Assembly: GCF_036507355.1 (NCBI RefSeq) | Contig: NZ_AP027877.1 | Reading direction: 5' to 3' (one strand) | Length of the DNA: 64,000 nucleotides | Source: Escherichia coli | GTDB lineage: Bacteria > Pseudomonadota > Gammaproteobacteria > Enterobacterales > Enterobacteriaceae | Part shown: positions 1 through 64,000 of the stretch, piece after piece | Position numbering within the stretch: the stretch's first letter is position 1 | Layout: every line of letters begins with the position of its first letter | Notes under the pieces: generated by a model | Told to the model about the DNA's origin: nothing | Databases searched by the model: none | The model's input: the letters and a program-made list of their open reading frames with translations, nothing else | Made by a program: the position numbers and the translations under genes

Positions 1-2016
1 CGGCCATTGTAAAATCCACTGGCGAGCCAGATTACGCTGGCCCGCAAAACGGTGCCAGACGCGGGCAACGGGCAGGGCCAGTTCTGTTGCGCCGAAATTT
101 AAAATTAACGGAAATGTTTCTTTTGGACGATGTGAAAAAGCCAACAGCAGACCTGGTAGCGCATCCAATCCGAGGATACTGAGAAAATAGTCCTCACCCG
201 CGAACAGATGTTTTTTCTCATTGATACGCAGCCAGAAGGTCAAAGCCATCTCACGCGGCAACTGTGCCAATAAATACAGGTTCCAGACACTCTTTTCCGG
301 ACGATAACGTGAGTAGTTGTCATTTTCCCATATGTTAATTAACGCTTCTATGTGACCGCTGCGGAGCGCCTGTTCTGCTAATTGTGCTTCCGGGGAGTTC
401 CAGCCATTCAGGATCTCTTCAACCCGCCCCTGGTAGTAATGCCACTGAACAATGAGTGAATTGCGTGCAGCATCCAGTTTTCCAGGGAGTATATAATTCA
501 AAAACAGCCATACATCATCCCCAAAACCCAGTTCCTGTAATACAACTCGCCCACTTTTTTGTTCCATGCGTTGCGCAAGAGATTCCGTGCTGAAATAACG
601 GGCAGACTCAGTGGCGGCAAGCCTCTCTCGTTCGCCTGGTTGCCAGTAAACTTGCGGAGTTAATTCGAGCCGTGCCAAATCAAGACGTGGAGCTGTCATT
701 TTTTTCTTACTACGCCACGGTGGTGAAACGAGGATTTCAGGCAGATTGCTGTTATCGGTGCCATCAATAACCGGTTTTGGCAGTGCCGATAAATAACTCT
801 TCAGCACTGCCCTGGCTTGAGTACTTAACCACGGTATCACTTCTGCTGCCAGTTGTGGCTGCGATGCCATCAGCGTTTGTAACAGCGTACGCCAGTATTC
901 ATCTCGAGCTTTTTGCTGTGCAGGCAGCTTTTTGTCTTCGATGATTGGATAACCAGGGCGTGCAGGTGGTTCTGTTAACGCCAGCAGTTCTGCCAGTGCG
1001 GCGAGCGTCGCATGGGGGAAGTTTTTATGGTATTTAGCTACACGTTGCAGGCTGGGTTTGTTTTTATCAGCAACTAACAGCAAGGTGCGGATGACTTGCG
1101 GATGGTTAATTTGTACCAGCAGACTGCCGCAATCTTCTTTATGAGCATACATTGCCAGGCGCGGAACGGCTGCCAGTCCTTGTTCGCGCAAAAGGGAGGC
1201 GCAGGCCGCGTAGCCGAAGCGGTTTTCTTGTGACATGTAGCTGGCTTCGCGATCGCTAAATACGTCCAGGCCCCAGTATCGTTCGAGTTTTTTTACCGCC
1301 GTATTATCAGTAGCAACGACCTTTAACCACTCCTTTGAATGGAGACTTGACCGGGAGCTTTCAAGACTGGCGAGTTCATTGGCTATTTCAGGTTTTTCCG
1401 GGAGGATCAGCGCAATAAAAGGACGGCGAATTTTGGGTATTCCTGGCAGTGCGGCAATGAGTTTATCGGCACAACGCTGCCAGCAACTTTCCTCTGCCAG
1501 CGACAGATGCTTACGCAAACGGAGATCGAAATCGTTATAGGTCGCGGAGCCATAACCGTAGCCATAGTCCTCGTCCTGATACTGCAAAGTGACGACCAGT
1601 GAGTCACTCTCATAACGCCGCGCAATGCACTGACGCGATATCACTACATCCGTCGCATATTCCAGCCCCTCTTGTTGCACGATTTCATCAAGTAACTGCT
1701 GGCTGTCATTTTGCGCGATACAGATCAGAGCCGCCATGGTAAGGGCTGGGATTGACGGTTTATGCTCGCCAGTCAAATTGATTGCCTGCTGGATGGCGGA
1801 CTGCCACTCCAGTGAGCATTTATCATAATTCCAGGTGATATTTTCCTTCTGGCCTGCTTGTTGTAGTAATTCATCTCCCAATGTCTGGATGAGACTTCCA
1901 GTGATAACAGGCACCGGTTCGCCCGGCCATTTGCGATGACTGAGTGGTGTTTTGCCTTTTTTATATTTCAGTTCCAGTTGGGCGTTATCCGCCAGCCACG
2001 GTAATTCCTTGTCCAT
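1..2016 (-). CDS. yehI: DUF4132-family protein YehI, 5' portion (gene runs off the window start)
   Basis: Minus-strand frame opens at ATG 2014-2016 (MDKELPWLADNAQLELKYKKGKTPLSHRKWPGEPVPVITGSLIQTLGDELLQ...) and stayed open over the ~150 bp I translated by hand (down to ~1861); openness to position 1 is assumed, since the ORF track omits edge-truncated frames. Position downstream of molR matches K-12 synteny. Confidence 0.6.
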   Translation of the reverse strand, partial: MDKELPWLADNAQLELKYKKGKTPLSHRKWPGEPVPVITGSLIQTLGDELLQQAGQKENITWNYDKCSLEWQSAIQQAINLTGEHKPSIPALTMAALICIAQNDSQQLLDEIVQQEGLEYATDVVISRQCIARRYESDSLVVTLQYQDEDYGYGYGSATYNDFDLRLRKHLSLAEESCWQRCADKLIAALPGIPKIRRPFIALILPEKPEIANELASLESSRSSLHSKEWLKVVATDNTAVKKLERYWGLDVFSDREASYMSQENRFGYAACASLLREQGLAAVPRLAMYAHKEDCGSLLVQINHPQVIRTLLLVADKNKPSLQRVAKYHKNFPHATLAALAELLALTEPPARPGYPIIEDKKLPAQQKARDEYWRTLLQTLMASQPQLAAEVIPWLSTQARAVLKSYLSALPKPVIDGTDNSNLPEILVSPPWRSKKKMTAPRLDLARLELTPQVYWQPGERERLAATESARYFSTESLAQRMEQKSGRVVLQELGFGDDVWLFLNYILPGKLDAARNSLIVQWHYYQGRVEEILNGWNSPEAQLAEQALRSGHIEALINIWENDNYSRYRPEKSVWNLYLLAQLPREMALTFWLRINEKKHLFAGEDYFLSILGLDALPGLLLAFSHRPKETFPLILNFGATELALPVARVWHRFAGQRNLARQWILQWP

Positions 2017-4241
2017 GCTCTTTCCTTATTCAAACAGGGCTTCAATATCGTTAATTAGCTCGCTGGCGGTGATGGCATCGAGTACGGAGAACTGCGCTTC
2101 CTGTGTTGAATTACTCCCCCAGCCATAGCTTTCTGCGTTGCCTTCCCATAGCCACAGCTTGCTTAAGATTTGCTCGGCACTCAGTTCGGCTGGCGACATG
2201 CCTACCGCAAAACCTTCATCGATTTCCATGATTAACGACCAGCGGCCCAGAGGTTTGATCATCCAGCCGATCCAGCCTCCATCCTGCGGGGTGCCCTTTA
2301 TCCAGCCTTTATTCGCCAGCCCCATGACCCGACCGCTCGGGTATTTTCTGCCTGCCCAGCGGGTCAGTTCGCTGGCGTTGCGCTCGGCTTCTGTCAGGGC
2401 GTAACTGTTACGGTCAAGCTGACGGAACGGTGGTAGCAGTTCATAGTCGGCAAAAAGCTGACCAAAGGCGGCAGCATCCGTCGGTGATATTTCCAGAACG
2501 TGAGGAATGCCAACAGAGATATCGCCTTCCGGCAGGGTGAAAAGATCATCGTCAGCGGTGCTGTAGCTGTTATCTTCCGCCACGCGGAAGCACGTCAGTA
2601 GCTGGTTTTCGGTGCTATAAACGCCCCAAATCAGACGGCGGGTTAAGTGGCGTACCAGTGGATGTTCAACCAGGAAGAGCTGAAAGTTTTCTGGCGACCA
2701 GCGGCGACGCAGGCACATGGCGGATTCCAACCTTGCTACCTGCTGGGCGGCGACGGTACGCGCATCTTTTTTCAGCAGTTTGTAGCGGTTAACAGCATCG
2801 TTCGCCTGTGATTCATCATCGCTTTTGTTTGGTTTGGGCAGGTCTTTCAGACGGCTGCCAGAAACATCACGCACAAACGGTTTTAAGGTTTCATCAAAGC
2901 TGACGGTGAACTGGCGTGAGCCGAAATCCAGCAGCAACGAACCGTTATCATCCAGACCGAGATCCGGTGCTAACCGATCTTCAAGCTCTGCCACCGTGAG
3001 TTCGCGGCTCTCGGCAATGTCGGCAATTTTTTCTTTTGCCCGCTCCTGTAATGCTTTGAATTTCAGTTTCTGGGCGATGCCGTTAAGCTGCATCAGGGCG
3101 ATATCACTACCGATAGCAGCGAGAATATCCAACCCAACGGTGGCGCGTTTATGCTGGGATTCACCAGGCCAGGCGCGGATTAATGGCGTCAGTTTGCGGG
3201 CGGTGTCGTCGTTACCGAGAACGCCTAACGCAGCGAACGCCCAACTCTCTTTCGACGGCGCGCCAGCGGTCTGCCAGGCGGTAAACAGATCCCAGGCAAA
3301 TCCCGCCAGTGAGTCGGCGGTACAGGCATCTTTCACCTGCAATAATCCCGGATACAGAGCCTCTTCCTGAGGGAAGCGGAGCATTTCACCGAGGTGGAGG
3401 AGGGCGCTATCTGGCAGTACCTTGCTGCTATTTTTGAGTTTCGGGCGAGTCCATAATGGAGGTTGATAAAACAACGGTAAAGGGGGGATTTTCGCCGGGT
3501 ATTTACCCACAGGACTGTTGTCGTTATTTTTATTTTGAGTTTCCCAGGGCGGCGAGACTAGTACCATTGGTAGAATTTCTGAGTTTGCAAAATCTTCATT
3601 GCGACTATTCAGCAATTGCTGACATTGTTGCAATAAATTTGCCGCTTGCGACGATAATCCGATGACTAATTTTTCGACCAATAAAGAATTTGCATTAAGT
3701 AATGAAACCAGCAATGTATGTTTGCGTTTATCATCTTTTTTTACCAATGCTTCGGCTAATGCCACTATCGTTGCAGAAGGAAAATTTTCGGCACTTTTTA
3801 TTAGTCGTTCATAACAGCGTTTATTAGTATCGGCGGCTTCGATGAGTGCCGTAATGGCCAACGGATGATTAATACATTTCAGTACGTCACCGCAATTATC
3901 TTCTTCAGCATAGGGAGCCAGGCGAGCCAGTGCCGCTATACCTTGCTCCCGTAATACCGTAGCTGACCAACTGGCACCATAGGTGTTAAATACATCAATG
4001 TATTGATAGTTCTCCAGTATTTCGAGCGTGAATGGATCTGTCGCTACCAGTTTCAACATTTCAAGTTGTGGAACATCTACGACCTGGTGTAAACGATGTA
4101 CGATCTCATGGGCCACTTCGGGTATTTCTGGCATTAAAATGGCAATTAACGGTTGGCGATAGAGTGATATATCTGGTAACGCAACGAGTAATTTTGCAAT
4201 GCAATTTTGCCATACTTCTTCTTCTGGGTAATGACTCCAAC

Positions 4242-4745
4242 TTATTGATAGTGTTTTATGTTCAGATAATGCCCGATGACTTTGTCATGCAGCTCCACCG
4301 ATTTTGAGAACGACAGCGACTTCCGTCCCAGCCGTGCCAGGTGCTGCCTCAGATTCAGGTTATGCCGCTCAATTCGCTGCGTATATCGCTTGCTGATTAC
4401 GTGCAGCTTTCCCTTCAGGCGGGATTCATACAGCGGCCAGCCATCCGTCATCCATATCACCACGTCAAAGGGTGACAGCAGGCTCATAAGACGCCCCAGC
4501 GTCGCCATCGTGCGTTCACCGAATACGTGCGCAACAACCGTCTTCCGGAGCCTGTCATACGCGTAAAACAGCCAGCGCTGGCGCGATTTAGCCCCGACAT
4601 AGCCCCACTGTTCGTCCATTTCCGCGCAGACGATGACGTCACTGCCCGGCTGTATGCGCGAGGTTACCGACTGCGGCCTGAGTTTTTTAAGTGACGTAAA
4701 ATCGTGTTGAGGCCAACGCCCATAATGCGGGCTGTTGCCCGGCAT
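4242..4745 (-). CDS. insB: IS1 InsB (made as InsAB' fusion by -1 frameshift)
   Basis: 167-aa ORF overlapping insA in the -1 frame, as expected for IS1. Confidence 0.9.
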
Positions 4746-4939
4746 CCAACGCCATTCATGGCCATATCAATGATTTTCTGGTGCGTACCGGGTTGAGAAG
4801 CGGTGTAAGTGAACTGCAGTTGCCATGTTTTACGGCAGTGAGAGCAGAGATAGCGCTGATGTCCGGCGGTGCTTTTGCCGTTACGCACCACCCCGTCAGT
4901 AGCTGAACAGGAGGGACAGCTGATAGAAACAGAAGCCAC
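4664..4939 (-). CDS. insA: IS1 InsA
   Basis: 91-aa [43 protein letters not shown]..., identical in all four IS1 copies in the window. Confidence 0.9.
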
Positions 4940-5678
4940 TGGAGCACCTCAAAAACACCATCATACACTAAATCAGTAAGTTGGCAGCATCACCAACTCT
5001 GTAATTCCTGGTGTGATATCCGTGACGGCAGGAATGGGAAGTACCGGTAAATCAAATACGGGTATGACATTCTTTTTCTTATTTATTACCCACGGTGGAG
5101 CGACAAGCAGCTCCGGCAACATATCCACAGTGGCATATTCACATTCTTCAGCTACTGGCAGCGGACGACATTCAGATAAGATGCCTGCCGCCTTAGCATT
5201 AACCCAGGGAATGACCTCGCATACTAACTCTGGCGTGGCGGTAATCAGTTTGACAAGCGCTTTACGCCACTCATTATTTTCATGTATTGCCAGCAAAGTA
5301 GCATAAGCGGCAATAGCCGCAGCGGGATGTTTTTGGCAGGCTTTGCTTAAGTATTCCAGGTGCTTTTTCTTGCCATTTACACCGAGGATCAGAATTTGAA
5401 TCGCATCCGGGTGATTCGTTTTCCATAGCCATTTGACAAGATTTTCAGTCTCGCTGATGCGTTCGAAGAGATAAGTGGGATTGTCAGAATGGTCTTCCGT
5501 AAACTAAAGAAGTATCCGGCTTACACCGCGCACCCCAGATACTGCTCTGAGTACAGTGGAAAAATACGATTTCCCACCGTTGTATCGTGATTTTCGTAAT
5601 TTTCGCGCTTATCTGGCAATGTTGTTGGCAAATAATGAGGTGTACTGGCAATAGCGGACACTACCATTTGTTCTTTTT

Positions 5679-6497
5679 TTAAGCAGCCATCTGATGATAT
5701 TTTTCCCTGAAGGCTGCCGGGGAGATATTCCCCAGACGAGAGTGACGACGCTGACGATTGTAGAAAATCTCAATGTATTCCCGTATTACTGAGATGGCTT
5801 CATCCCGGTTATTAAAACGATAGTGGCTCAGGCTCTCATTTTTCAGCGTTCCCCAGAAGCTTTCCATCGGAGCGTTGTCGTAACAGTTACCTTTACGCGA
5901 CATTGATGTTTTCAGACCAAACTGCTCCTGTATGACCCGGTAATCGTATGCGCAGTACTGTGAACCTCGATCAGAGTGGTGGATTAGCCCGGCAGGTGGG
6001 CGCTGGCTCCTGAGCGCCATAAACAGGGCTTTACCTGTCAGCTCTTTTGTCATGCGCTCTCCCATGGCGTAGCCGACAATTTCGCACGTATAAACATCTT
6101 TGATGCCAGCGAGGTACAACCATCCCTCCTGTGTGGCAACATACGTCAGGTCCGCCACCCAGACCTGATTTGGTGCTGTAGGAGCGAACGTCTGGTTCAG
6201 CAGATTTGGCGCAACTGGCAGATTGTGGTTCGAGTTCGTAGTCGCTCTGAACTTGCGTTTCTGCTTACAGCGTAGCCTTAGCTCCTTACGAAGACGTGCC
6301 AGTCGGTCACGACCAACGATGATGCCATTCTCTGCCAGCTCCGTCTGGAGCCGCCGGGTTCCATATGTTTCGCGAGTGCGGATATGTGCCACCTTAATCT
6401 CCAGTTTTAGCCGCTCATCACTTTGTTTTCTGTCTGAGGGTTCATGCTGTACCCAGTTGTAATAACCGCTCCTGGATACACCAAATACCTGACACAT
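5679..6497 (-). CDS. IS3-family transposase OrfB (DDE catalytic part)
   Basis: 272-aa ORF with DDE integrase-core motifs (VWVADLTY...HSDRGSQY...NAPMESFW). Confidence 0.85.
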   Translation of the reverse strand: MCQVFGVSRSGYYNWVQHEPSDRKQSDERLKLEIKVAHIRTRETYGTRRLQTELAENGIIVGRDRLARLRKELRLRCKQKRKFRATTNSNHNLPVAPNLLNQTFAPTAPNQVWVADLTYVATQEGWLYLAGIKDVYTCEIVGYAMGERMTKELTGKALFMALRSQRPPAGLIHHSDRGSQYCAYDYRVIQEQFGLKTSMSRKGNCYDNAPMESFWGTLKNESLSHYRFNNRDEAISVIREYIEIFYNRQRRHSRLGNISPAAFREKYHQMAA

Positions 6498-6532
6498 CGC
6501 TTCAATGGGAAATTGTTGTCGCCATTGTTCGA

Positions 6533-6832
6533 TTAACGCGTATTTTTCAGCGACTCCTGTGCAAAATACGTTGCTTTTTTTAATATATCTCGCTCAAGGC
6601 GAGCTTCATTTAACGCCTTACGCAGTTGCAGAATTTCAGATTCCAGTTCAGCCACCGTGCGGGAACCAGGAGTACCGAGCCCTTTTCTGGCGGCGGTAAC
6701 CCATTGTCCTAAAGTGCCTTCAGGAAGAGATAATCGGGAAGCGCCTTCACTGATCGAAAGTTGATTTTCAAGAACCGTTCTGACAGCTTCGGCTTTGAAC
6801 TCTTTAGAGTAACGTTGGGTTTTTCTGCTCAT
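6533..6832 (-). CDS. IS3-family transposase OrfA (HTH/leucine-zipper part)
   Basis: 99-aa ORF MSRKTQRYSKEFKAEAVRTVLENQLSISEGASRLSLPEG... Confidence 0.85.
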   Translation of the reverse strand: MSRKTQRYSKEFKAEAVRTVLENQLSISEGASRLSLPEGTLGQWVTAARKGLGTPGSRTVAELESEILQLRKALNEARLERDILKKATYFAQESLKNTR

Positions 6833-7939
6833 TATTAGCTCCTTCTGATGCCATTCTATTTCAGGAAGGAGTGTCCGTTAAACTCAGGCTACCTCAATCA
6901 TCGGTTATCACCAGTCTTAACCAGGTCATCGCCGGGACGTTTTGGTCTGCATAGCGTAGAGCTATAGCATGGGCGATATCCGGGCGTTCAGGGAGCAGTA
7001 ACGCCGCAAAAGGTTGCCGTGCGGGGGATAGCGTCGGAATGGCGGTGAGTACTTTATCTACACAGCGTTGCCACTCATCTTCTGAAGCGAGTGAAAGATG
7101 ATGACATAGACGTTGATGCCAACTAGGTAGCGATTCTGCTTTGTGATTAGGTGGAATGATGGTGGTTACTGCGCCTTTTACTGGTTTATATTTGAGTTGA
7201 AGGGCAAAAAGGACGATTTCAACGGCGCTTTCCAGACCACAGCGAATGACTAAGTCATCGACCAGTTCATCTGCAGAGTAAGAGTTCCAAAAACTCCAGA
7301 GCAATGCTGCATCAGATTGCGCACTCCCTGTCTGTTGATTATCCAGAATTCGCCTTTGTAACTCAGCAAAAGCCTGCTGCCAGTTTTCAGGATAAGAGCG
7401 GTAATTGTTGTCGGGATCATATGCCCTGGTGTTATTCGCGATGCGTTGCCATATTTGACCATCTTTGTGCAGATAATTGATCTCTCTGGGGCGAGAACGA
7501 TGAGGAAAAGCAAATCGATTAATATCGCCAGTTATCGGAATGACTGCGTCATCAACCAGCCATGGGCGTTGGATTTTACTCTCAGGGGAAGATTCAACTT
7601 CAGGAGTGGCTTTGGTGATGGGGGGGATATGCACGTTTGCTGAAGCATTTTCTACATAGCCTTTTTTCGTTTTCTCTGCGATCAGCTTAAGCTTCGCTTT
7701 TTCCGCTGCTGCAACATCAGCAAAATTTTTTACCTGGCTTTGCCCTTGGGTACCAACTTTCCCCCAGCTGATATGCAACTCGTTTCCCTGCTGCTCCACC
7801 GCCCAGAATTTATGTGATTTTTCGTCCTGATAGATATAACTCTTCATCCGCGTTCCCTGTATTTATATCCAGTTATAAGCGGATGCTAGCAGTTAATGAA
7901 AAAAATTAAGAGCGTTGAACAAACAAGAAAACAACTTTA

Positions 7940-7976
7940 GGAATTTATAAAGAAAAGGCGCTGTCGATGCAGCGCC
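7940..7976 (-). terminator. Rho-independent terminator downstream of metG
   Basis: Hairpin GGCGCTG-TCGATG-CAGCGCC at 7957..7976, followed on the minus strand by TTTTCTTTAT. Confidence 0.55.
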
Positions 7977-7987
7977 TTGAAGGGGGA

Positions 7988-10021
7988 TTATTTCACCTGA
8001 TGACCCGGTTTAGCACCGGCATCCGGGCTTAGCAGGAAGATATCTTTCCCGCCAGGACCGGCAGCCATCACCATGCCCTCAGAGATACCGAAGCGCATTT
8101 TACGTGGTGCCAGGTTAGCCACCATAATGGTGTGACGACCAATCAGTGCCTGCGGATCCGGGTAGGCAGAACGAATGCCAGAGAAGACATTGCGTTTTTC
8201 ACCGCCGAGATCCAGCGTCAGGCGCAGCAGTTTGTCAGAACCTTCAACAAACTCTGCGTTTTCAATAAGCGCCACGCGCAGGTCAACTTTAGCGAAGTCG
8301 TCAAAGGTGATGGTTTCCTGAATCGGATCATCTGCCAGTGGGCCAGTAACTGGCGCGGCAGCTGCTTTCACTTCTTCTTTAGACGCTTCCACCAGTGCTT
8401 CAACCTGCTTCATATCGATGCGGTTATACAGCGCTTTGAACGGATTCACTTTGTGGCCCAGCAGAGGTTGCTGGATACCATCCCAGGTCAGTTCTGTATT
8501 GAGGAATGCTTCTGCGCGCTCGGTCAGTTTCGGCAGTACCGGCTTCAGGTAAGTCATCAGCACGCGGAACAGGTTGATGCCCATTGAGCAAATCGCCTGC
8601 AGGTCAGCATCGCGGTCTTCCTGTTTTGCCACCACCCACGGAGCCTGTTCATCGACATAGCGGTTAGCCAGATCAGCCAGCGCCATGATTTCGCGCACTG
8701 CTTTACCAAATTCGCGGCTTTCCCACGCTTCACCAATCACTTCAGCGGCATCAGTGAAGGTTTTGTACAACTGCGGGTCAGCCAGTTCGCTTGCCAGCAC
8801 ACCGTCAAAACGCTTGTTGATAAAGCCCGCATTACGAGAGGCCAGGTTAACCACTTTGTTAACGATATCAGCATTCACGCGCTGAACGAAATCTTCCAGG
8901 TTGAGATCGATATCATCAATGCGCGAAGAGAGTTTCGCAGTGTAGTAGTAACGCAGGCTGTCGGCGTCAAAATGATTCAGCCAGGTGCTGGCTTTAATAA
9001 AGGTACCGCGAGACTTAGACATCTTCGCGCCGTTCACCGTCACATAGCCATGAACAAACAGGTTGGTCGGCTTGCGGAAGTTGCTGCCTTCCAGCATTGC
9101 TGGCCAGAACAGACTGTGGAAGTAAACAATATCTTTACCGATGAAGTGGTACAGCTCGGCGGTGGAGTCTTTCTTCCAGTATTCATCGAAGCTTACGCTG
9201 TCGCCGCGCTTGTCGCACAGATTCTTGAAAGAACCCATATAGCCAATCGGCGCATCTAGCCAGACGTAGAAATATTTACCCGGCGCGTTCGGAATTTCAA
9301 AACCGAAGTACGGCGCGTCGCGGGAGATATCCCACTGTTGCAGGCCAGATTCAAACCACTCCTGCATTTTATTTGCCACCTGCTCCTGCAACGCACCGCT
9401 GCGGGTCCATGCCTGCAACATTTCGCTGAAAGAGGGCAGATCAAAGAAGAAGTGTTCAGAATCACGCATTACCGGCGTAGCGCCAGAAACCACCGATTTC
9501 GGCTCGATCAATTCAGTCGGGCTGTAGGTCGCGCCGCAGACTTCGCAGTTATCGCCGTATTGATCCGGGGATTTACATTTCGGGCAGGTGCCTTTTACAA
9601 AACGGTCCGGCAGGAACATGCCTTTTTCCGGATCGTACAGCTGAGAGATGGTGCGGTTTTTAATAAAACCGTTTTCTTTCAGGCGAGAGTAGATAAGTTC
9701 TGACAACTGGCGGTTCTCTTCGCTGTGCGTCGAGTGATAGTTGTCATAGCTGATGTTAAAGCCTGCGAAATCAGTCTGATGCTCCTGACTCATTTCGCCA
9801 ATCATCTGCTCCGGGGTGATACCCAGCTGCTGAGCTTTCAGCATGATCGGTGTACCGTGGGCATCGTCGGCGCAGATGAAGTTGACCTCGTGGCCGCGCA
9901 TTCGCTGGTAACGGACCCAGACATCAGCCTGGATGTGCTCCAGCATATGGCCGAGGTGGATTGAGCCGTTAGCGTACGGCAGTGCGCACGTCACCAGAAT
10001 TTTCTTCGCGACTTGAGTCAT
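7988..10021 (-). CDS. metG: Methionine--tRNA ligase
   Basis: 677-aa product from [31 protein letters not shown] (HIGH motif), KMSKS present, C-terminal tRNA-binding domain. The ORF track's start 3 codons upstream (MPTM) is probably an over-extension. Confidence 0.95.
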
Positions 10022-10152
10022 AGTAGGCATTACTTCTTAATAGTGAAAAGGGGTTAGATAGTACCAAATGGGAAAATGTTAAGTAAGTACTTCTCTATAT
10101 TCTTCAGGTAAACTATCAGCTGATGGTTTATCTATACAAAAAAGGAGTCGGG

Positions 10153-11262
10153 ATGAACGAACAATCCCAGGCCAAATCACCAGAAGCCTTGCGCGCAATG
10201 GTCGCCGGGACACTGGCCAATTTTCAGCACCCAACCCTGAAGCATAACCTCACCACGCTGAAAGCGTTGCACCATGTCGCCTGGATGGACGACACGTTGC
10301 ATGTGGAACTGGTTATGCCATTCGTCTGGCATAGCGCGTTTGAAGAGTTAAAAGAGCAATGTAGCGCCGAACTGCTGCGTATCACCGGGGCGAAAGCTAT
10401 CGACTGGAAACTGTCGCACAATATCGCCACCTTAAAACGCGTGAAGAATCAGCCAGGTATTAATGGCGTGAAGAACATCATTGCGGTCAGTTCCGGTAAA
10501 GGCGGCGTGGGTAAATCCTCCACGGCGGTAAACCTGGCGCTGGCACTGGCGGCGGAAGGGGCGAAAGTCGGCATTCTGGACGCCGATATCTACGGTCCAT
10601 CAATTCCCACCATGCTGGGCGCAGAAAATCAGCGTCCAACTTCGCCGGACGGTACCCATATGGCACCGATTATGTCTCATGGCCTGGCAACCAATTCAAT
10701 TGGTTATCTGGTCACTGACGACAATGCGATGGTGTGGCGTGGACCGATGGCGAGCAAGGCGTTAATGCAGATGTTGCAGGAAACCTTGTGGCCGGATCTC
10801 GACTATCTGGTGCTTGATATGCCGCCAGGCACCGGTGACATTCAATTGACGCTGGCGCAAAACATTCCAGTAACTGGTGCAGTCGTGGTCACCACCCCGC
10901 AGGACATCGCGTTGATCGATGCGAAAAAAGGCATTGTGATGTTCGAGAAAGTCGAGGTTCCGGTGCTCGGTATTGTCGAGAACATGAGTGTGCATATTTG
11001 CAGTAACTGTGGTCACCATGAACCGATTTTCGGTACCGGTGGTGCAGAGAAACTGGCTGAAAAATACCATACACAGCTGCTGGGGCAGATGCCGTTACAC
11101 ATCTCCTTACGTGAGGATCTCGATAAAGGCACGCCAACGGTTATCAGCCGTCCGGAGAGCGAATTTACCGCTATCTACCGCCAGCTGGCTGACCGCGTTG
11201 CAGCTCAGCTCTACTGGCAGGGTGAAGTCATTCCAGGCGAGATTTCCTTCCGCGCGGTCTAA
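10153..11262 (+). CDS. apbC: Fe-S cluster carrier ATPase ApbC/Mrp
   Basis: 369 aa from MNEQSQAKSPEALRAM; P-loop GKGGVGKSST and CxxC (CSNCGHHE). ORF-track start 10123 is an upstream in-frame extension. Confidence 0.9.
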   Translation: MNEQSQAKSPEALRAMVAGTLANFQHPTLKHNLTTLKALHHVAWMDDTLHVELVMPFVWHSAFEELKEQCSAELLRITGAKAIDWKLSHNIATLKRVKNQPGINGVKNIIAVSSGKGGVGKSSTAVNLALALAAEGAKVGILDADIYGPSIPTMLGAENQRPTSPDGTHMAPIMSHGLATNSIGYLVTDDNAMVWRGPMASKALMQMLQETLWPDLDYLVLDMPPGTGDIQLTLAQNIPVTGAVVVTTPQDIALIDAKKGIVMFEKVEVPVLGIVENMSVHICSNCGHHEPIFGTGGAEKLAEKYHTQLLGQMPLHISLREDLDKGTPTVISRPESEFTAIYRQLADRVAAQLYWQGEVIPGEISFRAV

Positions 11263-11523
11263 CGCCTATTAACCATTCTGGTTATTCTTCATACACCGCA
11301 GAGATGTTACATTGATGCGGTGTATTTGTTTTTGCCGCATTAATGAACACTTATTTAATACTGCGAATATTCTGCGGACCTTCGTCCGAAACTCTACAAA
11401 GTCGATTGATCGTACAGGCAGTGCTTCATTATCATCCTTCGTGCTGTGTAGTGGATGTACAGCTATAGTTTGTTATGCACTCATTCTATCCAGGCATAAC
11501 CTTTACTACAGGGATAACGTTCA

Positions 11524-11805
11524 ATGAATAAGTATTGGCTGTTAGGAATTATTTTTCTTGCCTATGGATTGGCTTCTCCCGCGTTCTCTTCAGAGACTGC
11601 CACATTAACGATTAATGGCAGGATCAGCCCCCCAACATGCAGTATGGCTATGGTTAATAGTCAACCTCAACAGCATTGTGGTCAGTTAACGTATAATGTC
11701 GATACCCGTCATCAGGTTTCTTCGCCCGTCAAAGGTGTAACGACAGAAGTGGTTGTTGCAGGTAGTGATAGCAAACGTCGAATCGTGTTAAATCGCTACG
11801 ATTAA
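11524..11805 (+). CDS. yehE: Small secreted protein YehE
   Basis: 93-aa ORF with N-terminal signal peptide; position between apbC and the yeh fimbrial operon as in K-12. Confidence 0.75.
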   Translation: MNKYWLLGIIFLAYGLASPAFSSETATLTINGRISPPTCSMAMVNSQPQQHCGQLTYNVDTRHQVSSPVKGVTTEVVVAGSDSKRRIVLNRYD

Positions 11806-12097
11806 TTTGGCAACCTGATTTTAATTGCATTTAGAAAGCCGAAATCATTTATATAAATGATTTCGGCTTTTTTATTGATATCAACAATACCATTTACATA
11901 AATCTACATTAATTAATAGATGCGATAAATATTTAATACTCTTAAGTATTTGTTGTATTTATATTACAATGGTTAATTTGTTTTAAATCAATAAAACAAT
12001 ATGTTTACATTGCGGCAACTTTTTTGATGTGAGAAATTTGTTTCCAAGAGATACATACTCTTAACAACCAAAAATAAATTTTATTAAGGAACATATT

Positions 12098-12640
12098 ATG
12101 AAACGTTCAATTATTGCTGTCGCTGTCTTTTCTTCTTTTTTTATGAGCGCTGGAGTATTTGCTGCAGACGTTGATACCGGAACATTAACTATTAAAGGGA
12201 ATATTGCAGAATCTCCGTGTAAATTCGAAGCGGGTGGTGATTCAGTAAGTATTAATATGCCGACTGTACCAACCACTGTCTTTGAAGGTAAAGCTAAATA
12301 TTCTACCTATGATGATGCAGTCGGTGTAACCAGCAGCATGTTAAAAATTAGCTGCCCGAAAGAAGTTGCTGGTGTAAAACTCTCGTTGATTACCAACGAT
12401 AAAATAACTGGCAACGATAAGGCGATAGCCAGTAGCAACAATACCGTGGGTTACTATCTCTATTTAGGTGATAACAGCGAAGTCCTGGATGTTTCTGCAC
12501 CTTTTAATATTGAGAGTTATAAAACAGCGGAAGGTCAATATGCTATTCCGTTTAAAGCAAAATACCTGAAACTGACAGATAACTCAGTGCAATCAGGTGA
12601 TGTGTTATCTTCTCTGGTTATGCGTGTGGCGCAGGATTAA
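12098..12640 (+). CDS. yehD: Fimbrial major subunit (chaperone-usher family)
   Basis: 180 aa with signal peptide MKRSIIAVAVFSSFFMSAGVFA and fimbrial-subunit character; AT-rich upstream region. Confidence 0.85.
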   Translation: MKRSIIAVAVFSSFFMSAGVFAADVDTGTLTIKGNIAESPCKFEAGGDSVSINMPTVPTTVFEGKAKYSTYDDAVGVTSSMLKISCPKEVAGVKLSLITNDKITGNDKAIASSNNTVGYYLYLGDNSEVLDVSAPFNIESYKTAEGQYAIPFKAKYLKLTDNSVQSGDVLSSLVMRVAQD

Positions 12641-12676
12641 TAAATAAAATTGCAAGTTTCTCCAGGTAATAAACAT

Positions 12677-12702
12677 GGCCGCTATCCCCATGGCGGCTTT
12701 TT
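12677..12702 (+). terminator. Weak intra-operon hairpin plus T-run between yehD and yehC (possible attenuator)
   Basis: GCCGC-loop-GCGGC followed by TTTTT, between the major subunit and chaperone genes. Confidence 0.3.
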
Positions 12703-12720
12703 AATTTAAGAGGCATTAAG

Positions 12721-13395
12721 ATGAAAGGATTATTATCTTTACTCATTTTTTCTATGGTCCTTCCTGCACATGCCGGAATTGTTATCTACGGGACGCGCAT
12801 TATTTACCCGGCAGAAAATAAAGAAGTTATGGTGCAGTTGATGAACCAGGGAAACCGTTCTTCGCTGCTGCAGGCGTGGATTGATGATGGCGATACGTCG
12901 TTACCACCAGAAAAAATTCAGGTTCCTTTCATGTTAACGTCACCAGTGGCAAAAATAGGGGCAAACTCCGGGCAGCAAGTAAAAATCAAAATTATGCCGA
13001 ATAAACTGCCCACTAATAAAGAAAGCATTTTTTATCTGAATGTTCTAGATATTCCACCAAATAGTCCAGAACAAGAAGGTAAGAATGCACTGAAGTTTGC
13101 GATGCAAAACAGAATCAAATTGTTTTACCGCCCGGCGGGTATTGCTCCGGTAAATAAAGTGACCTTTAAAAAGTTACTGGTAAATCGCAGTGGCAATGGA
13201 TTGGTGATAAAAAATGACTCAGCTAATTGGGTGACGATTTCGGATGTCAAAGCTAATAATGTTAAAGTCAATTATGAAACTATTATGATTGCCCCCTTAG
13301 AAAGTCAGAGTGTTAATGTCAAAAGTAATAATGCAAATAACTGGTATCTGACCATTATCGATGACCACGGCAACTATATTAGTGACAAAATTTAA
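12721..13395 (+). CDS. yehC: Periplasmic fimbrial chaperone (PapD-like)
   Basis: 224 aa with signal peptide; chaperone-like N-terminal region (GIVIYGTRIIYP). Confidence 0.85.
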   Translation: MKGLLSLLIFSMVLPAHAGIVIYGTRIIYPAENKEVMVQLMNQGNRSSLLQAWIDDGDTSLPPEKIQVPFMLTSPVAKIGANSGQQVKIKIMPNKLPTNKESIFYLNVLDIPPNSPEQEGKNALKFAMQNRIKLFYRPAGIAPVNKVTFKKLLVNRSGNGLVIKNDSANWVTISDVKANNVKVNYETIMIAPLESQSVNVKSNNANNWYLTIIDDHGNYISDKI

Positions 13396-15891
13396 TTGCA
13401 GGAGCTGCCTATGTTGAGAATGACCCCACTTGCATCAGCAATCGTAGCGTTATTGCTCGGCATTGAAGCTAATGCAGCTGAAGAAACCTTTGATACCCAT
13501 TTTATGATAGGTGGAATGAAAGACCAGCAGGTTGCAAATATTCGTCTTGATGATAATCAACCCTTACCGGGGCAGTATGACATCGATATTTATGTCAATA
13601 AGCAATGGCGCGGGAAATATGAGATCATTGTTAAAGACAACCCGCAAGAAACTTGTTTATCAAGGGAAATTATCAAGCGGTTAGGCATTAACACCGATAA
13701 CTTCGCCAGTGGAAAGCAATGTTTAACATTTGAGCAACTTGTTCAGGGTGGGAGCTATACCTGGGATATCGGGGTTTTTCGTCTCGATTTCAGTGTCCCG
13801 CAGGCCTGGGTGGAAGAACTGGAAAGTGGCTATGTTCCACCGGAAAACTGGGAGCGGGGTATTAATGCGTTTTATACCTCTTATTATGTGAGTCAGTATT
13901 ACAGTGACTATAGAGCGTCGGGTAATAGTAAGAGTACATATGTACGTTTTAACAGCGGGTTAAATTTACTGGGGTGGCAACTGCATTCTGATGCCAGTTT
14001 CAGTAAAACAAATAACAATCCAGGGGTGTGGAAAAGCAATACCCTGTATCTGGAACGTGGATTTGCCCAACTTCTCGGCACGCTTCGCGTGGGTGATATG
14101 TGCACATCAAGCGATATTTTTGATTCTGTTCGCTTCAGAGGTGTGCGGTTGTTTCGTGATATGCAGATGTTGCCTAACTCGAAACAAAATTTTACGCCAC
14201 GGGTGCAGGGGATTGCTCAGAGTAACGCGCTGGTAACTATTGAACAGAATGGTTTTGTGGTTTATCAGAAAGAGGTTCCTCCTGGCCCGTTTGCAATTAC
14301 AGATTTGCAGTTGGCTGGTGGTGGAGCAGATCTTGATGTCAGCGTGAAAGAGGCGGACGGTTCGGTAACCACCTATCTGGTGCCTTATGCAGCCGTGCCA
14401 AATATGCTGCAACCCGGCGTGTCGAAATATGATTTTGCGGCGGGTCGTAGCCATATTGAAGGGGCGAGCAAACAAAGTGATTTTGTCCAGGCGGGTTATC
14501 AGTATGGTTTTAATAACTTATTGACGCTGTATGGTGGCTCGATGGTCGCGAATAATTATTACGCGTTCACTTTGGGGACTGGCTGGAATACACGCATTGG
14601 TGCCATTTCCGTCGATGCCACGAAGTCGCATAGTAAACAAGACAACGGCGATGTGTTTGACGGGCAAAGTTATCAAATTGCCTACAACAAATTTGTGAGC
14701 CAAACGTCGACGCGTTTTGGTCTGGCGGCCTGGCGTTATTCGTCGCGTGACTACCGGACATTTAACGATCACGTTTGGGCAAACAATAAAGATAATTATC
14801 GCCGTGATGAAAACGATGTCTATGACATTGCCGATTATTACCAGAATGATTTTGGTCGCAAAAATAGCTTTTCCGCCAATATGAGCCAGTCATTGCCAGA
14901 AGGTTGGGGTTCTGTGTCATTAAGTACGTTATGGCGAGATTACTGGGGGCGTAGCGGCAGTAGTAAGGATTATCAGTTGAGTTATTCCAACAACCTGCGA
15001 CGGATAAGCTATACCCTCGCGGCAAGCCAGGCTTATGACGCGAATCATCATGAAGAGAAACGTTTTAATATTTTTATATCGATTCCCTTTGATTGGGGTG
15101 ATGACGTTTCGACGCCTCGTCGGCAAATATATATGTCTAACTCAACGACGTTTGATGATCAGGGGTTTGCCTCAAATAATACGGGATTATCAGGAACAGT
15201 AGGGAGTCGGGATCAGTTCAATTATGGTGTCAACCTGAGTCATCAACATCAGGGAAATGAAACGACAGCTGGAGCGAATTTAACCTGGAACGCGCCGGTG
15301 GCAACAGTGAATGGCAGTTATAGTCAGTCGAGTACTTATCGACAGGCTGGAGCCAGTGTTTCAGGGGGCATTGTCGCCTGGTCGGGTGGCGTTAATCTGG
15401 CGAACCGTCTTTCCGAAACGTTTGCTGTGATGAATGCGCCAGGAATTAAAGATGCTTATGTCAATGGGCAAAAATATCGCACAACAAACCGTAATGGAGT
15501 GGTGGTATACGACGGAATGACACCTTATCGGGAAAATCACCTGATGCTGGATGTGTCGCAAAGCGATAGCGAAGCAGAATTGCGCGGTAACCGGAGAATT
15601 GCCGCACCTTATCGCGGCGCGGTTGTACTGGTTAATTTTGATACCGATCAGCGCAAGCCCTGGTTTATAAAAGCGTTAAGAGCGGATGGGCAACCATTAA
15701 CGTTTGGTTATGAAGTCAATGATATCCACGGTCATAATATTGGCGTTGTCGGCCAGGGAAGTCAGTTATTTATTCGCACCAATGAAGTACCGCCATCGGT
15801 TAATGTAGCAATTAATAAGCAACAAGGACTTTCATGCACAATCACCTTCGGTAAAGAGATTGATGAAAGTAGAAATTATATTTGCCAGTAA
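13396..15891 (+). CDS. yehB: Outer-membrane fimbrial usher
   Basis: 831-aa ORF with usher-like length and composition. The true start may be the MLRMTPLASA Met at 13411. Confidence 0.9.
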   Translation: MQELPMLRMTPLASAIVALLLGIEANAAEETFDTHFMIGGMKDQQVANIRLDDNQPLPGQYDIDIYVNKQWRGKYEIIVKDNPQETCLSREIIKRLGINTDNFASGKQCLTFEQLVQGGSYTWDIGVFRLDFSVPQAWVEELESGYVPPENWERGINAFYTSYYVSQYYSDYRASGNSKSTYVRFNSGLNLLGWQLHSDASFSKTNNNPGVWKSNTLYLERGFAQLLGTLRVGDMCTSSDIFDSVRFRGVRLFRDMQMLPNSKQNFTPRVQGIAQSNALVTIEQNGFVVYQKEVPPGPFAITDLQLAGGGADLDVSVKEADGSVTTYLVPYAAVPNMLQPGVSKYDFAAGRSHIEGASKQSDFVQAGYQYGFNNLLTLYGGSMVANNYYAFTLGTGWNTRIGAISVDATKSHSKQDNGDVFDGQSYQIAYNKFVSQTSTRFGLAAWRYSSRDYRTFNDHVWANNKDNYRRDENDVYDIADYYQNDFGRKNSFSANMSQSLPEGWGSVSLSTLWRDYWGRSGSSKDYQLSYSNNLRRISYTLAASQAYDANHHEEKRFNIFISIPFDWGDDVSTPRRQIYMSNSTTFDDQGFASNNTGLSGTVGSRDQFNYGVNLSHQHQGNETTAGANLTWNAPVATVNGSYSQSSTYRQAGASVSGGIVAWSGGVNLANRLSETFAVMNAPGIKDAYVNGQKYRTTNRNGVVVYDGMTPYRENHLMLDVSQSDSEAELRGNRRIAAPYRGAVVLVNFDTDQRKPWFIKALRADGQPLTFGYEVNDIHGHNIGVVGQGSQLFIRTNEVPPSVNVAINKQQGLSCTITFGKEIDESRNYICQ

Positions 15892-15906
15892 TAGTCAGGT
15901 GGTTCT

Positions 15907-16941
15907 ATGAAAATTCGCATAATGCTATTTATATTAATGATGATGGTTATGCCTGTGAGCTATGCGGCATGTTATAGTGAGTTATCTGTTCAGCACAACT
16001 TGGTTGTTCAGGGGGATTTTGCACTTACTCAAACACAAATGGCGACATATGAGCATAATTTTAATGATTCGTCATGCGTGAGTACAAATACTATCACCCC
16101 TATGAGCCCGTCGGATATTATTGTTGGACTTTATAACGATACTATTAAATTAAATTTACATTTTGAATGGACCAATAAAAATAACATCACGTTGTCAAAT
16201 AATCAGACCAGTTTCACCAGTGGTTATTCGGTAACGGTGACACCTGCGGCCAGTAATGCAAAAGTGAATGTTTCTGCGGGGGGCGGCGGTTCAGTGATGA
16301 TTAATGGTGTTGCGACATTATCCAGTGCTTCATCATCGACACGCGGGAGTGCCGCAGTACAATTTCTACTGTGTTTATTAGGTGGCAAGTCATGGGATGC
16401 ATGTGTAAATAGCTACAGAAATGCATTGGCACAAAATGCAGGTGTCTATTCCTTTAATCTGACATTGTCATACAACCCGATAACCACAACCTGCAAACCG
16501 GACGATTTATTAATTACTTTAGACAGTATTCCCGTTTCACAATTACCAGCCACAGGTAACAAAGCAACAATAAATAGTAAAAAAGAGGATATTATTCTGC
16601 GTTGTAAAAATTTATTAGGTCAACAAAATCAAACATCACGGAAAATGCAGGTGTATTTATCAAGTACTGACTTGTTAACCAACAGCAACACAATACTGAA
16701 AGGTGCGGAAGATAATGGCGTAGGATTTATTCTTGAAAGTAATGGTTCGCCAGTCACACTTTTAAATATCACTAACAGCAGTAAAGGATACACAAATTTA
16801 AAAGAAATTGCGGCAAAGTCAAAACTTACAGATACAACGGTTTCAATTCCGATAACAGCCAGTTACTACGTCTACGATACAAACAAAGTTAAATCTGGCG
16901 CACTGGAGGCAACCGCATTAATCAACGTGAAATACGACTAA
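15907..16941 (+). CDS. yehA: Fimbrial adhesin-like protein
   Basis: 344 aa with signal peptide; last gene of the yehDCBA chaperone-usher cluster. Confidence 0.85.
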   Translation: MKIRIMLFILMMMVMPVSYAACYSELSVQHNLVVQGDFALTQTQMATYEHNFNDSSCVSTNTITPMSPSDIIVGLYNDTIKLNLHFEWTNKNNITLSNNQTSFTSGYSVTVTPAASNAKVNVSAGGGGSVMINGVATLSSASSSTRGSAAVQFLLCLLGGKSWDACVNSYRNALAQNAGVYSFNLTLSYNPITTTCKPDDLLITLDSIPVSQLPATGNKATINSKKEDIILRCKNLLGQQNQTSRKMQVYLSSTDLLTNSNTILKGAEDNGVGFILESNGSPVTLLNITNSSKGYTNLKEIAAKSKLTDTTVSIPITASYYVYDTNKVKSGALEATALINVKYD

Positions 16942-16996
16942 TAACAAGCAAGACGAGCAAGTGGCTAATAATAAAAAATAACAAGGTGTCTGCATT

Positions 16997-17024
16997 TCCC
17001 CCTCATGATGAGGGGGCTTTTTTT
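16997..17024 (+). terminator. Rho-independent terminator after yehA
   Basis: Hairpin CCCCCTCATGATGAGGGGG followed by CTTTTTTT. Confidence 0.7.
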
Positions 17025-17361
17025 AGCGATGATAAAAAATCTCACCGTCGTAGGCTTTAATGATTTTTCCGTCGGTATTATTGATCAGCACATATGCACC
17101 GCCCATATAGGTCCAGTGGGTTCCGGCGTCAGGTGCGGGCAGGTTACGCAACTGCCACTGCTTAATGTTGTACTCATCGGTACGGTACATCTCTGGTACG
17201 GTGTCACCTGGTTTGAAATGCTTGAAGTCAGCAATGAAGCTGCTTAACTCATACTTTGAAATTCCCGAGGCATTGGTCGAACCCGCGGTGGCTGGTGCGG
17301 CCCATGCTGCGCTGGTTACCAGCAAAAGCGCACCCAGCAACATCTTATTTTTTATGGTCAT
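17023..17361 (-). CDS. rcnB: Periplasmic Ni/Co homeostasis protein RcnB
   Basis: 112 aa from MTIKNKMLLGALLLVTSAAWAAP (signal peptide). The ORF-track frame extends further upstream, but this Met is the start consistent with the signal peptide. Confidence 0.85.
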   Translation of the reverse strand: MTIKNKMLLGALLLVTSAAWAAPATAGSTNASGISKYELSSFIADFKHFKPGDTVPEMYRTDEYNIKQWQLRNLPAPDAGTHWTYMGGAYVLINNTDGKIIKAYDGEIFYHR

Positions 17362-17622
17362 ATACTCTCCACTTTGGGGATCAGTAAAATCAGTCGTATA
17401 TCTTTCCCGCCATACAATATAACCGACAAGAGATATTTTGTTAGTGATCCCGTGATTTCGTAAAAAGTGTAAATGAAAGGATGTAGCAAAAGCATCCTCA
17501 TTGAGCGAGAAGTGAGCGGAATAAGCTGATTTAAGAATCATCCTGGGCTAAAAGGATAGCGAAGCCCGGTGATGCTGCCAACTTACTGATTTAGTGTATG
17601 ATGGTGTTTTTGAGGTGCTCCA

Positions 17623-17898
17623 GTGGCTTCTGTTTCTATCAGCTGTCCCTCCTGTTCAGCTACTGACGGGGTGGTGCGTAACGGCAAAAGCACCGCCGGA
17701 CATCAGCGCTATCTCTGCTCTCACTGCCGTAAAACATGGCAACTGCAGTTCACTTACACCGCTTCTCAACCCGGTACGCACCAGAAAATCATTGATATGG
17801 CCATGAATGGCGTTGGATGCCGGGCAACAGCCCGCATTATGGGCGTTGGCCTCAACACGATTTTACGTCACTTAAAAAACTCAGGCCGCAGTCGGTAA
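17623..17898 (+). CDS. insA: IS1 InsA
   Basis: Identical 91-aa InsA. Confidence 0.9.
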
Positions 17899-18320
17899 CC
17901 TCGCGCATACAGCCGGGCAGTGACGTCATCGTCTGCGCGGAAATGGACGAACAGTGGGGCTATGTCGGGGCTAAATCGCGCCAGCGCTGGCTGTTTTACG
18001 CGTATGACAGGCTCCGGAAGACGGTTGTTGCGCACGTATTCGGTGAACGCACGATGGCGACGCTGGGGCGTCTTATGAGCCTGCTGTCACCCTTTGACGT
18101 GGTGATATGGATGACGGATGGCTGGCCGCTGTATGAATCCCGCCTGAAGGGAAAGCTGCACGTAATCAGCAAGCGATATACGCAGCGAATTGAGCGGCAT
18201 AACCTGAATCTGAGGCAGCACCTGGCACGGCTGGGACGGAAGTCGCTGTCGTTCTCAAAATCGGTGGAGCTGCATGACAAAGTCATCGGGCATTATCTGA
18301 ACATAAAACACTATCAATAA
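17817..18320 (+). CDS. insB: IS1 InsB
   Basis: Identical 167-aa InsB. Confidence 0.9.
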
Positions 18321-18355
18321 GTTGGAGTCATTACCGCGAAGCCCAGGTGATTGTT

Positions 18356-19189
18356 TTATCTCATAATACCCATAAAGCCATGCACTCCCATATACACCCC
18401 GACTAAACCAATTAACAGACTGGAAAAATAGGGGGCGCGTTTAGCGAGAGTGTTAAATCCGCTCCAGCGTTTTGCAACTTGTTGAACACTGATTGCCGCT
18501 CCAACGCCTACTGTAACCAGCGTTAATGCCAGGCCGATGCTGAAACTGACGACCAGTGTTGCGCCCAGTGTCAGGGCTTTCAACTGAATGCAAATCAATA
18601 GCACGGTAATTGCTGCCGGGCAGGGAATAAGGCCACCTGTTAAGCCAAATAACAAAATTTGCCAGTTGGTGACCTCTCTACCATCAAAGCGTCGTTTAAT
18701 GTCATTGGCATGGGCTCGTGCATGGGCATCCTGATACTCTTCGTTGTCGCCATGTTCATGATGGTGATGATGTTCGTGGTCGTGGTCTTGATGATGTTCG
18801 TGATCGTGATGATGGTGATCATGCCCGTACATATTCTCCAGCCAGTTGCGTTCGCCGCGCCAGGTACGCCAGAACATCCAGAAAGCGGTGCTAATAATGA
18901 TCACTGCGGAAATCAACTGGAGCCACGGTTCTGCTGATTGAGCAGTAAAGCGCTTGCTGATCACCATCCCGCCAAAGGCAATCAACCAGACCACTGCGGT
19001 ATGCGAAATGGTTGCTGCCAGTCCGAGCATCACCGCCTGTTTAATGGTGCCTTTGATGGCGATGATAAACGCCGCCATCATCGTTTTTGAGTGCCCTGGT
19101 TCCAGGCCATGAAGCGCACCAAGTAAGATGGCGCTGGGGATGAAGAACCAGGCGTTTCCTTGCTGAAGAAGAGTTGTAAATTCGATCAT
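18356..19189 (-). CDS. rcnA: Nickel/cobalt efflux transporter RcnA
   Basis: 277 aa, multi-pass membrane protein with His-rich loop (HDHHHHDHEHHQDHDHEHHHHHEHGD). Confidence 0.95.
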   Translation of the reverse strand: MIEFTTLLQQGNAWFFIPSAILLGALHGLEPGHSKTMMAAFIIAIKGTIKQAVMLGLAATISHTAVVWLIAFGGMVISKRFTAQSAEPWLQLISAVIIISTAFWMFWRTWRGERNWLENMYGHDHHHHDHEHHQDHDHEHHHHHEHGDNEEYQDAHARAHANDIKRRFDGREVTNWQILLFGLTGGLIPCPAAITVLLICIQLKALTLGATLVVSFSIGLALTLVTVGVGAAISVQQVAKRWSGFNTLAKRAPYFSSLLIGLVGVYMGVHGFMGIMR

Positions 19190-19220
19190 GATAATAATTC
19201 TTAGTATTAATTCGGCAATC

Positions 19221-19262
19221 TGATTCTACTCCCCCCCAGTACCTGATACTACCCCCCAGTAG
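19221..19262. promoter_or_regulatory. RcnR operator sites in the rcnR-rcnA divergent promoter
   Basis: Two TACT-C7/C6-AGTA elements (TACTCCCCCCCAGTA and TACTACCCCCCAGTA), the G/C-tract inverted-repeat type bound by RcnR. Confidence 0.75.
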
Positions 19263-19309
19263 ATTAATAGTGCTATGATTTTTCATGTTCTTGTTAACCA
19301 GGTGTTGCC

Positions 19310-19582
19310 ATGTCTCATACAATCCGTGATAAACAGAAACTGAAAGCGCGTGCCAGTAAGATTCAGGGCCAGGTCGTGGCGCTCAAGAAAATGCTCGACG
19401 AGCCGCACGAATGCGCTGCAGTTTTACAACAGATTGCTGCTATCCGTGGCGCGGTAAACGGTCTGATGCGGGAAGTGATTAAAGGTCATCTAACGGAACA
19501 TATCGTTCACCAGGGGGATGAGCTAAAACGTGAAGAAGATCTGGATGTTGTTCTGAAGGTGCTGGATTCTTATATCAAATGA
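19310..19582 (+). CDS. rcnR: Ni/Co-responsive repressor RcnR (CsoR/RcnR family)
   Basis: 90-aa [64 protein letters not shown]. Confidence 0.95.
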
Positions 19583-19691
19583 AAGTGCCTAATATGGCCG
19601 TAGTTGAGGCAATAAATAGAGGGACAAGTGACGTTAAGCTGAATTAGAGTAAATGGCGTGAGGACACACGCCATTCGAGGTTATAGTTTGA

Positions 19692-20006
19692 TTAATTTTC
19701 GAAAAATTGCTTCACAGCCCAGCCACCATGACCACCTGGAGTTATGAATGAAACAAAACCTTTGTCATCTACGCTCTGGATTTCTACCGTCATTGATTCA
19801 TCTAACACGCGACATTTATTGGATGTAATGAGACTCAGCATAGCCTGTTGGTCATTGTCCAGGATGTAACTGATCATCTCGTAAAAGTCAGTTAACTTTT
19901 TACAGTTAAATGTACCTTCTTTAAGTGTTGCGCTGTCTCCGTGACTTAGTGCGAATGCATTTGGCATCATTGCCACAAAGATGACGGTAACGAGTAGTTT
20001 TTTCAT
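19692..20006 (-). CDS. Hypothetical small secreted protein (two Cys), accessory
   Basis: 104-aa ORF; N-terminal signal peptide MKKLLVTVIFVAMMPNAFA; I recognise no family. Confidence 0.5.
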   Translation of the reverse strand: MKKLLVTVIFVAMMPNAFALSHGDSATLKEGTFNCKKLTDFYEMISYILDNDQQAMLSLITSNKCRVLDESMTVEIQSVDDKGFVSFITPGGHGGWAVKQFFEN

Positions 20007-20015
20007 TTTAGCCTC

Positions 20016-20363
20016 TTATAATTCAGAACATTCACTGATGTTGTAAGTGCCTTTTCTACCATCATCGTTTACGAGATGTAGCACGAAGATGATGGGATTG
20101 GCATCAATGAAAGATACAGAGACGTTCCCGCTTTCGGTGCTATACATCTTTGCAATCTGTTTTTCACCAATATATGAGAGATCCCAACTCACTCCGTTCA
20201 AGCTAAAATGCATCTGTTTGCCGACAATATCGATGGAGGATTGTGCCGTAACGGTTTTCCCATTGCTGCCAATTTGACCCTGCTGAAGAGCATCACATTT
20301 ATAGGAGCTTGCATAAGTAGATAGAGGTAGTAGCAGAAGTGCAGCAAAAATTTTACTCTTCAT
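20016..20363 (-). CDS. Hypothetical small secreted protein (Cys near both ends of mature chain), accessory
   Basis: 115-aa ORF; signal peptide MKSKIFAALLLLPLSTYA; lies 9 bp upstream of the preceding ORF on the same strand. Confidence 0.5.
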   Translation of the reverse strand: MKSKIFAALLLLPLSTYASSYKCDALQQGQIGSNGKTVTAQSSIDIVGKQMHFSLNGVSWDLSYIGEKQIAKMYSTESGNVSVSFIDANPIIFVLHLVNDDGRKGTYNISECSEL

Positions 20364-21414
20364 ATTTTCCCTTTGCTTGGATTTGAGTTACCTATTTTGG
20401 GGTAGTCATTATAAAACTATTAATTAGTAAAACGAACAAGTTTTCATTTGTTTAGCAATGGTATTGTTTAGGTTTGAAATTATTACGTATTTTCATAGCA
20501 ATAGATTGGATAAACAGCAGTTCAGGGAACAAGTTGCACTATCTACATACTTTTCCGCTTTCCATTGCATGTTAGGTAATAGATAGCCTTTGCCCGTAAG
20601 ACTAAAAATATTAGAAATGACTCATTCGAATACCTTCTATTCACCTTAATATAGGTTTGATTATTGTAATCGTTTAATGTGTCTTATGGATTTTTTCCTA
20701 CTTTTCATTTGCATAATATAGGGGGCACAGCATGCTCTTGAAATTAATTATTAAAATATTTAAATTTTACAGCACACAACTACTTTTCGTTGTCTTATGT
20801 GTTGAACGTACTTCGAGTATAGGTAGGGTTGTATATATATTGCGTGGGTAGAGTTAGAATAGAGGAAGCATCATTTATAGAATATTCAAGAACGTTAGCC
20901 TGTGATCAATAAATAAAAATATCAAATGGTGTTCAAACATATTTTTCTATGAAAAATCCAGCCATCTATGATGAATTTTTAGATCCATTTTAATTAAAGT
21001 ATGATTATGAACCAAGATTTAGCCAAGAATGGTGGTATAGCGCGTATCCAATGACACCGGAAAACGCATCTATGAAGTCCTTATTTATCTCTATAAGAGG
21101 AAATCAACACTAATAAAATGTAGTGATGTAACATATCGAGCAGGTTGCTCTGATGCTGGTCTTCAACTGTGGCTTAAACAGCTATCAAACTTCGGTGTTA
21201 TTGAGATGAAAGAATTATCATTCTCAACTATCAATCTCAAAAAGCTAGAGAAAATAGACCTTAATTATTCCACTCTCTAAATTTATCTATTTATTTAAAG
21301 TAAAAATGAAAATATTATGGTATCAGCCACGTGGTGGTAACTGGTTTTTATGATCATAGGTACATATACAGGGAACCCTGGAAAACGAAAGTAATATATT
21401 GATGATTTCGTTTG

Positions 21415-21654
21415 TTATAACTTCGTGGTATCAAGTCCGGCGGCTTTGAGTCGCTCGGTAAGATTTCTCATTTTGCTGAACTCTGTAGCAAAGCTGGCTT
21501 TAAGTCCTACACCTTCGCAAAACTCTTTTGCCGTGACGTTTTTCAGATGGTCAGCGTATTTGATCATCTGGAGGTGCATTTCCATCGTTTGGCTATTTCG
21601 TGGTGCGCTGCTAATGGCTTGCTTAATGTTCTCGTAGATCTGGGTTTCTGTCAT
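21415..21654 (-). CDS. Hypothetical small protein, possible HTH DNA-binding
   Basis: ORF-track frame 21415..21672; an internal Met (MTETQIYEN...) is preceded by GGTGAG at suitable spacing. The segment AKEFCEGVGLKASFATEFSKM looks helix-turn-helix-like. Sits at the edge of an AT-rich islet. Confidence 0.4.
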   Translation of the reverse strand: MTETQIYENIKQAISSAPRNSQTMEMHLQMIKYADHLKNVTAKEFCEGVGLKASFATEFSKMRNLTERLKAAGLDTTKL

Positions 21655-21852
21655 TTTTATCTCACCTATCAAATTTAGATAAATAATATAAATTAGCTAA
21701 TTAAGATAGTCTACAGTTTTTACCACCTGAATGATGGGTGTGAATTGTTTCTTTTTCATTACTGATATGGGGTACACAGTGAAGACGTAATGAATGGATG
21801 CGAGCTTGCATCTGCAAGTCACTTCCCCTAATCTGGCACAAAATATAGAGAT

Positions 21853-21987
21853 TCAACCAAACGACTCGGGGTGCCCTTCTGCGTGAAGGCTGAGAAATAC
21901 CCGTATCACCTGATCTGGATAATGCCAGCGTAGGGAAGTCACGGACCACCAGGTCATTGCTTCTTCACGTTATGGCAGGAGCAAACT
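21853..21987 (+). promoter_or_regulatory. TPP (THI-box) riboswitch in the thiM leader
   Basis: CTCGGGGTGCCCTTCTGCGTGAAGGCTGAGAAATACCCGTATCACCTGATCTGGATAATGCCAGCGTAGGGAA directly upstream of the thiM start. Confidence 0.9.
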
Positions 21988-22776
21988 ATGCAAGTCGACC
22001 TGCTGAGTTCCGTGCAATCTGCGCACACGTTACACCTTTTTCACCAACATTCCCCTCTTGTGCATTGCATGACCAACGATGTGGTGCAAACCTTTACTGC
22101 CAATACCTTGCTGGCGATCGGTGCATCGCCAGCGATGGTTATCGAAACCGAAGAGGCCAGTCAGTTTGCGGCTATCGCCAGTGCCTTGTTGATTAACGTT
22201 GGCACACTGACGCAGCCACGCGCACAGGCGATGCGTGCTGCCGTTGAGCAAGCAAAAAGCTCTCAAACACCCTGGACGCTTGATCCAGTAGCGGTTGGTG
22301 CGCTCGATTATCGCCGCCATTTTTGTCATGAACTTTTATCTTTTAAACCGGCAGCGATACGTGGTAATGCTTCGGAAATCATGGCATTAGCTGGCGTTGC
22401 TAATGGTGGACGGGGAGTGGATACCACTGACGCCGCAGCTAACGCGATACCCGCTGCACAAACACTGGCACGGGAAACTGGCGCAATCGTCGTGGTCACT
22501 GGCGAGGTGGATTATGTTACCGATGGCCATCGCGCCGTTGGCATTCACGGTGGCGATCCGTTAATGACCAAAGTGGTAGGAACTGGCTGTGCATTATCGG
22601 CGGTTGTCGCTGCCTGCTGTGCGTTACCAGGCGATACGCTGGAAAATGTCGCATCTGCCTGTCACTGGATGAAACAAGCCGGAGAGCGCGCAGTCGCCAG
22701 AAGCGAGGGGCCAGGCAGTTTTGTTCCACATTTCCTTGATGCGCTCTGGCAATTGACGCAGGAGGTGCAGGCATGA
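21988..22776 (+). CDS. thiM: Hydroxyethylthiazole kinase
   Basis: 262-aa ORF; 4-bp overlap with thiD. Confidence 0.95.
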
Positions 22777-23573
22777 AACGAATTAACGCTCTGACGATTG
22801 CCGGTACTGATCCGAGTGGTGGTGCGGGGATTCAGGCCGATCTTAAAACCTTCTCGGCACTTGGCGCTTATGGTTGCTCAGTTATTACTGCACTGGTGGC
22901 GCAAAATACCCGTGGCGTACAGTCGGTGTATCGCATTGAGCCTGATTTTGTCGCCGCCCAGCTCGATTCGGTGTTCAGCGATGTGCGAATCGATACCACT
23001 AAAATCGGTATGTTGGCGGAAACCGATATTGTTGAAGCGGTGGCAGAACGGTTGCAACGTTATCAGATCCAAAACGTGGTACTCGACACCGTTATGCTGG
23101 CAAAAAGCGGCGACCCACTGCTTTCACCTTCGGCAGTTGCCACGCTACGCAGTCGATTATTGCCACAGGTTTCATTAATAACGCCAAACTTGCCCGAAGC
23201 AGCCGCCTTACTCGACGCGCCACACGCGCGCACCGAACAGGAAATGCTGGAACAAGGGCGATCGCTGTTGGCGATGGGCTGTGGCGCAGTGCTAATGAAA
23301 GGTGGTCATCTGGATGATGAGCAAAGCCCGGACTGGCTGTTTACCCGCGAGGGTGAACAACGGTTTACCGCACCGCGCATTATGACCAAAAACACCCACG
23401 GCACTGGTTGTACACTCTCTGCGGCGTTGGCTGCACTACGCCCGCGCCATACAAACTGGGCTGACACCGTACAGGAGGCAAAAAGCTGGCTTTCATCGGC
23501 GTTAGCCCAGGCCGACACGCTGGAAGTTGGTCACGGTATTGGTCCGGTTCACCACTTCCACGCCTGGTGGTGA
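22773..23573 (+). CDS. thiD: Hydroxymethylpyrimidine/phosphomethylpyrimidine kinase
   Basis: 266-aa ORF, translationally coupled to thiM. Confidence 0.95.
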
Positions 23574-23628
23574 GCACCGTACTATAGCTGCTTTGGTTAT
23601 TGTCAGCCTTTGGCACTGACATTCAGGG

Positions 23629-24456
23629 ATGAAACCAATGCAGCTAAGAATTACCAGTCGAAAAAAACTCACCGCTCTATTATGCGCTCTTGGGCTAATT
23701 TCCATCGTTGCAATTTATCCGCGTCAGACGGTGAATTTTTTCTATTCGACAGCAGTTCAGATTACAGACTACATCCACTTCTACGGTTATCGCCCGGTTA
23801 AATCTTTCGCTATTCGTATTCCTGCCAGTTACACCATTCACGGAATAGATGTTTCGCGCTGGCAGGAGCGGATCGACTGGCAGCGGGTGGCAAAAATGCG
23901 CGATAACGGTATCCGCTTACAATTTGCCTTTATCAAGGCGACGGAAGGCGAAAAGCTGGTGGACCCCTATTTTTCGCGTAACTGGCAACTAAGCCGCGAA
24001 AATGGCCTGCTGCGCGGGGCGTATCATTATTTCTCCCCGTCGGTAGCAGCGCCTGTTCAGGCGCGATTATTTCTGCAAACGGTGGATTTCTCACAAGGCG
24101 ATTTCCCTGCCGTGCTGGACGTAGAAGAACGGGGAAAATTATCGGCAAAAGAATTACGCAAGCGGGTAAGTCAGTGGCTAAAAATGGTCGAAAAAAGTAC
24201 GGGAAAAAAGCCGATTATTTACTCAGGAGCCGTTTTTTATCACACCAATCTGGCGGGCTATTTCAATGAATATCCGTGGTGGGTGGCTCACTACTATCAA
24301 CGTCGTCCGGACAATGACGGCATGGCCTGGCGCTTCTGGCAGCATTCCGACCGTGGACAGGTAGATGGCATCAATGGTCCGGTGGATTTTAATGTGTTTA
24401 ATGGCACGGTGGAGGAGTTGCAGGCATTCGTTGATGGGATTAAAGAAACGCCTTAA
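23629..24456 (+). CDS. yegX: Glycoside hydrolase family 25 (lysozyme-like) protein
   Basis: 275 aa; N-terminal membrane anchor; position as K-12 yegX. Confidence 0.85.
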   Translation: MKPMQLRITSRKKLTALLCALGLISIVAIYPRQTVNFFYSTAVQITDYIHFYGYRPVKSFAIRIPASYTIHGIDVSRWQERIDWQRVAKMRDNGIRLQFAFIKATEGEKLVDPYFSRNWQLSRENGLLRGAYHYFSPSVAAPVQARLFLQTVDFSQGDFPAVLDVEERGKLSAKELRKRVSQWLKMVEKSTGKKPIIYSGAVFYHTNLAGYFNEYPWWVAHYYQRRPDNDGMAWRFWQHSDRGQVDGINGPVDFNVFNGTVEELQAFVDGIKETP

Positions 24457-24507
24457 ATAAGAAGCAGTGATATACTCCCACCAGACTCCCTGGCAGGAAA
24501 AAGACAA

Positions 24508-25254
24508 ATGGAACAAGCGCATACCCAGCTGATTGCCCAACTGAACGAGCGTATTTTAGCGGCGGATAACACGCCGCTTTATATTAAGTTTGCCGAAACG
24601 GTAAAAAATGCCGTGCGCAGCGGGGTGCTGGAGCATGGCAATATTTTGCCCGGTGAGCGTGATTTAAGTCAGTTAACCGGCGTTTCACGCATTACGGTGC
24701 GCAAGGCGATGCAGGCGCTGGAAGAAGAGGGTGTGGTGACGCGTTCGCGCGGTTACGGCACGCAGATCAACAACATCTTCGAATACTCGTTGAAAGAAGC
24801 GCGAGGTTTTTCTCAGCAGGTGGTATTGCGCGGGAAAAAGCCCGATACGCTATGGGTTAACAAGCGTGTCGTGAAATGTCCCGAAGAAGTCGCGCAGCAG
24901 CTGGCGGTCGAAGCGGGAAGTGATGTCTTTTTGCTTAAGCGTATTCGCTATGTCGATGAAGAAGCGGTATCGATTGAGGAATCGTGGGTTCCTGCGCATT
25001 TAATTCATGATGTTGATGCCATCGGAATTTCTCTTTATGACTATTTCCGCAGCCAGCACATTTACCCACAACGTACACGTTCCCGCGTTAGCGCCCGGAT
25101 GCCAGATGCCGAGTTTCAGTCACATATTCAGTTAGATAGCAAAATACCGGTGCTGGTGATCAAGCAAGTGGCGCTTGACCAACAGCAACGGCCTATTGAA
25201 TACAGCATTAGCCACTGTCGCAGCGATCTATACGTTTTTGTGTGCGAGGAGTAG
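24508..25254 (+). CDS. yegW: GntR-family transcriptional regulator
   Basis: 248 aa; N-terminal HTH region (GNILPGERDLSQLTGVSRITVRKAMQALEEEGVV) with C-terminal effector domain. Confidence 0.9.
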   Translation: MEQAHTQLIAQLNERILAADNTPLYIKFAETVKNAVRSGVLEHGNILPGERDLSQLTGVSRITVRKAMQALEEEGVVTRSRGYGTQINNIFEYSLKEARGFSQQVVLRGKKPDTLWVNKRVVKCPEEVAQQLAVEAGSDVFLLKRIRYVDEEAVSIEESWVPAHLIHDVDAIGISLYDYFRSQHIYPQRTRSRVSARMPDAEFQSHIQLDSKIPVLVIKQVALDQQQRPIEYSISHCRSDLYVFVCEE

Positions 25255-26193
25255 TTCCTCGCGCGTTGGCGCACAATCACCGCCCCGATGCCCGACAACC
25301 CACGACGCCACTGCATTGCCCAGTAATACGGCATCCGCCAGTGGCAGACCAGAGGCCAGCCCGGCAAGTACGCCACCGGCATGACTGTCGCCCGCCCCAA
25401 TGGTGTCGACAACTTGCGTTGGAAATGCCGGAATGCAGCCAGAAGCGTCGTTGCTGAAATACCATGCGCCTTCTTTATCGAGACGAACGATCACCGGCGC
25501 GGCAAATTTCTCCTGCCATTGTTTGCCAAGTGTTGTTATCTCTGCGGATAAAGCAAAACGTTCGGCGGCAATCTCAGCCTCTTGACGATTGAGCGACACT
25601 AAAGGGCGACAGGCCATGATCCGCGCCAGTAATGCATCCGGGATATCGCCAATACGTGGGCCAAAATCGATAAACGGCGTCACGTCTTGCAGCTCTTCCA
25701 GCCATTCCACTAATAATTCGCCGCAGGGCGAGGCCAGTTGATAACCGGAAAAATAGAGCAGGCTGCCAGGCGCAACGGTTAATCGCGCCAGCCACTGGCG
25801 ATTCCACTGATTTTCCACACCGCTGAATGACATAAAAGTGCGTTCGCCATCCGGCTCAACCAGCGCCAGACACCAGCCGTTATCACCTTCGGCGTTATCG
25901 ATCAGGCTGATTAACCCCTCTTTCGCCATCCGGTTGCGAATAATCTCCGCCCACACGCCCTGACCGAGCGGCAAGGCATTACCCGCTTCGATGCCGAGGC
26001 GCTTTAACGCCACGGCAATATTCAGTGCGCAGCCGCCAACGTTAACGCTCTGCTGTTTCAGTTCGATATCGCACCCACGCCAGGGGAGGGCATAAGCGTC
26101 GGCGATCACGTCAATGACCGCCGCGCCGACGACCATCACCGACTGACGCGTGGTTAATTCAGGCAGCAGCGTGTGTAATCGAGCGCCGCTCAT
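25228..26193 (-). CDS. yegV: PfkB-family sugar kinase
   Basis: 321 aa; carbohydrate-kinase signature near C-terminus (DTIGAGDSHAGGVLAG). Confidence 0.9.
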   Translation of the reverse strand: MSGARLHTLLPELTTRQSVMVVGAAVIDVIADAYALPWRGCDIELKQQSVNVGGCALNIAVALKRLGIEAGNALPLGQGVWAEIIRNRMAKEGLISLIDNAEGDNGWCLALVEPDGERTFMSFSGVENQWNRQWLARLTVAPGSLLYFSGYQLASPCGELLVEWLEELQDVTPFIDFGPRIGDIPDALLARIMACRPLVSLNRQEAEIAAERFALSAEITTLGKQWQEKFAAPVIVRLDKEGAWYFSNDASGCIPAFPTQVVDTIGAGDSHAGGVLAGLASGLPLADAVLLGNAVASWVVGHRGGDCAPTREELLLAHKNV

Positions 26194-27194
26194 ACCGCCT
26201 CCCGTTGTTGACGATATTTCGCCAGCGCTGTGGCATAGCGGTTGAAATCAAGCTGATTTACCGCATCCAGCTCCGCCTTTAACGCAGGATCGATAGCGTT
26301 AATGCCATGCAACGCGCCGCAGATTGCCGTCGCCATAGCACCGATGGTGTCTGTATCGCCGCCAAGGTTAGCGCAGAGGACGGCGCAACGGTTCGGGTCG
26401 GTTTGTGCCAGTTCAACCAGCGCAATGGCGCACGGAACGGACTCAATAGTGCTGGTACCTGCGCCAACGACCTGGTAAAGCTGTTCGCTGGCGGATTCGG
26501 TGCCGTCGGCATTGCGCACAATTTTCAGCGCAATCTCCAGCCGTGCCGCCAGTGAGGCGCTGAAGGTAGTGATGCGTTTTTGCTGGGCATGTCGGGCAAT
26601 TGAAGGCAGTGAATCAACAATCGCTGACCAGCTTTCTCCGTCAATGGCACGAGAAATCGCCCATGCGATGACTACCGCACCTGCAACTGCCAGATCGGAT
26701 TTATGGGTCGGGCTCGACGCCAGCGCCACATCATCAATAAAGGAATCAACATCACGCGCCGGAAGCAAACAACCTAATGGCGAGACGCGCATCGCTGCGC
26801 CGTTGGTCACGCCGTTGTTTTCCAGTTCAGCAACGGGTTTACCGTCGCGAATGGCGTTAAGCGCAATCTTCGAGGTCGGACCTAGTACGTTTTTATTAAA
26901 GGCGTCGAAACGCAGCGCCCAGTCGAGAATATTACGCCCAATCAGATCCGGATCGATCTTGCCTTTACGTTCCAGCAACGCATCCGCCAGACACAGCGCC
27001 ATCGAGGTATCGTCGGTGAATTCGGCGCGGTTAAAATAACAGGCCGCGTTATTCTCCTTTGGTCCAGGCAGAAAACGGTCAATCCAGCCAAAGTGTGCTT
27101 TAACGCGGCTGCGTGGCCAAAGCTCGGAGGGCATCCCCATCGCATCCCCTAACGCCTGCCCATAAAGAGCACCGAGAATACGTTCTGTTTTCAT
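26190..27194 (-). CDS. yegU: ADP-ribosylglycohydrolase-family protein
   Basis: 334 aa; 4-bp overlap with yegV and with yegT upstream (yegTUV operon). Confidence 0.9.
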   Translation of the reverse strand: MKTERILGALYGQALGDAMGMPSELWPRSRVKAHFGWIDRFLPGPKENNAACYFNRAEFTDDTSMALCLADALLERKGKIDPDLIGRNILDWALRFDAFNKNVLGPTSKIALNAIRDGKPVAELENNGVTNGAAMRVSPLGCLLPARDVDSFIDDVALASSPTHKSDLAVAGAVVIAWAISRAIDGESWSAIVDSLPSIARHAQQKRITTFSASLAARLEIALKIVRNADGTESASEQLYQVVGAGTSTIESVPCAIALVELAQTDPNRCAVLCANLGGDTDTIGAMATAICGALHGINAIDPALKAELDAVNQLDFNRYATALAKYRQQREAV

Positions 27195-28468
27195 TTAACT
27201 TCCCCTTGTGTCAACGCAATATCGCGATCATCGACCTTGATAGCCGTAATTTCGTTGTCGGATTCGCGGAAAAAGATCATGAACAGCACGGCGATAATGG
27301 CAATCATCACCGCGCCAAAAGTCCACATCCCGGACCAGTTGAAAGTCAGTCCGTTTACCGGTTCCTGATAAGCGAACATCTTTTCCATCATCACACCGCC
27401 AAGACGATAGCCGAGCAAACTGCCGAAGCCCTGGCAGCAGAGCGTGATCAGCCCCTGCGCAGCGGTACGCATATGCACGGGGGCTTTTTTATCGACATAG
27501 ATGTAAGCGGTAACGTAGTAAAAATCGTAACTTACGCCGTGAAGCAAAATACCGAGGAACAGTAACGCGTAGGTGAAATATTCATCCGCACTACCGTAAA
27601 TAAAGAAGCCATAGCGGATCGCAGCGGTGACCAGACCAAGCAATAATACCTTTTTGATACCAAAGCGTTTAGTGAAAAACGGTAATGCCAGCATAAAGAA
27701 TATTTCAGAGAACTGGCCGAGCGTCATCCAGCCGGTGGCGTTGTTCATGCCAACTTCGGTCAGATAACCGTTGGCAAAGATGTAATAGAACGCCAGTGGC
27801 ATCGCAAACAGGAATGAACAGAAGAAAAAGACGAGGAAGTTTTTATCGCGCAGTAGGATCAGCGCATCCAGGCCGAGCATGACTTTAATGTCCATTTTGC
27901 CGGTGCTTTTTGGCGGCGTGTCGGGCAGTAAAAACGCAAACACACCGAGCAGAGCAGAACTTCCGGCGGTAATCAGCAGCGGGATGTTAGTCGGTGAGAT
28001 ATCGGCATACCCCAGCATTTGCGGCAAGAAACCACATGCCAGACCAGAGGCAATCCAGCCGATAGTGCCCATCACACGAATGCGCGGGAAATCACGCTCC
28101 ACATCCGGCACGTTGGCAAAAGCGATACTGTTAGTCAGCGCAATGGTCGGCATATAGGTTAGCGAGTAGGCCAGCAGTAACGGGAAGAACCCGGCAAAAG
28201 TGGTCTGTTGCGCAGCGAAATACATCAGCAGCGCGCCTGCGAACATCAATACCGCCAGCACTTTTTGCGCCGAGAAAAAGCGGTCAGTGATGGAGCCAAC
28301 CAGAATTGGCGACAGGATCGCCGCAATGGCTGTGCAGGCATACGACCAGCCAATTTCTCCGGCACTAAAACCGCTTTTACTTAACCACAACCACAATGGC
28401 ACAAACCACGCGCCCCAGATAAACCATTCAACAAACATCATGAACGACAGCTTTGCTGTTGTTTTCAT
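27191..28468 (-). CDS. yegT: MFS nucleoside transporter
   Basis: 425 aa, polytopic membrane protein. Confidence 0.9.
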   Translation of the reverse strand: MKTTAKLSFMMFVEWFIWGAWFVPLWLWLSKSGFSAGEIGWSYACTAIAAILSPILVGSITDRFFSAQKVLAVLMFAGALLMYFAAQQTTFAGFFPLLLAYSLTYMPTIALTNSIAFANVPDVERDFPRIRVMGTIGWIASGLACGFLPQMLGYADISPTNIPLLITAGSSALLGVFAFLLPDTPPKSTGKMDIKVMLGLDALILLRDKNFLVFFFCSFLFAMPLAFYYIFANGYLTEVGMNNATGWMTLGQFSEIFFMLALPFFTKRFGIKKVLLLGLVTAAIRYGFFIYGSADEYFTYALLFLGILLHGVSYDFYYVTAYIYVDKKAPVHMRTAAQGLITLCCQGFGSLLGYRLGGVMMEKMFAYQEPVNGLTFNWSGMWTFGAVMIAIIAVLFMIFFRESDNEITAIKVDDRDIALTQGEVK

Positions 28469-28724
28469 CTTTTAATTCCTTCATGACAGGTAATGCAAGG
28501 TACGCGATGACAATACCACTTAATAATACCTTTTAAATACCTTTGCGGTGAAAACTTGACCGCGCTAACATTTTTTCTGATGAATCGAGCCAACAGAAAA
28601 CGCTGAAAAAACATCCAAAAGATGGAAAAACTCGCCCGTAACGACCAGGATTATGATTGCCCGCAAAAGGCGGGCCAGGACAATCCATAGCCGATATCCA
28701 ATCGGAATTTACGGGAGCATAGTA

Positions 28725-29777
28725 ATGACAGATATTGCACAGTTGCTTGGCAAAGACGCCGACAACCTTTTACAGCACCGTTGTATGACTATTCCTTCTG
28801 ACCAGCTTTATCTCCCCGGACATGACTACGTAGACCGCGTGATGATTGACAATAATCGCCCGCCAGCGGTGTTACGTAATATGCAGACGTTGTACAACAC
28901 CGGGCGTCTGGCTGGCACAGGATATCTTTCTATTCTGCCGGTTGACCAGGGCGTTGAGCACTCTGCCGGAGCTTCATTTGCTGCTAACCCGCTCTACTTT
29001 GACCCGAAAAACATTGTTGAACTGGCGATCGAAGCGGGCTGTAACTGTGTGGCATCAACTTACGGCGTGCTGGCGTCGGTATCGCGGCGTTATGCGCATC
29101 GCATTCCATTCCTCGTCAAACTTAATCACAACGAGACGCTAAGTTACCCGAACACCTACGATCAAACGCTGTATGCCAGCGTGGAGCAGGCGTTCAACAT
29201 GGGTGCGGTGGCGGTTGGTGCGACTATCTATTTTGGCTCGGAAGAGTCACGTCGCCAGATTGAAGAAATTTCTGCGGCTTTTGAACGTGCGCACGAGCTG
29301 GGCATGGTGACAGTGCTGTGGGCCTATTTGCGTAACTCCGCCTTTAAGAAAGATGGCGTTGATTACCATGTTTCCGCCGACCTGACTGGTCAGGCGAACC
29401 ATCTGGCGGCAACCATAGGTGCAGATATCGTCAAACAAAAAATGGCGGAAAATAACGGCGGCTATAAAGCAATTAATTACGGTTATACCGACGATCGCGT
29501 GTACAGCAAGTTAACCAGCGAAAACCCGATTGATCTGGTGCGTTATCAGTTAGCTAACTGCTATATGGGCCGGGCCGGGTTGATAAACTCCGGTGGTGCT
29601 GCAGGCGGTGAAACTGACCTCAGTGATGCAGTGCGTACTGCGGTTATCAACAAACGCGCTGGCGGAATGGGGCTGATTCTTGGACGTAAGGCGTTCAAGA
29701 AATCGATGGCTGACGGCGTGAAACTGATTAACGCCGTGCAGGACGTTTATCTCGATAGCAAAATTACTATCGCCTGA
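28725..29777 (+). CDS. fbaB: Class I fructose-bisphosphate aldolase
   Basis: 350 aa from [42 protein letters not shown]-track start 28653 is an upstream extension. Confidence 0.9.
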
Positions 29778-29802
29778 TGTGCTTTGTACGACCAGCACTG
29801 CC

Positions 29803-29840
29803 ACGTATGACGGATAAGGCGTTTACACTGCATCCGGCAT
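29803..29840. repeat. REP (repetitive extragenic palindromic) element
   Basis: GACGGATAAGGCGTTTACACTGCATCCGGCAT, matching the REP consensus. Confidence 0.6.
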
Positions 29841-29861
29841 AAAATAACGCGCACTTTGCTA

Positions 29862-29891
29862 CGGCTTCCCTATCGGGAGGCCGTTTTTTTT
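29862..29891 (+). terminator. Rho-independent terminator after fbaB
   Basis: Hairpin CGGCTTCCC-TATC-GGGAGGCCG followed by TTTTTTTT. Confidence 0.65.
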
Positions 29892-29953
29892 GCCTTTCAC
29901 TCCTCTAACAATTTTCATATTGTCGTTTTTGTGATCGTTATCTCGACATTTAA

Positions 29954-32152
<2,199 letters not shown>

Positions 32153-32161
32153 GGACGGTAT

Positions 32162-32614
32162 ATGACTAACCTGTTTGTTCGTAGCGGAATTTCTTTTGTC
32201 GATCGTAGCGAAGTTTTAACCCATATCGGTAATGAGATGCTCGCCAAAGGTGTGGTTCATGATACCTGGCCACAGGCATTAATTGCCAGAGAAGCAGAAT
32301 TCCCTACCGGGATAATGCTTGAGCAGCACGCCATTGCAATACCGCATTGTGAGGCGATTCATGCTAAGTCGTCAGCCATTTATCTGTTAAGGCCAACAAA
32401 TAAAGTTCATTTTCAGCAAGCGGATGATGATAATGACGTGGCGGTATCGTTGGTTATTGCGTTGATTGTGGAAAATCCGCAGCAGCAATTGAAACTTTTA
32501 CGCTGTTTATTTGGCAAGTTACAACAGCCCGATATCGTCGAGACACTAATCACTCTTCCTGAAACCCAGTTAAAGGAATACTTCACAAAGTATGTTTTAG
32601 ATTCAGACGAATAA
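32162..32614 (+). CDS. gatA: Galactitol PTS EIIA
   Basis: 150 aa. Confidence 0.9.
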   Translation: MTNLFVRSGISFVDRSEVLTHIGNEMLAKGVVHDTWPQALIAREAEFPTGIMLEQHAIAIPHCEAIHAKSSAIYLLRPTNKVHFQQADDDNDVAVSLVIALIVENPQQQLKLLRCLFGKLQQPDIVETLITLPETQLKEYFTKYVLDSDE

Positions 32615-32644
32615 ATCCCTCTGTAACAATAAAAAGGACTATTT

Positions 32645-32929
32645 ATGAAACGCAAGATTATTGTCGCTTGCGGAGGCGCGGTTGCGACCTCTACGATGGC
32701 GGCGGAAGAAATTAAAGAGTTGTGTCAGAGTCATAATATTCCTGTTGAATTAATCCAGTGTCGGGTTAATGAAATAGAAACCTATATGGATGGTGTGCAT
32801 TTGATATGTACCACTGCCAGGGTGGATCGTAGTTTTGGCGATATTCCGTTAGTTCACGGCATGCCTTTTGTTTCTGGTGTCGGTATCGAAGCATTACAAA
32901 ATAAAATTCTGACTATCTTACAGGGGTGA
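32645..32929 (+). CDS. gatB: Galactitol PTS EIIB
   Basis: 94 aa; Cys near N-terminus ([11 protein letters not shown]). Confidence 0.9.
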
Positions 32930-32932
32930 CCT

Positions 32933-34288
32933 ATGTTTTCAGAAGTCATGCGTTATATTCTCGACCTCGGCCCTACGGTGATGCTGCCGATTGTCATCAT
33001 AATTTTTTCTAAAATATTAGGCATGAAGGCAGGCGATTGCTTTAAAGCGGGTCTGCATATCGGGATTGGCTTTGTTGGCATTGGCCTTGTGATTGGCTTA
33101 ATGCTGGATTCCATTGGCCCGGTGGCGAAAGCGATGGCGGAAAATTTCGACCTGAATCTGCATGTGGTCGATGTCGGCTGGCCGGGCTCTTCACCAATGA
33201 CCTGGGCGTCGCAAATTGCGCTGGTGGCGATTCCGATTGCGATTCTGGTTAACGTGGCGATGTTACTGACCCGTATGACGCGGGTGGTAAATGTTGATAT
33301 CTGGAATATCTGGCATATGACCTTCACCGGCGCGTTGCTGCATCTGGCAACCGGTTCATGGATGATAGGGATGGCGGGTGTGGTAATTCACGCGGCGTTT
33401 GTTTATAAGCTCGGCGACTGGTTTGCCCGCGATACCCGAAATTTCTTTGAGCTGGAAGGCATTGCTATTCCGCACGGTACGTCGGCGTATATGGGGCCGA
33501 TTGCGGTGCTGGTCGATGCCATTATCGAGAAAATCCCAGGTGTTAACCGAATTAAATTTAGCGCCGACGATATTCAGCGCAAATTTGGTCCGTTTGGCGA
33601 GCCTGTCACCGTGGGTTTTGTGATGGGGCTGATTATCGGCATCCTCGCGGGTTACGATGTCAAAGGTGTATTGCAGCTGGCGGTAAAAACGGCGGCGGTG
33701 ATGCTGCTAATGCCACGGGTGATTAAACCCATCATGGATGGTTTAACGCCCATCGCTAAGCAGGCCCGTAGTCGTTTACAGGCGAAGTTCGGCGGTCAGG
33801 AGTTCCTGATTGGCCTGGATCCCGCATTACTGCTGGGGCATACGGCGGTGGTATCGGCAAGCCTGATTTTTATTCCGCTCACCATTTTAATTGCTGTTTG
33901 TGTTCCGGGTAATCAGGTACTGCCGTTTGGCGATCTTGCAACTATCGGCTTCTTCGTGGCGATGGCGGTCGCGGTGCATCGTGGAAATCTGTTCCGCACC
34001 TTAATCTCGGGTGTCATCATTATGAGCATCACCCTGTGGATCGCGACGCAAACTATTGGTTTGCACACCCAACTGGCGGCTAATGCTGGGGCGTTAAAAG
34101 CCGGGGGTATGGTGGCTTCAATGGATCAGGGCGGTTCTCCCATTACCTGGTTACTGATTCAGGTTTTCTCCCCGCAAAATATTCCCGGTTTCATTATTAT
34201 CGGCGCAATTTATCTTACCGGTATTTTCATGACCTGGCGTAGAGCGCGTGGCTTTATTAAACAAGAGAAAGTCGTTCTCGCAGAATAA
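32933..34288 (+). CDS. gatC: Galactitol PTS EIIC permease
   Basis: 451 aa, polytopic membrane protein. Confidence 0.9.
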   Translation: MFSEVMRYILDLGPTVMLPIVIIIFSKILGMKAGDCFKAGLHIGIGFVGIGLVIGLMLDSIGPVAKAMAENFDLNLHVVDVGWPGSSPMTWASQIALVAIPIAILVNVAMLLTRMTRVVNVDIWNIWHMTFTGALLHLATGSWMIGMAGVVIHAAFVYKLGDWFARDTRNFFELEGIAIPHGTSAYMGPIAVLVDAIIEKIPGVNRIKFSADDIQRKFGPFGEPVTVGFVMGLIIGILAGYDVKGVLQLAVKTAAVMLLMPRVIKPIMDGLTPIAKQARSRLQAKFGGQEFLIGLDPALLLGHTAVVSASLIFIPLTILIAVCVPGNQVLPFGDLATIGFFVAMAVAVHRGNLFRTLISGVIIMSITLWIATQTIGLHTQLAANAGALKAGGMVASMDQGGSPITWLLIQVFSPQNIPGFIIIGAIYLTGIFMTWRRARGFIKQEKVVLAE

Positions 34289-34335
34289 TTTTTACCTGAG
34301 GGGGAGGTTATCCCCCTTAACAATCAGGAGTTTTT

Positions 34336-35376
34336 ATGAAATCAGTGGTGAATGATACTGATGGTATCGTGCGCGTTGCAGAAAGCGTCATTCCTGAAAT
34401 TAAACATCAGGATGAGGTGCGGGTAAAAATTGCCAGCTCGGGCTTATGTGGTTCCGATTTACCCAGGATATTTAAAAATGGTGCACATTATTATCCAATA
34501 ACGTTAGGCCATGAATTTAGCGGCTATATTGATGCGGTAGGATCCGGTGTTGATGATTTACACCCTGGCGATGCGGTTGCCTGTGTGCCGTTATTACCCT
34601 GTTTTACTTGTCCAGAGTGTTTGAAAGGGTTTTATTCCCAGTGCGCAAAATATGATTTTATTGGCTCACGGCGTGATGGAGGATTTGCCGAATATATTGT
34701 CGTTAAGCGAAAAAATGTCTTTGCTCTACCCACGGATATGCCTATTGAGGATGGGGCTTTTATTGAGCCGATTACCGTTGGCCTGCATGCTTTTCATTTA
34801 GCGCAAGGTTGTGAGAATAAAAACGTTATTATTATTGGTGCCGGAACCATTGGCCTGCTGGCTATTCAGTGCGCTGTCGCGCTGGGAGCAAAGAGTGTGA
34901 CGGCGATCGACATTAGCTCAGAAAAACTGTCACTGGCAAAATCTTTCGGTGCGATGCAAACATTTAACAGTAGCGAAATGAGCGCGCCGCAAATGCAGGG
35001 GGTTTTACGCGAGCTGCGCTTTAATCAGCTTATCCTCGAGACGGCTGGCGTACCGCAAACTGTCGAACTGGCGGTAGAGATTGCCGGTCCTCATGCCCAA
35101 CTGGCGCTGGTGGGCACGTTGCATCAGGATCTGCATTTAACATCGGCAACGTTTGGCAAAATATTGCGTAAAGAGTTGACGGTTATCGGCAGTTGGATGA
35201 ACTACTCCAGCCCTTGGCCAGGGCAGGAGTGGGAAACGGCGAGCCGGTTGCTGACAGAACGTAAGTTAAGCCTGGAGCCATTAATCGCTCACCGTGGAAG
35301 CTTTGAATGCTTCGCCCAGGCGGTGCGTGACATCGCTCGTAATGCTATGCCGGGCAAAGTGTTGCTCATTCCCTGA
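34336..35376 (+). CDS. gatD: Galactitol-1-phosphate 5-dehydrogenase (Zn-dependent MDR family)
   Basis: 346 aa; zinc-ADH motifs (GHEFSGY, CxxCxxC) and GxGxxG NAD fold. Confidence 0.9.
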   Translation: MKSVVNDTDGIVRVAESVIPEIKHQDEVRVKIASSGLCGSDLPRIFKNGAHYYPITLGHEFSGYIDAVGSGVDDLHPGDAVACVPLLPCFTCPECLKGFYSQCAKYDFIGSRRDGGFAEYIVVKRKNVFALPTDMPIEDGAFIEPITVGLHAFHLAQGCENKNVIIIGAGTIGLLAIQCAVALGAKSVTAIDISSEKLSLAKSFGAMQTFNSSEMSAPQMQGVLRELRFNQLILETAGVPQTVELAVEIAGPHAQLALVGTLHQDLHLTSATFGKILRKELTVIGSWMNYSSPWPGQEWETASRLLTERKLSLEPLIAHRGSFECFAQAVRDIARNAMPGKVLLIP

Positions 35377-35475
35377 AACCGCGGGCCAGCGTGATGCTGG
35401 CCCGGTATTGTGCAAAACAGATCATTCACCAATGGTCCCCCTTCGTTTACACTAGCCACAATTGAATATGGGTAA

Positions 35476-36255
35476 ATGACGATGAATTCATTCGAGCGAA
35501 GGAATAAGATCATCCAATTAGTGAATGAACAGGGAACCGTGCTTGTTCAGGATCTGGCGGGAGTATTTGCTGCCTCGGAAGCGACAATCCGTGCCGATTT
35601 GCGCTTTCTCGAACAAAAAGGCGTGGTTACGCGCTTTCATGGCGGTGCGGCGAAAATAATGTCCGGTAATAGTGAAACCGAGACCCAGGAAGTCGGGTTT
35701 AAAGAGCGATTTCAGCTCGCCAGCGCGCCAAAAAACAGAATAGCGCAGGCGGCAGTCAAAATGATCCACGAAGGGATGACCGTTATTCTCGACAGCGGAA
35801 GTACGACAATGCTTATCGCCGAAGGATTAATGACCGCCAAAAATATCACGGTGATTACCAACAGTCTCCCGGCAGCGTTTGCCCTTTCCGAAAATAAAGA
35901 CATTACTCTGGTCGTCTGTGGTGGCACGGTCCGCCATAAAACGCGCTCGATGCATGGTTCCATTGCCGAGCGTTCATTGCAGGATATTAATGCCGATTTA
36001 ATGTTTGTCGGTGCTGATGGTATTGATGCGGTTAATGGTATTACGACCTTTAATGAAGGTTATTCGATTAGCGGGGCGATGGTCACCGCCGCAAATAAAG
36101 TGATTGCCGTTCTCGATTCATCGAAATTTAATCGTCGCGGTTTTAATCAGGTACTGCCAATCGAAAAAATTGACATTATTATTACCGATGATGCCGTGTC
36201 AGATGTGGATAAACTGGCATTGCAGAAGACACGGGTAAAATTAATTACGGTGTAG
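35476..36255 (+). CDS. gatR: DeoR-family repressor of the gat operon (intact here)
   Basis: 259 aa; N-terminal HTH and C-terminal DeoR sugar-binding domain; uninterrupted, unlike K-12 where an IS3 splits gatR (from memory). Confidence 0.85.
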   Translation: MTMNSFERRNKIIQLVNEQGTVLVQDLAGVFAASEATIRADLRFLEQKGVVTRFHGGAAKIMSGNSETETQEVGFKERFQLASAPKNRIAQAAVKMIHEGMTVILDSGSTTMLIAEGLMTAKNITVITNSLPAAFALSENKDITLVVCGGTVRHKTRSMHGSIAERSLQDINADLMFVGADGIDAVNGITTFNEGYSISGAMVTAANKVIAVLDSSKFNRRGFNQVLPIEKIDIIITDDAVSDVDKLALQKTRVKLITV

Positions 36256-36264
36256 TATTGTTCT

Positions 36265-36300
36265 GTATGCCGGATAAGGTGTTTACACCGCATCCGGCAT
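36265..36300. repeat. REP element
   Basis: GTATGCCGGATAAGGTGTTTACACCGCATCCGGCAT. Confidence 0.6.
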
Positions 36301-36336
36301 TACGGATTCTCCCTGGTTCAAGAGAGAATAGTTTGA

Positions 36337-37236
36337 TTAACGCAATAATGGACAATCTGGTGGTAATCGACAACGCAACGCCGCCGGAAGTATTTCAATA
36401 TGGAAGTTTTGCCCACTCAACGGTTCGCCATCAAGATTAAAAGTGATTTCGTGTGGGGCTTGTATATCAAACCACGACGAAGCGCCTTCGATAATATTCG
36501 GGTTATCTTCGTCAGATTTTAAGGTTGATACGAGAGCCGGAAGAATTTCATCGCCGGTAAAAATGCGCAGTTGCAGCAAGCCATCGTTAATTAACGCGTT
36601 CGGGCACAATTGTTGACCGCCACCGGCCTGACGCCCGTTACCAATACCAATGACCAGGGCGTCACCTTGCCAGTGAAAGTTTTCACCGCGGATTTCACAA
36701 CGGTCCGGTTGCAGAGTATCCATGCGCATTAAGCCATGAATGATGTAAGAGACGCCACCCAGCGCGGCTTTTAATTTTTCCGGCGTTTCTGTGGTAATAC
36801 GCGTCCCAAATCCGCCTGTCGCCATATTAATAAAACAGGTTTGTTTGTTGACCTGCGCCATATCTATCGCAATGGCGTTACCGGCAATTGCCAGTTTCAG
36901 CGCCTTATCCAGTGCCTCAGGAATCCCTACACTGGTGGCAAAATCATTGGCGGTTCCTAATGGCAAAATTCCCAGCGCGGGTATGTCATCCCCCTCACAC
37001 TGAATCAACGCCGTAGAAACTTCATTAATGGTGCCATCGCCACCACCGGCAATCACCGTTGCGACGCCCAACTTCCGGGCCTCCTCTACATATCGTGCGG
37101 CATCGCCTTTCTCCCAGGTGACCCGCACATGGATCGTCATTCCTTCCTCACGCAACAGCATAATTGCTTCGCGCAATGGTAAATTGTCAGTACTTTTGCC
37201 ATTAAGAATCAGTAAGCTGGCGGGAAATTCTGCCAT
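36337..37236 (-). CDS. yegS: Lipid kinase YegS (DAG-kinase catalytic domain family)
   Basis: 299 aa; GGDGT motif. Confidence 0.9.
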
Positions 37237-37641
37237 GATCGTATGTGCCTTTATGATTGGTCTGTAGATAGTGTAGAGCAGAAAAGAAAAGGTGGAGTCA
37301 GAACAGGATGAAAGTCGGAGGATAAATAGTCAGTTCAAGTATGGAGGATTCAGTGGTTACCACCAGGAGCTTGCAATGGGGACAGCGAATACTAACGGCA
37401 GCCACCGATAAATTTCAAAAAAGAGCATATACCTAATATTCAACTAAACAGTGGCATCTTCAATATAATATATTAAAGCCTCCATGGAGTTACCCGGAAG
37501 GGCCTCCATGTCCGTAATTCCTACTTATGTAGGAAATGTTGTACAGAACATTTATTATAATCCTATTCAATTATAATAATCATGCCATTATTATATTTAA
37601 ACACTAGAGAGTGTCGTTGGTATTTAATGGGGGAAGGTGAG

Positions 37642-37959
37642 GTGAACAAGATAGCTGCTATATCATTAATTAGTGTTTTTCTTATGTCTGGTTGTGCTGT
37701 GCATAATGATGAGACAAGTATCGGTAAATTTGGTCTTGCATATAAAAGTAATATTCAGCGTAAACTCGATAATCAATACTACACCGAAGCCGAAGCTTCT
37801 TTAGCCAGGGGCAGAATTTCTGGTGCAGAAAATATAGTAAAAAATGATGCAGCCCATTTCTGTGTTACTCAGGGCAAAAAAATGCAGATAGTTGACCTGA
37901 AGACAGAAGGTGCAGGATTACATGGCGTCGCTCGTCTGACATTCAAATGTGGAGAGTGA
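37642..37959 (+). CDS. yegR: Small lipoprotein-like protein YegR
   Basis: Probable GTG start (VNKIAAISLISVFLMSGCAV lipobox); ORF-track start 37582 is an upstream extension. Confidence 0.6.
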   Translation: MNKIAAISLISVFLMSGCAVHNDETSIGKFGLAYKSNIQRKLDNQYYTEAEASLARGRISGAENIVKNDAAHFCVTQGKKMQIVDLKTEGAGLHGVARLTFKCGE

Positions 37960-38117
37960 GAATATTTTTTGGTAAGCGCCAAACATGCGCGTTCTGGTTG
38001 TGCTTAGCCGGAACCTGTGCGAGCACGATGCCGTTACGTGAAAGGCATCGTGCTATGAAGGGAGATTCTATCGATGTGGTCAATGGAAGACGGTGACCAG
38101 GGATAGGGCTTATGCAT

Positions 38118-38204
38118 AAAAAATAAGCCCGTGTAAGGGAGATTACACAGGCTAAGGAGGTGGTTCCTGGTACAGCTAGCATTTTATGGGTTATGTTTTT
38201 CAGC
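38118..38204 (-). ncRNA. cyaR: Hfq-dependent sRNA CyaR (RyeE)
   Basis: Reverse complement reads GCTGAAAAACATAACCCATAAAATGCTAGCTGTACCAGGAACCACCTCCTTAGCCTGTGTAATCTCCCTTACACGGGCTTATTTTTT, which matches CyaR as I remember it, including the terminator hairpin and U-tail. Confidence 0.85.
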
Positions 38205-38288
38205 GAAACGGATGATAACCTTAATAAATGCAGCTGTATGTGATCGGTTTCTAAGAATTTTCCATCCGGGAAAAATAATCGAAATTAA

Positions 38289-39650
38289 TCACTTACCGTG
38301 TGGGTTACGCGTGGTTTCCCCGGAGAAATTACGCATCAGCAGCGCGTAATTTAGCTCAAGATCCTGCGGCACCGGGAGCCACACAGTATAACCATCGCCT
38401 GGTGCTACCGGCATAGCTTCGCCTTTGGCGTTTTCCATGTGCTCAAGGGTAAAGTTAATGTTGCCTTGCGGCGTCATCAGCTCAAGGCTGTCGCCAACGG
38501 AGAATTTATTTTTCACCGCTACCGCCGCGAGGTCCCCCTTGCGCTCACCGGTAAACTCACCAACAAACTGCTGGCGGTCAGAAACTGAATAACCGTATTC
38601 GTAGTTCTGATAATCGTCGTGAGTATGACGACGCAGAAATCCTTCGGTGTAACCACGATGCGCCAGACCTTCCAGAGTTTCCAGCAGGCTGGTATCGAAC
38701 GGTTTTCCCGCAGCGGCGTCATCGATAGCTTTGCGGTAAACCTGTGCGGTGCGTGCGCAATAGTAGAAAGATTTAGTACGGCCTTCGATTTTCAGCGAAT
38801 GCACGCCCATTTTGGTCAGGCGTTCTACATGGGCGATGGCGCGCAGATCTTTCGAGTTCATGATGTAAGTGCCGTGCTCATCTTCAAACGCGGTCATATA
38901 CTCGCCCGGACGCTGGGCTTCTTCGATCATAAACACTTTGTCGGTTGGCGCGCCAATACCAAGCGTAGGCTCAACGTTTTGCACCGGAATCGGCTCGTAC
39001 TTGTGTACGATGTTGCCGACGTCATCTTCTTTACCTTCCTGTACGTTGTACTCCCAGCGGCAGGCATTGGTGCAGGTTCCCTGGTTCGGGTCGCGTTTGT
39101 TAATGTAGCCCGAGAGCAGGCAGCGACCGGAGTAGGCCATGCACAGTGCGCCGTGAACGAAGATCTCGATCTCCATATCCGGCACCTGATTGCGGATCTC
39201 TTCAATCTCTTCCAGCGACAGCTCGCGAGAGAGGATCACGCGGGTCAGGCCCATTTGCTGCCAGAATTTCACCGTCGCCCAGTTTACGGCGTTAGCCTGC
39301 ACCGAGAGGTGGATCGGCATTTCAGGGAAGTGCTCACGCACCAGCATAATCAGCCCTGGATCGGACATAATCAGCGCATCCGGCCCCATTTCCACCACCG
39401 GTTTCAGGTCACGGATAAAGGTTTTCAGCTTGGCGTTGTGCGGGGCAATGTTGACCACGACATAAAACTTTTTCCCCAGCGCGTGGGCTTCATTGATGCC
39501 GAGCTGAAGATTTTCGTGGTTGAATTCGTTGTTGCGCACACGCAGGGAGTAACGCGGCTGGCCCGCATAAACAGCATCTGCGCCATAAGCGAAAGCGTAA
39601 CGCATATTTTTCAGCGTTCCCGCCGGGGAAAGGAGTTCCGGTTTAAACAT
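38289..39650 (-). CDS. yegQ: U32-family peptidase-like protein YegQ
   Basis: 453 aa. Confidence 0.9.
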   Translation of the reverse strand: MFKPELLSPAGTLKNMRYAFAYGADAVYAGQPRYSLRVRNNEFNHENLQLGINEAHALGKKFYVVVNIAPHNAKLKTFIRDLKPVVEMGPDALIMSDPGLIMLVREHFPEMPIHLSVQANAVNWATVKFWQQMGLTRVILSRELSLEEIEEIRNQVPDMEIEIFVHGALCMAYSGRCLLSGYINKRDPNQGTCTNACRWEYNVQEGKEDDVGNIVHKYEPIPVQNVEPTLGIGAPTDKVFMIEEAQRPGEYMTAFEDEHGTYIMNSKDLRAIAHVERLTKMGVHSLKIEGRTKSFYYCARTAQVYRKAIDDAAAGKPFDTSLLETLEGLAHRGYTEGFLRRHTHDDYQNYEYGYSVSDRQQFVGEFTGERKGDLAAVAVKNKFSVGDSLELMTPQGNINFTLEHMENAKGEAMPVAPGDGYTVWLPVPQDLELNYALLMRNFSGETTRNPHGK

Positions 39651-39752
39651 AATTCTCTCGTTCTGATGACAGGTCAGATCCGCTTCACCTGATGAAGCGG
39701 TTAGGGGAGTGCCCCCACTTTAAGGGCGGGCATTGTAGCGCAATCGGCGGGT

Positions 39753-40049
39753 TTAGCTCCAGTGTAAATGTCTGGTGGCGTCCTGGTTTTGGTTAAGGAT
39801 ACGAATGACGATAATTTCCCCTGGTGATTGCAGGAAATAAATTACGTGGCGTTCAAAAGGAAGAACAAAAATACCTTCGCCTAATTCAGGTCTGGGCGTA
39901 CCTATATTATTGTTACTCAGAATCTGGAGAACGTCTGAAAGATGTTCCACATATCTGTCGGCTTGTGGTTCGCCGAAATGGTGATAACTGTAATACCAGA
40001 TGCCTTCTAAATCCTCATTGGCTTTTGGCATGAGTTTAATAATACGCAC
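39753..40049 (-). CDS. ParE/RelE-superfamily toxin (ParE-like)
   Basis: 98-aa ORF MRIIKLMPKANEDLEGIWYYSYHHFGEPQADRYVEHL...IVIRILNQNQD; 1-bp gap to the upstream antitoxin gene. Confidence 0.7.
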   Translation of the reverse strand: MRIIKLMPKANEDLEGIWYYSYHHFGEPQADRYVEHLSDVLQILSNNNIGTPRPELGEGIFVLPFERHVIYFLQSPGEIIVIRILNQNQDATRHLHWS

Positions 40050-40050
40050 A

Positions 40051-40302
40051 TTATTTCCTTATCCCTGCTTTCACCTTCCGTAAAAACGCGTCCTTTTCCC
40101 ACGGCTGAGCTTCACCACTACTCAACCCTTCTGCAAGCATGTCACGTAACGCTTGCAGGCGAGACTCTGCTTGCTTTTCTCGAAGTAAGCGCAGTGACTC
40201 ACGGATCACTTCGCTTTGGGTGCGATAGTCGCCGGATTCAATTAAGGACTCGATAAATTCACGCAACTCATCGCCGAGATCAACCGTCATCGTTCTGGCC
40301 AT
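40051..40302 (-). CDS. ParD-like (ribbon-helix-helix) antitoxin
   Basis: 83-aa ORF MARTMTVDLGDELREFIESLIESGDYRTQSEVIRESLRLLREKQ; immediately upstream of the toxin. Confidence 0.7.
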   Translation of the reverse strand: MARTMTVDLGDELREFIESLIESGDYRTQSEVIRESLRLLREKQAESRLQALRDMLAEGLSSGEAQPWEKDAFLRKVKAGIRK

Positions 40303-40352
40303 GTTTATGCTCTCCTGTAAGTAAAAATCTTACATCAGTGTATGTCATAAAC
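40303..40352. promoter_or_regulatory. Nested inverted repeats upstream of the parD-like gene (candidate autoregulatory operator)
   Basis: GTTTATG...TGTAAG-TAAAAAT-CTTACA...CATAAAC directly upstream of the antitoxin start. Confidence 0.35.
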
Positions 40353-40544
40353 CGGATAGCGTCACGAAAGTATTAGAAGATATTTTGGCAGATGAACATG
40401 TTCAGGAGGATAAGCATGGAGATGTTAAACAAAGAAAGCACAATGAGTATTCATCAGTGTCCACTATTTTAATGGCGCAGGTAAATAAATAAGCGTTATT
40501 TGGAAATAAAGCCGGACGCCAACAACCCACGCCCGGCATCGTAA

Positions 40545-40877
40545 TTACGTATTGTCTTTCACCGTCTGGCTTGTGCCATTGGCTTTAACGGAGGCAATTC
40601 CGGTTTCACGAGATTGCGCGGTGGCATACATCTGGCTGGAGCCGATAATTTGATGATTGGCGGCTTTCAGATTGAAATAGAATTTGCCGTTGCTTGCCGT
40701 TTTTTTCTCATAGCGTTCTTCTTGCGGGCTGTTGCTACGCACCGACGCGATGCCCTTTTCCGCAGAGGCTTTTGAGGTATACAGCTCGCTGGTGAGGATA
40801 GTCTCACCATTGCCCGCTTTTAGCACAAACCGGAACTGATTATCACTGCTCTTACTGAGTTCAAACCAACCAGCCAT
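40545..40877 (-). CDS. yegP: Small conserved protein YegP (tandem-repeat protein, function unknown)
   Basis: 110 aa from MAGWFELSKSSDNQFRFVLKAGNGE with an internal repeat (GKFYFNLKAANHQIIGSSQMY). Confidence 0.85.
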   Translation of the reverse strand: MAGWFELSKSSDNQFRFVLKAGNGETILTSELYTSKASAEKGIASVRSNSPQEERYEKKTASNGKFYFNLKAANHQIIGSSQMYATAQSRETGIASVKANGTSQTVKDNT

Positions 40878-41067
40878 AATGACTCCTTGATTGAAATTGC
40901 TTATCGAAAACAGCATCTAAAGGTGCTGTTTACCGATTAAAGTATGAGCGATTTTCTGATGCCTGCCAGGGCGGAGAGATAATGTCAGTTTGCTGACCAT
41001 GCGTGGGATAATGTTGCCGGATCTGGTCTGAACGCCATCTCCGGCTAACAAAATAATGTCGCTAAAA

Positions 41068-41790
41068 CTAAACGATGCGGCAGGCGTCGGCTTCCCAGCG
41101 GTAACCGACGCCGTAAACGGCGCGGATAAATGACTGTTCGGCGTCGAGAGATTCCAGCTTGCGGCGCAGGTTTTTAATGTGGCTGTCGATGGTGCGGTCG
41201 GTTACTACGCGGTAGTCGTCATAAAGATGATTGAGCAATTGCTCGCGGGAGAACACTTTTCCTGGTTCGTGAGAGAGCGTTTTCAGCAGACGAAATTCCG
41301 CAGGCGTCAGGTCAAGCATTTTACCGCGCCATGAAGCCTGAAAACGACCTTCGTCGATAATCAACGGGCTTTCAGCATCCTGTTGCTGCAACTCGCGCTG
41401 CGGTTTGCAACGGCGCAAAATGGTTTTGACGCGCGCTACCACTTCCCGTGGGCTGTACGGCTTACAGATATAATCATCTGCGCCAATCTCCAGTCCGAGC
41501 AGGCGGTCGATCTCTTCGATTTTTGCCGTGACCATCACGATAGGAATGTCAGAAAAACGACGAATTTCCCGGCACAGCGTCAAGCCATCGGTGCCAGGGA
41601 GCATCAGATCCAACAGGATCAGATCCGGTGGTGTCTGGCGCACATACGGCAGTACCTGATCGCCGTGGCTGATAAGCGTCGGCGCATAGCTCGCAGCACG
41701 CAGATAATCAATGAGCAACTGCCCCAGCTTCGGTTCATCTTCCACGATCAAAATACGCGGTGTGTTTTCGTCGATTGGTAACTCGGTCAT
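41068..41790 (-). CDS. baeR: OmpR-family response regulator BaeR
   Basis: 240 aa; receiver domain plus winged-helix; 4-bp overlap with baeS. Confidence 0.95.
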
Positions 41791-43190
41791 ACTTCTCTCT
41801 GTAAATCCCGTTCCAGCGGTAACTCTACTGTAATGCTTACCCCGCCAAAAGGCGAATGGGCGGCAATAATGCGGCCATTATGTGCTTCAACAATGTTCAG
41901 GCAAATCGCCAGCCCCAGCCCGGAACCGCCGCTGGCGCGGTTGCGGGAACCTTCGGTGCGATAAAAACGTTCAAACAATTTTTGTAGCTGATCGTCACTG
42001 ACACCTGGCGCACTGTCGGCAAAGGTCAGGCGCACCGTTTTGTCGTGCTGCTCGGCAGAGATTTTCAGGCTGCCGCCGCTGTCAGTGTAGCGCAGGCTGT
42101 TTTCCAGTAAGTTATTGAATAACTGCATTAAACGGTCGCGATCGCCAAATACGGTGATACTGTCTGGCAGGGAAAATTGCAGTTTCAGGCCACGGCTGGC
42201 AAATCGTTCGCGAAATGCGCCGCCCGCCACTTCCAGCAGTGGGATCAAATCTACCGGTGCTTTTTGATAGGCGAGAGCGCCTTCATCAGACATCGACAAC
42301 TGATGGAGATCGTCAACCAGTTTGGTCAGTGTACCGACCTCCGCCTGTAAAGACGCCACCGTCTCCGGCGTGAATTTACGCACGCCATCCTGAATGGCTT
42401 CCAGTTCACCGCGCAGCACTGCTAATGGCGTACGCAGTTCGTGAGAAATATCGGCCATAAAATCGCGCCGCATTTGCTGGTTTTTCTCCAGCGTGCTGGC
42501 GAGCTGGTTGAAGTCTTGCGCCAGTTTGCCCAGTTCATCTTCACTGGTGGGCGTTACGCGGGTAGTGAAATCGCCCGCCGCCAGTTTGTGCGTGCCATCG
42601 ACAAGTCGTTTTACCGGTGCCAGTAAACCGCGCGCTAGCAGAAAAGTGGCGAGTGCCGCGAGTAACGTTGCCAGGGCGACAATCAGCCAGCTGGTTTGCC
42701 GTTGTTGTTTATCGAAATTGATATCAGTATTGCGGGTCAGCCGCTCAACGGGGGAGGCAATCACCGCGCCCACTTCCGCACCGTTGACCAGAATGGGTCG
42801 CCGTGTACCGTCAGGTGGAATCGGCGCTCGCGGACCAACCAGCACCTTGTTGTTTTGATCAACCACCCAGAACTGAGTACGCCAGCCGTGTGGTGGCATA
42901 CCCGGGCCGGGTTTATCTTCCGAATTATCGTGTTCAAATGAACGCAGGATCTGAAAGACAAAGCGATCATTGTTGCGCAGGAAGCGCCAGTTGCCATGCT
43001 GCGCATACTGCTCGCCAAGCGCATCACTTAACAGTTGTAATCGCTGTTCATTACCATGCTTGATGTAATCAATAAAGCCACGCTCAAAACTGATACGCAC
43101 CGCCCAGTGCATACTGATCAGCAAGACAATGCAGGTGGCGAAAATCGCCAGAAACAGTTTGCCGGTAATACCAGGTCGCCAGAACTTCAT
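41787..43190 (-). CDS. baeS: Sensor histidine kinase BaeS
   Basis: 467 aa; H-box SHELRTPL, HATPase domain. Confidence 0.95.
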
Positions 43191-44602
43191 TGCGCGCTCC
43201 TTTTTCGCCGCGAAATAGCTACATTTTGATGCGTATCGTTCGGCACTCTGGCAAAGATGAACGCCGGAAGGGCGATGATAAACGCCATGCTAAGCCAGGT
43301 GTACATAAAGACGGTTTGTGTGGTGCTGCTGTCGACGCTGACATGCTGCGAACCAAAAAGTCCCAGCAACAGCCCGGCGATGGTGACGCCGATACTCATC
43401 GACAATTGCATAATCATCGACAGCAGACTGTTGCCGCTGCTCGCCAGATTGTCCGGGAGATCTTTCAGCGTCAGGGTGTTCATGGAGGAGAAACGGGTCG
43501 AGTTGACCATCCCTTGTAAAAACAGGACGAACGGCAAAACGTAGTACCAGCCCAACAGAGCGGTAGTCATAAACAACAGGGTGACCAGCGACAGACCCAG
43601 CGTGGTCGCTACCAGTACCCGACGATAACCAAAGCGATTCACCACCTGTACAACAATCCGCTTCATCCCCATGCTGCCAAGCACCATCGGGATCATCATC
43701 AGTCCGGCATGAAACGGTGAGAAGCCAAGGCCAATTTGCAGGAAAACCGGTGTCATAAAGGGCAACATGCCACTGCCAATACGTCCGGCAAAGCTCCCCG
43801 CCAGGCCCAGCGAAAAGGTACGAGTACGGAACAGTTTCAGACTGAACAGGGCACGGTTGTTATTTCTGGCGTGCAGCAGATAAAGCACCAGTGCCACCAC
43901 GCCAACTGCGACCAGGCCAGCAATCGCCAGCGGCGATAAACCTGTACCTTTACTGCCGTCCAGCGCCAGGGTTAATACCGCCATGCCAACCGCCAGCAAC
44001 AGAAAGCCGGAGAGATCAAAGCGCCGCGTCTGCATGGTATAGTTCGGCATTAACATCAATGTGGCGATCGCACCAATAATTCCCACCGGAATGTTGATCA
44101 AAAAGATCCAGTGCCACGACGCGTACTCCACCAGCAGACCGCCAAGCGCCGGACCGAGCAGCGGACCGACCTGACCGGGTAACGTGACAAAGGTCATCGC
44201 CGCCATATATTGCTCGCGCGGTACGATTTTCATCACCGTCAACCTGCCGACCGGCACCATCATCGCACCGCCCACGCCCTGTAACGCGCGTGCCAGCAAC
44301 AGTTCGTTCAGCGTGCCGGAAAGCGCGCAAAACAGTGAACCGAGAGTAAACAGCATGATGGCGGTAAAGAAAATATTGCGCACGCCGACTTTGTCCGCCA
44401 GCCAGCCGCTGGCGGGCAGCATCACCGCCACGGTCAGTACATAAGAGACAATAACCATGTGCATATGCAACGGACTTTCCCCGAGGCTTTGCGCCATTGA
44501 GGGAAGGGCGGTGTTTACGATGGTGGTGTCCAGCGACTGCATAAAGAAGCCGAAAGCCACAATCCACAATTGCCAGCGGGTGCTGTCGGGAAGATCTGTC
44601 AT
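43187..44602 (-). CDS. mdtD: MFS transporter MdtD
   Basis: 471 aa, polytopic. Confidence 0.9.
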
Positions 44603-47600
44603 TTACTCGGTTACCGTTTGTTTAGGTTTACGCGAAAAACGCAGCCGCAGACGGTCGAAAAAGAGATACACCACCGGCGTGGTATACAGCGTCAGGAGCT
44701 GGCTCATTACCAGACCGCCGACAATGGTGATCCCCAATGGTTGGCGCAACTCCGAGCCGTCACCGCCCGACAACACCAGCGGCAGCGCGCCAAACAGCGC
44801 CGCCAGGGTAGTCATCATAATCGGGCGAAAACGCAGCAGACAGGCCTGGAAAATAGCTTCCTGCGGCGTCAGGTTACCGTGCCGTTGGGCTTCGAGCGCA
44901 AAATCGACCATCATAATGGCGTTTTTCTTCACGATGCCGATTAATAGCATGATCCCTATCAGGGCGATTAGGCTGAACGGGGCATTGAACAGCTCCAGCG
45001 CCAGCAGCGCTCCAACGCCCGCCGAGGGCAGGGTGGAGAGAATCGTCAGCGGATGTACGTAACTCTCGTAAAGGATACCCAGCACGATATACACCGTAGC
45101 GATGGCGGCGATAATCAGGATCACCTGCGAGTTCATCGTCTCCTGGAACACCTGCGCCGTGCCGGCAAAACTACCGCGCACCGTCGAAGGCACACCAAGC
45201 TGGGTCATTGCGCGATCGATCGCCGCACTGGCGTCCGAGAGCGATTTTCCGGTCGGCAGGTTGAACGAGATGGTCGAGGCCGCCGATAATCCCTGATGAT
45301 TCACCGACAGCGGGGCATTCGCCGGTTGCCATTTAGCGAAATACGACAGCGGGATCGCTTTGCCTTCGTTATTGATAACGAACATTTTTTCCAGCGCGCT
45401 GATGTCCTGGGTATAGCGCGGATCCACTTCCATCACCACTTTATACTGGTTCATCGGCTGGTAAATGGTCGAGATTTGCCGCTGACCGAAGGCGTTATTT
45501 AACAGACTGTTGGCGGCCTGTACGTCGATTCCCAGCCGTGCCATGGTGTCGCGGTCGTAAACCAGATTCATCTCCGCGCCGTTATCTTGCTGATCGGAGT
45601 TCACGTCCGCCAGTTCCGGCAACGTCGCCAGTTTTTTGCGGATTTTCGGCTCCCATTCGCGCAGTGCCGCCAGGTCGTCGGATAACAACGTGTACTGGTA
45701 GCTGGCGTTCGACTGACGCCCACCAACGCGAATATCCTGTACCGCCATCAGGAACAGATTCGCCCCCGGTTCTTTCGCCAGCTTCACGCGCAGACGGTCG
45801 ATAATTTGCTGCGCCGTTTCGCTGCGTTCGTCGCGTGGCTTGAGGGTGATAAACATCATCCCGCTGTTCACTCGCGAACCGCCGGTAAATCCGGTGACAT
45901 TATCCACTGCCGGATCGTCACGGATAATTTTCATGAAATCCTGCAACTTACCGCGCATCGCCTGAAACGAAATACTCTGATCCGCCTGAATCCCGCCCAT
46001 CAACACGCCAGTGTCCTGCTCCGGGAAGAAGGTTTTCGGGATCGAGATATATAGCCAGATATTCAGCGCAATGGTGCCAAGCAGCACCACGCCCACCAGA
46101 CGGGTATGATTGAGCACCCATTTCAGTGACTTGCCGTAGCCTTGTTGCAGGGCTACCAACATGCGACCAAAACCACGTAGTCGCTTTTGCTCGCGCGGCT
46201 TGCTGGCTTTCAGCATCCAGCCACACATCATCGGCGTTAGCGTCAGGGAAACCAGCAACGAAATACCAATGGCGACAGAAAGCGTTACGGCAAACTCGCG
46301 TAACAGACGCCCCGGCAATCCGCCCATCAACAGCAGCGGCAGGAACACCGCCACCAGTGACAGACTCATCGACAGCACCGTAAAACCGACTTCGCGAGTA
46401 CCTTGTAGCGCGGCCTGTAGTGGTTTCATCCCCGCTTCCAGATGACGGGCAATGTTTTCCAGCACCACGATGGCGTCATCCACCACAAAGCCTGTGGCGA
46501 TGGTGAGCGCCATTAACGACAGGTTATTGAGACTGAATCCGCACAGGTACATCGCCGCAAACGTACCAATCAGCGAAACCGGCACCGCAACGGCGGGAAT
46601 AATAGTGGCGCGACCCGAGCGCAGGAATAAAAACACCACCAGAATCACCAGCGCCACCGAGATAATCAGCGTTTGCTCGACTTCTTCCAGCGAGGCGCGA
46701 ATGGTGGGGGAGCGATCCTGAGCAATTTGCAGATCAATCGCCGCCGGAATGGTTTCCTGCAACTCCGGTAATTTTGCCCGGATGCTGTCAACCGTCTGGA
46801 TAATATTGGCTTCCGGCAGCTTGCGGATCATCAGCAAAATAGCCGGTTTGGCGTTGGTCATCCCGGCGTTGCGCACATCCTGCACTGAGTCGGTCACCGT
46901 CGCCACATCGCCCAGACGAACCGCGCCGCCGTTGTTGTAGTGAATAATCAGCGGCTGATATTCAGCGGCGGTTTTCAGTTCATCGTTGGTCTGGATCTGC
47001 CAGCGGTGAGTGCCATCTTCCAGCGCCCCCTGCGGTTTACGCACGTTGGCATTGCTGATGGCAGTGCGTACGTCGTCCAGCGACACGCCCTGATTAAACA
47101 GCGCCTGCGGGTTCAGCCCGACGCGCACGGCGGGCAGCGAGCTGCCGCCGACATCGACATCACCGACGCCGTCGATTTGCGAAATCGTCGGAGCCAGCTG
47201 CGTCGAGGCGAAATCGTACAATTCACCCTGCGAATAAGTATCGGAGGTTAGCGTCAGGATCATAATTGGCGCATCCGACGGGTTCGCTTTGCGATAAGTC
47301 GGGCGGCTGGGCATCCCACTGGGCAGCAGACTTTGTGCGGCGTTGATCGCCGCCTGCACATCACGCGCCGCACCGTTGATATCCCGGTCAAAATCAAACT
47401 GCAAAATAATACGCGTGCTGCCGAGCGAACTGCTGGAGGTCATTTCACTGACCCCGGCAATGCGCCCAAGTGAACGCTCCAGCGGCGTGGCAACGGAAGA
47501 CGCCATTGTCTCCGGCGACGCACCGGGCAGCGAGGCGCTGACCATAATCACCGGAAAATCGACCTGCGGCAGCGGGGCGACCGGCAGCATACGGAAACCC

Positions 47601-47680
47601 AGTATGCCGCACAGGGTAATGGCGACCGACAGTAAAATCGTCGCCACCGGGCGGTAAATGAAGAGGGCAAAAAACTTCAC
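44603..47680 (-). CDS. mdtC: RND multidrug efflux pump subunit MdtC
   Basis: 1025 aa RND permease. Confidence 0.95.
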
Positions 47681-50600
47681 TTACGCCTCCTCTTCATGGC
47701 GAGCAAAGCGACTTTTGGTCCACAATGCAAGGCGGTCGAACAGCAGATAAATCACTGGCGTGGTAAACAGCGTCAGTACCTGGCTGACAACCAGACCACC
47801 GACCATACCAATGCCTAACGGACGACGCAGTTCCGCGCCGACCCCGGTACTCAACATCAGCGGCAGCGCGCCAAGCAGAGCCGCCAGGGTGGTCATCAGG
47901 ATCGGACGAAAACGCAACAGACAAGCCTGGTAGATTGCATCGCGCGGCGACATGCCTTGCTCGCGCTCAGCAGCCAGCGCGAAGTCGATCATCATGATGG
48001 CGTTCTTCTTCACGATACCGATCAGCAAAATAATGCCGATAATCGCAATCACATCCAGTTCGCTACCGGCAATCATTAACGCCAGCAGGGCGCCAACACC
48101 TGCCGTGGGTAGCGTCGAGAGAATGGTGATCGGGTGAATAAAGCTCTCGTACAGAATGCCGAGCACGATATACATCGCCACCACCGCCGCGACAATCAGC
48201 CAGACAGTGCTGCCCAGCGCCGACTGGAAGGCGAGGGTGCTGCCCTGGAACTGCGTGGTGATATCCACCGGCAGATTCAGCGTCTTTTCGGTGTCCATAA
48301 TCGCCTGCACCGCATCGCCCAGCGAATAGTTATCTGGCACGTTAAAAGAGATGGTCGTTACCGGGAACTGATCCAGATGGTTGATGGAAAGCGGCGCAAA
48401 ACGCTGTTCAACTTTGGCAATTGAGCTTAACGGCACCACGCCGCCGTCGCTGCTGGTCAGGCGAATGGTATCCAGCGCCGCGAGGCCTGGGGTATTTTCG
48501 GTATTGTGCTCCAGCACTACGCGATACTGGTTAGCCTGAGTATAAATAGTGGAAATCAGTCGCTGACCAAACGCGTTGTACAGGGCGTTATCGACATCCG
48601 CCATGCTGATCCCCAGACGGCTGGCGCTGTCGCGATCAACATTGACATACGCCACCAGCCCTTTGTCCTGCCAGTCGCTGGAGACATCAGAAATCTGTGG
48701 CAGCTGCTGGAGTTTTTCCATCAACTGTGGCACCCAGGTACTGAGCGCATCTAGTGACGTGGCCTGCAAGGTAAACTGGTACTGGGTGCGGCTGACCTGA
48801 GTATCGATGGTCAGGTCCTGCGTTGGTTGCAGGAAGAGATCGACGCCCGGCACTTTATCCACCGCCGTTTGCAGACGGGCGATGACTTTTTGCACTCGAT
48901 CATCACGTTCATCCAACGGTTTGAGGTTGATCTGCAAACGCGCACTGTTCAGCGACGGGTTAGTGCCATCAACGCCAACAAATGAGGTCAGATTTTGCAC
49001 TGCCGGATCCTGCAAAATCACGTCCGCGACCTGGCGTTGCCGCTGGGCCATATTGGCAAAGGAGCTGGATTGCGGTGCCTGCAAAGTGCCCTGAATAATG
49101 CCGTTATCCTGTACCGGGAAGAAACCTTTCGGAATGAACATCCACAATAGAACGCTAAGCAGCAGCGTGCTGAGCGCCACGCTTAAGGTCAGCCACGGAT
49201 GATTCAGCACTTTCGCAAGTCCCTGACCATAGGCGGCGATTATCCTGTCGAACATTTTTTCCGAGGCACGGGAGAAGCGGTTCTGTTTACGCAACGACTC
49301 CTGGCTGAGCATCCGTGCGCACATCATCGGTGTCAGGGTTAGCGACACCACGGCTGAGATTAAAATCGCTACCGCCAGGGTAATAGCAAATTCGCGGAAC
49401 AGTCGCCCGACGATATCGCCCATAAACAGCAGTGGGATCAACACCGCAATCAGCGAGAAGGTCAGCGAGATAATGGTAAAGCCGATTTCACCTGCGCCTT
49501 TGAGCGCCGCCGCCAACGGTTTTTCGCCTTTTTCGATATAGCGGGAAATATTTTCGATCACCACGATGGCGTCATCGACCACGAACCCGGTGGCGATAGT
49601 TAACGCCATCAGCGTCAGGTTATTGATTGAAAAATCGAGAAACACCATAACCGCAAAAGTGCCGATTAACGACAGCGGCACGGCAACACCGGGAATGATG
49701 GTCGCCGGAATATTGCGCAAAAACAGGTAGATAATCATGACTACCAGCGCGATAGCCATCATCAGCTCAAACTGGGTATCGTCGACGGATGCGCGGATAT
49801 TGGTGGTGCGGTCAGAAAGTACCGTCACCTTCACCGATTTCGGCAGACTCTCGGTAAGCTGCGGCAGCATCTGCCGAATACTGTCGGCGGTAGAGATAAT
49901 GTTAGCACCAGGCTGGCGCTGAACATTCATCACAATAGCCTGTTCTTTATTCGCCCACGCCCCAAGCCAGCCGTTTTCGGCCCCTTGTTCAACGGTTGCG
50001 ACATCACCAAGACGAATCGGCGCGCCGTTCTGGTAGGCGATGATTAGCTGGCGATACTCTTCGGCGGATTGCATCTGGTCGTTAGCGGAAAGCGTGACCG
50101 CGCGGGAAGGGCCGTCGAGGCTACCTTTGGCTGAGTTAACGTTAGCACCGGTAATGGCGGTGCGCACGGTTTCGCTGGTCAGGCCGAGGGCGGCAATCGC
50201 CTGGGCGTTAAGTTTGACGCGAACAGCCGGACGCTGGCCGCCGGAAAGCGTCACCAGGCCGACGCCGGAAATCTGCGAGATTTTCTGCGCGACGCGGGTT
50301 TCCACCATATCTTCCACTTGCGTCATCGGCATGGCTGTTGAGGTGACGGCGAGCGTCATGATCGGCGGATCTGCCGGGTTCACTTTGCTGTAAACCGGCG
50401 GGTTAGGCAGATCGCTCGGCAACAAGTTGGTCGCAGCGTTAATCGCGGCCTGTACTTCCTGCTCGGCGACATCCAGCGGTAATGTTAGCTGGAACTGCAA
50501 AGTGATAACTGACGCACCGCCGGAACTTTGCGACGACATCTGTTTCAGACCAGACATCTGCCCGAACTGGCGTTCGAGCGGCGCGGTAACGGCAGAGGTC

Positions 50601-50803
50601 ATGACATCCGGGCTGGCACCTGGGTAGAGCGTGACCACCTGAATGGTCGGATAGTCCACTTCCGGCAGCGCCGAAACGGGCAGGGCGCGATAACCGATAA
50701 TCCCGGCGAGTAAGATCGCCACCATCAGCAGCGTGGTGGCCACAGGACGCATAATAAACAGGCGCGACGGGCCGCCTGTGCTGCTCGGAGGTAACACCTG
50801 CAT
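47681..50803 (-). CDS. mdtB: RND multidrug efflux pump subunit MdtB
   Basis: 1040 aa RND permease. Confidence 0.95.
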
Positions 50804-52050
50804 CAGGAGCGTGCTCCTTTTTTCGCGTATTCGCGGCTGGTGGCTTTCTCTTCCGGAGTGGTGGCGCTCTGGGCTTCCACCACTTCCACTTTCGCCCCTT
50901 CGGTCAGGCGATCAATGCCGTCTGTCACCACGCGATCGCCCGCAGAAATACCTGCGCGGATCACCACTTTCTGACTGTCCTGAATGCCCGGCGTCACCAG
51001 ATGTTTGCTGACCTTGTTTTCGCTATTCAGCACCCAGACAAAATGGCCTTCATTGCCCATTTGCAGGGCGGCGGTGGGGATCACTACGGCGTTTTGTTCG
51101 GTGTCGACTAACATGCGCGCGTTAACAAACTGATTGGGAAACAGCGCATCATCCTGATTATTAAAGCGTGCTTTCACTTTAATCGTACCGGTAGTGGCAT
51201 CGATTTGGTTATCGAGACTTAACAGCGTGCCTTCACTTAATTTCTTCGAGTTGGTGCGATCCCAGGCTTCTACCACCAGCGGTTTCCCGGCTTTTTGCGC
51301 CTGCATAACGGTAGTGATATCGCTTTCCGGCAGGGTAAAGACTAAATCGATAGGATGCGTCTGGGTGATCACCACAATTCCGGTGGTATCACCACTGGAG
51401 ATTTGGTTACCGACATCAACCTGCTTGAGACCAACGCGACCATCGACTGGTGCGGTGATGCGGCTCCAGTCGAGTTGCAGCTGTGCGCTGGCGACGCTTG
51501 CTTCATCAGCCTTAATGGTGCCTTCGGTTTCACTGACCAGCGCTTGTTGGGCATCCAGTTCCTGACGAGATACGAGATTGGTTTTTACCAGTTGTTGATA
51601 ACGCGCCAGGTCACGGCGGGCGTTGGCAAGCGTGGCTTTATCTTTTGCCAGTTGGCCCTGGGCTTGTGCTAATGCAACTTTGAACTGGCTGGGGTCAATT
51701 TCTGCCAGTAAATCGCCTGCTTTGACCTGCTGGCCTTCCTGGAAATGTAACGCCATCAGTTGACCGTCCACGCGGCTACGCACCGTAACAGTATTAGCAG
51801 CGGTAATAGTGCCAAGCCCGGTGAGGTAACGCGGAACTGCCTGTTCTACGGCGGTCGCCGCCTGAACCGGGGCTAATGGGCCGGAACGCATACCACGGCG
51901 ACCACCCGCTGGCGATTGCTGCGCTTGTTTCGTCGCCCCTGGGGCTGCACTCTGGGAGTCATTGCGGCCTTGCCAGAACCAGAATGCGGCGATGGCGGCG
52001 ATAACCACCACGATTACGATTACCCAACGGGATTTATAACTGCCTTTCAT
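50803..52050 (-). CDS. mdtA: RND membrane-fusion (periplasmic adaptor) protein MdtA
   Basis: 415 aa from [19 protein letters not shown]-track start 52197 is a 49-codon upstream extension. Confidence 0.9.
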
Positions 52051-52103
52051 CGTTAAGAGTTTCTCTTCCTGAAACGTTTCGCGGAATGATACTAGTGTAG
52101 CCA

Positions 52104-52121
52104 GCCAATAAGGGAGAAAAA
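52104..52121 (-). promoter_or_regulatory. Candidate BaeR box in the mdtA promoter
   Basis: Minus strand reads TTTTTCTCCCTTATTGGC, close to the BaeR consensus TTTTTCTCCATDATTGGC (from memory). Confidence 0.5.
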
Positions 52122-52289
52122 TGGAGGAATTATGAAACACTATCGGGAATCGTCTGAATGGCGGGCACATTTGCGAGCACGCATCCAGTAATAACACAGG
52201 AAACTATTTTATCTACGCGTTAGCGATAGACTGCTTGCATGGCGAAAGGAGGTAAGCCGACGATTTCAGCGGGACGCTGAAACGGGAAA

Positions 52290-52435
52290 GCCCCTCCCGA
52301 GGAAGGGGCCATAAATAAGGAAAGGGTCATGATGAAGATACTCATCATCGTGGCGCTCTTAGTGATTAGCTACCCAGCATACTAAGACTACCAGGGCGGG
52401 GGAAACCCCGCTCTACCCTCACTCCTGAAAGTATG
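52290..52435 (-). ncRNA. sib: Sib antisense sRNA (antitoxin) overlapping ibs; ends approximate
   Basis: In Ibs/Sib loci the Sib RNA is encoded fully antisense to ibs; hairpin CCCCTCCCGAGGAAGGGG lies upstream of ibs (candidate Sib terminator on the minus strand). Confidence 0.35.
52329..52385 (+). CDS. ibs: Ibs-family type I toxin (18 aa)
   Basis: ATGATGAAGATACTCATCATCGTGGCGCTCTTAGTGATTAGCTACCCAGCATACTAA encodes MMKILIIVALLVISYPAY; good RBS (AAGGAAAGGG) upstream. Confidence 0.75.
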   Translation: MMKILIIVALLVISYPAY

Positions 52436-52721
52436 CCTTCACGTTCAGAATGTCAATCCGCAGGCTTTGCAGTCTGCGATCCTGCCAGCAAATATTCTTT
52501 GCGAGACGTTACGCAATAATCACAGAGGAAACTATTTTGTTCACGCGTTAGCGATAGACTGAATTCAGGGCGAAAGGAGGTAAGCCGACGATTTCAGCGG
52601 GACGCTGAAACGGGAAAGCCCCTCCCGAGGAAGGGGCCTTAAATAAGGTAAGTTGCACATTTAAAATCTCTTTAATTATCAATAAACTACAATGTATAGG
52701 TCATTATTAGTCAAAATAAAA

Positions 52722-53612
52722 TCATTTGTTGATTTCAATTTTGTCCCATTCTCTCCCTCGGCTATCCCTATACCGCGCCGCCATTGAATCTGATTTATGT
52801 CCGAGAAGACGTTGAGCAAACTTATCGCCAATCTGATTCCGGTATAGCCTCGCCGACAGGCTACGCAGTTCATGGAATGTTGGTGGGTCTCCATCAAATG
52901 AGAGTCCAGATGCATTTCTCGCCTTTGTAAAATACTTCGATACTGTTTTCGGGGAAAGCGGTTCGTGATGCGTTGAGGCGATTATAGTTTCACTGCCGCT
53001 GGCCTCCCTGCATTTCTGTAGTGTATCAGCCAATGAGATATTGAGCGCGTCAATCGTTAGCATCAGCGGAATGGCGAGCTTAGCCCCTGTTTTACCCTGT
53101 TCAATGTGAAGATGGTTGTCGTTTATGTCTGACCATTTCATTCTGCACAAATCGCCGACTCTCTGCCCTGTAACGACAGCCGAATCCATCGCCAGTCTTA
53201 GCCAGATTGGGAGAGGTTCGGCTGCATGGTAAATCGCGACATACTCATTAGCTGTCAGCCTTGAGCGCCTTACTTCTGACTTTGCTGTGCGGGTTGCTGT
53301 TACCGGATTCGTTTCCACATGCCCCTCGGCTATTGCCTCACGAAAAACGTCAACAAGGGTTGACCTGATTAATTTTGCGGAAGCCGCTTTACCTTCTGCT
53401 ACGTAGGTGTTTAGCATTGCTGCCACCTCTTTCGTTGATATGTCAGCGAGCGGTTTGTCCGGCAATTTTCTTCGGATTGCCCTGATTTTGCTGGCGTAGT
53501 CGAGTAGAGTTTTCGTCCTGATCCCCCTCTCGCTGAGGATTGTTTCATATCGGTCAAGCCACGCATGAAGAGTGATTACGTCAGCGCCTTTAATCCTGTC
53601 TATCAGTGAGGT
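52722..53612 (-). pseudogene. int: Lambda-family tyrosine integrase, C-terminal fragment (truncated by IS600-like insertion)
   Basis: C-terminus ...HELRSLSARLYRNQIGDKFAQRLLGHKSDSMAARYRDSRGREWDKIEINK resembles the lambda Int C-terminus (catalytic R, H-x-x-R, Y). Frame remains open upstream of the first Met up to the IS600 end at 53613. Confidence 0.8.
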
Positions 53613-54122
53613 AGCCTGAGTTTAACGGACACTCCTTCCTGAAATAGAATGGCATCAGAAGGAGCTAATAATGAGCAGAAAAACCCAACGTTACTCTAAA
53701 GAGTTCAAAGCCGAAGCTGTCAGAACGGTTCTTGAAAATCAACTTTCGATCAGTGAAGGCGCTTCCCGATTATCTCTTCCTGAAGGCACTTTAGGACAAT
53801 GGGTTACCGCCGCCAGAAAAGGGCTCGGTACTCCTGGTTCCCGCACGGTGGCTGAACTGGAATCTGAAATTCTGCAACTGCGTAAGGCGTTAAATGAAGC
53901 TCGCCTTGAGCGAGATATATTAAAAAAAGCAACGTATTTTGCACAGGAGTCGCTGAAAAATACGCGTTAATCGAACAATGGCGACAACAATTTCCCATTG
54001 AAGCGATGTGTCAGGTATTTGGTGTATCCAGGAGCGGTTATTACAACTGGGTACAGCATGAACCCTCAGACAGAAAACAAAGTGATGAGCGGCTAAAACT
54101 GGAGATTAAGGTGGCACATACG
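53613..54122 (+). mobile_element. IS600-like element, 5' fragment only
   Basis: Left end TGAGGTAGCCTGAGTTTAACGGACAC at 53613; complete OrfA (53671..53970, identical to the other copy); OrfB matches only for about 38 residues (MCQVFGVSRSGYYNWVQHEPSDRKQSDERLKLEIKVAH) then diverges. Confidence 0.75.
53671..53970 (+). CDS. IS3-family transposase OrfA
   Basis: Identical to the 99-aa OrfA at 6533..6832. Confidence 0.85.
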   Translation: MSRKTQRYSKEFKAEAVRTVLENQLSISEGASRLSLPEGTLGQWVTAARKGLGTPGSRTVAELESEILQLRKALNEARLERDILKKATYFAQESLKNTR

Positions 54123-54149
54123 GTAACAAGCCGATACATGCCACACGCA

Positions 54150-54747
54150 TTACTCACCCTCTTTGATGCGAATGCCAGCGGCGCGTGGCACATTAACTTC
54201 CACGATGCGCACTGTTGGTTTGTACATCTCAATCGCTGTCAGCCAGTCAGCTCCTGTCATGCGCTTTTCCGCATCGCCATTAGTCCACTGAACCGGTACA
54301 CCAATAGCCTTCATCGCGATTTCTATTTCCCCGGCAATGGCGCTTTTTCCGCAACCAGTAAAACCAGAAACAACGACAAGAACTTCACCTTTGGCTGGTT
54401 TTATTTCCCGTGCTTCCAGTTCTGCAATGCGCTTACTTCCATCCGCGATTACTCCCTCGTAATATTCACGCTGCTCGTTGAGTTTTGATTTTGCTGCTTC
54501 AAGCTCAACTCTCAGCTTCCCTACCGTTAGCGCAATATCCTCGTTCTCCTGGTCACGGGATTTGATGTATTGCTGGTTTCTTTCCCGTTCATCCAGAAGC
54601 GCCAGCACGGTTGCCGGATTAGCCTTGGCAACAAAATCACGGACTGGCTTACAATCAATCTCAGCAATGGGTTGATACGATGTGTATCCATGCTGTCTTG
54701 TATAACTACCGTGACGAATAACGAAAAAATCACCATTTATTTTTTTA
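54150..54747 (-). pseudogene. Phage early-region protein fragment (Ead/Ea22-like, tentative), N-terminus removed by IS1
   Basis: Reading frame enters from inside IS1 (the ORF-track start codon lies within the IS1 end); C-terminal part ...LVVVSGFTGCGKSAIAGEIEIAMKAIGVPVQW. The family assignment is by resemblance only. Confidence 0.4.
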
Positions 54748-54771
54748 GCCTGCCACGGTAATGACTCCAAC

Positions 54772-55275
54772 TTATTGATAGTGTTTTATGTTCAGATAAT
54801 GCCCGATGACTTTGTCATGCAGCTCCACCGATTTTGAGAACGACAGCGACTTCCGTCCCAGCCGTGCCAGGTGCTGCCTCAGATTCAGGTTATGCCGCTC
54901 AATTCGCTGCGTATATCGCTTGCTGATTACGTGCAGCTTTCCCTTCAGGCGGGATTCATACAGCGGCCAGCCATCCGTCATCCATATCACCACGTCAAAG
55001 GGTGACAGCAGGCTCATAAGACGCCCCAGCGTCGCCATCGTGCGTTCACCGAATACGTGCGCAACAACCGTCTTCCGGAGCCTGTCATACGCGTAAAACA
55101 GCCAGCGCTGGCGCGATTTAGCCCCGACATAGCCCCACTGTTCGTCCATTTCCGCGCAGACGATGACGTCACTGCCCGGCTGTATGCGCGAGGTTACCGA
55201 CTGCGGCCTGAGTTTTTTAAGTGACGTAAAATCGTGTTGAGGCCAACGCCCATAATGCGGGCTGTTGCCCGGCAT
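54772..55275 (-). CDS. insB: IS1 InsB
   Basis: Identical 167-aa InsB. Confidence 0.9.
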
Positions 55276-55469
55276 CCAACGCCATTCATGGCCATATCAA
55301 TGATTTTCTGGTGCGTACCGGGTTGAGAAGCGGTGTAAGTGAACTGCAGTTGCCATGTTTTACGGCAGTGAGAGCAGAGATAGCGCTGATGTCCGGCGGT
55401 GCTTTTGCCGTTACGCACCACCCCGTCAGTAGCTGAACAGGAGGGACAGCTGATAGAAACAGAAGCCAC
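55194..55469 (-). CDS. insA: IS1 InsA
   Basis: Identical 91-aa InsA. Confidence 0.9.
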
Positions 55470-55548
55470 TGGAGCACCTCAAAAACACCATCATACACTA
55501 AATCAGTAAGTTGGCAGCATCACCGCCTGCCACGGTAATGACTCCAAC

Positions 55549-56052
55549 TTATTGATAGTGTTTTATGTTCAGATAATGCCCGATGACTTTGTCATGCAGC
55601 TCCACCGATTTTGAGAACGACAGCGACTTCCGTCCCAGCCGTGCCAGGTGCTGCCTCAGATTCAGGTTATGCCGCTCAATTCGCTGCGTATATCGCTTGC
55701 TGATTACGTGCAGCTTTCCCTTCAGGCGGGATTCATACAGCGGCCAGCCATCCGTCATCCATATCACCACGTCAAAGGGTGACAGCAGGCTCATAAGACG
55801 CCCCAGCGTCGCCATCGTGCGTTCACCGAATACGTGCGCAACAACCGTCTTCCGGAGCCTGTCATACGCGTAAAACAGCCAGCGCTGGCGCGATTTAGCC
55901 CCGACATAGCCCCACTGTTCGTCCATTTCCGCGCAGACGATGACGTCACTGCCCGGCTGTATGCGCGAGGTTACCGACTGCGGCCTGAGTTTTTTAAGTG
56001 ACGTAAAATCGTGTTGAGGCCAACGCCCATAATGCGGGCTGTTGCCCGGCAT
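55549..56052 (-). CDS. insB: IS1 InsB
   Basis: Identical 167-aa InsB. Confidence 0.9.
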
Positions 56053-56246
56053 CCAACGCCATTCATGGCCATATCAATGATTTTCTGGTGCGTACCGGGT
56101 TGAGAAGCGGTGTAAGTGAACTGCAGTTGCCATGTTTTACGGCAGTGAGAGCAGAGATAGCGCTGATGTCCGGCGGTGCTTTTGCCGTTACGCACCACCC
56201 CGTCAGTAGCTGAACAGGAGGGACAGCTGATAGAAACAGAAGCCAC
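55971..56246 (-). CDS. insA: IS1 InsA
   Basis: Identical 91-aa InsA. Confidence 0.9.
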
Positions 56247-56296
56247 TGGAGCACCTCAAAAACACCATCATACACTAAATCAGTAAGTTGGCAGCA

Positions 56297-57112
56297 TCAC
56301 CCTTCCTTGATTCTTTTTTCTTCTGCTATTCTGGCTTGCTCTTTTGCTTCAGCCTCGCGCCGGATTCGTTCAGCCTCCTCCTGTGCTTTTCTGCGTTCTG
56401 CTTCAATTGCTGCCTGCTTTTCTCTTTCAGCTCGTTCTGCTGCCTCTTTTGCTTCGCGCTGTGCTCTCTGCTCGGCTTCAATGCGTTCACGCTCTGCACG
56501 TTCCGCTGCGGCCTTAGCTTCTGCTTCTCGCCTTGCTGCTGCTTCAATTTCGGCTTTTGCCTTTGCTTCGGCTTCAGCTCTGGCTTTCTCTTCAGCTTCT
56601 CTTTTTAAGCGTTCTTCATGCTCTCGCTTTTCCTGCTCCGCTTTGAGTCTTGCCTCTTCTCTTTGGCGGTCAAATTCGCGATCCATCAAAATCGCTATTT
56701 CATGGTCAGACTCAATTTGCTTTGCGAGAGCTTCAGCTGCTGCCTTAGCTTCTTCTTCGGCTTTAATCCGCGCCTGTTCTTCCTCATAATCAGTAAGAGG
56801 CTGGCGCGCCTTGGCTTTCAGTTCATCAAGGCGATCGCGCACTGTCTTGCGGTTGGCATCAATTAGCTTTGGAATTTCCTTCAGTTCAGCAACAAGGTCT
56901 TTGCCAAGACCATCGAGATATGTTTTCGTCTGCGCAACTTTATACGCCAGAGAAGCGATCTCCTTTCTGCCCTTTGCCGTTGTGATATCAGGCACAAAGG
57001 ACATAACTTCACGTTCAACCTTTTGAAGGATTTCTTCAATCTGGTCGGCAGACTGAAATACAGTCATTGCATTTGCTTTTTCAATAACAACTAAATCTGT
57101 TACTTCACTCAT
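56297..57112 (-). pseudogene. Phage protein with E/A/K/R-rich coiled-coil, C-terminally truncated by IS1
   Basis: Probable start MSEVTDLVVIEKANAMTVFQ at 57112, preceded by GGAGG. Long EAKAAAEALAK / REAEAK low-complexity helix; the stop codon TGA is supplied by the IS1 terminus (GGTGATG). Confidence 0.5.
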
Positions 57113-57246
57113 ATATCCTCCATCAAAAAAATTGCCCTCACATCGGAGGGCAAAGAAGATTTCCAATAATCAGAACAAGTCGGCTCCTGTTTAGTTACGA
57201 GCGACATTGCTCCGTGTATTCACTCGTTGGAATGAATACACAGTGC

Positions 57247-57450
57247 TTATTCGCGAGCTTTGAGCATTGCGTCTGCAAACTTATATGCAGCGCTTGCTGC
57301 ATAATTAACAGCTCCATCAGAATCATTATCGATAATCGATGGATTGCTAATCATTGCTTGCATAGCCTTAGCAGCGAAGTAATCACGTAATGTCGCATCA
57401 CTTGCCATTTCTGGGCGTTTGATATCTGCTTCATAAAACTCGCACATCAT
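57247..57450 (-). CDS. Hypothetical small phage protein
   Basis: 67-aa ORF MMCEFYEADIKRPEMASDATLRDYFAAKAMQAM..., preceded by GGAGGTGA RBS. Confidence 0.45.
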   Translation of the reverse strand: MMCEFYEADIKRPEMASDATLRDYFAAKAMQAMISNPSIIDNDSDGAVNYAASAAYKFADAMLKARE

Positions 57451-57674
57451 TCACCTCCCAGAGCCTTGCTGATTGCTGCAAGACCTTTATTAACAGCTCC
57501 ATACCATTCTGGATATGTTGTCGTTGTTCTATTTTTGGATTGCTTAAGTAATAACTGAAGTGCTTCGAGAAGGTCAGGTGCTGCCGCTATTAGATTGGCA
57601 TCTTCAATACATTGAACTGAATCGCCACGGGTTTAACAGACACCTCAGAGTCATTTAAGATGGCTTAAAGAGAG

Positions 57675-57959
57675 GTGCCCATGAGCGGTAAGCGTTATCC
57701 CGAAGAGTTTAAAATTGAAGCAGTCAAACAGGTTGTTGATCGCGGTTATTCTGTTGCCAGCGTTGCAACACGTCTCGATATCACCACCCACAGCCTTTAC
57801 GCCTGGATAAAGAAGTACGGTCCGGATTCTTCCGCTAATAAAGAACAGTCAGATGCTCAGGCCGAGATCCGCCGTCTCCAGAAAGAGCTGAAGCGGGTTA
57901 CCGACGAACGGGACATATTAAAAAAAGCCGCGGCGTACTTCGCAAAGCTGTCCGACTGA
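57675..57959 (+). CDS. IS3-family transposase OrfA
   Basis: 94-aa ORF MPMSGKRYPEEFKIEAVKQVVDRGYSVASVATRLDITTHSLYAWIKKYG... Confidence 0.85.
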   Translation: MPMSGKRYPEEFKIEAVKQVVDRGYSVASVATRLDITTHSLYAWIKKYGPDSSANKEQSDAQAEIRRLQKELKRVTDERDILKKAAAYFAKLSD

Positions 57960-58015
57960 GGTACGCCTTTATCCGTGACAACACCTGTTGCTGGCCTGTT
58001 CGCCTGCTCTGTCGG

Positions 58016-58828
58016 GTGCTGGATGTTCATCCCAGTGGTTTTTACGCCTGGCTTCAGCAGCCGCATTCACAACGCCATCAGGCAGACCTGAGGCTGACAG
58101 GGCAGATTAAACAGTTCTGGCTGGAATCGGGATGCGTCTATGGTTATCGCAAAATCCATCTGGATCTGCGGGACAGCGGGCAACAGTGCGGAGTGAACAG
58201 AGTCTGGCGACTGATGAAACGTGTCGGGATAAAGGCTCAGGTCGGATACCGGAGCCCGCGGGCACGTAAAGGCGAGGCCAGTATCGTGTCGCCCAACAGG
58301 CTCCAGCGACAGTTCAATCCGGATGCTCCGGATAAGCGTTGGGTAACGGACATAACCTACATCAGGACCCACGAAGGCTGGCTGTATCTTGCCGTGGTTG
58401 TTGATCTGTTCTCACGCAAAATTATCGGCTGGTCCATGCAATCCCGGATGACAAAGGACATTGTCCTGAACGCACTGCTGATGGCTGTATGGCGCCGTAA
58501 TCCCCAAAAACAGGTGCTGGTTCATTCGGATCAGGGCAGTCAGTACACAAGCCATGAGTGGCAGTCGTTCCTGAAATCACACGGCCTGGATGGCAGCATG
58601 AGCCGTCGCGGTAACTGCCATGATAATGCGGTTGCAGAAAGCTTTTTCCAGTTGTTGAAACGCGAACGGATAAAGAAAAAGATCTACGGAACGCGGGAAG
58701 AAGCCCGCAGCGATATTTTTGATTACATCGAAATGTTTTATAACAGTAAGCGTCGGCATGGTTCCAGCGATCAGATGTCACCGACAGAATATGAAAACCA
58801 GTATTATCAACGGCTCGGAAGTGTCTAG
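58016..58828 (+). CDS. IS3-family transposase OrfB (DDE)
   Basis: 270-aa ORF with DDE motifs (WVTDITY...HSDQGSQYTS...NAVAESFF). Confidence 0.85.
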   Translation: MLDVHPSGFYAWLQQPHSQRHQADLRLTGQIKQFWLESGCVYGYRKIHLDLRDSGQQCGVNRVWRLMKRVGIKAQVGYRSPRARKGEASIVSPNRLQRQFNPDAPDKRWVTDITYIRTHEGWLYLAVVVDLFSRKIIGWSMQSRMTKDIVLNALLMAVWRRNPQKQVLVHSDQGSQYTSHEWQSFLKSHGLDGSMSRRGNCHDNAVAESFFQLLKRERIKKKIYGTREEARSDIFDYIEMFYNSKRRHGSSDQMSPTEYENQYYQRLGSV

Positions 58829-58846
58829 ATTATCCGTGGCGATTCA

Positions 58847-64000: not shown

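Follow-up and report, generated by a model that had tools for sequence, protein, structure and literature searches.

Two tandem WGR/DUF4132 paralogs between metG and yehI reduced to remnants at an IS1-associated deletion and an IS600-associated inversion

The interval between metG and yehI in a 64,000-nucleotide stretch of Escherichia coli DNA (GCF_036507355.1, NZ_AP027877.1; the whole stretch is referred to here as the window) contains molR-like coding sequence broken up by two insertion sequences, which raises the question of what was there before and by which events it was lost. From the sequence alone, the locus had been read as one molR frame cut twice, by an IS600-like element and an IS1. 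Both elements are indeed present, but the gene they disrupt is not a single molR. The region is the remains of two co-directional tandem paralogs, in the order metG, 1268-aa gene, 1010-aa gene and yehI, in a host lineage that is IS-rich and of the E. coli/Shigella type, and the destruction of both paralogs took two separate transposable-element events. In the best joint explanation, to which we give a probability of roughly 60%, an IS1 adjacent deletion and a two-step IS600 insertion and junction integration would have acted on the two tandem paralogs.

Source genes of the fragments

The intact upstream neighbor metG (7988..10021, minus strand) served as the anchor for finding close relatives. 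On the other side, the 5′ part of yehI, which encodes a DUF4132 protein (1..2016, minus strand; start codon at 2014-2016), continues past the start of the window and was mapped to yehI of E. coli A30 and of K-12. Relatives with an identical MetG (677 aa; L008-L010) carry both tandem paralogs intact, at 1268 aa and 1010 aa, each with WGR and DUF4132 domains in Pfam, and the window differs from L008 by 2 mismatches across 4,226 nt.

Protein alignment of the three fragments to these intact proteins allowed us to assign each to its source. The fragment at 2026..4226 (minus strand) is the 3′ 2,201 nt of the 1010-aa paralog, comprising residues 279-1010 and the stop codon; its translated part (2029-4224) is 99.7% identical to those residues of the L008 protein, as against only 30-61% identity to the 1268-aa protein, and it matches DUF4132 (PF13569, E=1e-52). 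The fragment at 4995..5537 (minus strand) is internal to the 1268-aa gene, covering codons 350-529 (4995-5536 in the protein alignment), and carries a nonsense SNP at 5506 (GAA to TAA). The 5′ fragment of the same gene lies at 6897..7847 (minus strand) and covers codons 1-316 (6900-7847 in the protein alignment); its frame is closed by a TGA supplied by the IS600 tip, giving a 317-aa N-terminal product on which WGR (PF05406) is matched. The outer ends are native, with a genuine stop codon at 2026 and a genuine start codon at 7847. A protein search found no record of the 702-aa product of the paralog fragment.

The single-gene reading has its origin in K-12, where molR (yehF plus the yehH pseudogene) and yehI share with the window locus both the position between metG and yehI and the WGR/DUF4132 family, and where one 3.8-kb yehF/yehH locus occupies the interval. 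Moreover, over its C-terminal 495 residues the paralog fragment is 93.5% identical to the K-12-type protein. Over the N-terminal two thirds, the K-12-type protein is only 37-45% identical to the proteins of the window lineage, and the N-terminal fragment in the window is 37.7% identical to the 1264-aa K-12-type protein. K-12 thus carries a one-gene haplotype of the 1264-aa type, whereas the haplotype from which the window lineage derives had two (1268 aa and 1010 aa). Single-gene orthology of all fragments to K-12 molR failed, leaving two source genes. With two intact genes in the relatives of identical MetG, and with the fragment at 2026..4226 matching a different gene from the one that supplied the other two, one molR cut into three by two IS elements, with sequence lost at IS1, is scarcely tenable and was rejected on the comparison with relatives and the protein alignment.

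An IS1 at the site of an exact deletion

The element at 4227..4994 (minus strand, IRL at the 4994 end) is a true IS1. It is 768 bp long, its IRL 23-mer is exact, and it contains an insA-like ORF of 91 aa (4664-4939) and an insB-like ORF of 167 aa (4242-4745), both on the minus strand; length, terminal repeats and frames are those of IS1. It shares 100% identity with the window's three other IS1 copies and 98-99% with E. coli elements annotated as IS1A family. What fails is a simple insertion, as there is no direct 8-9-bp target duplication. The flank adjoining the IRR end is CTTCTTCTG (4218..4226), which in the reference continues as CTAGTGATA and not into IS1, and the flank adjoining the IRL end is AACTCTGTA (4995..5003), an unrelated 9-bp sequence. 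They are not a mis-registered duplication, given how far apart they lie in close relatives (below), while the IS1 at 17568-18335 has a perfect 9-bp duplication, GCGAAGCCC. A 6-nt lengthening of the inverted repeat formed by the IS1 copies at 4227 and 17568, which hinted at a shared flank, was discarded, because only 4 of its bases match and the copy at 17568 has its own perfect duplication; we ascribe it to the extension tolerance of repeat detection.

The differing flanks had suggested deletion or recombination to the sequence-only reading, and this part of it holds. In L008-L010, which at this comparison are 99.9% identical to the window, the two flanks are collinear and 3,062 bp apart, and E. 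coli A30 shows an equal gap. IS1 occupies the exact site of the missing 3,062 bp, with no bases gained or lost at the junction besides the deletion. The deletion took 2,218 nt from the 3′ end of the 1268-aa gene, 832 nt from the 5′ end of the 1010-aa gene and the 12-nt spacer between them. The deletion crosses the boundary between the two genes, since 2026-4226 and 4995-7847 derive from different members of the tandem pair; because it took parts of both genes together with the spacer, no single frame was interrupted.

The simplest route to this arrangement would be intramolecular replicative transposition (‘adjacent deletion’), in which an IS1 that already sat at either of the present junctions would have deleted the adjacent 3,062 bp, leaving one IS1 and no duplication. 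Such deletions, which Turlan and Chandler reportedly described for IS1 in 1995, keep a single IS1 at the junction without target duplication and remove DNA that begins exactly at the IS1 end, as seen here. The same product is expected from recombination between two IS1 copies, that is, from two independent direct insertions (at CTTCTTCTG and AACTCTGTA) that later recombined by homology, with loss of the intervening DNA and one IS1. The end product would be identical, and the four identical copies in the window alone indicate that IS1 is abundant and a good recombination substrate. That history needs three events where the adjacent deletion needs two, and a search of E. coli-labelled genomes, among which Shigella-labelled relatives would not figure, turned up neither single insertion in any relative; we consider it possible but unlikely. 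An adjacent deletion by IS1 is the route that we infer.

An inverted segment between IS600 and a look-alike of its end

The second element, an IS600 of the IS3 family (5636..6896, minus strand; IRR tip at 5636, IRL tip at 6896), is 1,261 bp long and encodes orfA (99 aa, 6533-6832) and orfB (272 aa, 5679-6497). Its size and its TG...CA termini with imperfect repeats are those of IS600, and it ends exactly as do four independent copies from E. coli, each of which is 1,264 bp long with a direct 3-bp duplication. Relative to the L013 copy, the window element has 2 SNPs and a 3-bp in-frame deletion. The E. coli comparison copies bear the annotation ‘IS3-like element IS600 family transposase, programmed frameshift’, and such a frameshift would likewise join orfA and orfB of the window copy.

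IS600 had been taken as a plain interruption. The element is there, but at its junction 98 bp are inverted and the 3-bp target is duplicated in inverted orientation. The direct 3-bp duplication is missing, with flanks of TAA and ATC, a duplication that only 27 of 76 distinct IS600 copies in an unbiased set possess. The inversion (5538-5635) and the lack of a direct duplication had both been overlooked. The inverted 98 bp (5538..5635, plus strand) are codons 317-349 of the 1268-aa gene, starting with GAT and ending with TAA beside the IS600 IRR. On the far side of the element, ATC (6897..6899) is an extra copy of the 3-bp target and forms an inverted pair with the GAT at 5538-5540, such that the ancestral ATCATC is represented in the window as GAT ... 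ATCATC. Both breakpoints fall at CA tips (...CACCCCA|GAT and ...CCTCA|ATC). Native sequence is preserved in both arms to within 2 bp of the breakpoints, which fits transposase cleavage rather than homology-driven exchange.

The CA tip at the far breakpoint belongs to native gene sequence that mimics the IS600 terminal repeat (5508..5537, minus strand; TGGGGTGCGCGGTGTAAGCCGGATACTTCT on that strand). The mimic matches 15 of the 20 positions conserved between IRL and IRR, the match covering the tip (TGgGGT) and the subterminal block (CGGAtACT). It is unchanged in ancestral-type references. No other non-IS site reaches this quality in the 127,940 window positions, and in the flanks of other IS600 copies sites of this quality occur at about 1e-5 per position. 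A mimic at the breakpoint was found beside none of 82 other IS600 copies, nor does IS600 show a preference for repeat-like targets (13 of 76 independent sites score at least 10, with approximately 12 expected). A target motif of TGTTGG followed by an A-rich stretch beside IRR, seen in four E. coli copies, had appeared to speak for a two-step origin but was set aside as a selection artefact, because these copies had been top-ranked by BLAST for flanks resembling the query; the motif is absent in 27 unbiased duplicated sites from IMG/VR contigs.

IS3-family transposases bind the subterminal part of the terminal repeat and leave the tip free for catalysis, and IS3-family circles carry abutted ends 3-4 bp apart that integrate as a unit (PMC2909936, PMC7780238), in a copy-out/paste-in pathway in which 3′ ends are cut (PMC2909936). 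The probable course of events at this locus would use the same chemistry. IS600 would first have inserted at the triplet TTA, abutting the native mimic, to give a mimic-TTA-IRL product similar to the abutted ends found in an IS3-family circle or tandem dimer. Transposase would then have cut both the mimic and IRL at their 3′ ends, and the two would have integrated, in inversion topology, into the ATC that lies 95 bp past the IS600 IRR of the same molecule. IS600 and the 98 bp would have been inverted together, with the TTA spacer discarded and ATC duplicated as an inverted pair. Simulating both steps on the ancestral sequence yields window 4995-7999 except for 2 SNPs, both distant from the junctions. 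The 98 bp beside IS600 appear to be inverted because the transposase used a host-gene look-alike of its own end. The inversion, its breakpoints, the mimic and this exact fit are read from the sequence, whereas the part played by transposase and the order of the steps are inferred. We advance tentatively, at somewhat less than even odds, the more specific proposal that a host coding sequence mimicking the IS600 terminal repeat was recruited by the transposase, as a target and then as a surrogate end, leaving a small inversion.

Each step has a counterpart in related systems. Insertion of IS911 beside IS ends was reportedly described by Loot et al. in 2002 and by Rousseau et al. in 2008; as in the proposed first step, an IS3-family element is placed beside an end that the transposase recognizes. 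In the window the element is IS600, and the ‘end’ would be native gene sequence with 15 of 20 conserved positions; IS600 has no general preference of this kind, and to our knowledge it is IS911, and not IS600, that has been documented to insert beside IS ends. Abutted-end junctions, reportedly described by Olasz in 1993 and by Kiss and Olasz in 1999 as (IS30)2, offer the parallel for the second step. In the IRR-IRL junction of IS911 and in (IS30)2, two ends 3-4 bp apart are cut at their 3′ ends and co-integrated into a 3-bp staggered target with loss of the spacer, and a target on the same molecule leads to deletion, or to inversion with an inverted target duplication. The window differs in that one end would be a host-sequence mimic, which makes for a one-off event that destroyed the junction. 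Polard et al. are said to have observed in 1994 that IS911 can transpose with a surrogate end (‘one-ended’ transposition): in plasmid assays whose donors were engineered to have a single end, a fortuitous terminal-repeat-like sequence served as the second, as proposed here; the window would hold a natural chromosomal trace of such use.

Other routes to the inversion have to be weighed against the two-step model. The sequence alone cannot tell it from a history in which a simple insertion at ATC preceded a flip of the 98 bp, because both end in the identical sequence. Here IS600 would have inserted at ATC in its present orientation, and transposase would later have paired IRR with the mimic, excised the 98 bp flush and allowed them to be rejoined flipped. 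Such a flip relies on the same mimic, and its first step is no more than a chance insertion within approximately 100 bp of one of approximately 100 mimic-quality sites per genome (an extrapolated frequency). It also requires four flush strand breaks and host rejoining, whereas IS3-family transposases are described as cutting 3′ ends only, and the standard reactions of two outward-facing ends 98 bp apart lead, as derived on paper, to deletions or hairpins and not to inversion, which makes it improbable in our view. Against the two-step model, no intermediate state was found. A protein search returned no record of the 354-aa product predicted for the first step, genome and metagenome contig collections did not contain a degenerate junction pattern, and neither IS600 nor IS1 occupies these sites in any complete E. 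coli genome. An inversion independent of transposase, by a replication template switch or by recombination between short inverted repeats in the gene sequence and the IS600 tip, would draw on the partial complementarity of the arms, which pair at 6 of 7 tip positions. The pairing is poor, with in-register perfect runs of only a few bases around a 98-nt loop, and each arm retains its own sequence, including a mismatch at tip position 3; any exchange would therefore be limited to at most 2 bp at the CA/TG tips, which is the position of transposase cleavage, and we regard such an origin as highly improbable. Further candidates were rejected by derivation on paper. If IRR attacked the mimic in a figure-eight-type reaction, 95 nt would be deleted; if the outward-facing ends integrated into the 98-bp spacer, the products would be deletions or hairpins; recombination with a second IS600 copy would leave behind one IS too many, along with surplus triplets; and a replicative (Shapiro-type) inversion would end with two IS copies.

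The inversion and the IS1 junction both adjoin repeated IS elements, where assembly errs most, and an assembly artefact has to be considered on that account. Three independently assembled contigs from other samples (two ENA metagenome assemblies and GCA_905398585.1) are 99.9-100% identical to window 4871-5713, a span outside which the left IS1 junction (4226/4227) lies. They share the junctions IS1|L, L|inverted 98 bp and 98 bp|IS600, where L is the segment between IS1 and the inverted piece. GCA_905398585.1, ERR3330519, SRR31122001, ERR2380891 and ERR2359765 are the samples in which these junctions recur. As identical junctions in three independent assemblies speak against an artefact across 4871-5713, we judge this explanation to have almost no chance of being correct.

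Meaning for annotation and for IS3-family elements

For annotation, the locus should be described as two pseudogene remnants, of a 1268-aa WGR/DUF4132 gene and of its 1010-aa paralog, and not as one split molR, with the 98-bp inverted piece assigned to the 1268-aa gene. The lost genes are without known function, and comparable IS-driven decay is commonplace in Shigella-like lineages. The events are of known kinds and amount to ordinary genome decay with one instructive mechanistic detail, not to a new system. The detail is a tidy case from nature, since known IS3-family chemistry working on a host mimic of an IS end can account for every base. An IS copy that lacks a duplication can conceal a local inversion rather than a large rearrangement. 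If this is general, IS3-family elements would generate a class of short inversions at their flanks, and of ‘duplication-less’ copies, which standard IS annotation mistakes for plain insertions, and such scars would be a record of abutted-end junction chemistry on natural chromosomes.

Gene content between metG and yehI

The stretch begins with metG (10021-7988), followed by WGR/DUF4132 remnants with IS1 and IS600 (7847-2026) and by yehI, which runs from 2016 off the start of the window; the minus strand is the coding strand for every gene of this region. An exact look-up of the 677-aa MetG returned three complete 4.8-Mb genomes (L008-L010: GCA_900608085.1, GCA_900607725.1 and GCA_900607805.1), which are 99.87-99.95% identical to the window with IS elements left out and are free of IS at the locus. 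Their metG-yehI interval holds two intact genes, one for a 1268-aa protein and, after a downstream spacer of 12 nt, one for its 1010-aa paralog, both of WGR+DUF4132 type. Other E. coli, K-12 among them, show a one-gene haplotype (1264-aa type), annotated in K-12 as yehF plus a yehH pseudogene; molR is the older name of this K-12 locus. In protein alignment, the N-terminal two thirds of the 1264-aa type share only 37-45% identity with each of the two genes, and the last 495 residues of this type are ~94% identical to the 1010-aa paralog. Strains with identical MetG (L008-L010, L006, L007, L011 and L012) carry either the one-gene (1264 aa) or the two-gene (1268 + 1010 aa) haplotype. In the two-gene L008-L010 (19036-22034), yehI is split into 847 aa and 344 aa.

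The sequence-only reading had described 2026-7847 as one molR-like frame interrupted twice, which protein alignment of the three fragments does not bear out. Window 2029-4224 corresponds to residues 279-1010 of the 1010-aa paralog (99.7% identity, versus 30-61% to the 1268-aa protein), and 4995-5536 and 6900-7847 correspond to residues 350-529 (99.4%) and 1-316 (99.7%) of the 1268-aa protein. Because the fragments align to two different paralogs, the region is not a single frame in three pieces; judged from these alignments, the locus should be modelled as two paralogs, not as a single molR.

The IS1 junction

The IS1 at 4227-4994 is 768 bp long, has its IRL at 4994 and matches the window's three other IS1 copies with 100% identity. 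Window 300-4226 is collinear with L008 as far as 16826, and collinearity picks up again after the IS1 at window 4995 (L008 13763); exactly 3,062 bp (L008 13764-16825) are replaced by IS1. The deletion spans the 12-nt spacer and takes 2,218 nt off the end of the 1268-aa gene and 832 nt off the start of the 1010-aa paralog. The unlike flanks, CTTCTTCTG and AACTCTGTA, are the ancestral sequence bordering either side of this gap. The earlier proposal of IS1-mediated deletion or recombination rather than simple insertion thus holds and is quantified at 3,062 bp, and the check for a mis-registered 8-9-bp duplication favors it, the flanks being the two sides of the gap.

The junction sequence is what an IS1 adjacent deletion (intramolecular replicative transposition) would leave, a route of two events. 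A possible three-event alternative, recombination of two IS1 copies in direct orientation, would yield an identical sequence. The IS1 and IS600 junctions were each absent from all 5,426 complete E. coli genomes searched.

Elsewhere, the IS1 at 17568-18335, just downstream of rcnA, has a perfect 9-bp duplication, GCGAAGCCC; L008-L010 lack this IS1 and have an IS3-family element ~100 bp off instead (L008 ~1339-2552). Two identical IS1 copies stand in tandem (54757-55524 and 55534-56301) with the 9 bp GCCTGCCAC both between them and directly before the first, and an unlike flank, CTTCCTTGA, after the second. The pair (54757-56301) looks like a tandem IS1 dimer rearranged on one side.

IS600 copies and other insertions

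The termini of the 1,261-bp IS600 (5636-6896) were checked against four independent E. coli insertions, all of which are 1,264 bp long, start with TGAGGTGTACTGG, end with GGCTACCTCA and have direct 3-bp duplications (TAC, CAT, AGT and TGT). Relative to one of them, L013, the window copy differs by 2 SNPs and by the in-frame loss of one orfA codon. It lacks a direct duplication, being flanked by TAA and ATC. The 3-bp duplication is missing in 49 of 76 distinct full-length IS600 copies on IMG/VR contigs (L017-L136), and therefore most copies in these prophage-derived contigs underwent secondary rearrangement or recombination. A TGTTGG flank motif at the four E. coli copies, which had at first spoken for the two-step model described below, was rejected, as BLAST had ranked matches by flank likeness to the query; the motif was not found in an unbiased set of 27 IS600 sites, nor did we find a general tendency of IS600 to adjoin repeat-like sequences.

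A second IS600 (53607-54756), opposite in orientation, runs into the IS1 tandem. It equals the first across 519 nt from IRL, including the orfA deletion, and is then diverged or truncated, with no IRR end found. Together with the IS1 tandem it lies in a 10-kb segment missing in K-12 (52653-62688), between sibA-like and sibB-like repeats, which also holds a truncated phage-type integrase (52722-53465), a further IS3-family element (57675-58828) and a gtrA/gtrB/GtrII-type O-antigen glucosylation cassette (62342-59580). The segment resembles what is left of a degraded serotype-converting prophage. Also relative to K-12, a 769-bp insertion between yegP and trhP (39753-40302) contains two small ORFs (98 and 83 aa) with overlapping ends, a layout resembling a toxin-antitoxin pair; the window has 2.3 kb more between rcnR and thiM (19581-21853), where the two ORFs tested (104 and 115 aa) gave no Pfam match. 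The K-12 IS3E insertion in gatR and the PR-X/ogrK prophage remnant are missing (35778-35780; 38110-38135), and gatR appears uninterrupted.

Origin of the inversion beside IS600

The 98 ancestral bp directly after window 5537 now lie reverse-complemented at 5538-5635. The ancestral order ...CGCACCCCA / TTATTTGCC...GCAGTATC / ATCGG has become ...CGCACCCCA / GATACTGC...GGCAAATAA / IS600 / ATC / ATCGG. Ancestral bases at the junction are each kept exactly once, the sole surplus being one ATC, now matched in inverted orientation by the GAT at 5538-5540. The inversion is bounded on one side by the IRR tip of IS600. On the other it breaks exactly at the CA tip of TGGGGTGCGCGGTGTAAGCCGGATACTTCT (5508-5537, minus-strand reading), a native stretch of gene sequence that mimics the IS600 terminal repeat. 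Of the 20 positions at which IRL and IRR agree, this mimic has 15, in the tip as well as in the subterminal CGGACACT block. A scan of 127,940 window positions found only the mimic and the three true IS600 ends reaching 15/20. Around 82 other IS600 copies (429,000 flank positions), only four other sites are of this quality; two resemble ends of related IS, and none of the four (0/4) is at a breakpoint.

From these sequence comparisons, the inversion is best explained by transposase using a host-sequence mimic of IS600's own end. IS3-family transposition runs via a circle whose ends abut across 3-4 bp; the transposase cleaves each of them at its 3' end and joins the two to a target with a 3-bp stagger (PMC2909936). 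Within the terminal repeat it binds the subterminal portion, so that the tip stays free for catalysis (PMC7780238). In a first step, IS600 would insert at TTA with IRL toward the mimic, creating mimic-TTA-IRL, a circle-junction look-alike. Transposase would then cleave the 3' ends of mimic and IRL, and these would integrate into ATC, 95 bp past IRR, in the same molecule with inversion topology. The model thus predicts L - GAT - rc(92 bp) - TAA - IS600 - ATC - R, in which the TTA spacer is gone (L and R, gene sequence left and right of the rearranged segment; rc, reverse complement). Simulated on L008, this two-step model matches window 4995-7999 except for two unrelated SNPs, one at 5506, and as simulated it accounts for every base at the IS600 junction. 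The first step is like IS911, which reportedly inserts adjoining IS ends, a behavior only proposed here for IS600; the second is like tandem dimers, whose junctions are said to be reactive, as proposed for mimic-TTA-IRL. A search for intermediate states of the model found none.

A route in which IS600 simply inserts at ATC and the 98 bp flip afterwards yields an identical string in simulation and is possible, but rates lower than the two-step model: it could not be derived from 3'-end-only chemistry, standard reactions of outward-facing ends 98 bp apart yield deletions or hairpins, and it calls for flush double-strand breaks with host rejoining. A template switch without transposase is unlikely, as the inversion arms pair poorly and both retain their own sequence up to ≤2 bp from the breakpoints. 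Within window 4871-5713, assembly artefact is excluded: three contigs from independent assemblies, two of them ENA metagenomes and the third GCA_905398585.1, match this interval at 99.9-100% identity, and all cross the IS1/gene, gene/inverted and inverted/IS600 junctions. Another GCA_905398585.1 contig shares the IS600/ATC junction and the IS1 at 17568 with the window. The three bridging contigs also share the SNP at 5506, a GAA to TAA nonsense change on the coding strand of the already disrupted 1268-aa gene fragment, consistent with decay following inactivation. Both rearrangements, the deletion at IS1 and the inversion at IS600, are known kinds of IS behavior in a decaying, IS-rich genome.

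Follow-up and report, generated by a model that had tools for sequence, protein, structure and literature searches.

A simple IS1 insertion between rcnA and rcnB of Escherichia coli and its possible effect on metal-inducible rcnB expression

IS1 is polar in both orientations, and rho mutations relieve this polarity, as is known from the classical gal and lac literature. Within the rcn locus, yohN (rcnB) is reported to be cotranscribed with rcnA (Bleriot 2011). In E. coli, rcnR and rcnAB form a divergon (PMC7689651), and RcnR acts at the promoter ahead of rcnA to block the transcription of both RcnA and RcnB, its operator motif being TACT-G6-N-AGTA (PMC7105576). A preliminary description of the DNA studied here had held that rcnAB are co-transcribed in K-12, which is in agreement with a literature that has rcnB under the RcnR-controlled rcnA promoter (PMC7689651, PMC7105576). 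A knockout of rcnB shows lower Co (PMC7917058), and the same paper cites Bleriot 2011 for an enhanced Ni/Co resistance upon rcnB deletion. The published deletion phenotype is more efflux and resistance together with less metal accumulation, and this qualifies the effect to be expected of an insertion. As for IS1, its termini are reported to carry an outward half-promoter (PMC5526668, PMC8764528); for the terminal 50 bp of the 5' terminus this half-promoter was demonstrated by experiment and depended on the adjacent 20 bp (PMC5526668). Published effects of IS1 on neighbouring genes extend from a 7-log2 increase to a 2-log2 decrease and include no change at all (PMC8764528).

We analysed a 64,000 nt (64 kb) stretch of E. 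coli DNA, here called the window, which holds the following elements of an rcn locus.

17023..17361, minus strand: rcnB (yohN), 112 aa, intact, with its ATG at 17361; PF11776:RcnB on the identical protein, homologue annotated as rcnB in RefSeq
18356..19189, minus strand: rcnA, Ni/Co efflux protein, 277 aa, intact; full-length match to NCBIfam NF007454, 560.7 bits
19227..19261, rcnR-rcnA divergent promoter region: two RcnR operator boxes (TACT-G6-N-AGTA on the complementary strand), intact
19310..19582, plus strand: rcnR, Ni/Co-responsive repressor, 90 aa, intact; NCBIfam equivalog NF011613, 197.3 bits (cut-off 138)

The order is that of an rcn locus, with rcnR divergent from rcnA, rcnB behind rcnA, and yehA beside them, syntenic with annotated E. 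coli loci. [quoted passage not shown] Both operators are present, TACTCCCCCCCAGTA at 19227 and TACTACCCCCCAGTA at 19247. An ORF of 172 aa over rcnB is longer only through mechanical extension upstream; the protein itself starts with the ATG at 17361. IS elements are dense in the window: IS1 is present four times, and two distinct complete IS3-family elements are accompanied by a partial copy of one of the two. This density and the island on the rcnR side, which matches O157:H7 at 99.5%, had raised the suspicion of a Shigella origin. That origin was rejected, because the exact sequences of RcnA (BED21819.1 / WP_338388266.1) and YehA (BED21816.1) are recorded as E. coli.

One of the IS1 copies, copy B, lies between rcnA and rcnB. 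Its parts and immediate borders are as follows.

17568..18335, plus strand: IS1 copy B, complete, from its identity with the other copies in the window and its terminal repeats
17568-17590: IRL, GGTGATGCTGCCAACTTACTGAT
17623..17898, plus strand: insA, ORF of 91 aa, NCBIfam transpos_IS1 model positions 1-81 and the IS1/IS1595 zinc-binding domain
17817..18320, plus strand: insB' frame, ORF of 167 aa, NCBIfam transpos_IS1 NF033558, 145.6 bits (cut-off 100), model positions 75-199
17874..17880, plus strand: A6C programmed -1 frameshift motif at the insA/insB' junction
18313-18335: IRR, reverse complement of GGTAATGACTCCAACTTATTGAT
17559..17567: target-site duplication, copy 1, GCGAAGCCC, abutting the IRL end
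18336..18344: target-site duplication, copy 2, GCGAAGCCC, abutting the IRR end

With a length of 768 bp and imperfect terminal inverted repeats of 23 bp, IRL GGTGATGCTGCCAACTTACTGAT and IRR GGTAATGACTCCAACTTATTGAT matching at 18 of 23 positions, the element has the dimensions of the IS1 family (about 768 bp, repeats of about 23 bp); it also shows overlapping insA and insB' frames on the plus strand, the A6C -1 frameshift site and a transposase match. Copy B shares its entire sequence with the other three IS1 copies of the window, and a single nt sets it apart from the IS1A-type copy of E. coli CUWW10. Its intact state and its identity with the other three are consistent with an active element. 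The element is antisense to rcnAB, with the IRL end facing rcnB; it starts 20 nt past the rcnA stop codon and ends 206 nt before the rcnB ATG, so that the untranslated gap of 217 nt has become one of 994 nt by the addition of 777 bp. The physical separation of rcnB from rcnA and its RcnR-controlled promoter, which the preliminary description had pointed out, is thereby confirmed.

Copy B arrived by simple transposition into the rcnA-rcnB spacer. With both strands of the 64-kb window counted, the 9-mer GCGAAGCCC occurs only twice, both times directly at an end of the element; the duplication noticed earlier is correct in every coordinate (17559..17567 and 18336..18344), and its 9-mer is unique to these two places. 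By calculation, two given 9-mers are identical by chance with a probability of 4^-9, or about 4e-6. A direct target duplication of 9 bp is what the IS1 family produces, and the empty site with a single copy is present in other genomes. When the IS1 and one 9-mer were removed, a spacer of 217 bp was obtained, and five complete E. coli genomes match this restored site at 100% over 400 bp. It is because of this match that the transposition, also called simple in the preliminary description, can be regarded as such. Among 5,363 genomes with a match, 5,355 carry the site without interruption.

We regard it as extremely improbable that copy B is instead an assembly artefact, belongs to a composite IS1 transposon or is a scar left where IS1-IS1 recombination caused an inversion or deletion. 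Such non-simple structures do occur nearby, as copies A and D lack a target duplication, C and D stand in tandem, and A and B are mutually inverted at a distance of 12.6 kb. However, copy B has the perfect 9-bp duplication at both of its ends, and on either side the sequence runs collinear with other E. coli. Furthermore, A and B lack the matching outer flanks that a composite transposon requires, and an apparent 6-nt extension of the inverted repeat formed by A and B is only a partial match of 4 nt (CAGAAG versus GCGAAG). A composite transposon or an A-B inversion is thus effectively refuted by the duplication, the flanks and the empty-site match.

The insertion looks recent, since the IS1 copies are identical, RcnB is intact and of a common allele, the nearest relative found has an empty site and the junction is absent from the collections searched; this agrees with the age suspected at first. 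The exact IS1/spacer junction was not found among 5,426 complete E. coli genomes, the GTDB species representatives and metagenome contigs, in a search collection that excludes the source genome of the window. An exact-protein look-up of RcnA in the collection likewise returned no contig. The closest relative found (L017) shows a single mismatch over 3.1 kb, and its site is empty. The RcnB protein is a very common allele with exact matches in 1,653 collection blocks, and all ten places listed for it have the empty spacing. Within the databases searched, the insertion is confined to this strain, and we consider it a real but ordinary strain-specific event.

The spacer itself has structure. Folding of the empty-allele RNA places a 13-bp stem behind the rcnA stop codon, with an energy of about -19.7 kcal/mol over the first 70 nt. 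The target GCGAAGCCC, which starts 11 nt past this stop codon, forms the apex, and the two arms now stand apart.

17536..17549, minus strand: 3' arm of the stem-loop, parted from the 5' arm (RNA fold of the empty allele)
18340..18352, minus strand: 5' arm of the stem-loop, still joined to the rcnA 3' end (RNA fold)

The stem is strong only in the spacer allele of the window type, as judged by comparison of alleles. As a repeated or conserved element it was rejected: the window holds no second copy of it, and the K-12-type allele does not preserve its 5' arm. The 130 nt of the spacer proximal to rcnB are highly conserved. No known RNA family was found in the spacer at E<=1. An NtrC-binding peak in the spacer from rcnA to rcnB has been listed by a gSELEX study (PMC8743547); a sigma-54 promoter behind this peak was considered and rejected, as the spacer holds no GG-N10-GC motif.

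What the insertion does to rcnB can be proposed from the arrangement of the locus. Transcripts from the RcnR-controlled rcnA promoter would now face 994 nt of untranslated RNA where there had been 217 nt, including about 300 nt of C-rich and G-poor antisense IS1 RNA, for which we found a C/G ratio of 1.3-1.6. Rho-dependent polarity would stop most of them short of rcnB, and the Ni/Co-inducible expression of rcnB would therefore be expected to fall, the induction of rcnA remaining unaffected. A weak terminator-like hairpin is also found inside IS1 (17708-17694, minus strand). Any rcnB expression that remains would be supplied by local promoters independent of metal, with one or both of the following sites as candidates.

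17553..17581, minus strand: hybrid promoter-like site TTGGCA-17-TATCCT, reading towards rcnB (consensus scan, 9/12 matches)
17416..17444, minus strand: native promoter-like site CTAACA-17-TATATT, in the conserved part of the spacer between IS1 and rcnB (consensus scan, 9/12 matches)

The predicted phenotype under metal stress is a lower accumulation of Ni/Co with equal or higher tolerance and no sensitivity, because published rcnB deletions increase the RcnA-dependent efflux. A simple IS1 insertion whose polarity lowers Ni/Co-inducible rcnB, with local promoters supplying the remainder, is the reading that we favour and hold to be probable, if by no means certain.

The hybrid site also permits a different reading, in which the promoter is rewired. 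A sigma-70 promoter formed by the IRL and the flank would then express rcnB constitutively, independent of RcnR and metal and at least at the level of the uninduced wild type, so that RcnB would precede the induction of RcnA and damp efflux. The geometry is that of a hybrid promoter (a -35 in the IS1 end that reads outward, and a -10 in the flank at a distance of 16-18 nt): the -35 TTGGCA lies within the IRL, the spacing is 17 nt, and the predicted -10 TATCCT has the form TAnnnT. Among eight IS1 IRL junctions examined, this holds for the rcnA-rcnB junction only. The experimental half-promoter of the IS1 5' end speaks for this reading as well, as do the documented hybrid promoters of afaA (PMC8764528) and of bla TEM and acrEF, the latter two as given in Table 1 of PMC9330008. 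However, the -10 shares just 4 of 6 positions with the consensus and lacks an extended TG, and the putative start would lie upstream of the residual hairpin, with about 190 nt left to the rcnB ATG. An equally good hybrid site is expected by chance at 5.7% of random positions; within the spacer, 17 of the 217 positions would offer one. The region holds 5 promoter-like sites, not above the chance expectation of 3.9 +/- 2.0, and in the spacer region promoter-like and terminator-like sites together are no more numerous than in shuffled sequence. We consider such a rewiring unlikely. With the published deletion phenotype and the two promoter-like sites in view, rcnB may be decoupled from metal control rather than silenced.

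Other genomes also carry IS elements at this place. Across E. coli, six independent IS events were found in the spacer, while rcnB itself and the final codons of rcnA have each received one more. Upstream of the rcnB ATG, IS1 is found at 35, 90, 148, 206 and 212 nt, and an IS3-family element at about 105 nt. CUWW10, HUE1, AREA_497 and the L018 type have an IS1 in the same spacer, while L013-L015 carry an IS3-family element of 1,229 bp. Even the IS1 of CUWW10, in the same orientation, is 6 bp away from the site of copy B. As the positions and target duplications differ, and sometimes also the orientation or the IS family, these are separate events. It is a curiosity that two different IS events occur within one clade that is identical over 5 kb.

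Such recurrence might be taken as a sign of selection, the uncoupling of rcnB by polarity and/or a hybrid promoter being adaptive in retuning the RcnA-dependent efflux of Ni/Co. We regard this as very unlikely. A hot spot or convergent selection was rejected, as the 5,426 complete genomes yield 3 spacer hits of IS1, where about 2.5-2.8 would be expected (calculated for uniform insertion from about 58-64 thousand chromosomal IS1 places); this is no enrichment. The seemingly uniform orientation, with the IRL towards rcnB, was rejected as a trace of promoter selection, being an artefact of queries that contain the IRL; the mirror query found the opposite orientation in AREA_497 and KH_005. The apparent clustering is fully explicable by the abundance of IS1 across thousands of genomes and the orientation bias of the queries.

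The same count, close to the uniform expectation, would also suit a neutral passenger, with rcnB adequately expressed from its own promoter in the conserved spacer or by read-through, and with no measurable change. The IS-rich window, with its four IS1 and two complete and one partial IS3-family elements, fits this view, as does the conserved promoter-like site upstream of rcnB. Because the 130 nt next to rcnB are highly conserved and the NtrC gSELEX peak is listed in the spacer (PMC8743547), rcnB may already own promoter activity, and the insertion could be nearly silent. However, in the K-12 literature rcnB is transcribed from the rcnA promoter under RcnR (PMC7689651, PMC7105576), and 777 bp of extra untranslated, C-rich antisense RNA are a typical setting for Rho-dependent polarity. 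A neutral passenger appears rather doubtful to us.

If the favoured polarity is real, the strain is a natural regulatory variant in which RcnA is metal-induced and the periplasmic modulator RcnB is not. It would be a ready genetic background to study the function of RcnB, the mechanism of which is still described as unknown, and an example of the uncoupling of an operon by an IS element. If it is not, the insertion adds another IS1 to a genome already rich in IS elements and serves mainly as a strain marker.

Compared with simple insertions of the IS1A/IS1R type, copy B has the same length, ends, frameshift and 9-bp duplication and differs only in its location. The classical polar IS1 insertions in gal and lac (1968-1976) likewise stand between promoter-proximal and promoter-distal genes and add a long untranslated stretch; however, they are in a coding region, whereas copy B is in an intercistronic spacer that already was 217 bp long, and here polarity is inferred. 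The IS1 hybrid promoters of bla TEM-1 (Prentki 1986), Salmonella acrEF (Olliver 2005), afaA in ST131 (PMC8764528) and the p0-tetA reporter (PMC5526668) share with the rcnB site the layout of an outward -35, 17 nt and TAnnnT. In those cases raised expression was selected or shown, whereas the rcnB site is a match to the consensus such as 5.7% of random positions would also provide. The engineered K-12 deletion of rcnB (yohN; Bleriot et al. 2011, PMC7917058) would resemble our case in that RcnB is reduced or removed with RcnA and RcnR functional, and it gives the expected direction: more efflux, less Ni/Co accumulation and higher resistance. Unlike in that deletion, rcnB is intact here and possibly expressed locally, so that the insertion would at most be a regulatory hypomorph or a decoupling. 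In the rcn locus of Salmonella, rcnB is outside the control of the RcnR-regulated rcnA promoter (PMC7689651), and IS1 may have created a similar state in this E. coli strain, although in Salmonella the uncoupling is the native architecture and is not derived from an insertion.

The preliminary description had placed an IS1 with a perfect 9-bp duplication between rcnA and rcnB, and its coordinates for both turned out to be exact. The element is copy B of the four IS1 elements in the window (copies A to D) and is located in the following context:

17023-17361, minus strand: rcnB, 112 aa
17559-17567: first copy of the target-site duplication, GCGAAGCCC, adjoining IS1 copy B
17568-18335: IS1 copy B, complete, 768 bp
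17568-17590: its terminal inverted repeat IRL, GGTGATGCTGCCAACTTACTGAT, facing rcnB
17623-17898, plus strand: insA ORF, matching an NCBIfam IS1 transposase model
17817-18320, plus strand: ORF of the insB' frame, matching an NCBIfam IS1 transposase model
17874: A6C frameshift motif
18313-18335: its terminal inverted repeat IRR
18336-18344: second copy of the duplication, GCGAAGCCC, adjoining IS1 copy B
18356-19189, minus strand: rcnA, 277 aa (NF007454, 560.7 bits)
19227 and 19247: two RcnR boxes
19310-19582, plus strand: rcnR (equivalog match, 197.3 bits)

The 9-mer abuts both IS1 ends and occurs nowhere else on either strand of the 64-kb window; two given 9-mers are calculated to be identical by chance with a probability of about 4e-6. 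Deletion of copy B and one 9-mer in silico restored a 217-bp spacer, and 400 bp centred on this reconstructed empty site are found with 100% identity in the complete genomes of five E. coli (PapRG-06-5, Z1322HEC0005, JNEC-KY204, UCPROB-001 and UCPROB-002). On either side of it the sequence runs collinear with other genomes. Copy B has a duplication of its own and its outer flank does not match that of copy A, which rules out a composite transposon as well as an inversion between two IS1 copies. The structural interpretation as a simple transposition is thus supported. It was probably also recent, as had been suggested: all four IS1 copies are identical, the site is empty in the closest relative recovered (locus L017, one mismatch in 3.1 kb), and none of 5,426 complete E. 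coli genomes, nor the GTDB species-representative genomes and metagenome contigs searched, contains the exact junction. In 5,355 of 5,363 matching genomes the insertion site is uninterrupted.

Read in the rcn sense, the spacer starts with TAA-AACAATCACCT-GGGCTTCGC, the target 9-mer beginning 11 nt past the rcnA stop codon. In the predicted fold of the first 70 nt (about -19.7 kcal/mol) a 13-bp stem-loop (AATCACCTGGGCT...AGCCCAGGaTGATT) has this 9-mer at its apex, and copy B separates its two arms (window 18340-18352 with 17536-17549). The predicted stem is strong in the window-type spacer allele only and weak in the K-12-type, because the 5' arm differs there. No Rfam family matched within the spacer, nor is the stem-loop repeated elsewhere in the window. 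The structure, which the IS1 destroys, may help to form the 3' end of the rcnA mRNA or to stabilise it. The rcnB-proximal 130 nt of the spacer are highly conserved in both alleles; its GC content is 40%, versus 49% in the neighbouring sequences.

All three genes, rcnA, rcnB and rcnR, and the RcnR operators are intact in the window. A 172-aa ORF at rcnB was dismissed as a mechanical extension of the 112-aa gene, and the RcnB protein, with PF11776 present, is a very common allele, identical in 1,653 collection blocks. Bleriot et al. reportedly found in 2011 that rcnA and yohN (rcnB) are co-transcribed. E. coli has an rcnR-rcnAB divergon (PMC7689651), in which RcnR acts at the promoter ahead of rcnA to block transcription of both RcnA and RcnB (PMC7105576). 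Copy B lies antisense to rcnAB and extends the untranslated distance between the rcnA stop and the rcnB ATG from the former 217 nt to 994 nt. Across ~300 nt the antisense IS1 RNA added in this way is rich in C and poor in G (C/G 1.3-1.6), as expected of Rho loading sites, and contains a weak terminator-like hairpin (17708-17694, minus strand). From classical genetics, IS1 is polar in either orientation in a Rho-dependent manner. Given the longer untranslated C-rich RNA, the hairpin and this polarity, Ni/Co-inducible transcription of rcnB would be reduced, with normal induction of rcnA. Metal-independent transcription of rcnB could still come from two local promoter-like sites:

17581-17553: hybrid site, outward -35 TTGGCA of IRL, 17 nt, flank hexamer TATCCT
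17444-17416: native-like site, CTAACA-17-TATATT

An equally good hybrid is expected at 5.7% of random positions, and promoter-like sites are no more numerous in this region than in shuffled sequence. Strains deleted for rcnB accumulate less Co/Ni and are more resistant (PMC7917058, citing Bleriot 2011), so the phenotype to be predicted would be more efflux, not sensitivity. The earlier expectation that altered rcnB expression would change Ni/Co efflux is, judged from the sequence, plausible.

Upstream, yehB and yehA on the plus strand match annotated E. coli loci. The exact RcnA (BED21819.1) and YehA (BED21816.1) sequences are recorded as E. coli from a single contig, so that the source is taken to be an IS-rich E. 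coli and not a Shigella; RcnA varies in length among strains (274, 277, 281, 283 and 285 aa) via a histidine-rich loop (window 18700-18830), and this exact 277-aa variant is on record for one contig only. The convergent genes yehA and rcnB have between them a strong GC-rich hairpin with a T-run behind it (16998-17016, CCCCCTCATGATGAGGGGG CTTTTTTT), which is likely to be the yehA terminator and may work in both directions. From rcnR to thiM (19590-23200) the window has additional genes, among them small ORFs (104 and 115 aa) and a gene annotated as an outer membrane protein. These genes are absent for instance from CUWW10 and LR-03, where rcnR is directly followed by the TPP riboswitch and thiM. 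Only 331 of 5,426 genomes cover this region at ≥80%, the best matches (99.5%) including O157:H7 strains.

Copies C (54757-55524) and D (55534-56301) form an identical direct tandem on the minus strand (region 54748-56310). The 9-mer GCCTGCCAC precedes C and recurs between C and D, and the far flank of D, CTTCCTTGA, is different. From its sequence the arrangement reads as an insertion of C into the 9 bp immediately next to the IRR end of a D copy that was already there and lacks its own duplication. The outer flanks of the tandem are contiguous in no complete E. coli genome searched; therefore a rearrangement or deletion would also be involved. Alternatively, the tandem may be an assembly artefact. 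Copy A (4227-4994, minus strand), among DUF4132 (yehH/yehI-like) genes, has no target-site duplication (flanks ...CTTCTTCTG and AACTCTGTA...); the ~1.8-5.8 kb of additional DNA that the best-matching genomes have across window 1-17567 suggests an IS1-associated deletion. An IS3-family element at ~5.6-6.9 kb (5600-6960, minus strand; OrfA 99 aa, OrfB 272 aa) has a 519-nt identical, inverted partial copy at 53602-54120, and a 1,229-bp IS3-family element lies at 57618-58846. The region 53.6-58.8 kb is an IS nest.

Other E. coli loci carry IS elements in this spacer or in the adjoining parts of rcnA and rcnB (distances from the rcnB ATG):

CUWW10 (L001): IS1 at 212 nt, orientation as in the window, duplication GCCTAAAGG
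HUE1 (L022): IS1B at 90 nt, duplication AGTGATCCC
AREA_497: IS1B at 148 nt, opposite orientation, no duplication, Tn3/IS26 DNA beyond
KH_005: IS1 within the last rcnA codons, opposite orientation
LR-03: IS1 within rcnB, orientation as in the window, duplication AACTCATAC
L018/L021: IS1 at 35 nt, orientation as in the window (L018)
L013-L015, L019, L020: 1,229-bp IS3-family element at ~105 nt, transposase ORFs on the minus strand

LR-03 is probably one of a group of mcr-1 E. coli obtained from healthy people living in Ecuador and Vietnam (PMC10621974). The IS3-family element of L014 is 99.9% identical to that at 57618-58846, and L013-L021 have exactly the YehA allele of the window. Altogether, loci L001, L002, L013-L015 and L018-L024 represent at least six independent insertions in the 217-bp spacer, one more in rcnB and another in the rcnA 3' end. 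No enrichment indicative of a hot spot or selection was seen among the 5,426 complete genomes, with three IS1 matches in the spacer against ~2.5-2.8 expected if ~58-64 thousand chromosomal IS1 places are spread uniformly. Two different insertions inside one clade identical over 5 kb are weak evidence for either. Shared orientation was discarded as a signal, as it came from IRL-containing queries and a mirror query gave opposite-orientation cases. In both CUWW10 and HUE1 another IS1 lies within or at yehA and lacks a duplication (L001:1089-1856; L022:1057-1824). An ST131 study also names yehA as one of the genes interrupted by IS1 (PMC8764528), and disruption of the yeh fimbrial locus seems to be frequent. 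Reported effects of IS1 on adjacent genes comprise strong activation, repression or none (PMC8764528). Insertions of this kind are very well known, and that of IS1 copy B is one not described before.

What the first reader, a model, noticed from the sequence alone, without database searches (positions are those of the whole stretch)
19583..21856. AT-rich islet between rcnR and the thiM riboswitch encoding two small secreted proteins and a small HTH-like protein
From memory, K-12 has only a few hundred bp between rcnR and thiM. Here there are about 2.3 kb: two tandem minus-strand ORFs with clear signal peptides (104 and 115 aa, each with two Cys, no family I recognise), about 1 kb of AT-rich non-coding DNA with only short decayed-looking reading frames, and a 79 to 85-aa ORF with a possible helix-turn-helix. 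This looks like a horizontally acquired islet of unknown function; the secreted proteins could be inhibitor- or immunity-type periplasmic proteins.
Basis: partly seen in the sequence, partly recalled or inferred. Interest (0 to 1): 0.55.

Follow-up and report, generated by a model that had tools for sequence, protein, structure and literature searches.

The report
Dead defence island at thiM riboswitch
The 2.3-kb AT-rich islet is the immobile stump of a mobile anti-phage "defence island" that inserts into the thiamine riboswitch in front of thiM; it keeps a known small repressor (RptR family) and two secreted proteins of unknown function.

Summary
K-12-type E. coli has 222 bp between rcnR and thiM; the window has 2405 bp, at 30-43% GC. 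The extra DNA occurs in about 340 of 5426 complete E. coli genomes, mostly O157:H7 and O55:H7.

It is the decayed remnant of a 7-13 kb integrative island. Intact copies sit at this site in E. coli and next to thiM in Klebsiella. The attL junction with a following integrase occurs in several other Enterobacterales. Intact islands are flanked by an 82-bp direct repeat of the thiM TPP-riboswitch aptamer. They carry a tyrosine integrase, variable anti-phage cargo, a serine recombinase, small secreted proteins, a replication-initiator-like gene and a terminal rptR gene.

The window keeps only attR and the right end. One deletion, ending inside the rcnR stop codon, removed the native thiM promoter region, attL, integrase, cargo and recombinase.

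- **79-aa ORF:** an RptR-family repressor (about 75% identical to PDB 9R2Z) with its operator, but no defence gene downstream.
- **"Non-coding" kilobase:** holds two pseudogene fragments.
- **Two secreted proteins:** real genes (dN/dS about 0.05). One is an SH3-like fold, the other an 8-stranded beta-barrel. Both are restricted to such islands; function unknown.

Interest is moderate.

The parts
19581..19583 (+). Left junction of the islet, inside the rcnR stop codon (K-12 TAA, here TGA). rcnR stays 90 aa.
   Evidence: BLAST against the K-12-type locus L002: homology ends at window 19580. rcnR ORF is 19310-19582.
19651..19676 (-). Terminator-like hairpin downstream of the 104-aa gene (10-bp stem GAAUGGCGUG/CACGCCAUUU).
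   Evidence: Fold energy -15.3 kcal/mol, z = -3.95. The GGCGyGA...TCACGCC stem is conserved in PEC389, Klebsiella and L008 relatives.
19692..20006 (-). Gene for a 104-aa secreted protein (O157 ECs_2910, labelled 'outer membrane protein' by PGAP). Signal peptide, then an SH3/Tudor-like small barrel with a two-helix insert and 2 Cys.
20016..20363 (-). Gene for a 115-aa secreted protein (O157 ECs_2909). Signal peptide, then a predicted 8-9-stranded beta-barrel; Cys23 and Cys112 are invariant.
20364..20849 (.). AT-rich ORF-free stretch specific to the O157-type islet. It presumably holds the promoter of the 115/104 gene pair; otherwise unexplained.
20850..20990 (+). Pseudogene fragment: the last 47 codons of a replication-initiator-like HTH protein, with an in-frame stop.
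   Evidence: tblastn with the 199-aa protein of island USMARC-49610: 45% identity, E 1.5e-11, stop inside, conserved C-terminal ...DxF..PF motif. The intact homologues match PHROG replication-initiation families.
21050..21280 (+). Truncated copy of a conserved 81-aa island gene. The first 15 codons and the start codon are missing; a stop codon lies at 21038-21040 just upstream.
21415..21654 (-). rptR homologue (79 aa, O157 ECs_2908). A small autoregulated repressor of defence-island promoters; here no gene lies downstream of it.
   Evidence: Pfam HTH_73, E 2e-30. PDB 9R2Z 'Transcription factor' = RptR, E 1.5e-31. Residues E25, E58, S60, K61, L69, A72 and L74, named in PMC12255303, are all present. 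dN/dS 0.04-0.08.
21676..21713 (-). rptR promoter and operator. TAGATA (21676-81) and TAGCTA (21694-99) lie 18 bp apart, i.e. two 9-bp registers. They flank the -10 box TATATT (21690-21685 on the minus strand); the -35 box TAGACT is at 21713-21708.
   Evidence: Pattern search. Promoter scan. The array is conserved, with 2-3 sites in 9-bp register, in ECZP248, MRE162, PEC389 and O157. The published site rules are TAGCTA/TAGATA/TATCTA/TATATA, at least 2 sites, overlapping -10.
21767..21820 (+). Conserved right-end block of the island. It holds the ATGGGGTACA motif (21767-76; 2-3 tandem copies in intact islands) and the palindrome CTTGCA-TC-TGCAAG (21807-20). These are inferred integrase arm-type or accessory-factor sites.
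   Evidence: Alignment of right ends from seven islands. A similar GGTACAAAA motif sits next to int at attL. The function is an inference.
21854..21935 (+). attR core: 82 bp of the TPP aptamer, 100% identical to the second (attL) copy in strains with an intact island.
21857..21953 (+). thiM TPP riboswitch aptamer, the only copy in the window. The native expression platform and thiM (21988-22776) follow.
   Evidence: Rfam RF00059, 71.2 bits. 97% identity to K-12 from 21854 onward.

Best explanation
**What it is.** The islet is the decayed, immobile right-hand portion of a tyrosine-integrase-borne genomic island of 7-13 kb. The island's chromosomal attachment site is the aptamer of the thiM TPP riboswitch.

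**Layout of an intact island.** Reading from rcnR towards thiM:
1. The native thiM promoter.
2. An aptamer copy (attL).
3. int.
4. Variable anti-phage cargo.
5. A serine recombinase.
6. One to three small secreted proteins.
7. An ORF-poor AT-rich stretch.
8. An RHH gene, a replication-initiator-like gene and an 81-aa gene.
9. Sometimes a methyl-directed restriction enzyme.
10. rptR.
11. An aptamer copy (attR), followed by the native expression platform and thiM.

Integration exchanges strands inside the 82-bp shared aptamer segment. The island brings its own 5' part of the aptamer and rebuilds a complete riboswitch in front of thiM. The native promoter is left at attL.

**What happened in the window's lineage (inferred).**
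- One deletion ran from the rcnR stop codon to about 70 bp beyond the 104-aa gene. It removed the native thiM promoter region, attL, int, the cargo and the serine recombinase.
- A second deletion removed most of the replication gene and the start of the 81-aa gene.

**What remains.**
- A two-gene unit for secreted proteins (115 aa then 104 aa), ending in a conserved hairpin.
- An orphan rptR that should still repress its own promoter. It would do so through two 6-bp palindromes bracketing the -10 box.
- attR. thiMD must now be transcribed from island DNA rather than from its native promoter.

**Shown.** The site, the repeat, the architecture of intact relatives, the homologies and the pseudogene fragments.

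**Inferred.** The order of the deletions, RptR autoregulation in this strain, the source of thiMD transcription, and any present-day role of the secreted proteins. My best guess for those proteins is that they are envelope-acting accessory or exclusion factors of the island. Confidence in that guess is low.
For: **Empty site.** A K-12-type strain has 90 bp between rcnR and the aptamer.

**Intact islands at exactly this site, each with two TPP aptamer copies and an integrase beside attL.**
- PEC389.
- ECZP248, MRE162 and USMARC-49610.

**Same arrangement in other genera.**
- In Klebsiella the island sits next to thiM but has a different left neighbour (Usp), so the target is the riboswitch rather than rcnR.
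- The attL junction sequence occurs in 10 species-representative genomes, including Enterobacter, Citrobacter, Silvania, Erwinia, Atlantibacter and Pantoea.
- An integrase 75-79% identical follows the junction in 9 of the 10. Both aptamer copies lie within the DNA retrieved only for Silvania.

**Attachment-site structure.**
- The 82-bp repeat is 100% identical between the window's attR and the attL of relatives.
- attL has native sequence up to GTAGGG and island sequence after it.
- attR carries island-type polymorphisms only in its 5' part.

**Window genes match island backbone genes.**
- The 104- and 115-aa genes are 76% identical in nucleotides to those of PEC389, in the same order next to the recombinase.
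- Pseudogene fragments of the replication gene and the 81-aa gene are present.

**Cargo is defence-related.**
- PADLOC matches: TIR-STAND/PDC-S60, SIR2/PDC-S25 and PD-Lambda-2 as cargo, and mREase_II for the restriction gene beside rptR.
- From the record annotation: HNH endonuclease and AIPR.

**Mobility parts are missing from the window.** There is no second aptamer and no integrase. In E. coli the integrase occurs in 222 genomes, while the int-less islet occurs in about 340.

**RptR identity and operator.**

**Promoter loss.** The K-12 promoter-like TTTACA-17-TACCAT lies in the 90 bp missing from the window. No equivalent plus-strand site is found upstream of the window's aptamer.

**Prior record.** Hochhauser et al. 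2023 list an 'rcnR-thiM' defence locus, with RM_type_IV and MGE type 'None'.
Against: - No complete genome holds an intact island closely related (at least 95%) to the window's left module. The ancestor is therefore reconstructed from mosaics of more distant variants.
- Window 19583-19645 and 20364-20849 have no recognisable counterpart in any intact island examined. More than two rearrangements, or a replacement by recombination with an unsampled variant, is possible.
- Excision and integration activity of the integrase has not been shown experimentally. The crossover point is only bracketed, and the Klebsiella polymorphism pattern does not bracket it in the same place as the E. coli ones.
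- How the island moves between cells is unknown. No transfer or packaging genes were seen in the thiM-site islands.
- All three intact genes could still be under selection in this lineage. 'Dead' applies to mobility and not necessarily to function.
Confidence: 0.85

Rival explanations
1. The islet is a still-functional minimal module kept by selection in the O157:H7/O55:H7 (and Shigella-like) lineage. The two secreted proteins would act in the envelope, for example to exclude phage or protect the wall. RptR would control them or the adjacent thiMD operon.
For: - All three ORFs are intact although the rest of the island has gone.
- The families evolve under strong purifying selection, with dN/dS 0.04-0.12 between variants.
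- The 115-aa family is present in every intact island inspected, so it is a backbone gene.
- The rptR promoter and operator are intact.
- thiMD has lost its native promoter and depends on island DNA about 150 bp from the rptR promoter.
Against: - The carriers are largely one clonal group, so retention may only reflect a short time since the deletion.
- Against O157, the window's only two changes in the secreted-protein genes are both nonsynonymous. They fall at family-conserved positions (104: Q49L; 115: D47V), which hints at relaxed constraint. The numbers are tiny.
- No RptR-type site pair was seen at the 115/104 promoter.
- No PADLOC match.
Confidence: 0.3
2. The 115-aa protein is a periplasmic lysozyme inhibitor of the PliC/MliC type, or a similar immunity barrel.
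For: - It is secreted, about 95 aa when mature, with two conserved Cys near the mature N terminus and the C terminus. The predicted fold is an 8-9-stranded up-and-down barrel.
Against: - Unrelated barrels score higher: Cap15 9.1, OmpW 8.5, and designed barrels 8.3.
- The model is only moderately confident, pLDDT 65.
- There is no Pfam match at all, so no MliC family signal.
- Sequence identity to the PliC/MliC hits is 7-9%.
Confidence: 0.1
3. The islet is a prophage or phage-satellite remnant and not a defence island. All three proteins hit PHROG families, and related modules sit in thrW elements that carry capsid and tail genes.
For: - The three proteins give full-length PHROG matches: phrog_33226, phrog_35183 and phrog_30666.
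- The Rep-like/81-aa module is shared at about 71-75% nucleotide identity with roughly 11-kb thrW-integrated elements. Those encode a major head protein, a tape-measure-like protein and a baseplate protein.
- The island's replication-initiator-like gene is of the phage O/DnaD type.
Against: - The 50,697 phage records contain no match to the islet, even in distant mode.
- None of the six thiM-site islands inspected carries a capsid, terminase or tail gene.
- The three PHROGs have unknown function and high family numbers. That is consistent with small families built from predicted prophage regions (my inference).
Confidence: 0.2
4. The long form is ancestral core DNA that K-12 and most E. coli lost.
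For: None beyond the bare presence/absence pattern.
Against: - GC is 30-43% against about 50% in the flanks.
- The short form is in about 90% of genomes across the species and carries the thiM promoter-like site.
- The long forms are bounded by an integrase and a duplicated target, the signature of insertion.
Confidence: 0.02

Closest known systems
RptR (RMS-proximal transcriptional regulator) of the EPEC E2348/69 RRDM defence island; PDB 9R2Z; Zhang et al., NAR 2025 (PMC12255303); Pfam HTH_73 (PF24718)
   Same: - 79 aa, a single four-helix domain, about 75% identical over residues 1-77.
- All residues singled out for DNA binding or dimerisation are present (E25, E58, S60, K61, L69, A72, L74).
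- It has its own promoter carrying TAGCTA/TAGATA palindromes in 9-bp register around the -10 box.
- It lies at the edge of a defence island.
   Different: - In the window nothing lies downstream of it, so it is an orphan.
- In intact thiM-site islands it precedes a DUF6998 / methyl-directed restriction enzyme, and not a Type I RM-DarTG operon.
- Only two exact sites are present (plus AATATA and AAGATA near-sites), against three in EPEC.
- Binding was not tested here.
Integrase-borne genomic islands and satellites that integrate into tRNA/tmRNA genes and carry a replacement copy of the target segment, such as P4-like satellites with defence hotspots (Rousset et al. 2022, PMC9122126). The comparison rests on general knowledge.
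   Same: - A tyrosine integrase sits next to one att site.
- A direct repeat of part of a structured-RNA-encoding target flanks the element.
- The element rebuilds the target.
- A variable defence-cargo hotspot sits beside conserved backbone genes.
- Decayed, integrase-less remnants are left behind at the site.
   Different: - The target is a riboswitch aptamer in the 5' leader of an operon, not the 3' end of a tRNA gene.
- The island therefore separates the operon from its native promoter and supplies the 5' half of the aptamer.
- The integrase ends up just downstream of the host promoter and an aptamer copy.
- I found no description of this att site in the searchable literature.
'rcnR-thiM' defence-gene locus in the E. 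coli pan-genome survey of Hochhauser et al. 2023 (PMC10121019, supplementary table)
   Same: Same chromosomal interval. It is recorded as carrying defence genes: a type IV restriction enzyme in a 7,956-bp, 8-gene insert.
   Different: - It is listed with MGE type 'None' and is not among the numbered hotspots.
- The integrase, the riboswitch duplication and the O157-type remnant are not described in the passages retrieved.
Serine recombinases as markers of anti-phage defence loci (Andersen et al., bioRxiv 2025, PMC12632615)
   Same: In every intact thiM-site island, a roughly 185-aa resolvase/invertase-type recombinase borders the variable defence cargo. The secreted-protein genes lie next to it.
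   Different: - The recombinase gene has been deleted from the window.
- I read only the abstract and outline, so whether their recombinase family is the same one was not tested.
PliC/MliC periplasmic lysozyme inhibitors
   Different: - No sequence or Pfam relationship.
- Other unrelated barrels score higher.
- No activity data.

Membership tests
RptR / Pfam HTH_73 | Sequence membership: about 79-aa single-domain protein matching the family profile and the solved RptR structure sequence | tested here: met
   Pfam HTH_73 E 2e-30, covering model positions 1-70 of 71. PDB 9R2Z chain A E 1.5e-31 over residues 1-77. 734 homologues, nearly all 79 aa.
RptR / Pfam HTH_73 | Conserved alpha-4 DNA-binding residues (E58, K61; S60) and dimer residues (E25, L69, A72, L74) | tested here: met
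   All are present in the window protein, read from the alignment against the residue list in the paper.
RptR / Pfam HTH_73 | At least two 6-bp palindromes (TAGCTA/TAGATA/TATCTA/TATATA) in 9-bp register in its own promoter, overlapping the -10 box | tested here: met
   TAGATA at 21676-81 and TAGCTA at 21694-99, 18 bp apart, bracket the predicted -10 at 21685-90. The arrangement is conserved in related islands. Single sites are not enriched in the window as a whole (39 observed against 38 expected), so the argument rests on position and register.
RptR / Pfam HTH_73 | First gene of a restriction or defence operon that it represses | tested here: not met
   No gene follows rptR on its strand in the window; the next feature is a convergent pseudogene. 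In PEC389, MRE162 and ECZP248 it is followed by DUF6998 = PADLOC mREase_II, E 2.4e-93. The window copy is a family member by sequence but an orphan by context.
RptR / Pfam HTH_73 | Binds the operator DNA as a dimer and represses transcription | not testable with these tools
   Needs an EMSA or a reporter assay.
Site-specific integrative island (tyrosine integrase type) | Integrase gene adjacent to one end | tested here: not met
   There is no integrase in the window islet. An integrase is present at attL in all intact relatives. The window is therefore filed as a remnant and not as a functional element.
Site-specific integrative island (tyrosine integrase type) | Flanking direct repeats (attL/attR) derived from the target | tested here: not met
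   The window has a single TPP aptamer, i.e. attR only. Relatives have the 82-bp repeat at both ends.
Site-specific integrative island (tyrosine integrase type) | Same target sequence used in different genomic backgrounds | tested here: met
   The thiM aptamer is the target in E. coli (left flank rcnR) and Klebsiella (left flank Usp). Silvania also shows both aptamer copies. The attL junction with a following integrase is seen in Enterobacter, Citrobacter, Erwinia and Atlantibacter.
Site-specific integrative island (tyrosine integrase type) | Demonstrated excision or integration | not testable with these tools
   Needs attP/attB junction PCR or long-read evidence.
TPP riboswitch (RF00059) | Covariance-model score above the gathering threshold, full-length match | tested here: met
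   71.2 bits against 54.3, model positions 1-105.
Outer membrane protein (the PGAP/Sakai label for the 104-aa protein) | Transmembrane beta-barrel or another recognised OMP family | tested here: not met
   A confident model (pLDDT about 94) shows an SH3/Tudor-like five-strand barrel plus two helices in 85 mature residues. No OMP family was found in Pfam or NCBIfam. The label is unsupported.
PliC/MliC lysozyme inhibitors | Family profile match (Pfam MliC) or conserved inhibitory motifs | tested here: not met
   No Pfam hit for the 115-aa protein, even at E <= 10.
PliC/MliC lysozyme inhibitors | 8-stranded periplasmic beta-barrel fold | tested here: inconclusive
   [not shown]
Phage satellite (P4-like, PICI, cfPICI) | Hallmark genes: primase/replicase plus packaging-redirection or capsid genes; helper dependence | tested here: inconclusive
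   Intact thiM-site islands have a phage O/DnaD-like initiator but no capsid or packaging genes. thrW elements sharing the Rep module do have head and tail-like genes. Helper dependence cannot be tested here.

The most novel reading that the evidence does not exclude
A widespread family of Enterobacterales defence islands uses a riboswitch aptamer as its attachment site and rewires the host operon.
- The island supplies the 5' half of the thiM TPP aptamer, kept foldable by compensatory changes, and a surrogate promoter for thiMD.
- Its integrase sits directly behind the native thiamine-regulated promoter and an aptamer copy. Island maintenance or excision could therefore sense thiamine status.
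- In the window's lineage the island died, but thiMD stayed hostage to island DNA next to an RptR-controlled promoter.
- The conserved secreted proteins (115 and 104 aa) would be a new envelope-acting anti-phage or exclusion module retained by selection.
Probability: 0.15. Interest if true: 0.7.

Novelty: new member of a known kind. Interest (0 to 1): 0.42.

Why it matters
**For the window.** The result turns three 'hypothetical' or mislabelled O157:H7-type genes into something interpretable. They become an orphan RptR repressor, plus two backbone proteins of a defence-island family. It also explains the AT-rich 'non-coding' DNA as gene debris.

**More generally.**
- It identifies the rcnR-thiM interval as a true integrase attachment site whose core is a riboswitch aptamer. 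I could not find that target class described.
- In every carrier, including all O157:H7, the thiamine-salvage operon thiMD has been cut off from its native promoter-like region and must be read from island DNA. This is a testable case of a mobile element rewiring a riboswitch-controlled operon.
- It flags two tiny secreted-protein families that travel with serine recombinases at defence hotspots. They are candidates for envelope-level functions.

Tried and rejected
- **Phage records.** A distant-mode search with the whole islet found no match, so a recognisable prophage origin was dropped.
- **Plasmids.** The single hit is in a 438-kb 'plasmid' record at 99.6% identity, probably a chromosomal piece. 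It is not evidence of plasmid carriage.
- **Protein families for the two secreted proteins.**
  - Pfam, NCBIfam and PADLOC gave nothing. The only Pfam signal was a non-significant DUF4369 hit at E 0.014.
  - The PHROG hits are to function-unknown families that probably contain these very proteins.
  - An exhaustive profile search for the 115-aa family found no remote relatives.
- **Fold searches.** They gave only generic folds: SH3/Tudor, and 8-stranded barrels.
- **Repeats in the AT-rich kilobase.** I looked for iterons or other repeats and found only chance-level short AT-rich matches.
- **Rfam at permissive threshold over the islet.** Only the TPP aptamer was found; no second aptamer and no sRNA.
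- **Surrogate thiM promoter.** The consensus scan finds none on the plus strand. By eye, the best conserved candidate is weak: TTGCAT-17-TAATCT at about 21808-21836. This is left open.
- **Exact crossover point.** I tried to place it from polymorphisms. The E. coli variants put it 3' of the P3 loop, and the Klebsiella pattern is not consistent with that unless its island copy already matched the host. Not resolved.
- **Window 19583-19645.** It did not align to the region downstream of the 104-aa gene in relatives, apart from the hairpin.
- **Literature.** Searches for the O157 locus tags, DUF6998, and riboswitch att sites returned nothing relevant.


Full report
**1. The observation**

The window carries these genes in order:
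- rcnA (18356-19189, minus strand)
- rcnR (19310-19582, plus strand)
- thiM (21988-22776)
- thiD
- yegX

Rfam finds one TPP aptamer at 21857-21953, at 71.2 bits against a gathering score of 54.3. It finds nothing else in 19200-22100 even at a permissive threshold, and no second TPP aptamer anywhere in the 64 kb.

In a K-12-type genome, rcnR is separated from the aptamer by about 90 bp and from the thiM start by 222 bp. In the window the rcnR-thiM distance is 2405 bp.

Homology to K-12 stops at 19580, inside the rcnR stop codon. The codon is TAA in K-12 and TGA here, so rcnR keeps its length. Homology resumes at 21854, the 5' edge of the aptamer.

GC falls to 0.30-0.43 inside the islet, against 0.48-0.58 outside.

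**2. Distribution**

| Feature | Complete E. coli genomes (of 5426) |
|---|---|
| Aptamer matched | 5424 |
| At least 80% of the 2.4-kb interval | 339 |
| Left module (two secreted-protein genes) | 343 |
| Central stretch | 338 |

Carriers are O157:H7, O55:H7 and a few other strains. The best identity to the window is 99.5%, so no complete E. coli genome is identical. No complete E. coli genome has the window's IS1 insertion between rcnB and rcnA as one contiguous piece. My inference is that the source is a close relative of the O157 lineage, possibly a Shigella. This was not tested.

**3. What occupies the site elsewhere**

Other strains carry 7-13 kb inserts at exactly this position.

| Strain | Cargo between int and the serine recombinase |
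|---|---|
| PEC389 | TIR-STAND protein |
| ECZP248 | HNH endonuclease, AIPR |
| MRE162 | SIR2, three-gene PD-Lambda-2 |
| USMARC-49610 | 316-aa hypothetical protein |

All share one plan, reading from rcnR to thiM:
1. A TPP aptamer copy.
2. A 434-435-aa tyrosine integrase.
3. Variable cargo.
4. A roughly 185-aa serine recombinase.
5. One to three small secreted-protein genes.
6. An ORF-poor AT-rich stretch.
7. A small RHH protein, a 200-250-aa protein matching phage replication-initiator PHROGs, and in some an 81-aa protein.
8. In some, a DUF6998 protein.
9. A 79-aa 'HTH-like' protein.
10. A second TPP aptamer, then thiM.

PADLOC gave these matches:
- TIR-STAND protein: PDC-S60/ThsB-like
- SIR2 protein: PDC-S25
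- the two PD-Lambda-2 genes submitted: components B and C
- DUF6998: type II methyl-directed restriction enzyme, E 2.4e-93

The integrase gene occurs in 222 of 5426 genomes, in several alleles of 74-100% identity, always on chromosomes.

In Klebsiella the same island lies next to thiM, again between two aptamer copies. Its other neighbour is a Usp gene, not rcnR. So the riboswitch is the target, not the rcnR side.

The attL junction sequence (aptamer 3' end fused to the island's left end) occurs in 10 species-representative genomes:
- Enterobacter (2)
- Citrobacter (3)
- Silvania
- Erwinia typographi
- Atlantibacter
- Pantoea septica
- one MAG

An integrase 75-79% identical follows the junction in nine of them. 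Both aptamer copies lie within the retrieved DNA only for Silvania.

**4. The attachment site**

- **attL:** native upstream DNA, including the K-12 promoter-like TTTACA-17-TACCAT. Then comes the aptamer up to ...GCGTAGGG, then island DNA. The P1 3' strand is replaced, and the integrase start codon lies 66-100 nt further on.
- **attR:** island DNA plus the aptamer, then the native expression platform and thiM.

In PEC389, MRE162 and ECZP248 the 5' part of the attR aptamer carries island-type differences.
- These differences fall in the P1 5' strand and in P3.
- In ECZP248 the P3 helix changes from CCCTTC...GAAGG to CCCCATC...GATGGG, which keeps the pairing.

The island therefore brings its own 5' half of the aptamer, and that half appears to evolve under structural constraint. 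That last point is an inference from one variant.

These E. coli patterns place the crossover 3' of the P3 loop. The Klebsiella pattern does not bracket it in the same place, so the exact point is unresolved.

**5. Mapping the window onto the island plan**

| Window coordinates | Match |
|---|---|
| 19646-20449 (104- and 115-aa genes) | PEC389 island, 76% nucleotide identity, same order and orientation next to where the serine recombinase lies |
| 20850-20990 | Last 47 codons of a replication-initiator-like protein (45% identity, E 1.5e-11), with an in-frame stop |
| 21050-21247 | Residues 16-81 of the 81-aa protein (76%, E 1.9e-32) |
| 21401-22000 | Right end of PEC389, 84% |

The 81-aa gene fragment has lost its first 15 codons and has a stop codon just upstream.

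The following are missing from the window:
- the 90 bp of native rcnR-aptamer spacer
- attL
- int
- the cargo
- the serine recombinase
- most of the replication gene
- any DUF6998 gene

Two stretches, 19583-19645 and 20364-20849, match nothing outside O157-type islets.

**6. The 79-aa protein**

- It matches Pfam HTH_73 at E 2e-30 and PDB 9R2Z at E 1.5e-31.
- 9R2Z is RptR, a 9-kDa repressor of the EPEC RRDM defence island. RptR binds 6-bp palindromes (TAGCTA, also TAGATA/TATCTA/TATATA). The sites are arranged as 9-bp direct repeats overlapping the -10 box of its own promoter. Two sites are needed for full repression (PMC12255303).
- The window protein has every residue the authors highlight: E25, E58, S60, K61, L69, A72 and L74.
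- Upstream of its ATG lie TAGATA (21676-81) and TAGCTA (21694-99), 18 bp apart.
- These two sites bracket the predicted -10 box, TATATT on the minus strand at 21690-21685. The -35 box TAGACT is at 21713-21708.
- The same array, with two or three sites in 9-bp register, is conserved in related islands.
- The family is very conserved: 73-78% identity in Vibrio, Shewanella and Salmonella.

In the window nothing follows rptR, so it is an orphan regulator. In PEC389, MRE162 and ECZP248 it heads the methyl-directed restriction gene. That fits the 'RM_type_IV' entry for an 'rcnR-thiM' locus in the supplement of Hochhauser et al. 2023.

**7. The two secreted proteins**

Shared features:
- Both have typical SPase-I signal peptides and two conserved Cys.
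- In the alignments the signal peptides vary while the mature parts are nearly invariant.
- dN/dS is 0.045-0.07 between the window and the PEC389 or Klebsiella copies, so these are real genes.
- Neither has a Pfam, NCBIfam or PADLOC family.
- Homologues are confined to Enterobacteriaceae.

The 104-aa protein:
- The model is confident, pLDDT about 94. It is an SH3/Tudor-like small barrel with a two-helix insert.
- Neighbours are generic SH3-like domains and uncharacterised roughly 105-aa secreted proteins or lipoproteins.
- The PGAP label 'outer membrane protein' is not supported.

The 115-aa protein:
- An exhaustive profile search of 1.84 billion representatives finds only two full-length clusters.
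- The model has pLDDT 65 and is an 8-9-stranded barrel.

Context is more telling.
- A 115/116-aa homologue is present in all six intact thiM-site islands inspected and in Citrobacter koseri.
- The 104-aa gene also occurs in a different, tRNA-integrated island. There it again lies beside a resolvase, bordering an Eco29kI restriction-modification cargo.

They are backbone genes linked to the serine recombinase and not cargo. Their function is unknown.

**8. Consequence for thiMD**

In every carrier the operon is separated from the native promoter-like region. In the window that region is deleted outright.

The last roughly 200 bp of the island are strongly conserved among variants and must supply transcription. 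The consensus scan finds no plus-strand promoter there. thiM and thiD remain intact ORFs. This point is open and testable.

**9. Comparison and verdict**

Filing of the parts:
- The islet is a remnant of an integrative defence island, which is a known kind of element.
- Its regulator belongs to a family described in 2025.
- Its two secreted proteins are uncharacterised.

The unusual part is the island family's target, a riboswitch aptamer in a 5' leader. The island rebuilds the aptamer while displacing the promoter. I found no description of this in the searchable literature. It is seen in the window only as the surviving attR.

Scores:
- Confidence in the remnant explanation: 0.85.
- Confidence that the 79-aa protein is an RptR-family member: above 0.9.
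- Confidence in any specific function for the secreted proteins: low.
- Interest: moderate, 0.42.

Noticed in passing
[not shown]
   Followed up: partly
L018 26221-26317 (ECZP248 attR), also L006 13645-13742 and L019 24031-24127: The island-borne 5' half of the attR aptamer differs from the native one in the P1 5' strand and in P3. In ECZP248 the P3 stem is rebuilt with compensatory changes (CCCTTC/GAAGG becomes CCCCATC/GATGGG). This suggests selection on the island to keep the host riboswitch foldable.
   Followed up: partly
L028 5429-8878 (Pantoea septica): The attL junction sequence lies about 3.3 kb from the thiM aptamer. A serine-recombinase homologue is present but there is no integrase hit. 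This looks like an independent integrase-less remnant at the same site in another genus.
   Followed up: no
L006 9889-10113; L019 20323-20529; L018 21796-21990; L012 9249-9497; L030 13001-13219: A third small secreted protein (64-82 aa as called, signal peptide, two Cys, ...CTYQNSIYLFTYVTKGKCPY...) is encoded divergently from the 115/116-aa gene in several intact islands. It is absent from the window.
   Followed up: partly
L004 3170-4930; L006 about 10113-11800; L019 about 20530-21960: Intact islands contain 1-2 kb of AT-rich DNA with almost no ORFs, between the secreted-protein genes and the replication module. The purpose is unknown; an origin, a regulatory region or an RNA are possibilities.
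   Followed up: no
L005 and L016 (thrW/proA locus of strains E32 and 2022E04-002): Elements of about 11 kb integrated at tRNA-Thr share the Rep-like/81-aa module with the thiM-site islands at about 71-75% nucleotide identity. They also encode a major head protein, a tape-measure-like protein and a baseplate/tail-fibre-like protein. They may be capsid-forming satellites.
   Followed up: partly
window about 17560-18330: An IS1 copy (insA-like ORF 17623-17898, insB 17817-18320) is inserted between rcnB and rcnA. No complete E. coli genome shows this arrangement as one contiguous match, and the best islet identity is 99.5%. The source is probably not one of the sequenced E. coli; it may be a Shigella close to the O157 lineage.
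   Followed up: partly
window 19861, 20224 and 21799-21832: The islet differs from O157 Sakai at 11 positions. Each secreted-protein gene has one change, both nonsynonymous and both at family-conserved residues (104: Q49L; 115: D47V). Four further differences cluster in 34 bp just upstream of the aptamer, in the conserved island end.
   Followed up: partly
window 52314-52456, 62691-62833, 63020-63168 (-); 38121-38206 (-): Three Sib antitoxin RNAs and CyaR were detected by Rfam. These are ordinary E. coli features unrelated to the finding.
   Followed up: no
NZ_CP114132.1 50411-51225 (PLSDB 'plasmid', 438,722 bp): This is the only plasmid-collection hit to the secreted-protein genes, at 99.6% identity. 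It lies in a 438-kb record that is probably a misassigned chromosomal fragment.
   Followed up: no

Follow-up and report, generated by a model that had tools for sequence, protein, structure and literature searches.

Phages that enter the 3' ends of tRNA, tmRNA and sRNA genes carry a replacement 3' end. The site at the end of the sRNA gene cyaR is one that we take to be locI, the preferred P2 site of Escherichia coli C, and locI has reportedly been described as the preferred site of P2 (Barreiro & Haggard-Ljungquist, J Bacteriol, 1992). The gene ryeE (= cyaR) is already known as a phage target and is listed among the sRNA integration targets (Bobay et al., 2013, PMC3603311, citing Wassarman, 2001). 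A paper on SdsR (PMC3333887) was set aside as a source on this site, as it concerns a different sRNA locus, and literature searches for ogrK/yegZ, PR-X or a P2 remnant returned nothing useful. A vacant P2 site at the cyaR end is already known, and the locus described here has it in its commonest state. The locus lies in a stretch of 64,000 nucleotides of E. coli DNA, the whole of which is referred to as the window.

The attachment core at the end of cyaR

The features of the interval and of its borders are collected in Table 1. The neighbourhood reads gatR, yegS, yegR, cyaR, yegQ, a ParDE pair, yegP and baeR, which is the order of the E. coli chromosome, reversed relative to K-12. The 318-bp yegR CDS is annotated at the same place in UTME-3, EC958 and K-12 and is called a lipoprotein in some RefSeq records.

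Table 1. Features of the yegR-yegQ interval and its surroundings, in window coordinates
Feature	Position	Strand	Description	Basis or remark
Possible decayed second att core	37324..37350	+	17/27 to the core	called by identity count
yegR	37642..37959	+	105 aa, orphan small protein	left border of interval
yegR-yegQ spacer	37960..38288		329 bp	ORF list
Inverted repeat	38022..38054		perfect 11 bp, 11-nt loop, no T-run	read from sequence
Decayed P2-type Int P-arm region	38057..38105	+	homologous to P2 24279..24327	
Predicted attB core	38118..38144	+	27/27 identical to P2 attP core	very probably an unoccupied P2 integration site
cyaR (ryeE) sRNA gene	38121..38206	-		Rfam RF00112
cyaR intrinsic terminator stem-loop	38126..38153	-	11 pairs, 6-nt loop	terminator scan
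yegQ/trhP	38289..39650	-	453 aa, peptidase U32 family, tRNA U34 hydroxylation	right border of interval

CyaR is complete, scoring 100.7 bits against the Rfam model (gathering score 47, E = 1.5e-19, model positions 1-85 of 85), and it is the sole RNA gene found by Rfam in the spacer. Its terminator stem is followed by a T-run (38116..38125; tail TATTTTTTAT), and the 82 bp upstream of the gene are nearly identical to K-12. The inverted repeat nearer to yegR is kept in alignments with K-12 and Escherichia sp. MOD1-EC7003 and was not called as a terminator by the terminator scan.

The attP core is annotated in the P2 genome (NC_001895, 24356..24382, 'attP' and 'Int attP core'), and this 27-mer, AAAAAATAAGCCCGTGTAAGGGAGATT, occurs once in the window. 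Comparison of P2 with the window by blastn gave a match of 28/28 at the core (one extra T; E = 5.6e-7), and no other similarity at E <= 1e-3 was found between P2 and the 64 kb. Being the sole P2 similarity at that threshold, the attP match is not a matter of chance. The core takes in the cyaR terminator from its loop through the 3' arm to the T-run, and the last 24 nt of cyaR lie inside it. In EC958, a B2 strain, a single SNP was found in the core (C13T, window 38130, leaving 26/27), which converts a G-U pair of the cyaR terminator to A-U. For annotation purposes, the 27 nt can be labelled P2 attB.

Several differences of the surroundings were recorded on the side. The gatR gene (35476..36255) is an intact ORF of 259 aa in the window and a two-piece pseudogene in the annotation of K-12 MG1655, where it constitutes a second K-12-specific lesion less than 3 kb from the yegR-yegQ spacer. 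Between yegQ and yegP (spacer 39651..40544) the window encodes a ParE toxin (98 aa) and a ParD antitoxin (83 aa) at 39753..40302, and the same spacer in K-12 measures only 146 bp. It is shared by 1,843 of 5,423 complete E. coli genomes; of the matches listed, only 266917_2 is 100% identical to the window over this cassette, the other listed carriers being about 96% identical, and in UTME-3 the antitoxin is frameshifted. Over 22 kb (28000..50000), the best complete RefSeq E. coli genome is 98.7% identical and none reaches 99%, indicating that the source strain lies outside that collection or that the region is mosaic. Short pieces match different strains best, for instance UTME-3 over yegR-yegQ (99.8%) and 266917_2 over the ParDE spacer (100%).

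Empty and occupied states of the site

In K-12 MG1655 (NC_000913.3) the order is trhP, cyaR, the cryptic prophage PR-X and yegR. PR-X is annotated at 2167183..2167811 and contains ogrK and the pseudogene yegZ, with cyaR at 2167114..2167200. The sequence-only reading had given the K-12 order as cyaR, ogrK, yegZ, yegR, in agreement with the RefSeq annotation of MG1655, and had set against it a spacer of about 330 bp that contains cyaR in the window, which the measured length and the full-length sRNA gene bear out. The alignment with K-12 that it had proposed showed that the K-12 interval is not equally short, the trhP-yegR spacer being 959 bp there and 329 bp in the window. The block structure was taken from an affine-gap alignment (a MAFFT alignment misplaced the gap) and consists of two collinear blocks and one K-12-only stretch of 630 bp, which falls between window 38123 and 38124, the exact cut being ambiguous within a short repeat. 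These 630 bp are 96.6% identical to P2 23742..24361, the D-ogr-attP end of the phage, a region that runs from the 3' end of gene D through ogr with its terminator, the Int P arm and the IHF site to the first bases of the attP core. The core next to cyaR is full in K-12, and the one next to yegR is reduced to ACACGGGCTTATTTTTTT, fused to the D fragment. Neither an ogr homologue nor a D fragment was found between cyaR and yegR in the window by the ORF list, by blastn with P2 or by the alignment, and no phage-derived genes were found between 37960 and 38288.

A complete P2-like prophage occupies the same position, between yegR and yegQ, in the O157 strain 180-PT54. Its genes run from integrase, C and cox through the tail genes to D and ogr, and an exact core stands at either end of the prophage, the two being 31,960 bp apart. 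The sequences outside these cores are the two flanks of the window, and those just inside are the flanks of P2 attP. This layout is that of attB x attP giving attL + attR, and it marks the window as the attB form. P2 integrase would exchange strands within the 27-nt core, that is, within the 3' half of the cyaR terminator and the T-run. Integration would thereby put the prophage between cyaR and yegR and regenerate the end of cyaR, because attP has the same 27 nt; int would then adjoin yegR, and D-ogr would adjoin cyaR. The 3' end of cyaR is indeed rebuilt unchanged in lysogens and in K-12. K-12 itself would be the descendant of such a lysogen, in which a later deletion, with one end within the yegR-side core and the other within gene D, would have left the 630-bp ogrK-yegZ stub. 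The window strain has neither prophage nor stub.

The states of the site were counted in complete E. coli genomes. A 101-bp probe that crosses the core and reaches into the flank on either side is matched without a break in 4,204 of 5,422 genomes (77.5%), which are classed as unoccupied. A probe made of prophage arm, core and cyaR is whole in 1,215 genomes (22.4%), which are classed as occupied; 358 of these have the K-12-type stub junction, the listed ones being K-12 laboratory derivatives, and the approximately 857 non-K-12 occupied genomes are classed by one junction, 180-PT54 being the one full lysogen inspected. The unoccupied and the P2-arm classes sum to nearly all genomes. With 77.5% of the genomes empty, K-12 is the exception and the empty state is ordinary. 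Two metagenome-assembled contigs, labelled Collinsella sp. and Citrobacter sp. (L019 and L016), also carry E. coli-type P2-like prophage junctions at cyaR/yegR; their yegR and gatR are 98% and 99.6% identical to those of the window, and they look like E. coli contigs binned into wrong genomes.

The identity of the sequences, the structure of the junctions and the frequency of each state in the population are direct observations, and on these grounds the interval is very probably the vacant bacterial attachment site of P2 and related phages. The suggestion of the sequence-only reading that this strain represents the unoccupied state agrees with the single exact core and with the lack of phage DNA between the flanks. 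It is improbable, by comparison, that the lineage once had a P2-like prophage or a K-12-type stub and then lost it, which would make the empty site secondary. Precise excision by Int/Cox would regenerate exactly the sequence of the window, and with about 22% of E. coli genomes occupied, gain and loss must be frequent. Nevertheless, the K-12 stub has a truncated yegR-side core and cannot excise precisely, no scar is visible at the site, and the empty state, found in 77.5% of the genomes across distant lineages, is most simply ancestral. We infer that precise excision is not how the site came to be empty. An assembly artefact, or a deletion of the remnant peculiar to this strain, can be practically dismissed as the cause of the short interval: nothing was found in favour of either, the K-12 alignment has both flanks collinear up to the core with cyaR intact, and the 101 bp over the core recur with 100% identity in many complete genomes that are independent of each other. 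If the interval is indeed a vacant attB, P2-type integrase would be expected to use it in the window strain, and P2-type phages should be able to lysogenise the strain at the site that they prefer.

Arm relic and possible older occupant between yegS and the core

Among the weak blastn matches between P2 and the window, one is exact over 15 nt and pairs window 38071..38085 with the Int P-arm site annotated in P2. The resemblance extends over the arm region of Table 1, which has the strand and the side of the core that the arm has in attP. Its local alignment score is 23, against 9.1 +/- 1.5 (maximum 17) in 2000 shuffles, and sensitive blastn gave 76% identity over 50 nt. When 37237..38117 was compared with P2 and with the O157 prophage by sensitive blastn and tblastx, the arm relic was the only similarity found.

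Longer forms of the relic exist in other genomes. An exact-core scan of species-representative genomes returned 11 loci. In MOD1-EC7003 (L024, 595..660) the flank retains the arm site together with the IHF-site region, in 64 nt against 63 in P2 and in register with the core, with an arm score of 26.5 against 9.1 +/- 1.5 in shuffles. In E. coli M160133 (L033, approximately 1258..1325) a long form is retained that is identical at 50 of 68 positions to the arm in the living O157 prophage; this form ends in the 17 nt ttcattgaattacgcat, where the prophage has ttcattgtattacgcgt. The window, K-12 and EC958 share a short form, which is 17 nt shorter. Judged from these alignments, the sequence adjoining attB is evidently old phage arm DNA. 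'Unoccupied' accordingly applies only with regard to recent P2-type elements, the flank itself carrying an arm fossil of about 50 nt of P2 type.

A search of phage databases with the flank was of no help in this respect. Only two matches were obtained, both of them prophage-derived records: ON470606.1 (L012), which includes gatR, yegS and yegR, and AY639599.1 (L013), a K-12-like stub in which yegQ is labelled 'putative protease'. Since both include host DNA, they give no information on a phage origin of the flank. The length of the spacer also varies in a manner unrelated to P2 occupancy. An AT-rich block of 170 bp directly follows the yegR stop (window 37963/37964) in 948 genomes, including the B2 strains CFT073, UTI89 and EC958 (L002, 1883..2052 in EC958), and is absent from the window and from K-12; it occurs as one copy per genome and is not a repeat element. 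In addition, about 306 bp (window 37687..37992) are missing from E. coli FDAARGOS_1077 (L034), which has lost the 3' portion of yegR along with the adjoining end of the spacer and retains the arm relic and the core.

How far the old phage DNA reaches to the left is less certain. The whole segment of about 800 bp that contains yegR (37324..38117) may be the nearly erased remnant of an ancient P2-type element at the same core, a reading to which we give slightly less than even credence. The limits of such an element would be a decayed core on the left and, on the right, the decayed P arm together with the perfect core, which would have stayed perfect because it is the cyaR terminator. The arm homology in the right place and orientation, and the longer in-register relics with the IHF-site region in MOD1-EC7003 and M160133, are consistent with this. 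A 27-mer at the left boundary matches the core at 17 of 27 positions in the window, and at 18 in K-12 and 21 in MOD1-EC7003. Among non-core sites, only 4 of 127,948 window positions have at least 17/27 and none at least 20/27 by full-length identity counts, which were used in place of a local-alignment tile scan in which 19% of the tiles score as high as the left site. The left site was, however, found post hoc and has only 17/27 in the window. Against an ancient element also stands the rest of the segment, since sensitive blastn and tblastx show nothing in 37237..38056, yegR included, that resembles P2 or the O157 prophage.

Comparison with other genomes bears on the same boundary. In CP089930.1, labelled E. 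coli E69, the yegS DNA is only about 87% identical to the window; there the region upstream of yegS, which matches the window to 37317, is joined after 7 nt to a true core (L015, 2527..2560), yegR and the flank (the equivalent of window 37318..38117) being missing. The true core of E69 thus sits where the window has the left core-like site, as would be expected of a genome that never received the segment. E69 could equally be a secondary deletion, the 6-7 nt before the left core-like site differ between E69 and the window, and it is the single such genome found: its direct yegS-to-core junction occurs in 0 of 5,426 complete E. coli genomes, the one near-full match consisting of two pieces about 500 bp apart. 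In four species of Kluyvera, yegS and cyaR-yegQ are also neighbours, with 750-830 bp between yegS and the core, and the same slot is filled with toxin-antitoxin pairs, which are of two different kinds and stop 15-20 nt short of the core (L017, L018, L020 and L022); this speaks for the ancient element. As read from the translations, a RelE/HigB-like killer is paired with an HTH antidote in three species, and K. cryocrescens encodes HicA/HicB; K. intermedia has a P2-type arm at the core. Decayed second cores were also sought at the left edge of the Kluyvera cassettes, and the best candidates (14-17/27), lying inside coding sequence, were unconvincing.

The gene yegR itself gives mixed indications. 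It is AT-rich (39% GC against 49% for the whole window), an orphan essentially confined to E. coli and Shigella, with a few patchy homologues of 48-59% identity in unrelated places, one of them among transposases in an IS-rich island. A Pfam scan of the window's YegR gave no family at E <= 0.01, and PF27694 (YegR) is listed only in precomputed domain annotations of homologues and of the called gene. These traits speak for the ancient element, but no distant YegR homologue was found beside P2-type genes. YegR also matches PHROG 21109 (E = 3e-72); this was discounted as evidence of a phage gene, as the match probably stems from prophage records with wrong boundaries and would be an annotation artefact. 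As part of the ancient-element interpretation, yegR could be a cargo gene that was gained by horizontal transfer and left behind in the chromosome, which we regard as plausible though a little short of probable. The ancient-element interpretation is compatible with the assignment of the interval as an unoccupied attB and is nested inside it. If it is true, the cyaR terminator would be a repeated landing pad across Escherichia and Kluyvera.

Comparison with known integration sites

The arm fossil and the possible decayed second core are small additions, and the identity of the locus is unchanged by them. They may serve as a worked example of how a prophage fades into a bacterial-looking flank while its att core survives, because the core doubles as the terminator of an sRNA. 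The K-12 gene order at cyaR is the derived state, a textbook difference between K-12 and most E. coli. Compared with PR-X of K-12, the window has the same chromosomal site and the same flanking sequence, whereas neither the 630 bp derived from P2 nor the truncated second core is present in it. In P2-like prophages of other strains at cyaR, int points towards yegR and ogr towards cyaR. With the P2 attB described at the 3' end of cyaR/ryeE, the window shares the site between yegQ/cyaR and yegR, and nothing is different at the core. As in phage integration into the 3' ends of tRNA, tmRNA and sRNA genes generally, the core likewise covers the terminator hairpin and the T-run of an RNA gene; here, however, the target is the terminator of an Hfq-dependent sRNA and not a tRNA.

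Follow-up and report, generated by a model that had tools for sequence, protein, structure and literature searches.

The canonical ParDE toxin-antitoxin systems are those of Caulobacter (ParDE1; 3KXE), Mycobacterium tuberculosis (ParDE1; 8C24), Vibrio cholerae (ParDE2; 7R5A) and plasmid RK2, and gyrase poisoning has been shown in these systems. ParE toxins target gyrase (bioRxiv 10.1101/2025.07.24.666505; Jiang 2002 as cited in PMC7167474), and some ParE proteins, such as PaParE1, are weakly toxic. The best solved match to the locus described here, for both proteins, is PrpT/PrpA from the Pseudoalteromonas rubra megaplasmid pMBL6842 (7YCS/7YCU; PMC7848731, PMC9731233). PrpA represses its own promoter via a footprinted motif, TTTG(T/A)AAT (PMC7848731, PMC9731233); the same two papers leave the target of PrpT unstated, and gyrase goes unmentioned in both. 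A ParE-fold toxin has also been described in E. coli itself, in the PaaR2-PaaA2-ParE2 system of O157:H7 prophages (5CZF/5CW7). Finally, ParDE-I of IncI/IncF plasmids (Kamruzzaman and Iredell 2019, PMC6614396) is an enterobacterial toxin-antitoxin module of the ParE superfamily that stabilises plasmids, induces the SOS response and raises antibiotic and heat tolerance.

In the 64,000-nucleotide stretch of E. coli DNA analysed here (the window), two minus-strand genes lie between yegQ/trhP (Peptidase_U32; 38289-39650), which flanks them on the parE side, and yegP (DUF1508; 40545-40877 in the RefSeq annotation, or to 40916), which flanks them on the parD side and is followed by baeR and baeS. The first of the pair encodes an 83-aa ParD-like ribbon-helix-helix (RHH) antitoxin (40051-40302, with its ATG start at 40302), and the second encodes a 98-aa ParE-like toxin (39753-40049, with a GTG start). 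A single base separates the parD stop codon (TAA, 40053-40051) from the parE GTG at 40049, so that the two reading frames, the 1-bp gap and the position between yegQ and yegP given in the earlier note are all confirmed. Each gene has its own Shine-Dalgarno sequence: AGGAGA at 40311-40316 on the minus strand for parD, identified from the sequence and the allele alignment, and AGGA approximately 6 nt 5' of the GTG, within the end of parD, for parE. The order of antitoxin before toxin, the common orientation and the tight spacing are those of a type II toxin-antitoxin operon, and in related loci parD and parE either overlap by 11-35 nt or are, as here, 1 bp apart. The pair consists of two genes with no third gene; a plus-strand mini-ORF at 40416-40472 was considered as a third component and rejected, being broken in the common E. 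coli allele with mostly non-synonymous differences. An Rfam scan of 37200-41100 at permissive thresholds returned CyaR only and nothing inside the module, and no mobile elements flanking the module were seen within the window.

Family profiles placed both proteins. The antitoxin matched the Pfam ParD_antitoxin profile (PF03693) with 69.2 bits (cut-off 21) and TIGR02606 with 88.4 bits (cut-off 46.2), while its match to RHH_1 was weak (18.6 bits, under the cut-off of 20.5). It aligned with PrpA (7YCS) at 2e-27, with approximately 61% identity over 77 residues and the same N-terminus, and also with VcParD2, CcParD1 and MtParD1. The alignment to PrpA spans residues 2-78, that is, both the RHH domain and the C-terminal domain, and thereby covers the predicted DNA-binding N-terminus and toxin-binding C-terminal segment of the ParD family. 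The toxin matched the Pfam ParE_toxin profile (PF05016) with 51.3 bits, against a curated cut-off of 23 bits, over profile positions 1-88 of 89; an NCBIfam search returned no model matching the toxin. An exhaustive HMMER search with the toxin recovered 1966 cluster representatives at E<=1e-3. Among proteins of solved structure, PrpT (7YCS) was the best sequence match (2e-12), followed by MtParE1, CcParE1 and VcParE2, and all structures matched by sequence at E<0.01 were of the ParE type.

Modelling of the toxin with AlphaFold2 from 100 homologues gave a confident structure (pLDDT 93.6, pTM 0.84). The modelled elements (strand 3-6, helices 8-25 and 27-46, and strands 60-65, 68-74 and 78-86) comprise beta1, a two-helix hairpin and a three-stranded antiparallel sheet, which is the ParE topology. 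In a fold search of the PDB with this model, the best 22 matches were all ParE-type (TM 0.75-0.9), and RelE, YoeB and YafQ ranked lower (TM 0.5-0.65). The family profiles, the homology to solved structures, the confident model and the comparative data described below agree with the initial description of the pair, in which the gene for a ParE-fold toxin follows that for a ParD-like RHH antitoxin.

The module resembles PrpT/PrpA in its antitoxin-first order, the xRTMTVD N-terminus of the antitoxin, a Phe at the position of VcParE2 Trp25 and a TGTAA core in the operator, and the two toxins are 33% identical (TM 0.88-0.91). In contrast with PrpT/PrpA, the module is chromosomal, with no adjacent replication origin and no known iteron target; a perfect palindrome, TGTAAG-N7-CTTACA, takes the place of the TTTG(T/A)AAT motif as its predicted operator; and residue 86 of its toxin is Asn, compared to His in PrpT. 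The canonical ParDE systems and the module have their Pfam families, fold and gene order in common, as well as an RHH antitoxin with a C-terminal toxin-wrapping segment. Identity to the canonical ParE toxins is 26-31%, and Phe25 and Asn86 replace Trp25 and His88 of VcParE2. PaaR2-PaaA2-ParE2 is more distant (TM approximately 0.77, 16-17% identity) and has three components, including a non-RHH PaaA2 and a separate regulator; given the two-gene layout and RHH ParD antitoxin of the module, identity with the three-component system was rejected. ParDE-I was likewise ruled out as the characterised counterpart, because the two are of different subfamilies: CcParE1 shares 15% identity with the ParDE-I toxin and 26% with the module toxin, and the ParDE-I antitoxin falls in COG3905, while that of the module is a TIGR02606 ParD.

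Upstream of parD, an inner palindrome, TGTAAG-N7-CTTACA (40316-40334, with TGTAAG at 40316-40321 and CTTACA at 40329-40334), overlaps the transcription start, predicted near 40330, and is the predicted ParD operator. A -10-like hexamer, TACACT (40337-40342, minus strand), lies 2 nt upstream of the palindrome and is separated by a 17-nt spacer from a -35-like hexamer, GTGACG (40360-40365, minus strand), read from the sequence. A palindrome over the transcription start is the usual layout for autorepression by an RHH antitoxin. With up to one mismatch allowed, the palindrome had 1 match in the window compared to 0.09 expected, and a match arose in 9 of 100 shuffled sequences. The palindrome alone is therefore only modestly unlikely to have arisen by chance, and its weight as a candidate operator comes from conservation in other species.

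The inner palindrome is present in all E. coli alleles in the allele alignment. Three loci found via the toxin protein rather than via DNA, on a Salmonella plasmid-like contig, in a Yersinia mollaretii prophage and on a Pseudocitrobacter chromosome, carry TGTAAGAT-N5-CTTACA 12-16 nt 5' of the parD ATG, with TAnACT 2-3 nt 5' of the palindrome and a TTGACA-like hexamer 17-18 nt farther upstream. The -35-like GTGACG is identical in Pseudocitrobacter, and the Salmonella locus has TGGACG at the 17-nt spacing. Scanning a single genome from each species for the pattern added 13 loci (8 in Enterobacterales and 5 in Legionella), in which the palindrome is present by construction, while the -10-like hexamers, the Shine-Dalgarno sequences and the highly conserved N-terminal half of ParD lie outside the search pattern and so count as independent observations. 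In most related loci, a TAnACT/TATAAT-type hexamer occurs 2-4 nt 5' of the palindrome. The inner half-site also has TGTAA in common with the motif bound by PrpA. A generic promoter scan did not report the parD promoter, the hexamers scoring 8 of 12, and so the promoter call rests on comparative conservation. Collectively, these comparisons support the prediction that TGTAAG-N7-CTTACA and the -10-like hexamer constitute the promoter and operator of the module.

The earlier note had proposed that nested inverted repeats form the operator. Both repeats exist, and the inner one, being conserved, is the likely operator, but the proposal does not hold for the outer one. This repeat (GTTTATG at 40303-40309 and CATAAAC at 40346-40352, spanning 40303-40352) brackets the operator and the Shine-Dalgarno sequence; it is perfect in the window allele only; the common allele has CGTAAAA as one arm, and other species lack the repeat. 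It is probably non-functional, and for want of conservation it was dropped as part of the operator.

Based on these data, we consider the locus to be a type II toxin-antitoxin operon on the chromosome, from the ParD/ParE family and a PrpA/PrpT-like subgroup of it, accessory in E. coli and probably ancestral at its site, and assign this reading a probability of about 0.8. A sigma-70-type promoter (GTGACG, 17 nt, TACACT) would drive a bicistronic parD-parE transcript. A dimer of ParD would bind TGTAAG-N7-CTTACA over the transcription start through its N-terminal beta-ribbon and repress the operon, while the C-terminal half of ParD would wrap around ParE and neutralise it. ParD would presumably be the labile partner, and ParE freed from it would most likely poison DNA gyrase, as characterised ParE toxins do. 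Counted against this reading are the residues Phe25 and Asn/Ser86 of the toxin, the weak promoter hexamers (8 of 12) and a RefSeq frameshift flag on parD, the first and last of which are considered below.

The pair had been thought probably strain-specific, given its apparent absence from K-12. The absence itself is borne out: in K-12 BW25113 the yegP-yegQ spacer is 146 bp and contains no toxin-antitoxin pair, so that identical genes, which would have spoken against the original claim, were not seen there. By alignment, the segment differing from K-12 spans 39742-40510, approximately 769 bp compared to approximately 21 bp in BW25113, with a GC content of 42.8% compared to 54% in yegQ and baeR. 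The module is not restricted to particular strains, as it occurs in 1844 of 5426 complete E. coli genomes (34%), in every case on the chromosome and in single copy, and its carriers include O104:H4 C227-11, ATCC 8739, and O103 and O111 strains. The upstream region of the type found in the window represents a minority allele, present in approximately 98 genomes. An 82-nt probe reaching into the parE 3' end was fully covered in 2241 genomes, and approximately 397 further genomes (~7%) that lack the module retain the last ~19 nt of parE beside yegQ. In the B2 strain A0 34/86, this parE remnant is followed by a different island (PcfJ, DUF1266, DUF4034).

The same site is occupied in Pseudocitrobacter, a genus assigned here by exact protein matches of YegQ and BaeR, where the order is baeR-parD-parE-yegQ with no yegP and the parE stop meets the yegQ leader at the same junction as in E. 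coli. Between the two genera, pN and pS are 0.049 and 0.74 for parD, and 0.12 and 0.80 for parE (pN/pS ~0.15). The low pN relative to pS indicates long-term purifying selection on both parD and parE. Synonymous sites are saturated in both genes, with pS above that of yegQ (0.49) and baeR (0.62), and this excess of synonymous divergence over the flanking genes would fit a reading in which parD-parE may have been captured independently, at a hot spot, in E. coli and Pseudocitrobacter. On the other hand, the 34% carriage, the parE remnants and the synteny with Pseudocitrobacter make loss in K-12-like lineages at least as likely as insertion. From these comparisons of sequence, a long stay at the baeR/yegP-yegQ site and repeated losses, one of them in the K-12 lineage, are probably to be favoured over recent, strain-specific insertion.

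We also compared the toxin with its relatives at individual positions. The near-invariant family residues (A10, D13, I17, G26, A30, Y33, H68, R83 and L85) are all kept, and the sole notable departure from conserved family residues is position 86, which is Asn in the toxin and His in 98 of 134 relatives. Close enterobacterial relatives examined have Asn or Ser at this position, with the exception of a Siccibacter copy that has His. Position 25 is Phe, as in PrpT, whereas VcParE2, CcParE1 and MtParE1 have Trp. A lack of conserved ParE catalytic or structural residues had been named in the earlier note as grounds for rejecting the toxin; it was not seen with regard to structural and family residues, all of which are kept, although Asn86 in place of the common His counts on the other side. 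To our knowledge, no catalytic residues are known for ParE toxins, and so the appeal to catalytic residues was misplaced, the relevant comparison being how far structural and family residues are retained. The key contact of VcParE2 with gyrase is made by Trp25, His88, with which Asn86 aligns, adds to toxicity, and full toxicity is kept at position 25 with Tyr only (bioRxiv 10.1101/2025.07.24.666505). Given the departures at positions 25 and 86, the predicted strength of the toxin is not secure, unlike its membership in the ParE family, which the sequence comparisons make secure.

Relatives of the module with 60-80% nucleotide identity and the same operator were found on approximately 881 plasmids. 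Because the likeness to these plasmids is limited to ~39759-40343, which comprises parE, parD and the promoter/operator, the predicted mobile unit is approximately 585 bp. Some plasmid copies adjoin repB/Rep3 genes, and the Yersinia prophage relative adjoins lysis genes; in the phage collection, a single record had a weak DNA relative. ParD is far better conserved than ParE: in a Salmonella plasmid-type copy, the first 49 residues of ParD are identical to those of the window protein, while ParE is only 68% identical. A relative on an IncFIB plasmid was considered as support for cross-talk and set aside, as the copy examined is a decayed pseudogene pair.

These data bear on an alternative in which ParE is attenuated or non-toxic and the module is kept mainly for the sake of ParD, which would either regulate transcription or serve as anti-addiction antidote and cross-repressor against the plasmid relatives. 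Set against the VcParE2 mutagenesis, Asn or Ser for His at position 86 in the enterobacterial clade and Phe for Trp at position 25 might indicate a weakened toxin. However, parE is intact and unchanged in length across genera with a pN/pS of ~0.15, and PrpT, which was described as a toxin, also has Phe at the Trp25 position. The stronger conservation of ParD than of ParE in the Salmonella plasmid-type copy, the abundance of plasmid relatives with the same operator, and the second role of PrpA at plasmid iterons (PMC7848731) would all fit a role centered on ParD, but there is no evidence of extra ParD sites and the single IncFIB copy examined has decayed. We consider this alternative unlikely.

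It has also been considered whether the module serves mainly to defend against phage by abortive infection or to stabilise the neighbouring region, either of which would be compatible with a toxin-antitoxin mechanism. The positions of the relatives by lysis genes in the Yersinia prophage and by rep genes on plasmids are in keeping with such roles, and toxin-antitoxin modules are often tied to defence and stabilisation (PMC7167474). Nevertheless, PADLOC-DB models matched neither protein, nothing mobile lies beside the module in the window, and only the one phage record has a DNA relative, making such a primary role rather improbable.

A more specific, and speculative, extension is that chromosomal ParD represses or neutralises incoming plasmid ParDE, or hinders the replication of some plasmids in the manner of PrpA, with the Asn86 ParE being weakened. 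The idea arises because the DNA-binding half of ParD is near-identical in, and the operator common to, plasmid relatives that adjoin rep genes, and we regard it as a long shot. If it were true, E. coli lineages with and without the module at baeR-yegQ would differ in plasmid compatibility, and also in the -35 context of the yegQ/trhP promoter.

The frameshift flag raises the question of whether the antitoxin is intact in the source strain. RefSeq/PGAP flags parD (40051-40348) as a "frameshifted" pseudogene in NZ_CP026723, a genome with 100% identity to the window, and in the common E. coli allele RefSeq begins ParD at an upstream ATG, giving 98 aa. The window allele has one extra base just 5' of the ATG at 40302 (AAACATG compared to AAAATG in the common allele), which places the upstream ATG out of frame. 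Taken at face value, the flag and the extra base would imply that the antitoxin is a frameshifted pseudogene that leaves an orphan or deregulated toxin. However, the extra base precedes the conserved start, and the 83-aa reading frame is intact and encodes a protein identical to that of the common allele. PrpA begins MSRTMTVD and the window ParD MARTMTVD, and 20-odd related loci, from Enterobacterales to Legionella, all begin MARTMTVD and have unrelated upstream sequence, so that PrpA and every related locus share an M(A/S)RTMTVD start. Moreover, the PF03693 and TIGR02606 profiles both start at antitoxin residues 1-4, the supposed 15-codon extension overlaps the promoter/operator and is not conserved, and the Shine-Dalgarno sequence of the window allele (AGGAG) is better than that of the common allele (GGCGGG). 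Given how widely the MARTMTVD start is conserved, the true ParD product is probably 83 aa, and the "frameshifted" flag and 98-aa start are probably start-codon artefacts; a pseudogene reading is very improbable. Least credible of all is a RelE-like, ribosome-dependent mRNA endonuclease in place of a gyrase poison, because, despite the fold and superfamily common to ParE and RelE, the RefSeq name "RelE/ParE family toxin" and the appearance of RelE, YoeB and YafQ in the fold search, the sequence matches at E<0.01 are all ParE-type structures, the best 22 fold matches are ParE-type with TM scores ~0.2-0.3 above the RelE group, and the partner is a ParD antitoxin, not RelB.

A type II toxin-antitoxin pair is also what the existing annotation describes. 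Precisely the two proteins of the window are in RefSeq, one as "type II toxin-antitoxin system RelE/ParE family toxin" and the other as "ParD family antitoxin"; at least 1000 contigs carry each of them, and the labelled genes are found in over 1800 complete E. coli genomes. Full-text searches for ParDE with yegQ and for four RefSeq protein accessions found no papers on the locus. The pair is thus already known at the level claimed, its family, fold and likely mechanism being established and annotated in RefSeq. The value of the present analysis is largely corrective: the module is accessory and probably ancestral at its site rather than a strain-specific insertion, the RefSeq "frameshifted" flag and 98-aa ParD start are probably wrong, and the predicted operator is placed at TGTAAG-N7-CTTACA by conservation across genera. 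A statistical link has been described between the acquisition of ParDE modules and the rise of quinolone-resistance mutations in E. coli (PMC10575684), and given this link and the action of ParE on gyrase, a ParDE module as common on the E. coli chromosome as this one is a reasonable, if routine, target for experiments.

The parD gene is flagged as a frameshifted pseudogene by RefSeq/PGAP (40051-40348, minus strand) in the genome identical to the window, and the ParD annotated by the same pipeline in the common allele, the version carried by most module-bearing E. coli, is 98 aa. The conserved MARTMTVD start, the N-terminus of PrpA, the antitoxin of the closest solved pair, and the profile boundaries all indicate that ParD is likely an 83-aa protein, and for this reason the pseudogene flag is considered an annotation artefact.

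Outside E. coli, the same parDE pair was found between baeR and yegQ in Pseudocitrobacter (L009/L010 2627-3400), where yegP is absent. The parE-yegQ junction is identical in Pseudocitrobacter and E. coli, and divergence at synonymous sites is higher for the TA genes than for the flanking genes at this locus. Relatives were also observed elsewhere. The IncFIB plasmid pBEC1-S17-ESBL-09_1 carries one approximately 1.4 kb from repB (L024:2246-2800) with a near-identical operator, TGTAAA-N7-CTTACA; this is a decayed copy, given that its parD contains a frameshift and its parE in-frame stops. At five Legionella loci (L012, L013, L018, L019 and L023), the TGTAAGAT-N5-CTTACA site is accompanied by a second, similar palindrome (e.g., TAAGACAATGTCTTA) located between the -35 and -10 regions, and the conserved ParD is paired with a more PrpT-like ParE in which the His is kept (RVLHQSMD).

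Among complete E. coli genomes without the module, approximately 397 nevertheless keep the last ~19 nt of parE beside the yegQ leader (remnant region 39742-39771 in the window; 2592-2621 in L003). In the B2 strain A0 34/86, the parE remnant is followed by a different island, encoding PcfJ-domain, DUF1266 and DUF4034 genes, at the expected position of yegP. These remnants, together with the island in A0 34/86, imply that the baeR/yegP-yegQ site is a hot spot for replacement. On the other side of yegQ, the sRNA CyaR (RyeE) was detected downstream of the gene (38121-38206, minus strand; 100.7 bits), and the window (region 37960-38288) lacks the P2-remnant genes found between yegR and cyaR in K-12, namely ogrK and a late control D pseudogene.

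A divergent mini-ORF of 18 codons, MEMLNKESTMSIHQCPLF (40416-40472, plus strand), is preceded by a strong AGGAGG Shine-Dalgarno sequence 6 nt upstream, and the two together span 40404-40472. It is probably not a gene, as a 1-nt difference in the common allele splits it into ORFs of 3 and 16 codons and its substitutions relative to that allele are mostly non-synonymous. The surrounding ~143 bp (40368-40510) is E. coli-specific and returned no plasmid or Rfam matches.

A -10-like TACAAT upstream of yegQ (39732-39741, minus strand) lies exactly at the border of K-12 homology. In K-12, a -35-like hexamer, TTTACC, is located 17 nt upstream of this element; in the TA-bearing allele, the end of parE occupies that position, and neither a -35 match upstream of TACAAT nor a terminator after parE was found. 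Therefore, expression of yegQ/trhP may differ between the TA-bearing and K-12 alleles, or may depend on read-through from parDE.

Follow-up and report, generated by a model that had tools for sequence, protein, structure and literature searches.

How an integrase gene, an IS600 element and a phage early gene came to lie side by side in truncated form at positions 52,722 to 54,747 of a 64-kb window from Escherichia coli (i.e., the whole stretch of DNA analysed, 64,000 nucleotides), and whether the prophage they belong to can still leave the chromosome, are the questions raised by this locus. Very probably, the interval belongs to the left arm of a lambdoid prophage with gtr genes, now defunct, which several independent events involving mobile elements and deletions put out of action. 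Prophage decay driven by IS elements in this way is ordinary and proceeds by known and well-documented processes, and there is nothing new in kind about it. The pieces that survive between 52722 and 54747 are pseudogene fragments, save for IS600 orfA, the only complete reading frame within the interval, which encodes a DNA-binding protein without catalytic activity.

The host side of the locus is formed by mdtABCD-baeSR on the minus strand, with mdtA last at about 50803-52050, followed to the right of mdtA by sib/ibs type I toxin-antitoxin units in a tandem array (Rfam places SIB_RNA at 52314-52456, 62691-62833 and 63020-63168, on the minus strand in each case). The first Sib gene is separated from the second by 10,037 bp of foreign DNA (hereafter the 10.0-kb remnant), bounded by a direct repeat of the 12-mer CCTTAAATAAGG, which has two copies only in the window (at 52637 and 62686) and forms both att cores, each of them intact:

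52637 to 52648, unstranded: attL core CCTTAAATAAGG, in the second sib/ibs unit, adjoining mdtA; the host/phage junction is at 52648/52649.
62686 to 62697, unstranded: attR core CCTTAAATAAGG, directly upstream of ibs copy 2 (ATG at 62706) and its antisense Sib RNA.

Phage homology begins at 52649, the flanks of the two cores are successive units of the sib/ibs array, and host sequence is continuous across the core. A 94% "repeat" between 52309-52608 and 62686-62985 was found to consist of successive host array units and was discarded as phage-borne homology. The attL junction is identical in E. coli prophages, and in several E. coli genomes the same att site is occupied by a prophage; a literature search for a prophage att site at ibs, mdtA or yegL yielded nothing relevant. 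As the first step of the history that we propose, the phage integrated by Int-mediated recombination at the 12-bp core, in the sib/ibs array beside mdtA. Insertion at this site parts one ibs toxin gene from the repeat upstream of it.

All 10,037 bp lying between the two cores could be assigned, i.e., to the integrase remnant (int'), the IS600 fragment, an Ead/Ea22-like gene remnant (Ea22'), two IS1 copies, a TolA-like gene remnant (TolA'), small ORFs, an IS3-family element, a possible tailspike tail-end and gtrCBA, and no immunity, replication, lysis or virion module was found among them. IS DNA accounts for 33% of the remnant and for 9.5% of the window, the latter being a load typical of Shigella or EIEC chromosomes, and this load alone suggests a genome of the Shigella/EIEC type. 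Among the IS elements that have expanded in published reference chromosomes of Shigella are IS1 and IS600, which account for much loss of genes (PMC7373316).

The leftmost phage gene of the remnant is the integrase:

52722 to 53606, minus strand: lambda-type int', codons 64-357 plus the stop codon; arm-binding domain, start codon and promoter missing.

Its frame is open for 294 codons, from 53606 leftward to the stop codon at 52722-52724, and its product can be aligned, with no gap, to residues 64-357 of intact integrases of 357 aa, with 96% amino acid identity to that of E. coli VL40 and 97.6% to that of the same-site prophage of E. coli Z1323CEC0007. The match to lambda Int (E=1.6e-137) covers lambda residues 66-355, and alignment to lambda Int (5j0n) indicated that the catalytic residues R212, K235, H308, R311, H333 and Y342 are all conserved. 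Pfam recovered the Phage_integrase domain (PF00589, E=1.4e-39) as well as the SAM-like core-binding and central domains, and Arm-DNA-bind_1 (PF09003), which occupies residues 1-68 of intact homologues, was absent from the Pfam result for int'. Besides the missing arm-binding domain, start codon and promoter, int' shows no other decay. Lambda Int fragments without the arm domain, which have been studied biochemically, can bind and cleave core sites and are not known to carry out arm-dependent attL x attR recombination. In keeping both core-binding and catalytic domains (lambda Int residues about 66-355) and all catalytic residues, int' resembles such C65-type fragments, from which it differs in being a genomic pseudogene with neither start codon nor promoter in place.

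At its 5' end, int' runs into IS600 without a native start:

53607 to 54120, plus strand: IS600 5' fragment of 514 bp, with the left inverted repeat, a complete orfA and the first 38 codons of orfB.

The IS600 terminus TGAGGTAGCC lies at 53607 and the last pure int base at 53606; the first three IS600 bases (TGA) are the same as the next three int bases, and alignments to int thus overlap to 53609. After 53609, intact int genes read TGACTCACGCC and the window reads TGAGGTAGCCTGAG, i.e., the IS600 left end. The first-pass annotation, in which the integrase frame is open up to an IS600 end at 53613, was right about the open frame but placed the IS600 boundary six bases off. The insertion lies between int codons 63 and 64, at the boundary of the arm-binding and core-binding domains, and orfA points away from int. 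As a second step, IS600 would have transposed into int between these codons. Only the left junction is seen, and because the right-hand target duplication (its second copy) is gone, proof of a simple transposition into int is not to be had from the two ends together. A comparable event is found in E. coli 10205, where a related int (93-97% nucleotide identity) is also cut by IS600. There, the element is complete (full 1264 bp, with a 3-bp duplication, AGC) and sits at another codon (window-equivalent 53065-53067), whereas in the window it lies at 53606/53607 and its 3' 747 bp are gone.

The fragment itself retains orfA at 53671-53970 (99 aa, complete, Pfam HTH_Tnp_1) and the orfB ATG at 54006, of which 38 codons are left, without an rve (DDE) domain. 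An earlier reading of this element as cut to about 510 bp, with OrfA and some 38 orfB codons, agrees with these figures. Pairwise alignment of the two IS600 copies in the window revealed 514/514 identity of the fragment to the first 514 bp of the complete copy (5636-6896, minus strand), after which they diverge, so the fragment is not a naturally shorter element. Past 54120, neither similarity to the full IS600 nor a right inverted repeat was found, phage DNA being present instead, and blastn of the window with the full IS600 returned these two loci only and no further piece. Compared with the annotated 1264-bp IS600 of E. coli 10205, the fragment corresponds to nt 1-517 with 99.4% identity; a 3-nt deletion (CAG) with respect to that element is common to the two window copies, of which the full one is 1261 bp long. 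The segment 53607-54120 is therefore a fragment of IS600 and not a functional member. Repeat search had given arms of 519 nt, but the five extra flanking bases mismatch in part and the true shared length is 514. The IS3-family element at 57618-58846 was also considered as a second IS600-like copy and set aside, its OrfA being only 36% identical and its nucleotide sequence having no match to IS600. The 99-aa IS600 OrfA allele is widespread in E. coli too.

The point at which IS600 gives way to phage DNA could be placed to within a few bases:

54118 to 54121, unstranded: deletion junction, IS600 nt 514 joined to phage DNA with 2-3 nt of microhomology (ATA).

The phage sequence from 54121 lies 29 nt past the stop codon of the Ea22-like gene (54150-54152), and in several unrelated phages and prophages the same sequence is found directly downstream of an Ead/Ea22-like gene. 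With a slash marking the breakpoint, the full IS600 reads GGCACATA / TCCGCACT (...CACATA / TCCGC), phage phiV10 reads GTCGGATA / CGGTAACAAG (...GGATA / CGGTAAC), E. coli Z1323CEC0011 reads GTCGGGTA / CGGTAACAAG (...GGGTA / CGGTAAC), and the window reads GGCACATA / CGGTAACAAG (...CACATA / CGGTAAC). A break within the IS body, at a microhomology, argues for illegitimate recombination rather than transposase action, and transposase-mediated truncation of IS600 was rejected because the break falls inside the element and not at one of its ends. This also bears on the description of the locus as a "nested", successive decay: IS600 is indeed truncated, but the decay is not nested, as the truncation is a microhomology deletion and no element lies inside IS600.

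What was lost at this junction can be gauged from E. coli Z1323CEC0007. Its collinearity with the window (97.8%) reaches from mdtB, across the sib/ibs units and attL, as far as int position 53609, and its genes there run int (357 aa), excisionase, three small ORFs and an Ead/Ea22-like gene. Relative to this genome, ~2.2 kb of phage DNA and 747 bp of IS600 are deleted. The third step would accordingly be one illegitimate, transposase-independent deletion from IS600 nt 514 to a point downstream of the Ea22-like gene. Judging from such relatives, this single event would have taken the last 747 bp of IS600 at its 3' end, codons 1-63 of int together with the start codon and the promoter, the xis gene, and early genes, about three in number (~2 kb; ~2.2 kb in the same-site relative). 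The loss of xis would then be due to that one deletion and not to the IS600 insertion alone. The sizes given here and below for the deletions (~2.2 kb, ~2.7 kb and ~30 kb) are estimates from relatives and not from the parent phage, early-left regions being mosaic.

The same junction might have arisen by rearrangement rather than deletion, with the IS600 3' half, the int 5' end and xis now residing elsewhere in the chromosome after an inversion or translocation that had one breakpoint inside IS600. The genome is IS-dense, several IS elements of the window are without target duplication (as is typical of IS-mediated rearrangements), a same-site E. coli relative has a rearranged right end with pphA in place of ibs, and our view is limited to 64 kb of the genome. 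Yet the breakpoint falls inside the IS body at 2-3 nt of microhomology and not at an IS end or between IS copies. Moreover, the DNA that follows across the junction is phage DNA of this very prophage arm, oriented and ordered as expected (int ... Ea22-like), which is what a simple internal deletion predicts, and the missing segment is wholly absent from the window: neither the int N-terminus (63 residues) nor xis nor any part of the missing 2.2 kb was detected in the 64 kb by tblastn and blastn. We thus consider a rearrangement improbable and favor the deletion.

Less probable still is an assembly artefact, in which a repeat was collapsed or wrongly joined to give the 514-bp IS600 piece, while the true locus has a complete IS600, whether or not the missing phage genes are there as well. 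The layout of int', IS600 fragment and Ea22' occurred in 0 of 5,426 complete E. coli genomes (at least 80% cover of 53450-54300), a 40-mer across the junction was absent from JGI metagenome contigs, and searches for proteins identical to the products of the truncated ORFs, int (247 aa) and Ea22' (206 aa), gave no match. No independent assembly spanning the IS600-fragment/Ea22 junction was therefore found in the genome, metagenome and protein searches, and this would fit an artefact, as would the multicopy, repetitive nature of IS600. Nevertheless, mis-joins arise at repeat boundaries, whereas here the sequence switches in mid-repeat to unique sequence at a microhomology, and the neighboring junctions of the remnant are reproduced in independent assemblies.

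Equally hard to credit is that the fragment was kept because a complete orfA is useful as a trans-regulator of IS600 transposition: OrfA proteins of the IS3 family (IS911, IS2, IS3) do bind inverted repeats and modulate transposition, and the fragment has kept orfA, the region upstream of orfA and the left inverted repeat intact, with 100% identity to the full copy, but a recent event predicts the 514-bp perfect identity equally well, the genome already has full IS600 copies producing OrfA, and the fragment was not found conserved among the 5,426 complete E. coli genomes.

The next phage gene proved to be cut at its N-terminal end, by IS1:

54150 to 54756, minus strand: Ead/Ea22-like gene, ~20 N-terminal codons missing; the apparent TTG start at 54770 is inside IS1.
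54748 to 54756 and 55525 to 55533, unstranded: 9-bp target duplication GCCTGCCAC, perfect, flanking the first IS1.
54757 to 55524, minus strand: IS1 copy a, 768 bp, complete, target-site duplication present.
55534 to 56301, minus strand: IS1 copy b, 768 bp, complete, no target duplication.
56302 to 57166, minus strand: TolA-like early-left phage gene, ~53 C-terminal codons missing; the stop codon comes from IS1.

ORF 54150-54770 carries the Ead_Ea22 domain (Pfam PF13935, E=2.8e-26) and is missing its native start. The observation that this phage ORF begins inside IS1 was borne out, as its TTG start is 14 nt within IS1 54757-55524 and phage-derived sequence starts at 54756. Correspondingly, in WP_338929414, an intact homologue, VSEINYQALREAAEKAGEDK precedes WQAKKINGDFF..., and the window has the sequence only from WQAKK onward.

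The window contains four IS1 copies, all of them identical, and copies a and b stand head-to-tail with only the 9-bp duplicated flank between them. The usual IS1 target duplication is 8-9 bp (PMC12428005). Copy b starts directly after the second 9-mer, its left flank being GCCTGCCAC and its right flank CTTCCTTGA. In phage APC_JM3.2 the flanks of the IS1 pair are ~2.7 kb apart (L004 4565-7254), an interval that in the comparators holds an anti-RecBCD gene, a recombination module, kil and cIII. On the far side, TolA' has 99% nucleotide identity to APC_JM3.2 7255-8072 (where the gene spans 7095-8063; phrog_1376), and the truncated TolA-like product was also found in an independent read-set assembly.

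This arrangement resembles IS1-associated adjacent deletions, in that copy b, without a duplication, bridges phage genes that are ~2.7 kb apart in relatives, and copy a has its 9-bp duplication; the difference from the usual single-copy IS1 outcome is the presence of two head-to-tail copies with 9 bp between them. As a fourth step, the position of which in the sequence of events is a suggestion of ours, IS1 activity would have removed ~2.7 kb between the Ea22-like and TolA-like genes and left two identical IS1 copies 9 bp apart. IS1 circles were reportedly described by Shiga et al. in 1999, and the tandem could also stem from an integrated IS1 circle carrying flank bases.

Further to the right, the remnant holds a third type of complete IS element and then the gtr genes:

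57618 to 58846, plus strand: IS3-family element, complete, 1229 bp, no target duplication (AAC vs. ATA); not IS600.
59580 to 62342, minus strand: gtrC (59580-61067), gtrB (61054-61983) and gtrA (61980-62342), an apparently intact O-antigen glucosylation cassette next to attR.

The IS3-family element marks the loss of the prophage centre, i.e., of the immunity, replication, lysis and virion genes, and in what may be a fifth step this loss of the whole centre would, by comparison with relatives, have amounted to ~30 kb. The ~730 bp next to the element give a weak tailspike C-terminal signal (E=4e-4). Only gtrABC looks intact in the remnant: its products carry the Pfam domains Glucos_trans_II, Glycos_transf_2 and GtrA_DPMS_TM, and the genes have the same lengths as, and 99.2% nucleotide identity to, cassettes in 32 E. 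coli genomes. In three draft assemblies with the same GtrC, contigs break at the site of the IS3-family element. The best match of GtrC among phage records is 25% identical, and the protein is unrelated to the types of the sequenced Shigella phages.

Short remnants of this kind have precedents. The S. flexneri cryptic gtr prophages (defective SfI/SfII-type, gtrIC) and E. coli K-12 CPS-53/KpLE1 are likewise transposase-littered, with gtrA-gtrB-gtr(type) by the att site, and CPS-53 is a roughly 10-kb remnant with intS and yfdGHI. The att site of the window is in the sib/ibs array by mdtA, whereas theirs are at thrW-proA, tRNA-Pro or argW; its integrase also differs, being a close lambda Int homologue, and its GtrC type is unrelated. 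Gtr clusters of S. flexneri have been described in cryptic prophages without structural, replication and lysis genes and with transposases (PMC5596473, PMC4924310). Identity with the S. flexneri gtrIC island was ruled out, gtrIC being at tRNA-Pro between yejM and yejO (PMC4924310).

Taken along its length, the remnant thus goes beyond what the first-pass annotation described: it has a second IS1 copy in tandem with the first, it has suffered two more large losses, and decay spans the whole prophage. Since the matches on which the junctions rest are perfect or near-perfect over hundreds of bases, the junctions are not due to chance. The remnant has no usable Int or Xis; autonomous excision is lost, as follows from the absence of xis and int 5' sequence from the window, and the remnant neither replicates nor forms particles, gtrABC being kept. 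The prophage had been called unable to excise, which holds for autonomous excision; because both att cores are intact, only autonomous excision can be said to be lost, and a related Int/Xis acting in trans might still excise the remnant.

For annotation, ORFs 52722-53465/53606, 54006-54488 and 54150-54770, being truncated or chimeric, are best marked as pseudogenes or disregarded, and any count of IS copies should leave out the IS600 piece of 514 bp. More broadly, the locus illustrates clearly how a converting prophage comes to be immobilised in an IS-rich genome of the Shigella type while its cargo, gtrABC, is kept. It may even be, as a speculative reading that we hold to be rather unlikely, that the remnant is a selected, immobilised lysogenic-conversion island rather than neutral debris, in which loss of the arm domain and of xis fixed gtrABC at an att site in the sib/ibs array. 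If true, an intact gtrABC with a GtrC type unknown from sequenced phages would have become fixed in the chromosome.

The att core of the prophage (CCTTAAATAAGG) lies within a sib/ibs array of three type I toxin-antitoxin units (52170–52660 and 62686–63170), of which the three Ibs ORFs start at positions 52329, 62706 and 63035. The other ibs copies are preceded by a repeat, from which integration separates copy 2. No description of this integration site was found in the searchable literature, and a lambda-type int is situated at the exact same attL junction in at least 11 complete E. coli genomes. The same-site prophage of E. coli Z1323CEC0007 (NZ_CP148463.1) carries nleG7 and is flanked by ibs/mdtA on the left but by pphA/yebW on the right, suggesting that the chromosome of this strain has undergone an inversion between two lambdoid prophages.

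Integrases sharing 94–97% nucleotide identity over the retained region (window prophage compared with L001, L002 and L003) occupy three different chromosomal sites. The att junctions of these related integrases (52637–52690 in the window) are alike, not identical:

Att junctions of the related integrases
Window prophage: TTAAATAAGG/TAAG
Beside torS: TTAAGGTGAA/TAAG
Near yfaA: TTATGACATGG/AAG

Within the remnant, 54748–56301 holds a head-to-tail pair of identical IS1 copies, separated by a spacer of only 9 bp (GCCTGCCAC) that repeats the left flank. Either of two origins would fit this arrangement: a second IS1 may have inserted into the 9 bp next to the first, or an IS1 unit may have been integrated or duplicated together with its flank. 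Further to the right, the whole central part of the prophage has been replaced by a complete IS3-family element of 1229 bp (57618–58846; ends TGAATCGCCACGG...CCGTGGCGATTCA), which is without target duplication, and the 730 bp to the right of this element yielded a weak tailspike-like signal and nothing else.

Other IS copies in the window
4227–4994: IS1, without target duplication
5636–6896: full IS600, without target duplication
17568–18335: IS1, with target duplication GCGAAGCCC

The two IS1 copies in this list (at 4227 and 17568) are mutually inverted, and the 12.5 kb bracketed by them may represent either an inverted segment or a composite unit.

Finally, the gtrABC cassette (59580–62342, minus strand) is apparently intact. 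Among 50,697 phage records, no close relative of its GtrC (495 aa) was present (best match at 25% identity), and the cassette shares 99.2% nucleotide identity with those of 32 complete E. coli genomes. In strain 3347558, the one genome examined of those 32, this near-identical cassette is carried by an SfV-like myovirus prophage beside ybhB/bioA, and the gtr cassette therefore moves between phage backbones.
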